A DNA stretch of 32,000 nucleotides from Flavobacteriaceae bacterium. GTDB lineage: Bacteria > Bacteroidota > Bacteroidia > Flavobacteriales > Flavobacteriaceae. The notes beneath the pieces were generated by a model that did no database searches, was not told the DNA's origin, and saw only the letters and a list, made by a program, of their open reading frames with translations. Shown here piece by piece: positions 1 through 32,000 of the stretch (positions within the stretch are counted from its first letter, which is position 1; each line of letters begins with the position of its first letter). Location: positions 1,860,001 through 1,892,000 of the forward strand of contig OZ245049.1 in assembly GCA_965224465.1 (NCBI GenBank), read 5' to 3'. A program made the position numbers and the translations under genes.

Positions 1-75
1 TTATTGAACAAAAAAATCAAGAAAATGATGCATGGGATTAATTAAAAAAAACTTAATTTTTTTGAACACATAATT

Positions 76-105
76 AAGACCTAGGATTTCCTAGGTCTTT
101 TTTTT
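76..105 (+). terminator. Rho-independent terminator, probably for a + strand gene ending just upstream or outside the window
   Basis: Perfect 10-bp stem AAGACCTAGG / CCTAGGTCTT with a 4-nt loop, running into a T-run (98-105). Confidence 0.6.
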
Positions 106-160
106 GAAATACACTGATAGCACTTCGCATTGTGCATCTTCTAAATCACAACAAATAAAC

Positions 161-314
161 ACAATTCAAGTACAATCTAAAACAACCGATATAAACAGTT
201 TATTTTACGCTCTAGCGTTGTAAAAAAAAACAGAACGATATCCATCCATTTTTTACCTGGCTAAAACAAAAAATAAGTCCATTTACTAGCTGTCACTTGG
301 AAATGTATTGGTAT
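161..314. repeat. Diverged copy of the ~159-bp MITE-like repeat family (copy 1)
   Basis: Aligns by eye with 8827-8985 and 31471-31629. Shared blocks are CAATT..ACAATC..GATATAAA.AGTTTATTTTACG.TCTAGCGTTG...CAGAACGATA...GGCTAAAACAAAAAATAA..CCATTT..CACTTGGAAATGTATTGGTAT. Several indels; the internal hairpin is degraded. Confidence 0.6.
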
Positions 315-582
315 TACTTACTAAAGATTGTAAATCCTCAGGAACTTCAAATCCAAGTTTAATACTCCTTTCACTTAAACATCTCTTATGATTTTGTTTT
401 TTCAAATTACTTCCGTCACTAAAAAATAACTTTCCTGTCAGATTGTTACTCATTATAAGTCATGAGCCAATTAGTAATGTCAATCGACTCAACCTAAGAC
501 CAAAAGCATAAACCAATATAATTTCAGTTTATCCAATCACATACATTTCAATAAAAATTTATGACACTCTATAAGTTATTAT

Positions 583-590
583 TATATTTG
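583..590 (+). promoter_or_regulatory. Candidate Bacteroidota -7 promoter box (TAnnTTTG)
   Basis: TATATTTG matches the TAnnTTTG consensus exactly, 64 nt upstream of the ATG at 654. No clear -33 TTTG partner seen. Confidence 0.3.
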
Positions 591-653
591 GAACACTTTT
601 TGTAAAGTTTTAAATAAATTACGACAAAATCAACAACATTAAAAACAGAACAG

Positions 654-1196
654 ATGAAGAAATTAAGTATCCTTTTTATTTTACTAGTAACTATTAGTAT
701 CCATGCACAAGAAATAAATTGGATGAGTTTGGAAGACGCCGTAACTGCTCAAAAAACGAATCCTAAAAAAATTATGATAGACGCCTATACCAAATGGTGT
801 GGCCCTTGTAAAATGCTAGACAAAAATACTTTTCACAATGCAGATGTAGTTGCCTATGTAAATAAGAACTATTACGCTGTAAAATTTGATGCAGAGGGAA
901 ATAAAGATATAACCTACGAAGGAAATATTTATAAAAACCCAAAATACGATCCAGCAAAAGCAAATAAGAGAAATAGCGGACATCAATTGGCTGCTTATTT
1001 TGGAGTAAGAGCTTACCCTACAATTATCTTTTTAGATACAAAAGCAAAACTAATAGCTCCTATTCCTGGATATCAAAAACCTTCTCAACTAGAAATATAT
1101 TTAAAAATGTTTAACACAGACGCCTACAAAAACATACAATCCAAAGAGGATTATGAAAAATACATGGGTGAATTTGATTACACTTTTAAAGAATAA
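654..1196 (+). CDS. Secreted thioredoxin-fold protein
   Basis: N-terminal signal peptide (MKKLSILFILLVTISIHAQ) and the thioredoxin active-site motif WCGPC. Confidence 0.85.
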   Translation: MKKLSILFILLVTISIHAQEINWMSLEDAVTAQKTNPKKIMIDAYTKWCGPCKMLDKNTFHNADVVAYVNKNYYAVKFDAEGNKDITYEGNIYKNPKYDPAKANKRNSGHQLAAYFGVRAYPTIIFLDTKAKLIAPIPGYQKPSQLEIYLKMFNTDAYKNIQSKEDYEKYMGEFDYTFKE

Positions 1197-1198
1197 TT

Positions 1199-3238
1199 CT
1201 ACTCCTTTACTATAAATGCTCCTTTTTTCGACGTGTCGTAAAAAGGAGTTTTTTGTTGTAGACATGTCTGCTCCCATTTCTTTTTTAACGAAGGATAGTT
1301 AGAACCATCAGCAACAATCAAGGCAGGTTTTAAGTTAGCAATTAGCCGTTCCAAATTTATTTTAGGCGATGCTCTAAGCAAAACGATACTCGGGCTCCAC
1401 TTTTTCACATTGTATATTCCTTCCTTAGCTACCACCAAGAGTATTTTGTCTGAAAACAAAAGCAACGAAGGAATCGAATTCGACACAAAAGCTTGTTCTA
1501 TTCCTTGTTTATTTTGATAACTACGCAGTAAAAAACCGGAACGAACATCCATGCTATCCGAAACATAAACATTGAGTTCATATCCACTACGAATCAAAAT
1601 TTTACTTTTCTTATACTCTTGGTAAACAATTAATTCCGATTGTTTTTCTAACACATACTTATGATACAAAAAGCTGAATTGCAATCCAAAAACAAGAAAT
1701 ACCATTGCATAAAATAAACGCCATCTAAACCGATCTATTAAAAAATAAAAAGCAACTAACAAACACAAACTAATCCCTAACTGGATTCCCGAAAAACGAA
1801 TGTGCTGTACTAAAAACAACTCTTGATTACTCACCCAGTTCACAATGGTATTCATATAATAAATCAGGGCAGAAAACACCGATATAAACCATGTAACTGG
1901 AATTCCTAATAAAGCAAAAACAATGGTAAAAACTCCCGTAAATAAAAGCACCGCTAGCATTGGAACAATACACAAATTACTAATTAAAAACAATAAAGGA
2001 AACTGATGAAAATAATAAAGACATAAGGGAAGTACTCCTAATTGCGCTGCTAAAGAGACCGTTGCTAAATCCCATAAATATTTAGAAACAAAATTTGTAG
2101 GCCTCCATACATCACTTATAAATGGACGTAAGAGAACAATGGAAACTACTGCTGCATAACTCAACTGAAAACCTACGTCAAATAAAAAATAAGGATTTGC
2201 AAACAGTAAGAACAACATGGAAATAAAAACAGTATTCAAAATAAAATGACGTCTATTAAAACTCATTCCTACTTGCAAAGCGGTAAACATGACAACTGCT
2301 CTCACCACAGATGCAGACATTCCAGCTAAAAAGGCGAAGCCCCACAATAGGAGTACAATAAAAATACTACTCAGCAATTTCCCGTATTTCCAGCGATTCA
2401 TCCATTGAAAAAGAAACCTCAACAACAGCAATAAAACTCCTATATGCAATCCAGAAATCGCCAAGATATGAATTGCCCCAGACGCCGAATACGACTCAAC
2501 AATATCCTTGGATAAAAATTGACGTCTCCCTAATAACAAGGCATTCAAAAACCCTAAATCCTCTACAGACATCCCATTCGCAAGCAGCTGTGTATTTATC
2601 TTTTTATGAACCTCAGAAACAAATCCCTTTACTGTTTTAGATTGCGCTTTTAAATTTAAGTAATCGCCCTTATTTACATACGTTTGATGGTATATTTGTT
2701 TTCGATTTAAATACTTCGAATAATCAAAAACATAAGGATTCATGGGCTTTGCTAGCTTTTCTAAGACCGTCTTTACCAATACCACATCATCTACACATAT
2801 CTGATCCCCCAGACTATCACGTTGCATCCTTAACAAAACAGTCCCCGTGGTACACGTATTATTTACTTGTACAACGTTCGCATAAAACCGAAGAGTCTTT
2901 AGCGTCGGTTTTAGAACTTCGCTAATTTTTAGATAGTATACAGCTCGTTTTTCCTTCTCATTTTTTAAAACAGAAAGGGAATAATGATTTTGATGATTGC
3001 GGTGATCATGAACAGACATTAACAACATTCCAATCACAATAAGAAGGCAGTAAGCAAGTAAATTATAGACATAGCCAATACTGTTCTTTATAAAAAGAGA
3101 AATACCTAACAATACGAAACCTCCAAAAACTATGTTAAAAAGCAGTATTAAATGGACAGTAAAAAACGCAGACAATACAATTCCCACACTTAAAAAAACA
3201 ACCATTTGAAATGGAATATAATGCAGTATATTTTTCAT
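1199..3238 (-). CDS. comEC: ComEC/Rec2 family DNA internalization channel protein
   Basis: 679-aa polytopic membrane protein with the characteristic SGAIHILAISGLHIGVL competence-domain motif. Confidence 0.85.
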   Translation of the reverse strand: MKNILHYIPFQMVVFLSVGIVLSAFFTVHLILLFNIVFGGFVLLGISLFIKNSIGYVYNLLAYCLLIVIGMLLMSVHDHRNHQNHYSLSVLKNEKEKRAVYYLKISEVLKPTLKTLRFYANVVQVNNTCTTGTVLLRMQRDSLGDQICVDDVVLVKTVLEKLAKPMNPYVFDYSKYLNRKQIYHQTYVNKGDYLNLKAQSKTVKGFVSEVHKKINTQLLANGMSVEDLGFLNALLLGRRQFLSKDIVESYSASGAIHILAISGLHIGVLLLLLRFLFQWMNRWKYGKLLSSIFIVLLLWGFAFLAGMSASVVRAVVMFTALQVGMSFNRRHFILNTVFISMLFLLFANPYFLFDVGFQLSYAAVVSIVLLRPFISDVWRPTNFVSKYLWDLATVSLAAQLGVLPLCLYYFHQFPLLFLISNLCIVPMLAVLLFTGVFTIVFALLGIPVTWFISVFSALIYYMNTIVNWVSNQELFLVQHIRFSGIQLGISLCLLVAFYFLIDRFRWRLFYAMVFLVFGLQFSFLYHKYVLEKQSELIVYQEYKKSKILIRSGYELNVYVSDSMDVRSGFLLRSYQNKQGIEQAFVSNSIPSLLLFSDKILLVVAKEGIYNVKKWSPSIVLLRASPKINLERLIANLKPALIVADGSNYPSLKKKWEQTCLQQKTPFYDTSKKGAFIVKE

Positions 3239-3344
3239 AGCAGCATAATTTACAGCAATAAAATATCAAAAGCAATTGTTATATACTCAAAATAGTAAAT
3301 AAAAAAAACTATCTTGACGTCGTAAACCAATAACTAACAACATC

Positions 3345-4280
3345 TTGAATTTCACAAATCCACTAGTTTATGGAGTCCCCTGCTTTTTAGGGCTCATTTT
3401 ATTAGAGTTAACGTATAGTAAAACACATCAAAAAAAAGACCTCTACGAATGGAAAGATTTAGGGTCAAGTCTCTTTATGGGCGTAGGATCTGTAATTATT
3501 GCCCCTTTAATCAAGACTATTTCAGCCATTGTTATCTTTAATTATTTATACGAAGTTTTCAATCCAGAAATAGAAGGTATCCGAACAAACATTATGGGTT
3601 GGACCTCTTTTGGATACTCTTTACCCGTATGGTTTTTATGTCAGTTTTTAGATGACTTCACTTATTATTGGTTCCACAGACAAAACCACATGGTTCGTTT
3701 TTTATGGGCTGCACATATTGTACATCACTCTTCCGATAATTTTAATTTAGGCACAGCAGTTCGCAATGGATGGTTTACCATATTATACAAACCCTTCTTT
3801 TATATGTGGCTGCCCGCTATTGGATTCCCCCCAGAAATGGTAGTGGTTTGTTTAGGAATTGAGGCATTGTGGCAATTTCAATTACACTCTACCTATGTCC
3901 CAAAACTGGGTTTCTTAGAAAAAATATTTAACACCCACACCATGCATCAAGTGCATCATGCTAGAAACATAGAATATATGGATAAAAACCACGGTGGTTT
4001 TTTAAATATTTTTGATAGGATATTCGGAACATGGAAAGAATTGGATAAAAATATAGCCATTGAATACGGCGTCTCACATCCTCCAAACTCTCACAATCCA
4101 TGGATTATATTAACCCATGAATATAAGGATATATGGAATGACACTAAAAAAACCGACAATTGGTTTCAAAAATTCATGTATGTTTTTGGACCTCCTGGAT
4201 GGAGCCACGATGGTAGTACTGTACCTGTAAAAACAATTCAAAAAGCATTAAAATTAAAAGAAGCGAAAGCATCCATTTAA
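3345..4280 (+). CDS. Fatty acid hydroxylase / sterol desaturase family membrane protein
   Basis: Three histidine boxes (HRQNH, HIVHH, HQVHH) and N-terminal TM segments. The track start at 3345 is a TTG codon. The first in-frame ATG would delete the conserved N-terminal TM region, so a non-ATG start is plausible. Confidence 0.8.
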   Translation: MNFTNPLVYGVPCFLGLILLELTYSKTHQKKDLYEWKDLGSSLFMGVGSVIIAPLIKTISAIVIFNYLYEVFNPEIEGIRTNIMGWTSFGYSLPVWFLCQFLDDFTYYWFHRQNHMVRFLWAAHIVHHSSDNFNLGTAVRNGWFTILYKPFFYMWLPAIGFPPEMVVVCLGIEALWQFQLHSTYVPKLGFLEKIFNTHTMHQVHHARNIEYMDKNHGGFLNIFDRIFGTWKELDKNIAIEYGVSHPPNSHNPWIILTHEYKDIWNDTKKTDNWFQKFMYVFGPPGWSHDGSTVPVKTIQKALKLKEAKASI

Positions 4281-4292
4281 AACCAATAACTA

Positions 4293-5420
4293 TTAAGGTT
4301 GCTCTTGTTTTCTGAAATTATCCACAATAAGAGCTGCCACTTTTTGAGAGGCTCCTACCCCACCTAATTTTTGTTCTAAATCGTAATAATCTTCAAACAT
4401 CTGAGCTCTAGTTCCATCATTTAAAATACGATTCAATTCTATTTCCAATCTATTTTCGTTGCAATCGTCTTGAATAAGTTCTGTAACCACTTCTTTATCC
4501 ATAATTAGATTCACCAATGATATAAACTTTAATTTCACCAAACGTTTTCCTATTTGATAAGACAACCAACTTGTTTTATAACAGACAATCTCTGGCAGTT
4601 TAAACAAGGCAGCCTCTAATGTGGCTGTTCCAGAAGTCACGATTGCAGCATAAGAAACAGACATTAAATCGTAGGTTTTATTACTGATAAAAGCTACATT
4701 ATCTTGTTTTATAAACGGCTGATAAAAACTATAAGGCTGACTTGGTGCACCTGCTATTACAAATTGAAAGTCCTTAAACTTATCTGCCATCTTAAGCATT
4801 ACAGCTAACATTTTTTTTATTTCCTGTTTGCGACTCCCTGGTAATAAAGCGATAATGGGTTTATCTTCTAATCCGTATGTTTTTCGAAATTCTTGTAATG
4901 TCACTTGAGTTCTATCCGAAATAGCATCAATTAAAGGATGCCCTACAAAATGCACAGGAAACTGATGTTTATGTTCGTAAAAATCCTTTTCAAAAGGTAA
5001 AATCACGTACATTTCGTCTACATCTCTCTTAATATTTTTGATACGTCCTTCTTTCCATGCCCATATTTGAGGAGAAATATAGTACTGTGTTTTATAGCCC
5101 TGTTTTTTCACAAACTCAGCAATACGCATATTAAACCCTGGATAATCTATAAAAATAATGATATCGGGATTGAATTTTAAAATATCTGCTTTGCAAAATT
5201 TTAAATTCCCTGCAATGGTTCTTAAATTCATAATCACCTCGGCAAAGCCCATAAATGCTAATTCCTTATAATGTTTAACCAAAGTTGCCCCTGCATTCTC
5301 CATCAAATCACCACCCCAGCATCTAATATCAGCTTTATTATCTTTCCGTTTTAATGCCTTTATCAAGTTTGCGCCATGTAAATCTCCAGATGCTTCTCCT
5401 GCTATAATATAATATTTCAT
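4293..5420 (-). CDS. lpxB: Lipid-A-disaccharide synthase
   Basis: N-terminal MKYYIIAGEASGDLHGANLIKAL motif typical of LpxB. Length 375 aa. Adjacent to surE, as is common in Flavobacteriia. Confidence 0.9.
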   Translation of the reverse strand: MKYYIIAGEASGDLHGANLIKALKRKDNKADIRCWGGDLMENAGATLVKHYKELAFMGFAEVIMNLRTIAGNLKFCKADILKFNPDIIIFIDYPGFNMRIAEFVKKQGYKTQYYISPQIWAWKEGRIKNIKRDVDEMYVILPFEKDFYEHKHQFPVHFVGHPLIDAISDRTQVTLQEFRKTYGLEDKPIIALLPGSRKQEIKKMLAVMLKMADKFKDFQFVIAGAPSQPYSFYQPFIKQDNVAFISNKTYDLMSVSYAAIVTSGTATLEAALFKLPEIVCYKTSWLSYQIGKRLVKLKFISLVNLIMDKEVVTELIQDDCNENRLEIELNRILNDGTRAQMFEDYYDLEQKLGGVGASQKVAALIVDNFRKQEQP

Positions 5421-5699
5421 CTATAAATTATTTAAGATTACCATCCCCACTGCAATACAAACAGTCGCTAATAATACACCACGCGCCTTGTATTCTTGTT
5501 TTCGTTTTAAAAAACCGAAAAACACCAACAAATTTGCGATGGCTCCAATGGTCATAACTTTAGACAGCAAGTGATTCCTATACATTTCTAACAAAGCTTC
5601 CTGAATGGGCAGGTTCGAAAAAAATGAAGTTACTAGCATGGTTCCTAAAGCAGTCGCAATAATGGCTATAAAAAAACCAATACATATATCTTTTAACAT
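5421..5699 (-). CDS. Small integral membrane protein, unknown function
   Basis: 92 aa with three hydrophobic segments. Its stop abuts the lpxB start, and it sits 8 nt downstream of the surE stop. Confidence 0.6.
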   Translation of the reverse strand: MLKDICIGFFIAIIATALGTMLVTSFFSNLPIQEALLEMYRNHLLSKVMTIGAIANLLVFFGFLKRKQEYKARGVLLATVCIAVGMVILNNL

Positions 5700-5707
5700 A
5701 AAAAAAA

Positions 5708-6472
5708 TTAAAAATTAAAATCATTCAAAGCATCCATTGCTTTATAAGCTGTCAGGTCAAACTGCACGGGCACAATCGAAATGTATCCATTTTCCAATGC
5801 CCATTCATCTGTATCTTCTGCCAAATCTGTATTTACAAATTCACCTTGTAGCCAATAATACTTTTTCCCATGTGGATTTATTCGTTCATCAAATTTCTCA
5901 TGCCAGTTTGATCGTGCCTGACGACAGATTTTAACCCCTTTGAACGAGGTAGCATTTGGAAAATTTACATTTAAGATAATGCCTTTTGGCAATCCTTGCT
6001 CTAAAACTTTTGCTACAATATTTTTAATATCCTTTTTCAAAGGCTCAAAATTTGCTTCCCAAGAATAATCTAATAAAGAAAAACCAATAGAAGGAATGCC
6101 TTCAATACCTGCTTCTATAGCGGCACTCATAGTTCCTGAATAAATAACATTAATGGAAGCGTTAGATCCATGATTGATCCCCGAAACACATAAGTCAGGT
6201 TTTCGATCTAACAAAGTGCTCACCGCAAATTTCACACAATCTGCTGGCGTTCCAGAAAATTGATATGCTGCTTTTACGTCTGCATCAATCACAACTTTAT
6301 CACAATACAACGGTGCATCCAAAGTAACAGCATGCCCCATTCCACTTTGCGGACGATCTGGAGCCACAACCACTACATCTCCGAATTCCTTCATTACACT
6401 TAGCAACGTTTTAATGCCCGGTGCGGTGATTCCATCATCATTGGTAAGCAAAATCAAAGGTCGTTTACTCAT
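5708..6472 (-). CDS. surE: 5'/3'-nucleotidase SurE
   Basis: N-terminal ILLTNDDGITAPGI motif and SGINHGSN motif. Length 254 aa. Confidence 0.9.
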   Translation of the reverse strand: MSKRPLILLTNDDGITAPGIKTLLSVMKEFGDVVVVAPDRPQSGMGHAVTLDAPLYCDKVVIDADVKAAYQFSGTPADCVKFAVSTLLDRKPDLCVSGINHGSNASINVIYSGTMSAAIEAGIEGIPSIGFSLLDYSWEANFEPLKKDIKNIVAKVLEQGLPKGIILNVNFPNATSFKGVKICRQARSNWHEKFDERINPHGKKYYWLQGEFVNTDLAEDTDEWALENGYISIVPVQFDLTAYKAMDALNDFNF

Positions 6473-6654
6473 TATATATCTTTCTACAAAGCTACTATAA
6501 TTTACATGGGAACACTTATATATACACTAACATTTTTCACTAAAAATTAACAAATTAAATAACAGCATACCCTCTAGATGTTAAAAAAAATTAAAAAATT
6601 CGTATTATTTGAAAAATGGCATTATTTTAGTGCCAGCAAATAGTACTATGTCGA

Positions 6655-8787
6655 ATGAATAATATAATTGATTTTATGAAAAGCAACAAAAAACTACTGA
6701 TTTCCTTAACGTTTATCGTTTGTCTATTTTTTGGATTTAACATGCATTCTAATACCGACCCAAAAAAAGACAAAACCTTAATTAGCCTTTTACGAATGGC
6801 ACTTACCCAAGGACATTATGAGCCACATGTAATAGACGATACTTTTTCTGAAGGAGTTTTCGATAGATTTATTGAACAAATGGACCCTACCAAAAGGTAT
6901 TTTTTAAGATCCGATATTAAAGAATTTGAAATGTTTAAACATTTAATAGATGATCAAATAAAAAACGAGGATTTGTCTTTTTTCTATTTAGTTCATGATC
7001 GGTTTAATCTTCGGCTAAAAGAAGCAGAGAATGCTTATGAAAAAATGTTAGATCGTCCTTTTAATTTTAATAAAGATGAAACATTAAGTGTGGATTATGA
7101 GCATAAGAACTATGCCAAATCAACATCAAAATTAGCTGCCCGATGGAGAAAACAATTAAAACACAGCACAATAAATAGGCTGCATGATAAACTAAAAACA
7201 GAAAATAGTAAAAAGGAAAAAGATGCTTCCTATAAATCTAAATCATTTAAAACGCTAGAAAAAGAAGCTAGAAAAAGCACGAAGGAGTTTATGTCAGATT
7301 TTTATGATCGCATGAACGAATTGGAACAAGCAGATTGGTTTACAACTTACATAAATGCTATTACAGAAGAATTTGACCCACATACCGCTTATTTTGACCC
7401 TAAATACAAAAAACGATTTGACCAAAGCATGTCGGGGAAACTTGAAGGAATTGGGGCACGATTACAAAGAACCAAAGAATACACAAAAGTCGCTGCATTA
7501 ATTTCTGGTGGACCAGCATGGAAAGGTGGAGAATTGGAAGTTGGTGATTTAATTATCAAAGTAGCACAAGGAGACGAAGAAGCTGTAGATATTGTAGGTA
7601 TGCGCTTGGACAAAGCCATCGAATATATCAAAGGAAAAAAAGGAACGACTGTAAAATTAACCTTAAAGAAAGTTGACGGTTCTATCAAAACAATTTCAAT
7701 AGTAAGAGATATTATCGAAATAGAAGAGACCTTTGTAAAATCTTCTATTATAAAAAAAGACGGTCGTACTTTTGGTTTGATTAACCTTCCTAAATTTTAC
7801 ATTGATTTTGCGAAAAGAAATGCTCGAAATTCTACTTCAGACATGATTCAAGAAATAGAACGATTAAAAAAACAGCATATAGAAGGATTGGTCATAGATT
7901 TACGAAATAACGGAGGAGGCTCTCTTAAAACCGCAATAGAAATTAGTGGACTCTTTATAAACAAAGGTCCTATTGTTCAAGTAAAATACAGAGGAAAGGA
8001 TGCTACTATTAAGAAAGACACCGACAAACGAATCCAATGGAATGGCCCCTTAGTTCTTATGGTGAATGAACTTTCTGCATCTGCTTCAGAAATATTTGCT
8101 GCAGCCATGCAAGACTACAAAAGAGCCGTAATTATAGGCCCCAAACACACCTATGGAAAAGGCACTGTACAGAGCGTTTTTAACTTAAACAAATACCACA
8201 ATTTAGATGCTGATTTAGGAGCTTTAAAAATGACTATTCAGAAATTTTACCGCATCAATGGTGGATCAACACAACTGGAAGGTGTAACTTCTGATATTAT
8301 TGTCCCTACTCGTTTTAGCTATATGACTATTGGAGAAAAAGATTTAGACAACCCTTTGAGTTATGACAAAATAGCTCCTGCGAACTATAATTTATGGGAT
8401 AATTACAGTAATTTTAACGAAGTAATTGCTGCTAGTAAAACAAGAATTGGAAAAAATGAGCAATTCAATTTAATTGACCAAAACGCACAATGGCTTAAAA
8501 AAGCGCAAGAAGACAATACTGTATATCTGAATTTCAAAGCTTATGAGAAAGACGTGAAATTTATAGAGAATAAATCTGCTAAATACAAAAAACTTGCAGA
8601 CTTCAAAAGCAACTACACCTATCAATCTCCTTTGTATGAAATACCTTTAGTAGAAAAAGACAGCTTGTTGCTAAAGAAAAGAGAAATTTGGCATAAAAAC
8701 CTTCAAAAAGATGTGTACATAGCAGAAGCGTTAACCGTGTTAGGTGAACTAAAGATTAAACCGAACTATGTTGCAATAAAGCAGTAA
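6655..8787 (+). CDS. prc: Tail-specific (C-terminal processing) protease, peptidase family S41, long Tsp/Prc-like form
   Basis: N-terminal TM/signal, a PDZ-like region (GELEVGDLIIKV), DLRNNGGG, the catalytic-serine context NELSASASEIFA and the lysine context TYGKGTVQ. Confidence 0.85.
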   Translation: MNNIIDFMKSNKKLLISLTFIVCLFFGFNMHSNTDPKKDKTLISLLRMALTQGHYEPHVIDDTFSEGVFDRFIEQMDPTKRYFLRSDIKEFEMFKHLIDDQIKNEDLSFFYLVHDRFNLRLKEAENAYEKMLDRPFNFNKDETLSVDYEHKNYAKSTSKLAARWRKQLKHSTINRLHDKLKTENSKKEKDASYKSKSFKTLEKEARKSTKEFMSDFYDRMNELEQADWFTTYINAITEEFDPHTAYFDPKYKKRFDQSMSGKLEGIGARLQRTKEYTKVAALISGGPAWKGGELEVGDLIIKVAQGDEEAVDIVGMRLDKAIEYIKGKKGTTVKLTLKKVDGSIKTISIVRDIIEIEETFVKSSIIKKDGRTFGLINLPKFYIDFAKRNARNSTSDMIQEIERLKKQHIEGLVIDLRNNGGGSLKTAIEISGLFINKGPIVQVKYRGKDATIKKDTDKRIQWNGPLVLMVNELSASASEIFAAAMQDYKRAVIIGPKHTYGKGTVQSVFNLNKYHNLDADLGALKMTIQKFYRINGGSTQLEGVTSDIIVPTRFSYMTIGEKDLDNPLSYDKIAPANYNLWDNYSNFNEVIAASKTRIGKNEQFNLIDQNAQWLKKAQEDNTVYLNFKAYEKDVKFIENKSAKYKKLADFKSNYTYQSPLYEIPLVEKDSLLLKKREIWHKNLQKDVYIAEALTVLGELKIKPNYVAIKQ

Positions 8788-9029
8788 TACCATTTCTAAC
8801 CGTCACTTGGAAATGTATTTGGTATCACCAATTACAATCCAACATGACAGATATAAAAAGTTTGTTTTATGTTCTAGCGTTGTTGAAAAACAGAACGATA
8901 GCGAAGGCTATCCTTAGATTTTTTGCCTAGCTAGAACAAAAAATAATACCATTTCTAAACCGTCACTTGGAAATTTAATTGGTATCACCAATTACAATCC
9001 AACATGACAGATATAAAAAGTTTGTTTTA
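8785..9029. repeat. Head-to-tail array (about 1.5 units) of the 159-bp MITE-like repeat
   Basis: Right-end fragment (8785-8825), C, full unit (8827-8985), C, left-end fragment (8987-9029). The two left ends are identical over 43 bp. Period is 160 bp. Confidence 0.85.
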
Positions 9030-9050
9030 AAAGAGTAGCCCCTCTTTTAA

Positions 9051-9088
9051 AAACAGCCATTTCGTAATTGAGATGGCTGTTTTTTTTT
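9051..9088 (+). terminator. Rho-independent terminator downstream of the protease gene and repeat array
   Basis: AAACAGCCAT ... ATGGCTGTTT 10-bp perfect stem (extendable with one mismatch) followed by T8. Confidence 0.7.
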
Positions 9089-9219
9089 AGGTAAAACCAG
9101 TTCATTGAATACAACCGCCACTTTATGAAGTAAAGTCTATACTTACTACATTCCCTATTTATAAAATAATTTTCTGGTCATAGTTTTGTACAGAACAAAT
9201 CAAAAATACGCCAAAGATT

Positions 9220-9852
9220 ATGAAATCATATAAATACACCTTTTTAACACTTGTCCTACTAATGATTGTTAGCTGTGACAAAAACGACGATATAAGTACA
9301 GCAACTAATTCTTTTGAGAGCAACAATATCTCCTACGACACTCCAAATTGCTATATAGAATTCGATGAATTCACAGACAATAATGCAAGTTTCAATTTGT
9401 TTTTACTCAATGGACGCATGTTTGATAATGATGCCAATGTAAATGGCTCTTCTGGAGATTACTTATTTTCTTTAAACACCAGTAATTTTGTGTTTTACAA
9501 TATTCGTGCAATAGAAAACCCTAGCATTGAAACACCTCAATACCCCAATATTCAAACAGGGATCAATTATATAGGAAGCGACAATGATTCGGTAATTATA
9601 CATGGATTTAGTGTAAACCCTCTCAGCCCTAACTTCGACAGTAATGGCGTTAATTACGGAATGCCCAACGAAGGATCAGGAGTCGTTCACGAGCCTTCAC
9701 CTGGAAGTACAAACACAATCACTATAAACACCTACAGTGTGGATCTTATGGCAAAAACAGGACAGATAGATCTAGATTATCAATTTTTAGATGCCCTTGA
9801 AAATACGATTACAGGACACTATGAAGGAAGTTTTGGTGTCTTCCAAGATTAA
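9220..9852 (+). CDS. Lipoprotein, unknown function
   Basis: Signal peptide with lipobox-like LLMIVSC followed by DKNDD. Asn/Ser-rich. No family recognised. Confidence 0.65.
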   Translation: MKSYKYTFLTLVLLMIVSCDKNDDISTATNSFESNNISYDTPNCYIEFDEFTDNNASFNLFLLNGRMFDNDANVNGSSGDYLFSLNTSNFVFYNIRAIENPSIETPQYPNIQTGINYIGSDNDSVIIHGFSVNPLSPNFDSNGVNYGMPNEGSGVVHEPSPGSTNTITINTYSVDLMAKTGQIDLDYQFLDALENTITGHYEGSFGVFQD

Positions 9853-9954
9853 ATTTTTAAACAAGTCCATCAACCTCCCCAACTAGAAACATTCCCCAAC
9901 GGTAATTCCTCATATATACTACCCATTACAATACTCAATTCCCAGACAAGCACA

Positions 9955-10007
9955 AATTGTACATTCTAAAGAATAGGAAACCCTCCTTATTTTTAGGATG
10001 TACAATT
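9955..10007. other. Long imperfect palindrome (possible terminator or regulatory hairpin)
   Basis: AATTGTACATTCTAAA ... TTTAGGATGTACAATT: 16-bp arms with 15/16 complementary positions and a 21-nt loop. No T-run after it. Confidence 0.4.
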
Positions 10008-10262
10008 GATTATTGGATCGATTGAAAAGAAAAACGAATACTCTTTTTTCATTAAGGTATATGCACGTTGTTTCTCCTCAAAGACAGACTCAACAAGAAC
10101 AAAACCAATCACATAACACCTCAAAGAACACGATGTTCATTTTATTAAATCTCCCCTACAAATCAGTTCCTCGAATCAGATAGTCACTTCTTACATTGAG
10201 TATTTCAAAAAAACACATTTTTAAATACATTCGTCATACGCTAATCACAAACCTATAAATAG

Positions 10263-11963
10263 ATGAAATCAAGCATATTATACTTCGCTATTTTTATTTT
10301 CTCAAGCAGCAGTATTCTTTTTGCTCAAGGGAATTCAAAAAAACCAATTCACATCACTGGAAACATTGGGCTTTATTATGACATGTATGATTATTCTGAA
10401 GAAAACCACCCCACTTTTAGGGCTCGTTACCCAGACAACCTATTCCGATTAAATGCAAATGCTACAATCCAATTAGGAAAACACTTTTCCATTCCGTTTG
10501 GCATCAATATTACCAATCAAAAAACACTGTATAATTTACCGAACCTACCCAACGAGAACATCATAGATTATGTACAAAACCCAAAAAACAATATCAGTAT
10601 TCATCCAAAGTACAAATGGGTACAAGCACATATTGGTACACACACACCAGACTATTCACAATTCACTACTGGAGACATCAATATATTTGGAGCAGGAATT
10701 GACATCAATCCAGGGAAATTTATTCTATCCTTCAATTACGGTATATCGCAACGCGCCATAGAACAGGACAGTTTCTTAAATACGGTCGGAGCTTATAAAC
10801 AAACGCTCATGGCAACTAGAATAGGAATCGGAAAAATAGAAGGCTCCAAATTCACCATTAACATTGTAAAAATTAAAGATGACATCACTTCCTTAGTCAC
10901 CATTCCTACGGGAATAAAACCCATAGAAGGCATCACCTTTGCCCCACTTATTGAAGTTAAATTTGGCAAAAAAATATTTTTCGCTACAGAAACAGCAGCA
11001 TCTATTTTTACAAGTAACCTCCTGAACACTTTTGACATTGACAGTGATATTGTAACATCTGTAAAGGACATCATTACTATAAACGCCTCTAGTAAAGGCG
11101 ATTTTTCCCACACATCATCCTTGGAGTGGAAATCAAAAAAATTCACACTTGGAGGTGAAGTAAAATACATAGGCCCTGGGTTTGTACCTGCCGGATTTAG
11201 GAACATTGAGAAAGACATCTTAGATTATAAAATAAAATCCTCCATAAAACTATTCAAAGGAAAAACAAACATCAGCGGAATGTTTGGAATCCGAACAAAC
11301 AACCTTAAGAACACCACCTTACAAAGTACGAAAAGAGTGATAAGTACTATCAATATTTTTACAAAACTCACCAAGAAATTATCTTTAAATGCTAGCTATT
11401 CTAATTTTGGCTTTAATAATAATGAGATTAACAATGTACTTCGTATCGAGATGATTAACAACACGTACAACATATCTCCTTCTTACAAATTTAAGACTTC
11501 TAGCATCAGCCATTTGATACGGTTAAATTGGAACAAAAACGACTTTGATCAATTTGATACTGGCAGCGCCTCTTTTGTGAGTTCTGAATCAGAAAGTTAC
11601 GGAATAAACTACAACCTGTTTTTCAAAAACTTTCCTCTAAATATTAATTTAATGGGACTTCATTTAGACAATCAAACACCCGCTACTACTTTCAATATGA
11701 AAAACTACACCGCTTCTTTTTCTTATAAATTATTTAATAAAAAAATAAAACCTTCCCTTATATTTAATCTCGCCAAGATCTCAAAACCGCCATTTACAAC
11801 AGACAAAAGATTTAGCAGCAAATTTAAATTAACCTATAAAATAAACAAAAAACTACAATTCAAATTCGCTTATAAACTCAACAAATACACATACGGAACA
11901 TCACGTCCAAATGCATTAACAAAAGAACACAGGCTACAGTTTTCGCTATTAAAAAGATTCTAA
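10263..11963 (+). CDS. Predicted outer-membrane beta-barrel protein, unknown family
   Basis: Signal peptide (…SSILFAQ), alternating-hydrophobicity Tyr/Asn/Gly-rich segments throughout, and a C-terminal aromatic residue (…SLLKRF) typical of an OMP beta-signal. Confidence 0.6.
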   Translation: MKSSILYFAIFIFSSSSILFAQGNSKKPIHITGNIGLYYDMYDYSEENHPTFRARYPDNLFRLNANATIQLGKHFSIPFGINITNQKTLYNLPNLPNENIIDYVQNPKNNISIHPKYKWVQAHIGTHTPDYSQFTTGDINIFGAGIDINPGKFILSFNYGISQRAIEQDSFLNTVGAYKQTLMATRIGIGKIEGSKFTINIVKIKDDITSLVTIPTGIKPIEGITFAPLIEVKFGKKIFFATETAASIFTSNLLNTFDIDSDIVTSVKDIITINASSKGDFSHTSSLEWKSKKFTLGGEVKYIGPGFVPAGFRNIEKDILDYKIKSSIKLFKGKTNISGMFGIRTNNLKNTTLQSTKRVISTINIFTKLTKKLSLNASYSNFGFNNNEINNVLRIEMINNTYNISPSYKFKTSSISHLIRLNWNKNDFDQFDTGSASFVSSESESYGINYNLFFKNFPLNINLMGLHLDNQTPATTFNMKNYTASFSYKLFNKKIKPSLIFNLAKISKPPFTTDKRFSSKFKLTYKINKKLQFKFAYKLNKYTYGTSRPNALTKEHRLQFSLLKRF

Positions 11964-11966
11964 ATC

Positions 11967-12245
11967 ATGAAAAAAAAACAACTACTTCTTGTGAGTCTGT
12001 TATTGTATTACATAACCGCTCATACACAAATACACCTAAACTTACATATAGATGATGCTTATAATCCAGCTGTATTTGAATGGACCGATAGAAGCGACTT
12101 AACCGTTGTAATTGTTAGAAAAAACAATGTAGACCTCCAAAAATTAACCTTAGGAACTAAGACGTTTTTAGCAGATAAAGCAATTCCTTACAATGCAAAC
12201 ATAGAAGAACACAAAAAAAAATTAACCCTATTAACATTAAACTAA
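11967..12245 (+). CDS. Small secreted protein, paralog of the N-terminal domain of the downstream giant protein
   Basis: Signal peptide. IHLNLHIDDAYNPAVFEWTDRSDL / TKTFLADKAIPYNANI aligns with IQISLNVDSNPTPELSEWANRNNL / TVTFLADEIIPYNAINF of the 1891-aa protein. Starts 3 nt after the upstream stop. Confidence 0.6.
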   Translation: MKKKQLLLVSLLLYYITAHTQIHLNLHIDDAYNPAVFEWTDRSDLTVVIVRKNNVDLQKLTLGTKTFLADKAIPYNANIEEHKKKLTLLTLN

Positions 12246-12251
12246 TTAGTT

Positions 12252-15200
12252 ATGAAAAGAACACTTCTCCTCCTATTAATATTTGGCTTTTTTTCTAGCC
12301 ATATTAGTGCTCAGATACAAATATCATTAAATGTAGATTCAAACCCTACTCCTGAATTATCAGAATGGGCAAACAGAAACAATTTAGCCATTTTTACAGT
12401 CACCAATACCGATCCAGATTGGGTGGTGGAATACATCTTAAAAGTAGAATTATACAAAGATGGGATTCTTATGTTGGAAACAAATAACAATGTAACTCCA
12501 CAAACACTAGAGATGGGTACTGTTACCTTTTTAGCGGATGAAATAATCCCATACAATGCAATTAATTTTACCAATAATAATTTCCAACAAGCCATCTTAC
12601 AAACGGGGCTATTACCTGCTGGAACCTATTCTTTTTGCGTTAGCATGCTCAAAAGCGATGATTATGCAGTCATTGCAACAGACACTCCAAATCCTGCATG
12701 TCAACCCATGTTAATTACAGATTATCAAATTCCCGAATTAATTATGCCAATAAGTGATGTTTCAATTTCTTCACTATTAGTACCTACTATTAATTTTACG
12801 TGGTCTCCTGTGACACCAGGACCAGACCCAAGTCATTTTTCTGTAGAATACCGCATCCTCGTATCAGAGATATTCAGCAATCAATCATCTGCCAGTCAGG
12901 CATTTCATGTAAACACAGGACTGATAGACGAAGAAGGGCTAACAAGCACGCAATTTATGTGGCCTTCCGATTTAGAAGCTCCAGATGATTTGACAAACTA
13001 TGTATGGAGTGTACAAGCCATCAATACCAATAACAGTTTGCCTATTTTCCAAACAAACAACGGCTTCTCTTCCATTGAAACCTTTACTATAACACCGGCA
13101 AACAATGTGGACGTAGTTGACTGTGAATGTGATGTTGCCAACTTAACACAACCAACTGTAGCTATAATTCAATCTGATTCCATTAATAATCCAAGGAAAT
13201 TAAAGCTAACAAACATACCTCAACTCAAAAACTACCTGATTAACTGCAACACGGTATTTAATGCAAATCCCGCCGATTATACCATAGACATGAGTATTAA
13301 CTGGGACAATGCCCATGACGAGGAAGCAGTTCCTGATGGAGCTACTGTTTTTGAGCATGAATTCAATGCCACCAGTCATGAAATACCTGAAGAAATTTGC
13401 ATCAACTACACCATATACCCAGTATCTACAGGAATTAGTGGTGCACAATGCGAAAACGAAATATGTATAGAGACACCACAGGCATTTTTAGACTTAAACT
13501 TTAGCAATACGCCCACTGCAATTGTAGCGGTTGGAGACACAATAAAAGCTGGATATAATCACGAATTCAACATTCTTGTCTCCCAAGTATCCATAGACAG
13601 TACCAATAATAAAATTACAGGAAAAGGAAACGTTTTTGTAAAATGGCTAGGCGCGAGAGTGGCTGTTCAATTTAATGAAATCACCCTTGACACCACCAGA
13701 AACTTACTTACAGGAAAAATACTTGGAGAATCATACCCTGCTCCTGCTCCAGTATACCCACAAGCTTGGGGAGAAGAAATAATTGCCAATAACAATACAG
13801 CAAATACGACTGCAAACAACATAGCAAACTGGGGAAACAATACTGTTGCTGATGTTATTAATTGGACAAACAGTACGTCTGGAAAAATAGTAACCTGGGT
13901 AAACAACACCGCGGGAACATCGATAAACAGTCCTACAATTGACCCACAAGCACCTATTCCTACAGGCCCATTGACAGATAACACAACACCTGTAAAATTT
14001 CCTTTAGGAGTTAATTTCGCAAACGGAGACCAATTGGCAATCACAGAGATGGTATTTAGACCCAACCTCTCAGAATTTAATCTTGTAGTTGCAAAAAACA
14101 CACCTCCTAGTTGGCAAGCTCCGGGAGAGCCAGCACAACTTATTGGCTTCCTTGCCCGAAATACTAAATTTCACCCAAACAGTGTAGAAACACCTCCTGA
14201 AAGACTAGAGCTTGTAGAAGATGTAAACATTGGAAACATGAACAACAAAATTACTTTTACATTTATAAGTCCCGCAAACTCACCTAATGGATGTTATATT
14301 GAATGGGATGACGATGGGTTTTCACAATTTGGAATAGAACTAGAAAGTTCATTCACAAGAGAATGGTTAATTCCTTCTCCAGATGATGGAACACGATCTA
14401 AAGCAACTTTTGTAAGTACCGTTCAGAACTGGGATGATTTAGTACTGACTGGAAATTTACAAAAATCAGAAATTGTAGACTCCCAAGCCATGACCATTTT
14501 TGCAGGAAATATTTCCTTGGACTTGTCGGATACCATCAACCCTACTAATTTACAATCGGCTTCTGACTTCCCATCCAACTATGCAGGTGATAAAACCATG
14601 CTTTTTAGAGGATTTCACATGGAAGAATTAACCGCAGAAATGCCAGATTGCTGGCAAACAAATAGCAATGGCGTTCCTACTATTTCTATCTACGACATGA
14701 TTATTAACGATACAGGACTTACCATGGTAGCTGAAGCAGTAAATGTAGCAGCTTTTAGAGGGGCAAATGTAGCCGATTTAATTGCAAGTATAGACACTAT
14801 TCATATTGATATCCGAAGCAGTTCCTTTCACGATGCCTATATTAAAGGGAAAATAGGCTTACCTGTAAGCAAAGCAGATTCTATACAAAACCCATTAAAG
14901 TATCACGCCTTATTCACAACAGCGACTCAACCTCCTTCGTTTCAATTGACCATTGAACCCACAGGTCCTATAAAAGCAACTTTATTAAAAGGAGTAATGG
15001 AGCTAGACCCGACTTCAAATATTGTAGCCAATGTTTCTAAAAACCCGAATTACAGCCCTGGAAATAGCAATAGTAAAAAGTACAAAAAAACATTTCATGC
15101 TACTTTAAACGGGAATTTTGTTTGGGATGATGTCAAGTTAGGTCCCGTTAAACATGTGAATATGAACCTTGGGTTTCAAGGAATAGAAATGAATTACAAC

Positions 15201-17927
15201 AATGTTCAACCCAATAATAAATTCAATTTTAATGCAGGAACATGGGCATTTGCAAGTCCTCAGAAATTTTTATCTAACTTTCCTGTTACCATAGAAAATA
15301 TAGCATTTAATCAGAAATCTACAACAGGAAACCAACTCTTGCATGGAGATCTGAACTTTGATGTGATTTTTAATCTATCCGAAGACATTGGAGGACAAAC
15401 AAAATTAGCTGTAGAAATTGCGATAGAAGAAAACCCAAACGGTACAGGTACTGGTAAATTCAAACCCAAATACATAAGTACAAGGATCAATGATATTTCC
15501 ATATACGCGCACTTACCAGCAGTTTCAATAGATGGAACTTTGGAGTTCAGAAACGACCATCCTGTTTATGGAAATGGATTTAAAGGAGAATTAGAAGCGG
15601 CATTTAAAACACCTAATATTGGCATCAGAGCCTTGGCAGAATTTGGAAACACAAATTACCTTAATAACGGAGCAACCTACCGCTATTGGAGAATAGAAGC
15701 AGCAGCAAAATTCCAACCAGGAATACCCTTTTTACCCGGTATTGCATTTTACGGTTTCGGAGGAGGCGCCTTTAGTAATATGGAAGGTTCTCTTGTTGAA
15801 AATCCAACAGACCCAGACACACCGCCCTACTACAGTTTTGAACCAAAAAAAGGGAATTTAGGTTTTCAAGTAGAAGCCACGATTGGTGCAGCAGCAAAAG
15901 TAGATTCTTTTAATGCAGATGTAGGATTGAACGGACAATTTTCAAGCTCTAATGGTTTAATTAATATTGGTTTTACAGGAGATTTTTACATAGGAGGACC
16001 ACTAACACCTCAACACGAAAGAGAAAAAGCACAAATTAAAGGAAGTGTTATCGCTGATTACAATTTCCCTGACAAGCATTTTTTTATGAATGTTGATGCT
16101 ACTATTAACACCGATAAGATAAAAACTTTACCTGGACAACCTGTAAAATTAAACGTAGATATTAACGGAAGTAACAACCGTTGGCATTTTAAATTTGGAG
16201 AGCCAGACGCCTTAAATACGGTGTCAATATTTAATTTTGAACTCTATGAATATTTAATGTTTGGAAATAACATCTCAGCTCCTAGCGGTTTTACAAATAC
16301 TTTTAAAAGTGGATGGGCTTCGGTATTTGACGGAGACCAACCAGGAATCCCAGTAGGATCTGGAGTTAATAACAATTCTGCATTAGGAAAAGGATTTGCT
16401 TTTGGTACAGGTTTCAAATTTGACAAAGAAATTGACTTTCATATTTGGAATGGCTATAATGTAGAAATAGATGTTGCCGCTGGCGCCGAATTAAATTTAA
16501 GTATGATGCAAAAAACAGGCGCCAATTGTGACAACCCTTCTAAACAATTCGGACTCAATGGATGGAGAGCCAATGGTTCTATAGGTTTTTACGGTGCTGT
16601 AGCAGCTGGAGTAAGTAAAGGATCCAAATATTGGCCTTTAATGGACATTAGAGCTGGAGGGTGGTTAGAAGGAAAATTTGTAAACCCTACCTATGTGGCA
16701 GGAGAAATTCGAGGACAAGCAGTTGCTGGACACTTTACGACTAAAATTCATTTTCTAGGAGATTGTAAAAAAGGATGCGGTGCATATCACCTTAAACATT
16801 CCAGACAATGGACATCCTGTAAACACCCTCAGCATCATTATCTAATTGATAAAAGTTTCCAAAAAGACTTTGAGTGGGGCGCTAGTTGTTTAAATAATGC
16901 TGGATACTCAGAACCTGACAACACCAGTAATGATACCTCATTTACACAAGGAGATGCTGCTGAAGATCAATCTCAAAAACTAATAAAATACATACATCCA
17001 ACACCTAGTAACATGATTTATAATTTCCCGGTGACACAGCCTATTTCCATAAAATTTGGACTGAACCCTGAAGAAGTATTTGATGTTGCTGAACAACAAC
17101 AATCTGGAACAATTTTAACAAGAACGTTTAAGTTGGAACGTACCGTATCTCTATTTATAGACAATGCAGACGACGGAAATTACACAAATATATCCGCAAG
17201 CCTTTCTACAGGAAGACGACTATTAAAAAGCACAAATAACATAGGAGAAGAGCTGTATACAGAAACCTCAAACACAATCACTGCAACAGCACAAATGTCT
17301 ACAGCGCTCTTAAGCTCAGAACCAAGTAGTACAGGAACAGCACAGGTAGTAAATATGCAATTAGCCCCAAACCCAACTACTGGTGCAGGAATATTTTCAA
17401 ACAGCCAACTCTTATCAGCTACGAAACAAGAACAAGGAATATTAAGTTTCCCTTCTACATCTACTGGCAGCTCTACTGGCAGCGGATCTTCTAGCGGAAG
17501 CGGCTCCTCTGGCTCTGCGAGTTATGATGATTTACCAGCACCAACACCTCCTGTTATAAATCATTTATCACTAAATAAAAGTTACAAAATAATAGTAGTT
17601 GCTACATTAAAAGAATACAGCAACGAGCAATGGGTGGATGCAAAAAAATCAAATGGTAGCAGTGTTACTGAAACAAAAACAAAGTTTTTCAGAACAGGCC
17701 CTAAAAAAGCCATAAACAATGCCGTATCACGTAAAGAAAACGACTTCAATAAAGAGACTCCAAATGGCAAAAAAACAGCTAGTTCAAGGAAAGCTCTTCC
17801 CGCAAGAAAAACAAGAACCCGTCCTAAAAACAAAGAAATTCTCGAAAAAAATAAGTCGTTTAGAGGAAAGAAAAAAGACAGAAAACGCTCAAAAAAGAAC
17901 GTAAAAACTAATTCCAAAAGAAACTAA
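12252..17927 (+). CDS. Giant secreted protein (1891 aa), unknown function
   Basis: Signal peptide (…SSHISAQ) and an uninterrupted 5.7-kb ORF. Carries a Ser/Gly linker and a Lys/Arg-rich C-terminal tail. I recognised no T9SS C-terminal sorting domain. Confidence 0.75.
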   Translation: MKRTLLLLLIFGFFSSHISAQIQISLNVDSNPTPELSEWANRNNLAIFTVTNTDPDWVVEYILKVELYKDGILMLETNNNVTPQTLEMGTVTFLADEIIPYNAINFTNNNFQQAILQTGLLPAGTYSFCVSMLKSDDYAVIATDTPNPACQPMLITDYQIPELIMPISDVSISSLLVPTINFTWSPVTPGPDPSHFSVEYRILVSEIFSNQSSASQAFHVNTGLIDEEGLTSTQFMWPSDLEAPDDLTNYVWSVQAINTNNSLPIFQTNNGFSSIETFTITPANNVDVVDCECDVANLTQPTVAIIQSDSINNPRKLKLTNIPQLKNYLINCNTVFNANPADYTIDMSINWDNAHDEEAVPDGATVFEHEFNATSHEIPEEICINYTIYPVSTGISGAQCENEICIETPQAFLDLNFSNTPTAIVAVGDTIKAGYNHEFNILVSQVSIDSTNNKITGKGNVFVKWLGARVAVQFNEITLDTTRNLLTGKILGESYPAPAPVYPQAWGEEIIANNNTANTTANNIANWGNNTVADVINWTNSTSGKIVTWVNNTAGTSINSPTIDPQAPIPTGPLTDNTTPVKFPLGVNFANGDQLAITEMVFRPNLSEFNLVVAKNTPPSWQAPGEPAQLIGFLARNTKFHPNSVETPPERLELVEDVNIGNMNNKITFTFISPANSPNGCYIEWDDDGFSQFGIELESSFTREWLIPSPDDGTRSKATFVSTVQNWDDLVLTGNLQKSEIVDSQAMTIFAGNISLDLSDTINPTNLQSASDFPSNYAGDKTMLFRGFHMEELTAEMPDCWQTNSNGVPTISIYDMIINDTGLTMVAEAVNVAAFRGANVADLIASIDTIHIDIRSSSFHDAYIKGKIGLPVSKADSIQNPLKYHALFTTATQPPSFQLTIEPTGPIKATLLKGVMELDPTSNIVANVSKNPNYSPGNSNSKKYKKTFHATLNGNFVWDDVKLGPVKHVNMNLGFQGIEMNYNNVQPNNKFNFNAGTWAFASPQKFLSNFPVTIENIAFNQKSTTGNQLLHGDLNFDVIFNLSEDIGGQTKLAVEIAIEENPNGTGTGKFKPKYISTRINDISIYAHLPAVSIDGTLEFRNDHPVYGNGFKGELEAAFKTPNIGIRALAEFGNTNYLNNGATYRYWRIEAAAKFQPGIPFLPGIAFYGFGGGAFSNMEGSLVENPTDPDTPPYYSFEPKKGNLGFQVEATIGAAAKVDSFNADVGLNGQFSSSNGLINIGFTGDFYIGGPLTPQHEREKAQIKGSVIADYNFPDKHFFMNVDATINTDKIKTLPGQPVKLNVDINGSNNRWHFKFGEPDALNTVSIFNFELYEYLMFGNNISAPSGFTNTFKSGWASVFDGDQPGIPVGSGVNNNSALGKGFAFGTGFKFDKEIDFHIWNGYNVEIDVAAGAELNLSMMQKTGANCDNPSKQFGLNGWRANGSIGFYGAVAAGVSKGSKYWPLMDIRAGGWLEGKFVNPTYVAGEIRGQAVAGHFTTKIHFLGDCKKGCGAYHLKHSRQWTSCKHPQHHYLIDKSFQKDFEWGASCLNNAGYSEPDNTSNDTSFTQGDAAEDQSQKLIKYIHPTPSNMIYNFPVTQPISIKFGLNPEEVFDVAEQQQSGTILTRTFKLERTVSLFIDNADDGNYTNISASLSTGRRLLKSTNNIGEELYTETSNTITATAQMSTALLSSEPSSTGTAQVVNMQLAPNPTTGAGIFSNSQLLSATKQEQGILSFPSTSTGSSTGSGSSSGSGSSGSASYDDLPAPTPPVINHLSLNKSYKIIVVATLKEYSNEQWVDAKKSNGSSVTETKTKFFRTGPKKAINNAVSRKENDFNKETPNGKKTASSRKALPARKTRTRPKNKEILEKNKSFRGKKKDRKRSKKNVKTNSKRN

Positions 17928-17929
17928 TT

Positions 17930-20032
17930 ATGAAAATGACATTCTATAAACACTTGTTAGCACTCCTTTCATTCTTACTATTTACACCAGTCATCCATGC
18001 ACAAAAAAAGGATAAAACGCCCCTTAGTTATATCAATACTATAGGGAGATACACCAAAGAAAAAGAAGTTCAAATTATCTATTTTCCAGACAAAAAAAAC
18101 ACTTTAAAAAGGGGAATCAATTATGGTTTTATTATTGAACGTGCAGAATTAAACGATCACATATTTCATGAAAAAGACATCCAATACAAAGAGCTAAAAA
18201 AAGTATTTCCTTACACAGATTCTCAATGGAAAAAAGAACGTAACAACCTCAAAGGAGTCGCCTTAGAAAATCTAATATTAGCCAAAGATTTTTACGACAA
18301 TATTGACAAAGAATCTGAAGGAGCTTTTTCGTTCGACAAGGGAATAAAAGAATTAAAGGAACAAAAAAGTAAAGAAGATTTTCAGTATTTATTTTTTGTT
18401 ATGAATGCAATCAAAGACAATGGCGTTGCAAAAGCTCTGGGGCTTTCATTTACAGACAAAACAGTTCAAGAAAACAAAAGATATGCGTACAGAATTCTAT
18501 TGGTAAATCCCTCAAAACATTATAAAACTATAGGAATAGCAACCCTTGTAGAGACTAAAAACGCAGCAACTTCCGCAGAGAGAAAAATATTTACAAAAAC
18601 GGGGGATCAAAAACTCACATTTATATGGGAAGAGAACGATGATATTTCTGCCGTATATGTAGAGAAAAAAAATGCACTAACAGGTGTTTTTGAAGTTTTA
18701 AATAAAGCGCCACTGCTAAGAACATCGACAGCATCAACAAGAAACAGTTATACAGATAAAAACTTAACAAATTATACCACATACGAATACCGTTTTTATG
18801 GATCCAATGCCTTTGGAGAAAAAATATATTTTGGAAAAGCAACAGGAATGCCACGTGATTTAACAGCTCCAAAAAAACCTACCCTAGAGTCCGTAAAACA
18901 CATACGTCCCGAAGAGGTTGAATTAACATGGAAAGTACCGACACCTTTGGAAGGAGATTTAAAAGGTTTTGTAGTGGCTAGAGGGTATAAAAATCGTGGA
19001 AATTTTCAATTATTACACGGCAATTTATTACCGAAAAACACCACCCGCTATATCGACAAAACTTTCCATAGAGAAAAACCAAACTACTATGTGATACAAG
19101 CCATAGATACCAGTGGAAATATAAGTTCCTCCAACCCCTATTTTGTAACCTTAATAGATTCAATCCCTCCAAAAAAACCAGCTTTTATTACAGGCACAAT
19201 AGACTCTTTAGGAATTGTTACATTGGAGTTGGAACTAAATAAAGAAAAGGACCTCATGGGCTATCGATTGTTTAGATCTAATAGTGAAAAACATGAATTT
19301 TCAGTTATTTACGAAGGATTTCAAGAAAAAGACACCCTTTACAGAAAAGCACAAACAACATTTAAAGACACCGTAACTATCAACTCATTAACACCTTATA
19401 TTTATTACAAGATAAAAGCGTTAGATTTTAATTTCAACCAATCCGAGTATTCCACAGTGCTTAAAGTTAAACGCCCTGATATAATCCCTCCTACAACACC
19501 CGTATTTAAGAACATAAAAACAGGAACAAATACCATTGAACTCGCTTATGTCTTAAGTAACAGTGAAGATGTAGAAACTCAGTACCTATACAGAAAACTA
19601 TCCATAGAAGAAGCATGGTCTATTTTAACAGTTCTCGAAAAAAACAGCAGCTCATATATTGATAAAAACTTAAAACAAGGAGTCCGCTATTACTATTCCT
19701 TAAGAGCAAAAGACGACAGTGGTTTGTTTTCTAAATATGCCAATCCTATTTATGGAAAACCCTATGATGACGGCGTAAGACCACCTGTAAAAAACCTTAG
19801 TATTTCCAAAGAAGAACAAAAAATAACACTCGTATGGGAATATGAAGACCTAAATAAAAACACCTATTTTGTAATCTACAAGAAAAACAAAAAAGGCAAC
19901 CTCGTACAATACAAGAGTATCCAAAATCTACAGTACAACGAAACTGTTTCTGAAAAAAAGAGCAGTTATGCAATAAAAGCATATACTAAAGATGGAGGAC
20001 AATCTAAAATAAGCGATATTGTGAGCCATTAA
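17930..20032 (+). CDS. Secreted protein with multiple FN3-like repeats
   Basis: Signal peptide (…TPVIHAQ). Roughly 90-100-aa modules are separated by proline hinges (APKKPTL, PPKKPAF, PPTTPVF, RPPVKNL). Each has W/Y-core patterns such as LTWKV…YYVIQAIDTSGN, YYKIKALDFNFN and YYYSLRAKDDSG. Starts 2 nt after the upstream stop. Confidence 0.7.
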   Translation: MKMTFYKHLLALLSFLLFTPVIHAQKKDKTPLSYINTIGRYTKEKEVQIIYFPDKKNTLKRGINYGFIIERAELNDHIFHEKDIQYKELKKVFPYTDSQWKKERNNLKGVALENLILAKDFYDNIDKESEGAFSFDKGIKELKEQKSKEDFQYLFFVMNAIKDNGVAKALGLSFTDKTVQENKRYAYRILLVNPSKHYKTIGIATLVETKNAATSAERKIFTKTGDQKLTFIWEENDDISAVYVEKKNALTGVFEVLNKAPLLRTSTASTRNSYTDKNLTNYTTYEYRFYGSNAFGEKIYFGKATGMPRDLTAPKKPTLESVKHIRPEEVELTWKVPTPLEGDLKGFVVARGYKNRGNFQLLHGNLLPKNTTRYIDKTFHREKPNYYVIQAIDTSGNISSSNPYFVTLIDSIPPKKPAFITGTIDSLGIVTLELELNKEKDLMGYRLFRSNSEKHEFSVIYEGFQEKDTLYRKAQTTFKDTVTINSLTPYIYYKIKALDFNFNQSEYSTVLKVKRPDIIPPTTPVFKNIKTGTNTIELAYVLSNSEDVETQYLYRKLSIEEAWSILTVLEKNSSSYIDKNLKQGVRYYYSLRAKDDSGLFSKYANPIYGKPYDDGVRPPVKNLSISKEEQKITLVWEYEDLNKNTYFVIYKKNKKGNLVQYKSIQNLQYNETVSEKKSSYAIKAYTKDGGQSKISDIVSH

Positions 20033-20046
20033 CACCTAAACCTAAC

Positions 20047-22914
20047 GTGACTGGATTAAGATTTCATATCATTCTTTTGATTACTTCATTTATTTGGAGT
20101 TTCTCACATGCGCAAGAATTCACCAATTACACAACAAAAAATGGGCTTCCATCCAATCATATCTACACGATCACACAAGATAGTGAAGGTTTTGTTTGGT
20201 TTCTTACCGATAAGGGGATGGTTAAATACAATGGTTCTGAATTTAAATTATTTAGCACAGCTAATGGCCTTCCTAACAATCATATATGGGAAGCAAAAAC
20301 AACTTCGGATCATAAAGTATGGTATTTAACCAAATCCAACCGGCTTGGATATATCTTAAAAGACAGCGTTTATTGTTTTTTTAATATAGAGAAAAAAATA
20401 ATGAACCCTATTTTCACCAATCAAGTAGGAGATAGTGTTTTTCCTGCTGGCCCAGAAAAAGAATACACATTATTGAATAAAAAATGGATTATTTCAAAAA
20501 AACAAACCTCCAATAACCCTCATTTTAATTATTTTATTCACCATCCAAATATCAGTCATGTTAGTTTTGATAACACCACAAGTAATGGAGGACAGCCTAT
20601 AACTTTCAACGTAAAAATATACAACCATCAAAATCAAATACTTAAAACATTTAAAATTTCAAAATCCATTCGAAGCAACTCAAAAAGAGGTCAATTAAAC
20701 GACAGCTTGTATGCTTGGGCATCTGATAGAGACTATATTATCCTTAACTTAAATACGTTAAAAACACATTCCTATAACTACAAAAAAAACCTAGGAATAG
20801 ACCGTGTAAAACATGCACGAATAAACAGCATAAATGATGAATTTCAACTTTCGGGAACAGGTTTGGTTACAAAATTAGACAAAAACTTTAAACCTAAAAG
20901 CCCTTACTTCTTTCCGGAAAACATACATGCCCATTTTGGACTTATTGATAAAAATAATACCATATGGTTGGCAACATTCTCTCAGGGAGTCTACAAAATG
21001 CCCCACAATAACAGTCTTATAAAATACCAATTAAGCACGGAAAAAACAGCATCAATCAATCGTGTAAACAACAAAATTATATGTAATATTCAAGGAAAGG
21101 GATTTTATAAATTTGATAAGAAAGAAAAACACTTCAAACCCTATATAAAAGACAACTCTTATTTATATAGTGCTACATATATTCCTGAATTAAATAGGGA
21201 ATATTACATCTCTGAAAACACAATTAAGAGCATCAATCCCAATCAAAAAAAAACCTCTTACCTCTTAAATAACACTAAAATATCACAACAAATACACTAT
21301 CATAAAGGGGAATTATTTAGTAACTATTCTTTTGGAATTCATAAAATAACGAACGATTCCCTTCTTATTAAAAAAAACTACAAACTAGCAGGCACCTACG
21401 CTTTAATCAGCATACAAGACCAACTTTTCATAGCCTCATCAACGGGCTTAAAATCACTTGTAAATGATGAAATAGTAGCTGTTGACTCCGCAAAAGAACT
21501 AGAGAACAAAACATTGGTTTCTTTTACCAAATTAAGTGATCAAAGTTTCCTTATTCATACAGATGGTTTTGGCTCCTATTATTTTGATCTACAACAGGTT
21601 TCACAACTTAAAAACTCAGTAGGTTTATCTGTCAAAAACGCAACAATGTCTAACGATTCTATTTGGATAGCCACCAATCAAGGCATCCAATTGTACTTAC
21701 AAAAAGAGAATCACTTTGAATTTATAAATAGCATCACTCAAAGTGATGGCTTGCCTTCAAACAACATTAACGCCGTTGTATCCTATAAAAACCTTTTGCT
21801 AGTGAGTAGTGAAAACGGTATTGCAATCGTTCCAAAAAACATTCAACGTACAACTGGGCTTGAAGCTCTTTATTTTAAAAGTATTCAATACAACCGTCAG
21901 CCTATCACCCCTAAATCAAATAGCTTTCTTTACCAGAGCAACAACAATCTTACTTTTGAAACAGCATCCATTAATTTTTTAAGAACCAGCACACATTTCG
22001 AATATAGCTATCGCCTAGAACCAATTCAAACATCATGGACAACAAGCAAATCAAATGTTATTAACTTCCACGATTTAAAACCCGAAAAATACACTCTTCA
22101 TATCAAAACTGGTACATTTCACAGCCGTCAAAAATTTAGTATCACCCCTCTTTGGTATCAGCAAACATTAATTAAAATAGGAATTGCAGGAATTATTATT
22201 GGACTCATAGTGGGACTTCTTTATTTTATTAGAGAAATAGAATTGTCAAAAAAAACAAAAAAAATTCAAAACCAAAAGAAAATGGCAGAGTTTGAACTCC
22301 ATGCCTTAAGATCACAAATGAATCCACATTTTGTTTTTAATTCTTTAAATGCCATTCAGTATTATATTACAAAAAACGACATCGATCAATCAGAAAAATA
22401 CTTAGTAAAATTTGCGCAACTTATTCGTATGTTCTTTGATTTCTCCAGCCAAAAAAACATTTCTATAAGCCAAGAAATGTCACTTTTAAGAAAATATCTA
22501 GAAATAGAAAAAATGCGTTTTGGAGATCATTTTCATTATAAGATAATCATAGACCCAACTATTGACATGGAAACAAAAATCCCCACTATGTTGTTACAAC
22601 CAATTGTTGAAAACTCGGTAAACCATGGTGTTTTCCACAACAACAGAAAAGGGACTGTTACAATAAAAGTTACGTACACTTCTAGAAATAACATTGTCAT
22701 CAGCATTAGCGACGATGGTGTCGGAATTAAAAAATCAAAAGAGATTCAAGAGAAATCATTGAAACAGCATGTTTCAAAATCAACACTTATTTTAGAAGAC
22801 AGAATTCTATTAATCAACAATTCAAAAGAGTGGCATATCAATTACGCTATAACAGACCTGTCAGACGGTATTAAAACGGGTACTGAAGTAACGCTCACTT
22901 TTATAAAAGAGTAA
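20047..22914 (+). CDS. Sensor histidine kinase: periplasmic two-component-regulator propeller repeats + Y_Y_Y domain + TM + LytS/YehU-type kinase core
   Basis: Repeated GLPSNHIYTITQDSEGFVWF-type propeller motifs. Y_Y_Y-like FEYSYRLEPIQTSWTT…LKPEKYTLHIK, TM IGIAGIIIGLIVGLLYFI, His_kinase motif LRSQMNPHFVFNSLNAI, and an HATPase region (ISDDGVGI). GTG start. Confidence 0.85.
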   Translation: MTGLRFHIILLITSFIWSFSHAQEFTNYTTKNGLPSNHIYTITQDSEGFVWFLTDKGMVKYNGSEFKLFSTANGLPNNHIWEAKTTSDHKVWYLTKSNRLGYILKDSVYCFFNIEKKIMNPIFTNQVGDSVFPAGPEKEYTLLNKKWIISKKQTSNNPHFNYFIHHPNISHVSFDNTTSNGGQPITFNVKIYNHQNQILKTFKISKSIRSNSKRGQLNDSLYAWASDRDYIILNLNTLKTHSYNYKKNLGIDRVKHARINSINDEFQLSGTGLVTKLDKNFKPKSPYFFPENIHAHFGLIDKNNTIWLATFSQGVYKMPHNNSLIKYQLSTEKTASINRVNNKIICNIQGKGFYKFDKKEKHFKPYIKDNSYLYSATYIPELNREYYISENTIKSINPNQKKTSYLLNNTKISQQIHYHKGELFSNYSFGIHKITNDSLLIKKNYKLAGTYALISIQDQLFIASSTGLKSLVNDEIVAVDSAKELENKTLVSFTKLSDQSFLIHTDGFGSYYFDLQQVSQLKNSVGLSVKNATMSNDSIWIATNQGIQLYLQKENHFEFINSITQSDGLPSNNINAVVSYKNLLLVSSENGIAIVPKNIQRTTGLEALYFKSIQYNRQPITPKSNSFLYQSNNNLTFETASINFLRTSTHFEYSYRLEPIQTSWTTSKSNVINFHDLKPEKYTLHIKTGTFHSRQKFSITPLWYQQTLIKIGIAGIIIGLIVGLLYFIREIELSKKTKKIQNQKKMAEFELHALRSQMNPHFVFNSLNAIQYYITKNDIDQSEKYLVKFAQLIRMFFDFSSQKNISISQEMSLLRKYLEIEKMRFGDHFHYKIIIDPTIDMETKIPTMLLQPIVENSVNHGVFHNNRKGTVTIKVTYTSRNNIVISISDDGVGIKKSKEIQEKSLKQHVSKSTLILEDRILLINNSKEWHINYAITDLSDGIKTGTEVTLTFIKE

Positions 22915-22958
22915 TCCTAGATCCCTCCTACTTTTAAAAAAACAACAAAGAAAAAAAC

Positions 22959-23696
22959 ATGAGACTAAAAGCTATATTAGTAGACGACGAAGAGAAAGCA
23001 CTGGAGGGATTAACCCTGAAAATTCAACGTTTTTTTCCGGAAATAGAAATCACACATCACATTCAAAACCCCAAAGAAGCCATAAAAATCATAAACACAT
23101 CACAACCAGATATTTTGTTTTTGGATGTAGAAATGCCCGTTCTTACAGGGTTTGATGTATTGGCAGCAATAGACAACCCAGATTTTGAAATCATATTTGT
23201 AACAGCATACAGCCAATATGCGATTCAAGCCATCCAACACTGTGCTATAGGATATGTAGTAAAGCCCATTGACAACGACGAATTAATTAAAGCAATTTCA
23301 AGTGGATTGTCTCAAATAGAATTTAAAAATGCACTCAACAAAAACAAAGCACTCCTAAATAATTTACGAAACCTCACCAATAAAACCATTGTAATTCCTG
23401 ACCAAAAAGGATTTTCCTTTATAAAGTCAGAAGAGATTATACGATTGGAAGGCGTAGACGGGTACACGCTAATTGTGCTGCAAAATGAGAAACCAATATT
23501 GAGTTCCTATAATATCGGGAAATTTAGAGACATGCTTCCTGAACTCCTATTTTACAGCATCCATAAATCTCACATTATCAACACAAATCATTTAAAAAAA
23601 TATTTAAACGAAGGATATGTTGAATTGACAAATTCTGATTCTGTGCCTGTCGCAAAAAGCAAACGTGTAGACTTCCTAAAACACTTAAAACTATAG
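22959..23696 (+). CDS. LytTR-family response regulator
   Basis: Receiver domain (ILVDDE … DILFLDVEMP) and a C-terminal LytTR DNA-binding domain (IIRLEGVDGYTLIV … IHKSHIIN). Confidence 0.9.
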   Translation: MRLKAILVDDEEKALEGLTLKIQRFFPEIEITHHIQNPKEAIKIINTSQPDILFLDVEMPVLTGFDVLAAIDNPDFEIIFVTAYSQYAIQAIQHCAIGYVVKPIDNDELIKAISSGLSQIEFKNALNKNKALLNNLRNLTNKTIVIPDQKGFSFIKSEEIIRLEGVDGYTLIVLQNEKPILSSYNIGKFRDMLPELLFYSIHKSHIINTNHLKKYLNEGYVELTNSDSVPVAKSKRVDFLKHLKL

Positions 23697-23968
23697 AGCT
23701 AACCAACAAACAGCCAGTTTATTAATTAATTTTAATTCTTCCAACGCTACACTTTATCAATTCAACTATTGGATTGATACACTTGCCCTTTTTTATTTTT
23801 CATAGTACACGTACTTTTATTTTGAAGCAACATTAACGATGCTCTTTGATACTGATTTCTAAATACATACGATCCAGTAAAAATTTAAATCCGTATACAT
23901 AGAGACATTGGAGTGTCTACATTTGTTGTGACGGTTTTATTAAGCCTATAAATTTATATATTTGAATT

Positions 23969-24253
23969 ATGGGAAGAAAAAAGCATGATAATGAGTTCAA
24001 GGTAATGATAGTAGAACTATTAAAGTCCGGAATGAAATCAAAACAGATTAGTACAGATTACGAGTTGGATGTAAGTATGATATCTCGCTGGAAGCGAGAA
24101 TACGAGATTAAATCGGGTGACTTTTCTAAAAAGAAAGAGTTAACCAATGATGAAGTGGAGCTAAAGGCGTTAAAAAAGGAACTTCGTAACGTAACTATGG
24201 AGCGTGATATATTAAAAAAGGCGGTAGGCATCTTTTCCAAGAGCGACAGATAA
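23969..24253 (+). CDS. IS3-family transposase OrfA (HTH)
   Basis: 94 aa with an HTH and a leucine-zipper-like C-terminus. Ends shortly after the A6G slippery site. Confidence 0.9.
   Translation: MGRKKHDNEFKVMIVELLKSGMKSKQISTDYELDVSMISRWKREYEIKSGDFSKKKELTNDEVELKALKKELRNVTMERDILKKAVGIFSKSDR
24214..24220 (+). promoter_or_regulatory. Programmed -1 ribosomal frameshift site (AAAAAAG) joining OrfA to OrfB
   Basis: AAAAAAG heptamer. Reading on in the -1 frame gives KKGGRHLFQERQIRYKFIFNNGVSFPVEKMCKSMRVSKNAYYHW, the conserved IS3 OrfB N-terminus. The orfB frame is -1 relative to orfA. Confidence 0.8.
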
Positions 24254-24300
24254 GGTATAAATTCATTTTTAATAATGGAGTATCCTTCCCTGTTGAAAAG

Positions 24301-25134
24301 ATGTGTAAATCCATGCGCGTTAGTAAAAACGCATATTATCACTGGGTAAACAATAACGGTTCCAGCGTACAGAATACTGCTAAAGTAGACTTGATGGATA
24401 GGATTACCTATCATTTTATCGAAAGTAAAGAGATCTATGGGAGTCATAGAATTCAAAAAGCATTGGAGCGAGAAGGAGTGTATTATTGCCGTTCTTACGT
24501 GGCGCTGTTGATGAAAGAGATGGGTCTGCGAAGTGTTCTGAAGAAGGCTTTTGTGGTAACTACAGACTCTAAACACGATTATCCTATTGCTAAAAATATA
24601 TTAAACAGAGAGTTTACCAGTTTGAAAATAGGAGATAAATGGGTGTCAGACATCACCTATATACGCGTAAATGATGATTGGAATTACTTAACCACGATAA
24701 TTGATTTAGCTGACAGAAAAGTGGCAGGATGGTCTTTAAGTGAGGACATGACCACCCAAAACACTATTGTAAAAGCGTGGATTGCGGCTAGAAGAACAAG
24801 AGCTATTAATCCAGGGTTTATCTTTCATTCAGACAGAGGAGTGCAATACGCATCTAATAAAATGACTGCTATTTTATATTTTAATCAGAAAATAACACAG
24901 AGCATGAGTAGAAAAGGTAATTGTTGGGATAATGCTGTTGCTGAGAGCTTTTTTAAATCCATAAAGTATGAGTGGCTCTATCGTTTCAAGTACATGTCAT
25001 ATCTGCAATTACACGAGTCGATAAATGAATATATCTCTTGGTACAATATCAAAAGATTACATTCAAGTTTAGGGTATTTATCACCGCTTGAAATGGAAAT
25101 AAAACTAAAAAAGGAAATTAAGAAAGTGGCTTAG
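24301..25134 (+). CDS. IS3-family transposase OrfB (DDE/rve integrase core), probably expressed as an OrfAB fusion from about 24220
   Basis: WVSDITYI…, HSDRGVQYAS, CWDNAVAESFF and YNIKRLHSSLGYLSP are motifs typical of the rve catalytic core. Confidence 0.9.
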   Translation: MCKSMRVSKNAYYHWVNNNGSSVQNTAKVDLMDRITYHFIESKEIYGSHRIQKALEREGVYYCRSYVALLMKEMGLRSVLKKAFVVTTDSKHDYPIAKNILNREFTSLKIGDKWVSDITYIRVNDDWNYLTTIIDLADRKVAGWSLSEDMTTQNTIVKAWIAARRTRAINPGFIFHSDRGVQYASNKMTAILYFNQKITQSMSRKGNCWDNAVAESFFKSIKYEWLYRFKYMSYLQLHESINEYISWYNIKRLHSSLGYLSPLEMEIKLKKEIKKVA

Positions 25135-25142
25135 TAAAATAG

Positions 25143-25622
25143 TCACATATTTATTAGGAACTCCAATAGATGTATTCCATTTCTATTGGATGTTTGAATA
25201 TAAACTGTACTTAATATGAATATCGAGTTGATGTCTTTATGGAAAAGATGAATTACGTCCTGGTAATTATTACCTATTTTCTCCGTAAAAATTAGTTGAA
25301 AAGTAGTATCATAATTGCATTTAAGATGAACTGAATACAATTCATTAAAGTTTTCTAAATTTATTTTTTTTTTGAAAATATGTTCTTTTATTTTAACATT
25401 TAAGTATACATTTTTATCACTGTCTTTTAATAAAGATATTCTTGTGTTTGTATGATCTAGATTGCAAGTTTCTGTAACTTCTTTTTTATTAATCTTTACT
25501 GATTTTTCTTTGAGAACAAGAACTTTATTCGTGATTTTTTCTTTACTTTTTTTACAAGAATAAAAAGCAATCGAAAACAGAATACATACTAATAATATCT
25601 TCAAGCTAAGCGTATTGTTCAT
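25143..25622 (-). CDS. Lipoprotein, candidate immunity protein for the upstream effector fragment; 3' end altered by the IS3 insertion
   Basis: Signal plus lipobox (SIAFYSC). Its ATG directly follows the effector stop (TAAATG). Its last codon and its TGA stop lie in the IS3 right terminal repeat. Confidence 0.55.
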   Translation of the reverse strand: MNNTLSLKILLVCILFSIAFYSCKKSKEKITNKVLVLKEKSVKINKKEVTETCNLDHTNTRISLLKDSDKNVYLNVKIKEHIFKKKINLENFNELYSVHLKCNYDTTFQLIFTEKIGNNYQDVIHLFHKDINSIFILSTVYIQTSNRNGIHLLEFLINM

Positions 25623-26876
25623 TTAAAATTTGTTTTTCATTTTATTATACCTATCCTTCATCTTCGTTCCTCTTCTATTTATTCCATAGTCATCTAATAT
25701 CTCTTTTTCATAATCAATATGATTAGTTCCCCAGTCATTTGGGTTTTTAGAGATTTTGGATGTATGTTTTGTTTTGTCATTTTCCTTTTTATTAAACGCT
25801 TCAACTTCTTTGTTTTTTTTACTAAAAAAATTATCTAAAGATTTACCGAAATCTGCTTTTACATATCCTGGTCTATTTATATGCTGATCTAGAACCGTAG
25901 CTTTTCCTAGTTTAGATTTTAAATAATTTTCTAGCTTATAATTATACCCTTGAGGTTTTATGGGAAGAACTTTGTTCTTCAATCTATCAACGAAGTCCTT
26001 AACTTGTTTAGCTTGAAAATCATTGTCTTTTGAGGCCTTTACAATGGGTTCTAATAGCTTACATTTTAACTTCTTTTTCAATTCACTGCTTTTGAATCCC
26101 TCTCTTATTTTTTTCTTGAGTTCTTTACCTGTTATCTTACTTGAATTAGAAACAGATACATCTTTATAATACATAATACCACTTTCAACCGTCCAACCAC
26201 AATTCTCAAACAATTCTTTATACTTAGCTAGATTATTTTTTTTGAATTCTTGAACTTGAATTGCGAATTCCCCTTTCCCTTTGGAGTTAACTGTTTTTTG
26301 CATAGCTCCAACTGTTAATATTTCACTGTCATGTGATTGAACAGAATCTAATTTACCTTCATTTTCAGACATACATACTAAGATCTCTTTTTCTTCTTTG
26401 GTAACTTTCCCTTTATTTATTAAATCGTCCCAATATTTATAATCTGCTAATTTTTGATTACCCCAGTATACAGGACCATAAATTGACCCATAACTAGTAC
26501 ATTGAAACTTTTTATCAAATTCTTTTCCCCCACAATCACACCCTTTCATCAACTCAAACCAGCCACCATCAAAATCAAGCCAAAAATTCGGGGTTGACCT
26601 TAGGTCAGGTTTTCCATTTTTATTCGCATACCTTCCGTTATAAATTACTTCAATATTATTAAGACTATGAGCATCAACTAATAAAAACATATAAGCTTTT
26701 TTATCTGTTAGTTTCTCAAGTACTTTTTGTTCTTTTTCATTGTCTTTCCCACCTAAGATTACTTTAAAAATTGCCCAGTCAGTAAAATCATCTTTATTTG
26801 TTATGGTTTTATCGTGAGCATACGCCCCAACTTTTGCTTCTGCCCTAGTCCTTTCTCCTTTGTCATGTTGTAACAT
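25623..26876 (-). CDS. Probable 5'-truncated T6SS-associated effector (C-terminal fragment), possibly with a lysozyme-like fold
   Basis: No signal peptide. The frame stays open upstream of the annotated Met, into the IS21-like remnant. Contains a SENEGKLDSVQSHDSEILTVGAMQ segment reminiscent of E…(S/T)…G.MQ lysozyme/SLT-type motifs. Followed by a coupled lipoprotein gene. Confidence 0.45.
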   Translation of the reverse strand: MLQHDKGERTRAEAKVGAYAHDKTITNKDDFTDWAIFKVILGGKDNEKEQKVLEKLTDKKAYMFLLVDAHSLNNIEVIYNGRYANKNGKPDLRSTPNFWLDFDGGWFELMKGCDCGGKEFDKKFQCTSYGSIYGPVYWGNQKLADYKYWDDLINKGKVTKEEKEILVCMSENEGKLDSVQSHDSEILTVGAMQKTVNSKGKGEFAIQVQEFKKNNLAKYKELFENCGWTVESGIMYYKDVSVSNSSKITGKELKKKIREGFKSSELKKKLKCKLLEPIVKASKDNDFQAKQVKDFVDRLKNKVLPIKPQGYNYKLENYLKSKLGKATVLDQHINRPGYVKADFGKSLDNFFSKKNKEVEAFNKKENDKTKHTSKISKNPNDWGTNHIDYEKEILDDYGINRRGTKMKDRYNKMKNKF

Positions 26877-27064
26877 TAAAGCTTTATTGTCACCTTGTAA
26901 TTCGGGGTTATCTGTTTTTCCTTGTTTTCGGAAGCAACGTATTGATCAATGTATTTTTTGACCGTAGTTCTGCTAATTCTTAAATCTTTGGAAATAAATC
27001 GCTGACTTTTACCTTCACGATAATATTGAAGTATTATTTCTTGTTTTGTATACATGCTAATCAT
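26876..27064 (-). pseudogene. N-terminal HTH fragment of an IS21-family-like transposase (IstA-like)
   Basis: MYTKQEIILQYYREGKSQRFISKDLRISRTTVKKYI is a typical IS21-type N-terminal HTH. Only 62 aa remain of a protein that is normally several hundred aa. Confidence 0.55.
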
Positions 27065-27153
27065 ATTTAATCAATATAAGAAACTTATATTGATATGGTT
27101 AAGTGGTATACTTTTCGGTTAATAGGTGGTATGGTTTTCGGTTAACATATACA
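26876..27153 (-). mobile_element. IS21-like element remnant (left end plus start of transposase gene); inner breakpoint uncertain
   Basis: Two 20-bp direct repeats, GTGGTATACTTTTCGGTTAA (27103-27122) and GTGGTATGGTTTTCGGTTAA (27126-27145), lie next to a terminal …ACA (27151-27153, TGT on the element strand). This resembles the multi-repeat ends of IS21-family elements. There is also an 11-bp-arm palindrome at 27070-27094. Confidence 0.5.
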
Positions 27154-27311
27154 AGGAACAGAGAAACAATTAGTAAAACAAATACTTAACAATAAAATAT
27201 ATAAATATTTCATATTATTTTAATTTAGAATATTGTTGTATTTTTTTTCGGGACTGTAAACTCAACTCTGTCTGAATAAAAAAAAGTATTAACTTTATTC
27301 AAACAGAAAAC

Positions 27312-28544
27312 ATGACAAAAGACGAGTTAGCCAACATTGAAAAAAAGGCATTGGATCAATTATTATCAGGAAAAAGTTTATTCGGAAAAGAAGGTGCCTT
27401 TGCTCCTTTAATGAAACAATTTCTTGAGAAAGCATTGGAAGCAGAAATGGAATCACACCTTAGTGAAGAGGAACGTTCTAAAGGGAATAAACGTAATGGA
27501 AAGGGCAAAAAGACTGTTAAAACTAGTATTGGTAGTTTTGAAATAAGCACGCCAGCGGATAGAAATAGTAGTTTCGAGCCTGTTCTGATAAAAAAGCGTC
27601 AAACCATTTTAGCAGATAATTTATCAGATAAGATCATTGGATTATACGGCCTAGGAATGAGCTTACGCGATATTTCTGGTCATATAAAAGAGATGTATGA
27701 TACAGATATATCACACACTGTTTTAAGTCAAATTACAGATAAGATCATACCAGATATAAAACAATGGCAAAGTCGTCCAATAGAACAGATGTACTGCATT
27801 GTTTGGCTTGACGCTATGCATTACAAGGTAAAAGTAGACGGTAAAATACAACACAAAGCACTTTACAATGTTTTAGGAGTAAATAAAGAAGGGATCAAAG
27901 AGGTTTTAGGAATGTATATTTCAGAAAGTGAAGGCGCAAATTTTTGGCTTCAAGTATTGACAGACCTTAATAACAGAGGGCTTAAGGATATCCTAATTGC
28001 CTGTACAGACAACTTAAAAGGGTTTTCAGAAGCTATCTTGAGTGTATTTCCTAAAACACAAATTCAAAAGTGTATTGTTCATCAAATTCGTAATTCTTTA
28101 AAGTATATAGCTTCCAAAGACCAAAAAGAATTTATTCGAGATTTAAAGCTTGTTTACAAGGCTGTTAATAAGGATATTGCTGAGTTGGAGTTATTGAAAT
28201 TAGAAGAAAAATGGGGAGAAAAATACCCTGTAGTTTTAGAAAGTTGGAACCGTAATTGGGAAGAGTTATCTCAGTTTTTTCAGTATACAGAACCTATCAG
28301 AAAAATAATTTACACAACAAATGCAGTAGAAGGTTTTCATAGACAGGTAAGAAAAGTAACTAAAACAAAAGGGGCTTTTACCAGTGATATGGCACTATTA
28401 AAGCTTGTTTACTTAGCAACAAAAAATATCGAAAAAAAATGGACAAACCCTTTACATAATTGGTGCTTGACAATTCAACAATTATATATTAAATTTGAAG
28501 ATCGAATAACGTTGGATTTACATAAAAACGGAAGCAATTCGTGA
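27312..28544 (+). CDS. IS256-family (mutator-type) transposase
   Basis: 410 aa with the characteristic MYCIVWLDAMHYKVK, ACTDNLKGF and IQKCIVHQIRNSLKY motifs. Confidence 0.9.
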   Translation: MTKDELANIEKKALDQLLSGKSLFGKEGAFAPLMKQFLEKALEAEMESHLSEEERSKGNKRNGKGKKTVKTSIGSFEISTPADRNSSFEPVLIKKRQTILADNLSDKIIGLYGLGMSLRDISGHIKEMYDTDISHTVLSQITDKIIPDIKQWQSRPIEQMYCIVWLDAMHYKVKVDGKIQHKALYNVLGVNKEGIKEVLGMYISESEGANFWLQVLTDLNNRGLKDILIACTDNLKGFSEAILSVFPKTQIQKCIVHQIRNSLKYIASKDQKEFIRDLKLVYKAVNKDIAELELLKLEEKWGEKYPVVLESWNRNWEELSQFFQYTEPIRKIIYTTNAVEGFHRQVRKVTKTKGAFTSDMALLKLVYLATKNIEKKWTNPLHNWCLTIQQLYIKFEDRITLDLHKNGSNS

Positions 28545-28563
28545 CGCTAGCCGCTGGGGCTCA

Positions 28564-28624
28564 TTTTAAAATAGTTCGATTTTTAAAGCAGCCTTATGAA
28601 GAGAAAATCGAACTATTTTAAAAC
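28564..28624. repeat. 20-bp perfect inverted repeat inside the IS256 element, downstream of the transposase stop
   Basis: TTTTAAAATAGTTCGATTTT … AAAATCGAACTATTTTAAAA with a 21-nt loop. Confidence 0.7.
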
Positions 28625-28717
28625 GTAGAAAAAAACAAGCAGACAGAGTTTAAATTACACAACCTTTTTTTCCATTGCCATTTGTAGGTGTGCACGAATC
28701 TTGGTTGCTAGGAAACG

Positions 28718-29500
28718 TTAATGTATATCCAATTGTTTTTTAAACTCATCTGTTAAATAAGGCTTTAATTCTTCAAATGAATAAAATACTCTTAAAATTG
28801 AACTAATATTTAGTGCTTCCCAGTTATTATTAATTAAAATTTCTATTCCTGGTTCTTTGTTTTCTTGTGTTATATAGTACCATTGAGGAGTACTATTAAT
28901 TAAATTACTTTCTATTATCATTGTTTTTTTTAGATTAATACCGTTTATTTCAGTATTTAATCTTTTTTTTATCTTTTTATTAATTATAGATATTAACTCC
29001 TGAGAATTATTCTTGAAAATGTTTTTAGCAGAAAACTGATTACCATTTTTTAAGTCGAAATTATAAAAGTATTCTTCAACATGTAAATTTCCAGAATAAA
29101 TCTCTAAACTTAGTTTTAATGATAAGATTGCATCTCTTTTGTAAAAACCAATTTCATAATACGTACTTTCTAAAGGTGAAAGATACTTGCAACATTCTTT
29201 TTGACTATCTTCAATGAATTGCTTAAAGTTTCCTCGTAAATCTTTAGTGTTGTCAAAATTATCGAACCAACTTAATTGATCTTCAACATCTGATAATATT
29301 ATTGAGTTAATTTTTTTATTTCTTTCTTTGTTGTGTAAATTTACATAAGGTAAATTATAAATCCGTTTTATTTTCCCTCTACAAACAATAGAATCCTTAA
29401 TTTTAAATAAAATGTTTTTTTCTTTTAGAATACTTTGACTTTTACAAGAAACGGCAAAAATTAAAACTATTAATATGCTAAGTAATTTATTTTTATTCAT
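28718..29500 (-). CDS. Lipoprotein, candidate immunity protein; DUF4163/DUF3298 (RsiV/PdaC-like) pattern
   Basis: Signal plus lipobox (IFAVSC). Overlaps the effector gene by 8 nt. IKRIYNLPYVNLHN…KKINSIILSDVE and ILSLKLSLEIYSGNLHVEEYFYNFDLKNGNQFSAKNIF resemble the DUF4163 and DUF3298 consensus patterns (…Y.GGAH…n.Dl.tGk…l.dlF). Confidence 0.55.
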   Translation of the reverse strand: MNKNKLLSILIVLIFAVSCKSQSILKEKNILFKIKDSIVCRGKIKRIYNLPYVNLHNKERNKKINSIILSDVEDQLSWFDNFDNTKDLRGNFKQFIEDSQKECCKYLSPLESTYYEIGFYKRDAILSLKLSLEIYSGNLHVEEYFYNFDLKNGNQFSAKNIFKNNSQELISIINKKIKKRLNTEINGINLKKTMIIESNLINSTPQWYYITQENKEPGIEILINNNWEALNISSILRVFYSFEELKPYLTDEFKKQLDIH

Positions 29501-30863
29501 TATTTGTTATTCTTGGAATTAGTTTTAAATCAGAATTAATTTGAAGATTAATACCTTTTGACTTAATATAGTTAATTGGTTTTACTTTTTTTAATTTTTT
29601 TAATAATTTTTCAGCTTCTTTATCTTTTAAATCGATATATGTAGTTACCATTTTCTTTTTTTTTGAATCGTACTCTTTTATTTTTACCTTTTCTTCTTTT
29701 GATATATTTAAAAGTTGATTCTCAATTCTTTTTTTATCGTTTTTATTTCCATTTTTATGAATTTCTTCATAATGTTTATATACTTTAAATCCTTTATCTT
29801 CTTTTGCTTTTAAAGTGTTATCTCGTCGATTTCTTATTCCATTATATCCTCCATTAATTGTATAAGAGGTTAGTTTTATATTGTCTTCATCAGCCCAATC
29901 CACAGTGTATTTTGACTTATATGGATTCCCTTTTATATAGTACCACAGTGCAGATTGTACACCATAAATTACATTATTAGTATCTGCTAAAAGGTCAAAC
30001 TCTCCTTTAAAATCTTTTTTATCAGTCACTTCAGTAAAGTCAACATAACCTTTTGGATCATCAGGAAAAGGATGTTTTTTCCTGTAATTAGAAAATTTCT
30101 TATAGTTAGTCCTCCCTGTCAATTGTTTTATACCTTTACCACAAAACATAAACCCATCTCTTGATAACTCATTGTCATTTTCTAATCTGTCTCCATAAAA
30201 TCTTGAAAAAAGAGGTTTTCTAAATGCTTTATGCTTTTTTAACATGATTTTAAACTTTAAAACTTCTACTTCCCCTCCTTTTTTGTCTTTTATTTTTTCT
30301 TTAACCTCTTTTAATATTATTCTTTTACCAGAATATTTCCCATATAACTTTCTTATGTCTGCTGTTACACTATTATTAACTAACAGGGTTTTGAGTTCAG
30401 CATTTGATTTAGAAATAACTTTGTCATCTTTATTCTTGATTTCAAATATTTTTGATAATTGTTTTTCTAGAGAAGACAAAATTATATTATCAATTATTTG
30501 ATTTCTGTTAAAATACTTTGCACTCAAACTTGAAAATTTATAATTGTGCCCCTCTTTCATGCTCGTAGATTTAAACTCCATCTCAGCAGCAATTTGAGAT
30601 ATAAAATGAGCTTTACGTAAACAAGTATCTAGTTTGTAGTCTTTTCTATATAAATTTAGGTATTCTATAATTTTTTTCGCTAAAGTTTCGTTTGCATTAG
30701 GCTCAATATGTTTAATTTGTTCAATAGTAAATTCTTCCTTACAATATGGACAAAGCTCTGTTGCTTTAATGGTAAGTGGTGTTTCTTTAAATGAAAGTAA
30801 CTCTCCTTTATAATATACTCTTGGTATATAAGTCCTTGATTTAATTTTTTTATCTTCTGCCAT
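29493..30863 (-). CDS. GH19/COG3179-like (predicted chitinase / phage-lysozyme-type) peptidoglycan hydrolase effector
   Basis: No signal peptide. FTIEQIKHIEPNA…LRKAHFISQIAAEMEF…KEG, then FCGKGIKQLTGRTNYKKF and INGGYNGIRNRRDN, match the conserved blocks of COG3179 proteins (AHFLAQ..HES, RGRGxIQLTGRxNY, INGGxNGxxDR). Starts 3 nt after the Hcp stop. Confidence 0.7.
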   Translation of the reverse strand: MAEDKKIKSRTYIPRVYYKGELLSFKETPLTIKATELCPYCKEEFTIEQIKHIEPNANETLAKKIIEYLNLYRKDYKLDTCLRKAHFISQIAAEMEFKSTSMKEGHNYKFSSLSAKYFNRNQIIDNIILSSLEKQLSKIFEIKNKDDKVISKSNAELKTLLVNNSVTADIRKLYGKYSGKRIILKEVKEKIKDKKGGEVEVLKFKIMLKKHKAFRKPLFSRFYGDRLENDNELSRDGFMFCGKGIKQLTGRTNYKKFSNYRKKHPFPDDPKGYVDFTEVTDKKDFKGEFDLLADTNNVIYGVQSALWYYIKGNPYKSKYTVDWADEDNIKLTSYTINGGYNGIRNRRDNTLKAKEDKGFKVYKHYEEIHKNGNKNDKKRIENQLLNISKEEKVKIKEYDSKKKKMVTTYIDLKDKEAEKLLKKLKKVKPINYIKSKGINLQINSDLKLIPRITNNE

Positions 30864-30866
30864 AAT

Positions 30867-31700
30867 TTATCGATTTAATAACACTTCTCCATTTTTGTTA
30901 ACAATTCCTTTAAGTTCTATATTGTTTGTGGGATCATCATCTGCATCTTCTAATACTATTATTAGTTCTTCATCTTCTGCTATATCTTTTACTTTTAAAA
31001 ACAGCTGAGAATTAGAACCAATTTCAGATTCTTTTATAGTGTTTCCTTCTTCATCTCTCCATTCTTTTTTTAGAATTCTTGGTGTTTTTTCAATTTCTTG
31101 CTCTCTCTCTAACACCGTTGGTTCAACTTCTATAAAAGGATCCTCAAACACCCAATTTTCTATTTTTTTAACATCTTTTATTTTAACAGCTCCACACGTT
31201 ATCGCTAAATTAATGTGTAAGGGTAAATTGTCTTGATTGTCAAATTCTTCTGTAAGACCTACAATATAGGCTTTATGGAATTCTACTTTGTACAAGGTTT
31301 TAAACTCATCTCTGTCATAAAATATTAATTCACCGCTAAAACTAGCATTTGGTGAAAACATATAGTGATACAAATCGCTATCAAACCCAGTAGATTCAAA
31401 CATTAAATGGAATGGGCTTTTACGCGTTGTGGTCGTAGGGTTTCCCGTAATATCTTTAAGTTTGTATAATACCAATTACAATCCAAAACAACTGATATAA
31501 ATAGTTTATTTTACGTTCTAGCGTTGTTGAAAAATAGAACCATAGCTAAGGCTATACTTAGATTTTTCGCCTAGCTAAAACAAAAAATAATTCCATTTCT
31601 AAACCGTTACTTGGAAATGTATTTGGTATAAGGTGTATTCTGCTCTTAATAACGTTCTTTCTTTTCCATCTATAATGGCGATGCCTTTAAAACTACTCAT
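30867..31700 (-). pseudogene. tssD: Bacteroidota-type Hcp/TssD-like tube protein with a 94-aa C-terminal extension, interrupted after codon ~25 by a 159-bp MITE
   Basis: 5' fragment at 31631-31700 encodes MSSFKGIAIIDGKERTLLRAEYT(LY). The track ORF (TTG start at 31475) continues LYKLKDITGNPTTTTRKSPFHLMFESTGF…SGELIFYDRDEFKTLYKVEFHKAYIVGLTEEFD…LPLHINLAITCGAVKIKD…ENW. Joined, this follows the TssD pattern F+..+…GKE..+L…Y.L…D..G.P…EST…SG.I.F…D…YI…E.…P+.I…I…KI….NW. Confidence 0.75.
31470..31629. mobile_element. 159-bp MITE-like repeat (copy 3) inserted in the Hcp gene
   Basis: Imperfect terminal inverted repeats CCAATTACAATCC and GGAAATGTATTTGG (reverse complement CCAAATACATTTCC). GTATAA is present at both junctions (31464-31469 and 31626-31631). 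Removing the element and one copy restores an uninterrupted Hcp reading frame. Confidence 0.85.
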
Positions 31701-32000
31701 GGTTTTTCAATTTTTGATTCATCTTTTAATTGGGTACAGCTTTTTTTTAAATCCGTAACTAGCACCCATAATCTCACAATAGCAATCCCGAACATGATGG
31801 TATATCCATATCGTTCACAATACAGGATGGGCTTATTGTTAGGGTGTGCCTATTTTTTTAAACGTAGATCAAATATATAAAATAATGTTATACGCAGCAT
31901 GCTTTTATGGTTAAGCCCCACATTTAGGGGGTAAATCCCCGTAGCACTGTCTAGAAACAGAAAATAATCTTTCGGAGTGCATCTTTTACGCTTATGTAAA

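Follow-up and report, generated by a model that had tools for sequence, protein, structure and literature searches.

A conserved barrel, giant protein and FN3 protein triad of the FCB phyla, related to TANFOR proteins and a candidate surface-assembly system

The T9SS, or type IX secretion system, is regarded as the one two-step route that is widespread in the Bacteroidota for large surface proteins. The locus described here raises the question of whether a second arrangement exists, for in it the gene for an outer-membrane barrel lies beside that for a giant secreted protein, followed by genes for an FN3 protein and a two-component system. The original prediction, made from the DNA alone, was that this cluster could be a dedicated surface-assembly or secretion module. 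We ask here what its products are, how widely they are kept together and how they relate to envelope systems already described.

The locus and its products

In the window (the whole stretch of 32,000 nucleotides that was analysed), six open reading frames lie on the plus strand at 10263-23696, their coordinates leaving intergenic gaps of 3, 6, 2, 14 and 44 nt; genes, coordinates, strand and spacing are exactly as originally described. The first four products each begin with a basic residue and a hydrophobic stretch, followed by A/T/H-Q, and so, on direct reading of the residues, fit the signal peptides predicted for them. The sole strong terminator stands upstream of the cluster, at 9049-9084. 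A sigma-70 promoter scan and a search for the TAnnTTTG motif did not rise above chance, and neither gave operon boundaries; Rfam and tRNA scans of the window returned no matches, and the 210-aa lipoprotein encoded upstream has no match in Pfam or NCBIfam. Nearest to the source organism come the Flavobacteriaceae MAG NORP167, at 84% identity, and Polaribacter atrinae, at 66%.

The first gene (10263..11963, plus strand) encodes a 566-aa protein with a signal peptide, for which a beta-barrel ending in an aromatic residue had been predicted. The AlphaFold2 model (pLDDT 85.6, pTM 0.70) confirms the barrel, with about 26 strands, no plug, no POTRA domain and F as the last residue. Its best fold match in the PDB is MtrB (6r2q_B; E 3e-9, TMq 0.56, 9% sequence identity), followed by the FimD/PapC ushers (TM 0.3-0.4), SlpA and TonB-dependent transporters. 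By sequence the barrel matches nothing in Pfam, NCBIfam or the PDB, the last searched both with the single sequence and with the family profile. Its homologues form 162 clusters, one of which has a precomputed match to PF11854.

Next comes a 92-aa open reading frame (11967..12245, plus strand) that the original prediction had grouped with the barrel, giant and FN3 protein. This part of the prediction did not survive comparison with the closest relatives, which carry at the same position a gene of 412 aa (L009) or 417 aa (L005) homologous to residues 1-306 of the giant. The 92-aa product, which lacks a Pfam or NCBIfam match, aligns with residues 13-103 of the giant (E 3e-11) across a 28-aa deletion. 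It is not a conserved component but the degraded remnant of a stand-alone 412-417-aa paralog of the giant's N-terminal module.

The giant itself (12252..17927, plus strand) is a secreted, toxin-less protein of 1891 aa. On the same strand, its N-terminal module (residues ~22-285; 12315..13106) combines a TANFOR-like Ig domain with an FN3-like domain, and a conserved all-beta core (residues ~577-1489; 13980..16718) defines the family. The core is followed by a linker that is long and disordered, then by a C-terminal domain (residues 1758-1817; 17523..17702) that is conserved, measures about 60 aa and is FN3-like in its sequence pattern, and, in this clade, by a basic tail of 74 aa (17703..17924; 39% K+R). 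Neither Pfam nor NCBIfam, Por_Secre_tail included, gives a match to the giant at E<=1, which bears out the earlier remark that it has no recognisable T9SS C-terminal sorting domain (CTD); nor is there a sequence match in the PDB, whether from the single sequence or the family profile. The giant has 36 close homologue clusters, while its core alone recovers 1056 representative clusters at 50% identity by exhaustive phmmer, the bounds of the core being the region common to these matches (query positions 18-930). Repeating the homology search with the giant alignment gained one sequence only.

The AlphaFold2 model of the core (pLDDT 75.9, pTM 0.44) consists of long amphipathic hairpins, in which short turns connect some 28-30 strands that are likewise long and amphipathic, and the Kyte-Doolittle hydropathy of the hydrophobic face is 1.41 for these strands against 1.24 for those of the barrel. 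In Foldseek searches of the PDB and BFVD the core matched beta-sheet proteins only weakly, among them LptD (the top match), SlpA and ApoB100, at TM 0.1-0.25; since these matches are low in TM and generic, we assign no fold to the core. The C-terminal domain has no Pfam match and occupies the place where relatives have toxin domains. It is conserved from Flavobacteriia through Mucilaginibacter, with Y1758, L1761, P1762, Y1778, L1786, E1788, W1794, T1815 and G1816 invariant or nearly so, and in all 36 close homologues a short tail follows it directly. The NKEIL.KNK motif and ...KRN ending of the basic tail are kept only in the Polaribacter-like clade. More distant members of the family carry fn3, PKD, SusE-like and Big_5 domains, which hint that these proteins lie outside the cell.

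Immediately downstream, a 700-aa secreted protein (17930..20032, plus strand) opens with a domain of its own, about 200 aa long and unique, and continues with an FN3 array; Pfam places an fn3 domain at residues 316-404, and the family profile matches the FN3 arrays of titin over residues ~270-690. The last two genes have the domains expected of a LytS/LytTR two-component system, a sensor with His_kinase and HATPase_c and a regulator with REC and LytTR. The sensor kinase (20047..22914, plus strand; 955 aa, GTG start) joins a periplasmic Reg_prop propeller (8e-9) and Y_Y_Y domain (5.4e-5) to a LytS-type His_kinase (PF06580, 1.4e-22) and HATPase_c (1.3e-5), and the response regulator (22959..23696, plus strand; 245 aa) matches Response_reg (3e-20) and LytTR (1.2e-10), all in Pfam.

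Conservation of the triad and kinship with TANFOR proteins

Barrel, giant and FN3 protein are kept together, as had been predicted. Among genome loci with enough flanking sequence, the gene that comes directly after the giant is FN3 in 65/67, and the barrel adjoins the giant in 42/47; both partners are also present in 33 of the 36 metagenome loci, which represent a more distant clade. There the order is barrel-giant-FN3 in 28 cases, giant-barrel-FN3 in four and giant-FN3-barrel in one, so the association outlasts rearrangement. Five genome loci have no barrel within 10 kb; one of these is from Mucilaginibacter, and the other four are assigned to Balneolales or Chitinophagaceae. The genes of the cluster are neighbours in about 160 unrelated contigs, and their adjacency is therefore not due to chance. 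At least 218 GTDB species have a relative of the giant, and the triad is found in Flavobacteriaceae, Saprospiraceae, Chitinophagaceae, Sphingobacteriia, Bacteroidales/Marinilabiliales, Balneolales and Ignavibacteriota; it is, in other words, conserved across the Fibrobacterota-Chlorobiota-Bacteroidota (FCB) phyla, far beyond Flavobacteriia. The two-component system is a looser companion. A propeller-LytS/LytTR pair, the regulator accompanying the kinase, stands near the triad in 22 of 36 genome loci with enough flank (about 60%), upstream or downstream and in several phyla, but in only 6/36 metagenome loci, so that the predicted association is frequent without being universal.

Module and barrel are linked more closely still in Ignavibacteriota-type loci, where in 12 of 12 cases the barrel gene encodes 876-960 aa and a giant-type N-terminal module is fused to the N-terminus of the barrel. 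The N-termini of these proteins resemble the module with E-values down to 3e-12, and their C-termini match the barrel profile at an hhalign probability of 99.3%. In other clades the module occurs as a separate gene beside the barrel. We rejected the notion that the stand-alone genes were split from the giant, because most giants retain a module of their own (all alignment segments considered); the stand-alone or barrel-fused module is therefore an extra copy.

Placing the giant among characterised families gave a divided answer: the original prediction could not place it and direct searches of Pfam, NCBIfam and the PDB agree, but the wider family includes relatives that match TIGR02542 (T_forsyth_147), the NCBIfam model for TANFOR. 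Against a TANFOR-positive clade the giant aligns end to end (hhalign probability 100%, E 3e-215, 1502 columns), the N-terminal module at high confidence, and TIGR02542 is matched by 7/23 representatives of that clade and, at the N-terminus, by three of four tested giants encoded in triads. By BLASTP, residues 1-300 of the giant match P0253 (E 5e-10) across its residues 27-150, the region of P0253 that matches TIGR02542. The TANFOR domain is defined as an N-terminal domain of ~145 residues scoring at least the curated cut-off of 67 bits on this model; distant relatives score 35-47 bits, and the giant falls outside the definition, with no match for the full protein at E<=1 and none at E<=10 when its residues 1-300 and the N-terminal modules of nine relatives were searched. 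At the superfamily level the giant's N-terminal region is homologous to TANFOR-positive proteins.

TANFOR proteins are a Sec-dependent class of Bacteroidetes polymorphic toxins, nuclease toxins included, whose export route was described as unknown (Jana, Salomon & Bosis 2020, PMC7073777), and our literature search found no later paper settling it. Jana et al. hypothesised export by the T9SS, which is present in >95% of TANFOR-encoding genomes and whose substrates are enriched nearby (PMC7073777). In Supplemental Data 1 of the same study, many TANFOR genes, toxin-bearing ones included, have directly upstream a gene for an unannotated protein of 548-593 aa with a signal peptide, and downstream one for an FN3 protein of 660-690 aa (PMC7073777); to judge by length and signal peptide, the upstream proteins may be barrels.

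Possible functions of the triad

The reading that we prefer, with a probability of about 45%, is that the triad forms a dedicated barrel-dependent system, two-partner-like in its logic, which exports or anchors the giant. After export of the giant by Sec, its N-terminal module would dock on or in the dedicated barrel, which would either let the remainder of the protein reach the cell surface or hold it there. The FN3 protein would be an obligatory accessory, acting as a periplasmic chaperone or adaptor or as a partner at the surface, and expression may be controlled by the propeller-LytS kinase with the LytTR regulator. In some relatives the same scaffold bears C-terminal polymorphic toxins. 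As the barrel has no POTRA domain and is not an Omp85 protein, the analogy with two-partner secretion is functional only. In proposing a dedicated module, the original prediction is supported by synteny and by the lack of a match to any characterised system, but the function is still argued from gene order, fusion and fold. Some features sit uneasily with barrel-dependent export, namely the strongly amphipathic core of the giant, which resembles a membrane barrel or a sheet that binds lipid, the five loci without a barrel, the rarity of the two-component system in metagenome loci and the failure of TIGR02542 to match the giant.

An unlikely alternative is that the complex is a conduit or scaffold of the periplasm or outer membrane that serves lipid or some other hydrophobic cargo, much as AsmA/TamB or LptD-LptA do, with the giant's sheet periplasmic or inserted in the membrane and its N-terminal module docked on the periplasmic face of the barrel. 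The N-terminus of outer-membrane barrels is normally periplasmic, and the Ignavibacteriota fusion of module to barrel therefore fits periplasmic assembly equally well. LptD and ApoB100 are the top fold matches of the core, whose strands equal the barrel's in amphipathicity, and searches of Pfam and NCBIfam found no surface sorting signal in the giant. However, the TM values of those matches do not amount to a real fold match, AsmA, TamB/DUF490 and LptD are unmatched in Pfam and NCBIfam, and the N-terminus, where Q falls at +1, resembles a cleavable signal peptide and not an anchor in the inner membrane. The PKD, SusE, Big_5 and fn3 decorations of family members also tell against it, as do the toxins of TANFOR relatives, which must leave the cell (PMC7073777). 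Should the triad turn out to be a periplasmic complex, whether lipid-handling or structural, the envelope machine that it forms would be no less new and conserved.

It is improbable that the giant is a non-canonical T9SS substrate which the barrel would only anchor or accompany, much as PorP/SprF does SprB. The frequency of the T9SS and its substrates around TANFOR genes would accord with such a role, and the UniRef label of the Arenibacter homologue P0024 begins 'Por secretion system C-te...', but we could not reproduce that label: no CTD of type A or B was detected in P0024, the giant or the longer homologues P0006, P0028 and P0018. The close homologues end instead in a short tail after the FN3-like domain, the barrel has no PorP_SprF match and is much larger, and the constant neighbours of the giant, barrel and FN3 protein, are not parts of the T9SS.

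We think it decidedly improbable that the giant is itself an outer-membrane protein, a very large barrel of SprA type, so that two barrels and an FN3 partner would make a pore or translocon for other cargo. The number, length and amphipathicity of its core strands would suit a barrel, and almost all Foldseek matches of the core are barrels (LptD, SlpA, OccK, BtuB and, at E 0.02, SprA). Many homologues of the giant end in an aromatic residue. Nevertheless, superposition is poor, at TM 0.1-0.25 where the true barrel reaches 0.5-0.56 on MtrB, the core model has a pTM of only 0.44, and the linker, further domain and basic tail that follow the core are unlike a C-terminal beta-signal. That the window's giant is an active TANFOR-class polymorphic toxin is very improbable: despite its whole-length homology to TANFOR-positive proteins, Pfam and NCBIfam detect no toxin domain, its C-terminus is not polymorphic but conserved from phylum to phylum, and the next gene is always FN3 and never an immunity gene. 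Because only the small FN3-like domain and basic tail stand at its C-terminus, this giant is less likely to be a toxin than a surface structure or adhesin.

A broader proposal can be offered tentatively. Barrel, TANFOR-like module and FN3 protein may constitute a previously unrecognised outer-membrane pathway of the FCB group for both export and display, independent of the T9SS and of Omp85, which would bring giant Sec-exported proteins, TANFOR toxins included, to the surface. The pairing of barrel and giant, with the natural fusion of module and barrel, offers a concrete candidate route for TANFOR toxin export. The two largest parts of the system have neither a Pfam or NCBIfam model nor a solved structure matched by sequence. 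Its toxin-less version occurs in cultivable marine Flavobacteriia (relatives of Polaribacter, Nonlabens, Arenibacter and Lutibacter), which may ease genetics.

Comparison with known systems

Confident matches to SprB-type T9SS adhesins, TamB/AsmA, Omp85/TPS or ushers were sought for the cluster proteins and none was found, although each of several systems shares features with the triad. SprB adhesins and PorP/SprF likewise place a giant Bacteroidota surface protein beside an outer-membrane barrel gene, but the window's giant has neither type of CTD nor SprB repeats, and we rejected T9SS cargo of this kind on the absence of a CTD from the giant and its four longer homologues. Ushers have 24 strands and a plug, carry further domains at both termini and come with a PapD-like chaperone; chaperone-usher identity was rejected on strand number, the missing plug, the lack of an Usher or PapD match in Pfam and the second rank of FimD/PapC among the fold matches. 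LptD/LptE and AsmA/TamB resemble the giant core in their long amphipathic antiparallel beta-sheets, and the LptD barrel is also large, with 26 strands. In contrast to these, the giant has no family match by sequence and no anchor in the inner membrane, and its gene has neither Lpt nor Tam genes in the vicinity. AsmA/TamB identity was rejected for want of AsmA or DUF490/TamB domains and because the residues at the N-terminus (AQ then Q) suggest a cleavable signal peptide.

MtrB of the MtrCAB complex (PDB 6r2q) is, like the barrel described here, plug-less and 26-stranded; MtrB sheathes a partner protein. An electron conduit of the Mtr type (MtrB/PioB) was rejected, since a motif search found the CxxCH haem motif in none of the six products and there are no cytochrome genes.

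TANFOR proteins and the giant are alike in size, in coming from Bacteroidota, in carrying a Sec signal and in having a neighbourhood enriched in Fn3 genes, and the published TANFOR table repeats the layout of the window, with a signal-peptide protein of 550-590 aa upstream and an FN3 protein of ~670 aa downstream. The description of TANFOR proteins (PMC7073777) includes no barrel, no core of ~900 aa and no two-component link. TANFOR toxins end in a C-terminal toxin, whereas Pfam and NCBIfam find no such domain in the giant, and the gene downstream, in the place of an immunity gene, encodes the FN3 protein.

In its proposed logic the triad resembles two-partner secretion (type Vb: FhaC/FHA, CdiB/CdiA). 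The type Vb transporter is an Omp85 protein of 16 strands with POTRA domains, where the barrel of the window has no ShlB or Bac_surface_Ag match, and Omp85/TPS identity was rejected on domain content and strand number. The type Vb passenger has a TPS domain and an FHA beta-helix, neither of which was found in the giant by Pfam or, for the beta-helix, by Foldseek, and the obligatory FN3 protein of our model would be an addition to the type Vb scheme. What the two share is a dedicated barrel gene beside that for a giant beta-rich exoprotein, an N-terminal module of the exoprotein that is tied to the barrel and, for the triad among relatives of the window, variable C-terminal ends that carry toxins.

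The barrel, giant and FN3 genes form a widely conserved module

The predicted beta-barrel (566 aa, 10263-11963), the giant protein (1891 aa, 12252-17927) and the FN3 protein (700 aa, 17930-20032) belong to a module that is real and widely conserved. Scanning one genome per GTDB species, we found relatives of the giant in 218 species, the best 80 loci of which span Flavobacteriaceae, Saprospiraceae, Chitinophagaceae, Sphingobacteriia, Bacteroidales/Marinilabiliales, Balneolales and Ignavibacteriota. When six-frame ORFs were compared with the window's proteins by BLASTP, at loci with enough flank, FN3 stood directly 3' of the giant in 65/67 genome loci and a barrel adjoined it in 42/47 (23 upstream, 19 downstream), which favours the original prediction. 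A further scan, made independently on contigs from metagenomes, took as its query the clade positive for TANFOR (NCBIfam TIGR02542, the domain that marks a published class of Bacteroidetes polymorphic toxins; PMC7073777), and recovered both partners in 33 of 36 loci, ordered barrel-giant-FN3 in 28, giant-barrel-FN3 in four and giant-FN3-barrel in one.

The order barrel-giant-FN3 is seen in Arenibacter, Lutibacter, a Prolixibacteraceae MAG and another MAG, in Nonlabens together with kinase and regulator genes, and in Polaribacter atrinae with an extra 417-aa gene and with kinase and regulator further on. Mucilaginibacter (locus L003) has only giant and FN3 genes, with no barrel within ~10 kb, and the same holds for four loci assigned to Balneolales or Chitinophagaceae (L053, L055, L057 and L074), the neighbours of L057 including an M61 peptidase and a TonB-dependent receptor; in such cases the barrel gene may lie at another site or be dispensable. 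At two metagenome loci (L155, 7941-18272; L160, 4767-14916) the giant gene comprises two ORFs 1.4-3.3 kb apart, which could reflect an insertion or an assembly artefact.

A propeller-LytS/LytTR two-component system had been correctly recognised beside the module: the 955-aa kinase (20047-22914) matches Reg_prop, Y_Y_Y, His_kinase (PF06580) and HATPase_c, and the 245-aa regulator (22959-23696) Response_reg and LytTR (Pfam/NCBIfam). The suggested link between the two is frequent but not universal, since same-strand kinase and regulator genes lie upstream or downstream in 22/36 genome loci but in only 6/36 metagenome loci. In P. atrinae (L005, 17967-19404) and Lutibacter sp. A64 (L007, 20442-21698), genes for LGT (prolipoprotein diacylglyceryl transferase) and a MopE-like copper-binding protein lie between FN3 and kinase; the window has neither, its FN3 and kinase genes being 14 nt apart (20033-20046).

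The six ORFs share the + strand, are separated by 3, 6, 2, 14 and 44 nt and have the coordinates first given. The first four products appear from their sequences to carry signal peptides, as had been claimed (a basic residue and a hydrophobic stretch, then A/T/H-Q), and a lipobox cysteine is absent from all four. Of these, the barrel, the 92-aa product and the giant, which could not be placed originally, likewise have no Pfam or NCBIfam match at E<=1 and no PDB sequence relatives in single-sequence and family-profile searches. In the 700-aa protein, Pfam detects fn3 at 316-404 and a profile built on 20 orthologs aligns with the FN3 arrays of titin over residues ~270-690, so that the description 'multi-FN3' is correct; its N-terminal ~200 residues are a unique conserved domain ahead of the FN3 part.

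The housekeeping genes 5' of the cluster (ComEC-like, fatty-acid hydroxylase, LpxB, SurE and tail-specific protease) follow the order seen in Lutibacter, so this is a chromosomal locus that the lineage has inherited vertically. The cluster is uniform in GC content, and a scan of the window found no RNA genes. A predicted 210-aa lipoprotein (9220-9852, lipobox ...IVSC), 410 nt 5' of the barrel, has no Pfam or NCBIfam match and no homolog in any related locus; 5' of its gene is a strong terminator-like hairpin (9049-9084). Directly 3' of the regulator gene is an IS3-family insertion sequence (23969-25134), with orfA at 23969-24253 (HTH_Tnp_1) and orfB at 24301-25134 (rve/HTH_21), followed by an IS256/Mutator-family transposase (27312-28544; PF00872, E 5e-98). 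This 3' region is rich in mobile elements, and its GC content falls to 0.24-0.29 at 28-31 kb.

Relationship of the giant to TANFOR proteins

A homology search returned close homologs of the giant in only 36 clusters (Polaribacter, Nonlabens, Arenibacter, a Mucilaginibacter and MAGs), none with a precomputed Pfam domain. In an alignment and a conservation profile, the conserved N-terminal module occupies residues ~22-285 and is followed by a region containing Cys, a linker rich in Asn and the core, which is highly conserved (~577-1490). After a low-complexity linker come a ~60-residue C-terminal domain, also conserved (1758-1817), and a clade-specific tail, which in the Polaribacter-like clade has 74 residues, 39% of them K+R (window 17703-17924). 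Only within that clade are the tail's NKEIL.KNK motif and ...KRN ending kept; giants of other clades have a short hydrophobic tail, for example ...GASTF. Longer homologs carry 300-560 residues inserted after residue 289.

The wider family is far larger. With the core as query, an exhaustive phmmer search matched 1056 representative clusters at E<=1e-3, of which 848 pass E<=1e-10; these proteins, 1400-3959 aa long, share query positions ~18-930, and the only decorations in distant members are Ig-like (fn3, PKD, SusE-like, Big_5). One member, cluster P0253, bears the JGI name 'TANFOR domain-containing protein'; its residues 27-150 match TIGR02542 (2.9e-12, 46.7 bits against a cut-off of 67), as do 7/23 distant members and, at 35-39 bits, 3/4 tested giants from loci with all three genes. 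The first 300 residues of the window's giant match the N-terminus of P0253 (E 5e-10), and profile-profile comparison of the window's clade with the TANFOR-positive clade gives a probability of 100% (E 3e-215) over 1502 columns that include the N-terminal module, so that at profile level the homology extends from end to end. Yet TIGR02542 matches neither the window's giant nor the N-terminal modules of its clade, even at E<=10, which makes the window's giant a superfamily-level relative and not a member by the curated model.

Jana, Salomon and Bosis described TANFOR proteins as Bacteroidetes polymorphic toxins with Sec signals, around whose genes Fn3 (COG3401) is strongly enriched (PMC7073777). 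Their Supplemental Data 1 places unannotated signal-peptide proteins of 548-593 aa immediately 5' of TANFOR genes in Salibacter, Dyadobacter, Chitinophaga (toxin-bearing included) and Tannerella, and FN3 proteins of 660-690 aa 3' of such genes (PMC7073777). WP_044218632.1, WP_151166344.1 and WP_046825218.1 are among the 548-593-aa entries. These neighbourhoods match the module described here, and we infer that the 548-593-aa proteins are barrels. Chitinophaga pinensis has a TANFOR protein with a deaminase toxin. At L004, the locus of the distant cluster P0035, the barrel is immediately preceded by a RadC gene and an immunity-like gene of SUKH/SMI1 type (1096-2762), which hints at a polymorphic-toxin link in that lineage.

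The barrel and the giant's N-terminal module

Built with a 49-sequence alignment, the AlphaFold2 model supports the beta-barrel originally predicted, with ~26 strands (pLDDT 85.6, pTM 0.70) and neither plug nor periplasmic domain, and the C-terminal residue is aromatic as claimed (F). Among PDB folds, MtrB from the Mtr complex comes closest (6r2q_B, E 3e-9, TMq 0.56), followed at lower TM by FimD/PapC ushers, Deinococcus SlpA and TonB-dependent transporters. Model and matches establish a predicted fold class, that of a large, empty barrel in the size class of MtrB, LptD and the ushers, which hold or pass a protein. None of the locus' products contains a CxxCH haem motif.

The 92-aa product (11967-12245) had been called a mini-paralog, and it does match giant residues 13-103 with an internal deletion; as a conserved component it does not stand. 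Its position in MAG NORP167 (L009, the closest relative, 84% identity) and P. atrinae is taken by a gene of 412-417 aa with homology to giant residues 1-306, so the window's gene is a decayed remnant. In clades where the barrel is downstream, a ~300-aa homolog of the N-terminal module follows it in 12/24 loci. At Ignavibacteriota-type loci (12/12) the barrel is encoded by an ORF of 876-960 aa whose N-terminus shows homology with the giant's module (E 1e-5 to 3e-12) and whose C-terminus shows homology with the barrel profile (hhalign 99.3%). When all alignment segments are considered, most giants turn out to retain their own N-terminal module, so the copy associated with the barrel is an extra one and not a split-off part of the giant. 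Its natural fusion to the barrel argues that the module works physically with the barrel.

A proposed route for the giant

We propose that the barrel would export or anchor the giant through the N-terminal module, with the FN3 protein as a putative accessory and the two-component system possibly regulating the three genes. The chief competing reading, a periplasmic assembly docked beneath the barrel, is kept in play by the fused module being N-terminal, by the amphipathic strands of the core and by LptD/ApoB-type fold matches. AlphaFold2 predicts giant residues 560-1650 to be all-beta with long hairpins (pLDDT 75.9, pTM 0.44); Foldseek paired this model with LptD, SlpA and ApoB100 at E-values that are significant, yet the TM-scores reach just 0.1-0.25, and nothing meaningful was matched among viral structure models; we treat the core fold as unmatched. 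The core strands equal those of the true barrel in amphipathicity, which would suit a sheet facing the membrane, a groove lined with hydrophobic residues or a sandwich equally well. The reading of the giant as a second barrel is less likely.

Also less likely is export by the T9SS. Jana, Salomon and Bosis, who knew of no export route for TANFOR proteins, speculated on the T9SS (PMC7073777), and we found no later paper settling the route in the literature searched. A Tannerella forsythia TANFOR protein has been detected in vesicle proteomes (PMC10682907). The T9SS C-terminal domain that the original prediction reported missing was not detected in the giant or the homologs checked, and the UniRef T9SS-type label on an Arenibacter homolog (P0024) was not reproduced. 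That the window's giant is an active toxin, for all its TANFOR kinship, is less likely given that it has no toxin domain.

The most fitting class for this locus is that of the TANFOR-related giants, in a variant that lacks a toxin, together with barrel and FN3 partners not remarked on before, a broader finding than the first sequence-only reading could show. Should the barrel indeed export or display the giant, it would represent a new outer-membrane secretion or display pathway. The window's set carries no toxin domain, T9SS sorting domain or AsmA or usher features, and TPS and Omp85 features are also absent; the proposed export or anchoring would resemble two-partner secretion in its logic.

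Follow-up and report, generated by a model that had tools for sequence, protein, structure and literature searches.

Probable remains of two tandem orphan T6SS-iii modules with extended Hcp proteins in a Flavobacteriaceae genome

Our analysis suggests that the window (the whole 32,000-nucleotide stretch of Flavobacteriaceae DNA studied here) most probably contains what is left of two auxiliary ('orphan') T6SS-iii modules in tandem, in each of which an extended Hcp (TssD) gene was originally accompanied by genes for an effector and a lipoprotein immunity protein. A single toxin-antidote pair, effector 1 with lipoprotein 1, has stayed intact. The island comprises the following features:

31700 (ATG) to 30867 (stop), minus strand: hcp, a pseudogene split by a repeat
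31623-31700, minus strand: hcp (tssD) 5' fragment, codons 1-26 (MSSFKGIAIIDGKERTLLRAEYTLYQ), recognized from its translation and identity to P0196
31470-31625, no strand assigned: 156-nt MITE-like repeat within hcp, with imperfect terminal inverted repeats
31149-31469, minus strand: rest of the hcp TssD domain (Pfam PF17642)
30867-31148, minus strand: Hcp linker (EDPFIEVEPTVLE) and type A C-terminal extension domain (~90 aa), kept in relatives
29493-30863, minus strand: effector 1, intact, 456 aa, a GH19-/TseP-C-type lysozyme-like peptidoglycan glycoside hydrolase with E94/E104 as the predicted catalytic residues
28718-29500, minus strand: lipoprotein 1, an intact 260-aa putative immunity protein whose family is PdaC/RsiV-like (DUF4163)
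27249-28610, plus strand: IS256-family insertion sequence (transposase 27312-28544; PF00872, E = 5e-98)
26930-27248, minus strand: IS21-like 5' remnant, whose HTH ORF (26876-27064) continues into effector-2 sequence in another reading frame
25623-26927, minus strand: effector-2 remnant, with an ORF of 417 aa from the ATG at 26876 (25623-26876)
25143-25622, minus strand: lipoprotein 2, a putative effector-2 immunity protein truncated by IS3 near residue 158
23927-25147, plus strand: IS3-family insertion sequence (orfA 23969-24253, orfB 24301-25134)

The minus-strand order given in an earlier note on this DNA (hcp, effector 1, lipoprotein 1, IS256, IS21-like remnant, effector-2 fragment, lipoprotein 2, IS3) is borne out by the coordinates and by a Pfam scan. 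Its junctions were also recovered, namely TAA-ATT-ATG between hcp and effector 1, an overlap of 8 nt between effector 1 and lipoprotein 1 (29493-29500) and TAAATG between effector 2 and lipoprotein 2, but the translational coupling that had been read into them is a deduction from spacing alone. The island is as AT- and Lys-rich as had been described, with a GC content of 0.22-0.31 in its genes versus 0.31-0.38 in the housekeeping genes of the window, and 17-18% Lys in both effectors versus 5-13% in housekeeping genes. Core T6SS genes had been reported absent from the window, and the ORFs of at least 100 aa outside the island indeed gave no match to T6SS families in a scan that set aside ORFs nested antisense inside larger genes; three of those ORFs had no Pfam match of any kind.

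The hcp ORF belongs to the TssD family, as an HMM search with PF17642 gave a match well above the cut-off (E = 1.5e-20; 73.8 bits vs. 25.8), aligning ORF residues 7-109 to profile positions 27-128. It had been presented as one gene; however, translation of 31700-30867 reveals four in-frame stops, which are due to a 162-nt insertion formed by the 156-nt repeat and a GTATAA target duplication present on both of its sides (31464-31469 and 31626-31631). The ORF originally listed (30867-31475) begins at a TTG within the repeat and lacks TssD profile positions 1-26, which correspond to the 5' fragment; the sequence of this fragment is also that of the N-terminus of P0196, an intact paralogue in this genome. 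In silico deletion of the 162 nt restores EYTLYKLKD, the sequence found in P0196. The window contains another copy of the repeat at 8827-8985 (89%) and partial copies at 171-309, 8785-8825 and 8987-9029, and it is also present at 1711-1866 of the variant L001; an Rfam search with it gave no match. This hcp copy is a pseudogene and is therefore unable to load anything.

The second module has no hcp of its own in the window. Its effector has lost ~123 residues at the N-terminal end, and with them the carrier-specific segment and LysM: in a tblastn search with P0062, residues 124-556 align to 26927-25626, and intact homologues, which carry LysM or DUF4280, are ~555 aa long. The adjacent sequence had been called an IS21 remnant, an assignment favoured by HTH Pfam matches and by two direct repeats, seen by eye at ~27095-27150 upstream of the ORF, but the IS21 NCBIfam match is sub-threshold (E = 2.8e-6; 27 bits for a cut-off of 160). 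The ends of the IS256 element could be defined by comparison with another copy, located at a different site in L001, and the same genome encodes six near-identical full-length variants of its transposase. The IS3 element matches HTH_Tnp_1, rve and rve_3 in Pfam, and its inverted terminal repeats, read from the sequence, are TGTGACGGTTTTATTAAGC and TGTGACTATTTTACTAAGC. The stop codon of lipoprotein 2 sits within the IS3 terminal repeat, and the protein exhibits 53% identity to the N-terminal half of a 314-aa protein of T. maritimum, itself encoded after an effector-2 homologue; lipoprotein 2 can thus no longer be viewed as a whole gene. In L001, the lipoprotein-2 gene is in addition interrupted by IS256 at 25333.

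The island had been read as a set of working modules 'invaded' by mobile elements, which does not hold with a pseudogene for hcp, a module 2 devoid of hcp and of the effector N-terminus, and a truncated lipoprotein 2. The disruption of hcp, effector 2 and lipoprotein 2 could even indicate a completely dead relic, produced by IS and MITE expansion with T6SS function lost or being lost, in which effector 1 and lipoprotein 1 have not yet been struck, or in which lipoprotein 1 persists as an orphan immunity protein that counters the effectors of neighbours. The numerous IS256 copies, the variant strain with an extra IS256 in lipoprotein 2, the window without core genes and the 5' truncation of three of six extended-Hcp genes of the genome (P0184, P0198 and P0205) would all fit such a scenario, which we nevertheless consider rather unlikely. 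The same 5.24-Mb contig indeed carries at least six extended-Hcp genes, of which P0196, P0204 and P0208 are intact, together with at least two further effector-1 paralogues in full-length ORFs (P0021 and P0186). Moreover, effector 1 and lipoprotein 1 are both full length and have kept every residue that is invariant in their families. We thus favour the remains of two auxiliary modules, one pair of which could still be of use.

The GH19-/COG3179-like character proposed for effector 1 is well founded at the family level. The family profile matches PDB entries 8XCL (2e-28), 9MS7 (7e-25) and 4OK7 (9e-16) as well as GH19-type endolysins (1e-14 to 1e-25), and effector 1 also has a PHROG endolysin match (3.5e-18); the Pfam family Glyco_hydro_19 gave no match with the protein of the window. 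E94 and E104 are invariant in the family, and both catalytic Glu align with those of TseP-C. Several homologues are named 'predicted chitinase' in their sources, and some have DUF4280 (PAAR-like) fused at the N-terminus. A homologue of lipoprotein 1 lies downstream of an effector-1 homologue in at least 10 loci, and the order extended Hcp, effector 1, lipoprotein 1 is kept in L002, L003, L005-L007, L009 and L010; no T6SS core gene was present within 10 kb in L069 (= L006), the sole such context with Pfam-annotated flanks. Both downstream proteins have an N-terminal hydrophobic stretch that ends with Cys (C19 and C23), Cys19 being nearly invariant across the lipoprotein-1 family, in agreement with the lipoprotein status claimed for them; this status and the missing signal peptides of the effectors were judged by eye. 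The suggested DUF4163/DUF3298 relationship of lipoprotein 1 stands at the family level, where four of the 11 members match PdaC (PF13739) and the family profile gives matches to the uncharacterised 3CYG (5.9e-9) and, weakly, RsiV (5JEN, 1.7e-3), but not for the window protein by itself, which has no Pfam match.

Two cell-wall-targeting effectors had been announced, and this description suits effector 1 but not, as yet, effector 2. The predicted toxin domain of the latter (residues 113-417; AF2 pLDDT >90 over residues 121-417) has no match in Pfam, NCBIfam, PHROG or PDB, including a fold search, and its profile comparison with T4 lysozyme was negative. We infer its cell-wall targeting only from the LysM of intact homologues and from neighbouring peptidoglycan-hydrolase cassettes. 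The sole structural relative of effector 2 is one viral protein, its homologues are also found in Pasteurellaceae, in which we know of no T6SS, and the other PDB and PHROG relatives of effector 1 are phage endolysins. One could therefore imagine that these proteins are not T6SS cargo, but prophage-derived endolysin-like or housekeeping peptidoglycan hydrolases next to unrelated lipoproteins, or else the cargo of another contractile injection system with a TssD-like tube. This appears highly improbable, as genes for phage structural proteins, holins or integrases are absent from the vicinity of the island, the upstream gene scores well above the cut-off for a Bacteroidota-specific TssD family, and the conserved downstream lipoprotein suits an effector-immunity pair. 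Furthermore, the best match to effector 1 among solved structures is a validated T6SS effector domain, and both toxin families also occur fused to the PAAR-like DUF4280. The original attribution of the island to a T6SS is upheld by these last two observations and by the TssD match of hcp.

The C-terminal extension of Hcp, without match in Pfam or NCBIfam and poorly modelled by AF2 (pLDDT 54, unreliable), is kept in 223-aa Hcp proteins encoded upstream of effector-1 homologues, and a profile search with it retrieved 360 representative clusters. In relatives, intact LysM-bearing homologues of effector 2 likewise follow directly after an extended-Hcp gene; a separate extended Hcp goes with each effector family, contrary to the single hcp previously assumed for both pairs. 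Hcp paralogues are near-identical through ...EDPFIEVEPTV(L/I)E and abruptly diverge thereafter. The extension subtype co-varies with effector residues 1-40 (Mantel r = 0.81, 25 pairs), the ~40-aa N-terminus that forms the carrier-specific part of effector 1, and less so with the toxin part (r = 0.51); pairs with equal extensions and unlike toxins exist, as do pairs with equal toxins and unlike extensions. The extension domain is also found on PAAR-like carriers and at toxin N-termini. The ~90-aa extension is thus probably an effector-docking module, and comparison with relatives suggests that a small tail of the tube protein picks which toxin is carried. However, the extension adjoins the effector N-terminus on the DNA, and their co-variation could therefore reflect linkage instead of binding; the similarity of the extension to the N-terminal region of effector 2 is also weak (hhalign probability 37%).

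A mechanism can be proposed from these relatives. A C-terminal beta-rich domain of ~90 aa, attached to Hcp by a conserved linker, would dock the first ~40 residues of its cognate large effector (52-62 kDa), and the loaded Hcp would enter the tube and be shot into an adjacent cell. In the periplasm of that cell, the TseP-C/GH19-type lysozyme effector 1 would cut the glycan strands of peptidoglycan via the predicted E94/E104, sister cells being protected by lipoprotein 1 with its putative RsiV/PdaC-like fold. Intact effector 2 would combine a carrier-specific N-terminus, LysM and the predicted toxin domain, and presumably act in the periplasm too. In the window, IS21 and IS256 events have probably deprived module 2 of hcp and of the first ~123 effector codons; IS3 has cut its immunity gene, and the 156-nt MITE-like repeat has split the remaining hcp. 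Effector 1 and lipoprotein 1 could still work if P0208, an intact type A paralogue of Hcp encoded elsewhere in the genome, takes up effector 1 in trans.

The system is of a known kind, with a loading variant that is possibly new. It is reminiscent of the minor-Hcp cassettes of Bacteroidales GA2/GA3 (B. fragilis Hcp2-Hcp3 with Bte1, Bfe1 and a LysM effector), which share with it the T6SS-iii type, a TssD (PF17642) Hcp, an effector-specific Hcp gene immediately upstream of the effector-immunity pair, and effectors with an N-terminal loading module and variable toxin domains. In B. fragilis, effector-specific minor Hcps recognise this N-terminal module (PMC13035841, PMC13213661, PMC13402684). In contrast to the Hcp2-Hcp3 heterohexamer, the modules described here would use a single Hcp with an extra C-terminal domain of ~90 aa for the putative docking; they are found in Flavobacteriia-like genomes, away from any T6SS locus, and their effectors are larger (52-62 kDa). 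Orphan hcp modules and Hcp-ET fusions of Proteobacteria and Bacteroidales GA2 also have an Hcp gene off the core locus, followed by toxin and immunity genes, and Hcp proteins can bear C-terminal extensions (PMC4714493). The extension in the window is nevertheless a small conserved domain and not a toxin, the latter being a separate protein, and its Hcp belongs to a family (TssD) different from that of proteobacterial Hcp; close relatives (L079 and the 5'-cut L080) do encode genuine fusions of Hcp to a toxin, in which the constant region is the same.

Effector 1 resembles the lysozyme domain TseP-C of an Aeromonas dhakensis T6SS effector (8XCL), whose Glu dyad E654/E663 aligns with E94/E104, and shares G-x-G-x-x-Q-x-T-G and N-G-G motifs with both TseP-C and GH19-type phage endolysins (SPN1S 4OK7, PWe1/PWe2). 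It differs from them by an insertion of ~110 aa that separates the catalytic helix from the GxGxxQxTG motif and by a conserved CxxC, lacks the amidase half of TseP, and sits behind Hcp, whereas TseP is carried by VgrG2. Homologues of effectors 1 and 2 in Flavobacterium and Chryseobacterium share the N-terminal DUF4280, a PAAR-like domain known from Flavobacterium johnsoniae Fte1 (Fjoh_3275) and from IglG, although the window effectors, unlike Fte1 and other DUF4280-toxin fusions, have none. Finally, RsiV, the DUF4163-DUF3298 relative of the lipoprotein-1 family, is an anti-sigma factor, whereas lipoprotein 1 is a lipoprotein. RsiV is also a lysozyme-binding receptor, and an RsiV-like lipoprotein 1 would therefore be well suited as a putative immunity protein for a lysozyme-like toxin.

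The island and its borders comprise the following ORFs and elements, in the order in which the minus-strand genes are read:

30867-31475, minus strand, TssD-like (hcp) ORF (ORF list and family scan)
29493-30863, minus strand, effector 1 ORF, 456 aa (ORF list)
28718-29500, minus strand, lipoprotein 1 ORF, 260 aa (ORF list)
27312-28544, plus strand, IS256-family transposase (PF00872, E=5e-98)
26876-27064, minus strand, HTH ORF, 62 aa (family scan)
25623-26876, minus strand, effector 2 ORF, 417 aa (ORF list)
25143-25622, minus strand, lipoprotein 2 ORF, 159 aa (ORF list)
23969-25134, orfA and orfB of an IS3-family element (whole element 23927-25147)

ORF list and family scans agree with the minus-strand gene order that the earlier note had read from the sequence, and the three junctions that it described are exact: TAA-ATT-ATG between hcp and effector 1, an 8-nt overlap between effector 1 and lipoprotein 1, and TAAATG between effector 2 and lipoprotein 2. 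The AT- and lysine-rich character of these genes was also borne out, with a GC content of 0.22-0.31 against 0.31-0.38 in the housekeeping genes and 17-18% lysine in both effectors against 5-13%. In line with the earlier note, no T6SS core gene turned up in the window: outside the island, the scan of ORFs of at least 100 aa that are not nested antisense in larger genes gave no match to a T6SS family, and Pfam matches there were to ComEC, LpxB, SurE, a tail-specific protease, a histidine kinase with a LytTR regulator and similar proteins. Three ORFs in this part have no Pfam match, namely a plus-strand ORF of 1891 aa (12252-17927) and its neighbours of 566 aa (10263-11963) and 210 aa (9220-9852); they sit just upstream of a 700-aa fn3-containing ORF and the histidine kinase/LytTR pair. 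SurE and LpxB of the window are singletons at 90% identity, which indicates a lineage without a close sequenced relative. A scan for sigma-70 promoters and terminators, ill-suited to Bacteroidota promoters, stayed at chance level, and a generic repeat search of the island returned low-complexity AT-rich matches only.

The hcp ORF matches the TssD family (PF17642) with 73.8 bits, well above the gathering cut-off of 25.8 (E=1.5e-20), over profile positions 27-128; codons for positions 1-26 lie further upstream, at 31700-31623, in frame with it. The earlier note had named two absences, that of a T6SS core locus and that of a TssD match, which would together speak against its reading. The TssD match is present and, as both absences are needed, refutation on these grounds is already ruled out. 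The hcp frame is nevertheless broken by a 162-nt insertion that brings in four in-frame stops, and a complete Hcp protomer cannot be encoded. The insertion is made up of a 156-nt element, at 31470-31625, and a GTATAA duplication on its flanks. This element has the features of a MITE, being short, dispersed in several copies, bounded by terminal inverted repeats (imperfect, with 13 of 16 positions matching) and accompanied by a target-site duplication. A blastn search with the hcp insert itself recovered at least three full and several partial copies within 34 kb, including one at 8827-8985 (89% identity), one just past the window end (1711-1866 of L001, a contig of the same organism assembled independently from a metagenome) and partial ones at 171-309, 8785-8825 and 8987-9029. 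The full copy at 8827-8985 has a partial copy on each side (8785-9029, downstream of the tail-specific protease gene), the units being joined head to tail with a 3-nt spacer (…TTGGT ATC ACCAATT…), an arrangement unusual for a MITE. An Rfam scan of the whole window gave no match, so that the hcp insert does not correspond to any known RNA or intron.

Excision of the 162 nt from hcp gives back ...AEYTLYKLKDITG..., the exact sequence of the intact paralogue P0196, which is encoded on the 5.24-Mb source contig. The same insertion is found in L001 and is therefore not an assembly error. The source genome contains at least six genes for extended Hcps, in which a C-terminal extension of about 90 aa follows the TssD domain, and the 5' end is cut in three of six; these genes are at most an indirect pointer to a T6SS core locus elsewhere in the genome. 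A MVLYKLKD start is common to the paralogues P0198 and P0200, with P0205 grouped alongside; this shared start implies that the 156-nt repeat interrupts P0198 and P0200 at that very codon. The disrupted Hcp constant region has been copied or converted between loci of the source genome. The paralogues with the same repeat have different C-terminal cassettes.

Effector 1 has no match in Pfam or NCBIfam, and none to Glyco_hydro_19 (PF00182) at E<0.1, a domain present in one remote homologue only (P0060). As a single sequence it matches GH19-type endolysins and 8XCL in the PDB at about 1e-5 (9MS7 3e-6, 8XCL 6e-6). A family profile built from 24 homologues reaches 2e-28 for 8XCL, 7e-25 for 9MS7 (PWe2 endolysin) and 9e-16 for 4OK7 (SPN1S endolysin), and a PHROG endolysin family is matched at 3.5e-18. 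The 8XCL structure shows the lysozyme domain that ends TseP, an Aeromonas dhakensis T6SS effector; its dyad of glutamates, E654 and E663, lies at the active-site groove, and activity is lost in E663 mutants (PMC11893102). Residues E94 and E104, at the dyad spacing of about 9-10 residues, are invariant in the 24 effector-1 homologues and align with the 8XCL glutamates of H-E-S and S-E-N. Effector 1 is thus clearly predicted to be lysozyme-like, and the GH19-/COG3179-like assignment made from the sequence is upheld by the profile match to 8XCL and the aligned glutamates. The family differs from TseP-C and the endolysins by an insertion of about 110 aa (residues 105-220) between the catalytic helix and the GxGxxQxTG motif, which is absent from them. 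A CxxC motif just before the catalytic domain (residues 38-41) is nearly invariant in the family. Among 60 listed homologues, 11 have an N-terminal DUF4280, and most of these 11 come from Flavobacterium; DUF4280 is the PAAR-like domain described for Fte1 and IglG (PMC5014421). DUF4280 fusions exist in both effector families and link them to T6SS carriers in other genomes.

In at least 10 loci (L002, L004, L007-L013, L015 and L045), the gene right after an effector-1 homologue encodes a homologue of lipoprotein 1, and Cys19, which closes the hydrophobic leader, hardly varies in this family. The window protein alone has no Pfam match. A profile of 11 members matches the uncharacterised protein 3CYG (5.9e-9) and the anti-sigma factor RsiV (5JEN, 1.7e-3), and 4 of the 11 members match Pfam PdaC (PF13739; best 1.3e-5), the former DUF4163. 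The DUF4163/DUF3298 suggestion of the earlier note thereby gains some support at the level of the family; PF11738 was not seen. RsiV binds lysozyme, so that an immunity role of lipoprotein 1 would fit. Lipoprotein 1, whose homologues recur downstream of effector-1 homologues across genomes, is the putative immunity protein of effector 1. Both genes are full length relative to their families.

The second module has fared worse: with hcp split and both effector 2 and lipoprotein 2 cut, the island is much more degraded than the earlier note described. Intact effector-2 homologues are about 555 aa long and carry an N-terminal LysM, as in Tenacibaculum maritimum (P0062, 75% identity); a few are fused to DUF4280 instead. 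Homology in the window begins at P0062 residue 124 (nt 26927), and upstream lie an IS21-like HTH fragment and then an IS256 element (27249-28610), whose ends were fixed by a second copy in L001. The N-terminus and LysM of effector 2 are therefore gone. The right end of this IS256 (28610) falls within a perfect inverted repeat at 28564-28623, with arms and loop of 20 nt each; the outer arm lies partly in the flanking DNA. T. maritimum has a homologue of lipoprotein 2 behind its effector-2 homologue P0062. This protein of 314 aa ends in TPR repeats, and its first half shares 53% identity with lipoprotein 2. In the window the lipoprotein-2 frame enters the terminal repeat of IS3, where the stop codon lies. 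Matches of lipoprotein 2 to TssO (E=0.029) and BT3441 (0.011) were far below cut-offs and were taken as noise.

In L001, lipoprotein 2 is cut instead by a copy of IS256 (window 25333, L001 8631); apart from this element, L001 (ERZ25073217) is 99.97% identical to the window over 25333-32000. The two different cuts indicate recent IS activity in the population, and the IS256 copy in L001 lipoprotein 2 shows strain-level IS polymorphism. The IS256 transposase cluster comprises six near-identical full-length variants on the 5.24-Mb source contig, which points to IS expansion. The island shows fast decay of an arsenal in a genome rich in IS elements and MITEs.

What is left of effector 2 is largely its toxin domain (residues 113-417), which AlphaFold2 models with pLDDT >90 from about residue 121 (model mean 80). 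Effector 2 has no match in Pfam, NCBIfam or PHROG, nor among PDB sequences. A Foldseek search of the PDB with the model gave no significant neighbour (E>1), and in BFVD one unnamed viral protein was matched (E=2.6e-10). This domain of about 300 aa, confidently modelled and with no PDB neighbour, may represent a new toxin fold. Invariant residues of effector 2 include E173, D177 and D183. A relationship to T4 lysozyme or SLT-like enzymes had been suggested by the NEG..D..T.GAMQ motif, by eye like E11/D20/T26 of T4 lysozyme. It was dropped, as hhalign gave a probability of 0.2% against T4 lysozyme and the Foldseek matches to T4 lysozyme in the PDB had only E>4 with TM of about 0.3. The earlier claim of two cell-wall-targeting pairs stands for effector 1, but effector 2 has no recognisable peptidoglycan-hydrolase catalytic domain. 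Its targeting of the cell wall is suggested by association only, through the LysM of intact homologues and the Amidase_3, GH19-like and PG_binding_1 cassettes found behind extended Hcps of the same extension class (B1, see below).

The effector-2 toxin domain also occurs beyond Bacteroidota, behind different N-termini, in Pasteurellaceae (Actinobacillus, Aggregatibacter, Rodentibacter), Burkholderia, Chromobacterium and Deefgea. These homologues (P0126, P0150, P0152, P0159, P0161, P0174 and P0178) are in some cases named 'calcium-binding protein' in the source. The domain is thus shared across phyla, and probably across delivery systems. In a T. maritimum locus (L063, 2983-5760), extra cassettes without an N-terminus follow the intact LysM-effector-2 and immunity genes. 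They include a 357-aa effector-2-like ORF (61% identity, from query residue 64) and a 329-aa chimera of an effector-2-like linker and an effector-1-like segment, and recall the arrays of orphan toxins known from polymorphic toxin loci.

The relatives also revise the idea of a single hcp for both pairs. An extended TssD stands directly upstream of effector homologues in more than 15 loci. The intact Hcp upstream of effector-1 homologues is 223 aa long and consists of TssD, a linker and the conserved extension of about 90 aa (type A). Intact LysM-effector-2 homologues are directly preceded by an extended TssD of 230-236 aa, whose extension (type B) is related to, but distinct from, type A; examples come from T. 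maritimum (partial), two Flavobacteriia MAGs and Aquimarina. Since effector-2 homologues have their own extended Hcp, the window once held two complete modules with one Hcp each.

The extension has no Pfam match, and an AlphaFold2 model from an 11-sequence alignment reached a pLDDT of 54, too low to rely on. Comparison with the beta-rich region after the LysM of effector-2 homologues (hhalign probability 37%, P=3.6e-4, 34 columns) gives no more than a hint of homology. An extension profile retrieved 360 representative clusters, mostly Hcps of about 230 aa; other carriers are Tox-PAAR-like proteins, one TssD with two copies and toxin N-termini (DUF6402; M23 with phage lysozyme). PAAR-like proteins of about 285 aa with a type A-like extension stand upstream of effector-1 homologues in three loci, adjoining them in L032 and separated from them by immunity-like genes in L008 and L036.

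Four extended Hcps of the source genome are near-identical up to ...WVFEDPFIEVEPTV(L/I)E and diverge abruptly after it. P0208 has a divergent TssD domain (47% identity) and a near-identical type A extension. In a close metagenomic relative, the same Hcp constant region precedes four kinds of 3' end:

no extension, 134-139 aa
extension B1, with effectors that begin MAGFVVTPENTLNIQHRRVLNAYFA and carry an effector-2-type toxin, a GH19-like domain or Amidase_3
extension B2, with effectors that begin DQRTFMGTVSF
a toxin fused directly, 587 aa in L079 (2542-4305) and 534 aa, 5'-cut, in L080 (3482-5086)

The fused toxin of L079 and L080 measures about 450 aa (an 'evolved' Hcp) and is followed by repeat-rich immunity-like genes (YYNTGQLKQEGSYENGKKQGEW repeats). 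In L072, a B1-like extension is paired with an effector that has another N-terminus and a PG_binding_1 domain. Across 25 non-redundant carrier/effector pairs, similarity between extensions correlates with that between effector residues 1-40 (Mantel r=0.81) and more weakly with that between the toxin parts (r=0.51 for the same pairs). Pairs exist that share extension and N-terminus and have unrelated toxins, and in many pairs the same toxin goes with different extensions and N-termini. We infer a docking role for the extension from this matching; the co-varying segments are adjacent on the DNA, however, and linkage alone could give the correlation.

The best reading is that of a T6SS-iii auxiliary island in which each large effector would have a dedicated Hcp, whose C-terminal domain would dock the effector N-terminus. 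In Bacteroidota T6SS, the extension may recognise the first 40 or so residues of its cognate large effector. Extension, effector N-terminus, toxin and immunity gene may be exchanged as a unit behind a constant TssD, possibly by recombination at the conserved linker DPF-x-EV-x-PTVLE. Taken together, a portable docking module, cassette exchange at the linker and a new fold in effector 2 make a tentative reading, which we consider somewhat more likely to fail in some part than to hold entirely. In the window itself, only effector 1 and lipoprotein 1 can still be functional, and this only if effector 1 is loaded in trans by P0208, a type A Hcp that is intact.

What the earlier note observed is thus largely right and its T6SS interpretation holds. 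Orphan Hcp-effector-immunity modules are known in T6SS biology, so that the island itself is ordinary and of a known kind; the extended Hcp with its effector-matched docking domain and the effector-2 fold may be new. Two families are now defined for study, a TseP-C-like lysozyme with an RsiV/PdaC-like putative immunity protein and the widespread effector-2 toxin domain. The extended Hcps form hundreds of clusters in marine and fish-pathogenic Flavobacteriia such as T. maritimum and Aquimarina. The lumen of Hcp is 40 Å, and the loading of effectors too big for it is an open question that has just been addressed in Bacteroides fragilis with Hcp2-Hcp3. A single Hcp with a swappable docking domain, if true, would be a simpler solution, directly testable and possibly engineerable. 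For Hcp, cassette exchange behind a constant TssD would correspond to the way in which Rhs and CDI polymorphic toxins swap their C-terminal cassettes. The proposed docking parallels the situation in B. fragilis, where lineage-specific Hcp2-Hcp3 rings recognise an N-terminal effector module (PMC13035841, PMC13213661, PMC13402684), with the difference that recognition would rely here on a single Hcp with a docking domain and there on heterohexamers.

Follow-up and report, generated by a model that had tools for sequence, protein, structure and literature searches.

A 159-bp MITE splits an orphan Hcp (TssD) gene of a Flavobacteriaceae genome between codons 25 and 26, and an identical MITE occupies the same codon position in at least three Hcp paralogs. 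We consider it highly probable that the MITE entered Hcp in a single event, that the broken 5' module was then spread by copying, and that the Hcp copy described here is most likely a pseudogene. The gene lies in a 32,000-nt stretch of contig OZ245049.1, referred to as the window, and coordinates given without a locus name are positions in it. LpxB of this genome is 77% identical to that of Lutibacter and 90% identical to that of a MAG, putting the organism within the Flavobacteriaceae, close to Lutibacter.

The Hcp gene runs on the minus strand, and its two pieces and putative promoter are as follows:

31626-31700, minus strand: Hcp/TssD 5' fragment, codons 1-25 (MSSFKGIAIIDGKERTLLRAEYTLY), with the ATG at 31700

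30867-31463, minus strand: Hcp/TssD 3' fragment, codons 26-223 plus stop, assigned by TssD match, structural model, and paralog comparison

31870-31877, minus strand: candidate native promoter TATATTTG, a match to the Bacteroidetes -7 element ~170 bp upstream of the Hcp ATG (consensus match only)

The hexamer GTATAA (plus strand) is present at both junctions, as the sequence-only reading of this DNA had noticed. Its two copies (31464-31469 and 31626-31631) are spaced 162 bp apart, the motif is absent elsewhere in 31401-31720, and at this base composition the flanks would match over 6 bp by chance with a probability of ~5e-4. The intervening 162 nt contain five stop codons in the gene frame, and excising them gives a continuous Hcp ORF of 223 aa reading ...AEYTLYKLKDITGNP...; the reconstruction proposed earlier was uninterrupted as stated, and its length of 222 aa was a trivial miscount. 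In the interrupted state, the 5' piece is a 33-aa ORF (31599-31700) whose frame enters the MITE and reaches a stop at 31599, and the open frame of the 3' piece begins no earlier than a TTG at 31475, which lies within the MITE and is the start of the 202-aa gene call P0001. The reconstructed Hcp consists of a core extending to ~aa 130, a linker ending in ...VEPTVLE (aa 144), and a variable C-terminal extension (~aa 145-223).

Features of the insert and its borders are listed below:

31470-31628, plus strand (an arbitrary family orientation, the gene being on the minus strand): MITE of 159 bp with termini TACCAA...TTGGTA, delimited by end-to-end alignment with other copies and by its absence from the empty site in locus L002

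31467-31469, no strand: left target-site duplication, TAA (TWA also flanks the copies in L003, L001 949-1108, and L006)

31629-31631, no strand: right target-site duplication, TAA (same support from the other copies)

31469-31492, no strand: left terminal inverted-repeat arm, from an inverted-repeat search

31606-31629, no strand: right terminal inverted-repeat arm, from the same search

The insert is a bacterial MITE by its features. Its inverted-repeat arms, 24 nt each, are 75% complementary overall and pair perfectly over the outer 6 nt (TACCAA/TTGGTA), and they are conserved across copies. MITEs are taken here to be about 50-600 bp long and to lack a transposase or other ORF; the element falls within this size range, and a scan of its six frames found no ORF, the longest open stretch being 34 codons. 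The element is predicted to fold into one end-to-end hairpin (-46.4 kcal/mol, z=-6.5 vs shuffles), which is retained in eight copies with five compensated pairs. The GTATAA repeat is composed of a TAA duplication and a chance match of the element end GGTA with the target TGTA, so that the true duplication is 3 bp. The insert length of 159 bp, the imperfect terminal inverted repeats, the absence of coding capacity, and the suspicion that the true target duplication was shorter than 6 bp, all put forward in the sequence-only reading, are therefore borne out. In Rfam, the only match within 31300-31800 is a sub-threshold CRISPR-repeat match located outside the element.

The element belongs to a dispersed repeat family. 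BLAST and profile searches located the following additional copies in the window, and the nhmmer profile search of the window returned none beyond these two sites and the one in Hcp:

8826-8984, plus strand: full-length MITE copy, 89% identical (BLAST, profile search)

8785-8824, plus strand: partial MITE, ~40 bp of the right end, directly after the TAA stop of an S41 protease and head-to-tail with the full copy

8986-9029, plus strand: partial MITE, 44 bp of the left end, same as the start of the full copy, which it follows head-to-tail

165-313, plus strand: older, intergenic MITE copy, ~75-80% identical, with an 8-bp internal deletion (BLAST, profile search)

Outside the window, copies are present in L001 (949-1108), L002 (488-647), L004 (1711-1868), and a Flavobacteriaceae MAG locus, L003 (5381-5542), where the MITE lies directly after the purF stop codon. 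A metagenome scan yielded two more relatives on one contig (L006 and L007), and a third match (L005) is due to chance. Independent family members differ from each other by 3-25%. The flanks and tips of four copies read as follows:

Hcp copy: TAA / TACCAA...TTGGTA / TAA

L003: TAA / TATCAA...TTGGTA / TAA

L001 949-1108: TTA / TACAAT...TTGGTA / TTA

L006: TAA / CACAAA...TTGGTG / TAA

A TWA duplication is thus found on both sides in four of the seven assessable copies (chance ~2e-9), the remaining copies being at rearranged or degenerate ends. The tips of the L006 copy are altered symmetrically (CAC...GTG), which supports these positions as the true ends of the element. An IS200/IS605-type origin (an element that makes no duplication and sits beside a conserved target) was considered and dropped because of the three further copies with clean TWA duplications.

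Some of the other copies have features of their own. The stretch 8785-9030 is a head-to-tail array of ~1.5 units, comprising a ~40-bp right end, a T, a full 159-bp copy, a T, and a 44-bp left end, with a junction that reads GGTA-T-CACCAA; Tandem Repeats Finder did not report it. Simple nested insertion does not explain this array, and unequal recombination or an end-joining transposase (through a circle or dimer junction) is a possible origin. Copies also abut TAA stops, both at 8782-8787 in the window (S41 tail-specific protease) and in L003, where the left copy of the duplication coincides with the purF stop codon. A MITE that enters a TAA stop codon restores that stop, and this may explain why such sites survive.

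A scan of genome contigs with a 27-base pattern found a single copy, the one in the Flavobacteriaceae MAG (L003); a scan of viral contigs with the right terminus gave only chance matches within a phage gene; and no match to the element was found in the plasmid database. A literature search for a MITE in Hcp or T6SS genes, or for a matching MITE of Flavobacteria, found nothing relevant. This TWA-duplicating family of 159-bp MITEs is therefore apparently undescribed.

The repaired protein is recognized as Hcp along its whole core. It matches the Pfam family TssD (PF17642) with E=8.8e-25 and 87.5 bits (curated cut-off 25.8), and residues 3-130 align to positions 2-128 of the 128 in the profile, continuously across the junction at aa 25/26; the expectation of the sequence-only reading that the TssD pattern would extend across the junction is borne out. 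We modeled the repaired Hcp with AlphaFold (AF2) from 16 homologs (mean pLDDT 68). Foldseek gives as the best match to this model Hcp1 of F. johnsoniae (6bdc; E=2e-8, TM 0.75 normalised by target length), followed by Hcps of B. fragilis, and the repaired protein is accordingly predicted to recover the Hcp β-barrel fold. Two modeled strands, β1 (5-10) and β2 (13-22), precede the break, and a long low-confidence loop (26-39) follows it. The break would therefore cut the first β-hairpin (β1-β2) off the rest of the barrel. Residues ~145-223 are predicted to form an additional C-terminal domain.

A protein search returned P0001 and many Hcp paralogs encoded on the same 5,241,564-bp contig. Four intact paralogs (P0002, P0017, and P0018 from this contig, and P0020) share aa 1-111 with the reconstruction without a single difference, and this includes the ...EYTLYKLKD... 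stretch that spans the junction. The corresponding empty site is found in locus L002 (ENA assembly ERZ25073217), which encodes the intact P0020 and reads ...CACCTTATACAAACT... with no insert. The L002 DNA ...GCAGAATACACCTTATACAAACTAAAAGAT... equals the window sequence minus 162 bp, and this site is paralogous, not orthologous, to that in the window. An element-free, 162-bp-shorter allele would have the exact junction CACCTTATACAAAC. The window's own locus is represented in the same assembly by L004 (99.97% identity over 6668 bp, with one extra IS256), and there the insertion is present; since L004 was assembled independently, the insertion is not an assembly artefact. L004 is the sole other assembly of this locus, and it holds no empty allele. 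For the comparison with an empty site that had been proposed in the sequence-only reading, a paralog thus provides the empty site, and the window's own locus is filled.

The interruption is shared among Hcp paralogs. Both P0004, from the same genome, and P0006, from L001, start with MVLYKLKD, in which M and V correspond to the MITE-terminal TTG GTA, followed by TTA TAC, and they therefore carry the MITE at the same codon. The C-terminal extensions of P0004 and P0006 differ from that of the window Hcp and from each other. At the DNA level, L001 1202-2094 matches window 32000-31108 at 99.8%, with 159 of the 159 MITE positions identical. The shared tract, L001 945-2094 and L004 1706-2855, has one edge inside the upstream MITE and the other at the VEPTVLE linker (aa 144), where the variable extension starts. 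Its 19 mismatches are unevenly placed, with 15 in the ~110 distal bp of the upstream MITE against 4 in the other 1033 bp (~1 kb at 99.6%). The sequence-only reading had held that its interpretation would be overturned if related genomes carried the same 159 bp as a conserved part of a functional gene or intron. Formally, the same 159 bp do recur in the paralogs, but the copies are 100% identical and embedded in a near-identical ~1-kb tract, which points to recent copying rather than to a conserved functional part or an intron.

Because the last 588 bp of L001 are identical to the first 588 bp of L004, these two interrupted Hcp loci are probably tandem neighbours. A second MITE is located ~395 bp upstream of the Hcp start in L001 and L004 (~680 bp in L002), in the same orientation as the intragenic one; the copy at L004 1711-1868 lies just beyond the window end at 32000. 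The flanks of these upstream MITEs are swapped, in that the proximal flank is common to L001 and L004 and the distal flank is common to L001 and L002, and the upstream MITE in L004 looks chimeric, with a mismatched duplication (TTA vs ATA). MITEs thus seem to mark recombination breakpoints. The Hcp-borne MITE is closest to the upstream MITE of L001 (96.8%), which suggests a local hop from the upstream MITE. The simplest reading of these alignments is one insertion, with subsequent spread of the 5' module by duplication or gene conversion.

Not all of the damaged Hcp genes carry this MITE. P0011 and P0019, also encoded on the 5.24-Mb contig, have gene calls that start only at Met45 (MFESTGFD...), although intact versions (P0020, P0018) exist; the cause of their upstream disruption appears not to be this MITE in this orientation. 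In addition, the Hcp homolog P0016 from another sample (L008 90-300) is a pseudogene that lacks an ATG, is broken by a frameshift and a stop, and contains no MITE, indicating that orphan Hcp genes of this group decay in several ways.

Two genes on the same strand directly follow the interrupted Hcp gene:

29493-30863, minus strand: candidate T6SS effector, 456 aa, starting 4 bp past the Hcp stop, with weak similarity to GH19-type phage endolysins

28718-29500, minus strand: lipoprotein-like candidate immunity protein, 260 aa, with an N-terminus ending in ...AVSCKSQ, overlapping the end of the effector gene

No T6SS core genes are present in the window. A comparable gene order is found in L011 (GCA_048268005.1, 3012-5923), where an intact Hcp with a different core and the same C-terminal extension as the window Hcp is followed by a homolog of the 456-aa protein (55% identical) and then, in the same position, by a homolog of the lipoprotein (26%). 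This arrangement supports an Hcp-effector-immunity cassette, in which the extension travels with the effector and the Hcp core is exchangeable. Within the window Hcp, the extension (30867-31270, aa ~145-223) is ~85% identical to those of P0013, P0014, P0015, and P0021, whose cores are distant (~47% overall). The Hcp paralogs are mosaics, and the C-terminal extension may be an effector-specific adaptor. Farther away, the window contains a 1891-aa ORF without a Pfam match (12252-17927); after it come a 700-aa ORF with fn3 and a hybrid histidine kinase that has a LytTR response regulator.

Taken together, we propose that an orphan Hcp gene received a 159-bp non-autonomous MITE at a TTA/TAA triplet, between its codons 25 and 26, with duplication of 3 bp. 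A DDE-type transposase acting in trans probably moved the MITE, which probably derives from the sister MITE located ~395 bp upstream. This would have been a single event. The resulting broken module, which extends from the upstream MITE to VEPTVLE and takes in the promoter region, the 25 leading codons, the intragenic MITE, and the Hcp core, would then have been copied onto other Hcp-effector cassettes by duplication or, as we infer, gene conversion among tandem, near-identical paralogs. The window Hcp copy is probably a nonfunctional pseudogene, because β1-β2 are lost and the insert brings in-frame stops. The sequence-only reading had likewise expected inactivation of Hcp, and the insertion may, as it suggested, be polar on the effector and immunity genes.

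Whether the insertion might instead be in use has to be weighed against this. The module could represent an off-state that is moved by recombination or precise excision, or the element could drive or insulate the truncated Hcp, effector, and immunity genes. The identical interrupted module is found in three different cassettes and intact versions coexist with it (P0004 vs P0018; P0020), the 6-bp direct repeat could permit precise deletion, and a MITE bounds the conversion tract, all of which would suit such a role. The Hcp remainder and the effector and immunity ORFs are all intact, which fits continued use and fits a recent event equally well. However, consensus scans of the element on the gene strand, which are weak evidence either way, found no sigma-70-like site, no full Bacteroidetes TAnnTTTG, and no terminator-like site, leaving the earlier suggestion that the element supplies a promoter for the downstream genes without support. 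Moreover, the empty allele is not seen at the window's locus, with L004 being filled, the clade's orphan Hcp genes also decay by plain frameshift (L008), and a recent neutral or deleterious event accounts for the data equally well. We therefore regard a role for the insertion as unlikely. Slightly less likely still is the specific form in which the 5' module with its MITE serves as a portable "off" cassette, shuttled among Hcp paralogs by conversion anchored on the upstream MITE and VEPTVLE; if true, a population could vary the effector cassettes loaded into its T6SS with the immunity genes kept.

The shared position could also have arisen by independent insertion in each Hcp paralog, with ACC TTA TAC as a strongly preferred target. 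The target is indeed the same in all of the paralogs, the family has a preference for TWA, and the element end together with its duplication is similar to the local GTATAA. Yet the copies in L001 and in the window and L004 are identical at 159 of 159 positions within ~1 kb of flank at 99.6-99.8%, a degree of identity not seen among truly independent family members, which differ by 3-25%, and for the most part the Hcp-borne copies are already seen to have private substitutions and a flanking haplotype in common. Repeated insertion is accordingly very unlikely. We give hardly any credence to a full-length Hcp made by removing or skipping the 162 nt in RNA or during translation, through intron-like excision or ribosomal hopping between UUA UAC sites. 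The length is a multiple of 3, the same codons are present on both sides of the insert, and the insert forms a strong hairpin, but Rfam has no intron that matches it, its size is far below that of group I/II introns, the first stop is located 9 codons past the take-off site and not adjacent to it, and the same element is found in intergenic DNA elsewhere. To our knowledge, the longest known bypass is that of T4 gene 60, and the 162-nt gap is ~3 times as long, which counts against ribosomal hopping. A single MITE insertion followed by copying of the broken module therefore remains our preferred explanation.

Gene knockout by a MITE is routine. What the present case offers is a clean documentation, in which filled and empty sites, the target duplication, and the repeat family are all on record for a little-studied lineage of Flavobacteriaceae close to Lutibacter, together with an apparently undescribed 159-bp repeat family that shapes orphan T6SS cargo loci. 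Several Hcp-effector cassettes have the same interrupted front, which points to concerted evolution of the Hcp paralogs, and the tract exchanged between them is bordered by a MITE. In annotations, P0001 (a 202-aa "TssD") as well as P0004 and P0006 deserve a disrupted-gene flag.

As candidates for the parent of this MITE family, the insertion sequences in the window and in the related loci were inspected:

~27249-28610 of the window: IS256-family element (Transposase_mut, 410 aa), adjoining the candidate immunity gene

~24300-25134 of the window: IS3-like element

L001: two IS30-family elements

L002: IS1595-family gene

None of the inverted repeats of the IS256, IS3-like, IS30, and IS1595 elements resembles TACCAAWTAC, and a fuzzy terminus search of all loci found no parent IS either. 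The extra IS256 in L004 (8631-9992) interrupts an ORF equivalent to window 25143-25622, and IS256 appears active in this lineage.

Some IS5-family subgroups (IS1031/ISL2) typically duplicate a 3-bp TWA, and the duplications made by IS30 (2-3 bp) and IS3 (3-5 bp) are also compatible with that of the MITE. PIF/Harbinger elements are described in one account as generating a 3-bp target duplication (PMC2213677). The family resembles the IS5 subgroups (IS1031/ISL2) and PIF/Harbinger with its Tourist MITEs in the 3-bp TAA/TTA duplication alone, and no transposase of the IS5-subgroup or PIF/Harbinger type is present in the DNA examined (the window and the loci).

Among bacterial repeats, the Correia and RUP elements make a TA duplication, which distinguishes them from the present family with its 3-bp TWA. 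In other respects, the family is similar to the known bacterial MITEs, including Neisseria Correia, pneumococcal RUP, enterobacterial ERIC/IRU, and P. gingivalis BrickBuilt/MITE239 elements (PMC4596501), in being 100-250 bp long, AT-rich, and non-coding. It also shares with them the inverted repeats, the short duplication, the many dispersed copies, the whole-length hairpin, and a mostly intergenic location with occasional copies inside genes. Its termini (TACCAAWTAC...) are unrelated to the IS5-type GAGACC termini of Porphyromonas gingivalis. The Rickettsia palindromic elements (RPEs) are similar in that a palindrome whose length is divisible by three resides inside a protein-coding gene. RPEs are translated as part of the protein, whereas the MITE has five in-frame stops and therefore cannot be read through.

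The host gene is comparable to the Hcps (TssD) of the Bacteroidota T6SS-iii, represented by F. johnsoniae Hcp1 (6bdc) and B. fragilis Hcp1-5, in its TssD profile, its Hcp fold, and its Hcp-effector-immunity arrangement. The window Hcp is one of at least 10 paralogs and stands without core T6SS genes in the window. Unlike the named T6SS-iii Hcps, it carries at its C terminus a variable extension of ~80 aa, which changes together with the effector encoded downstream.
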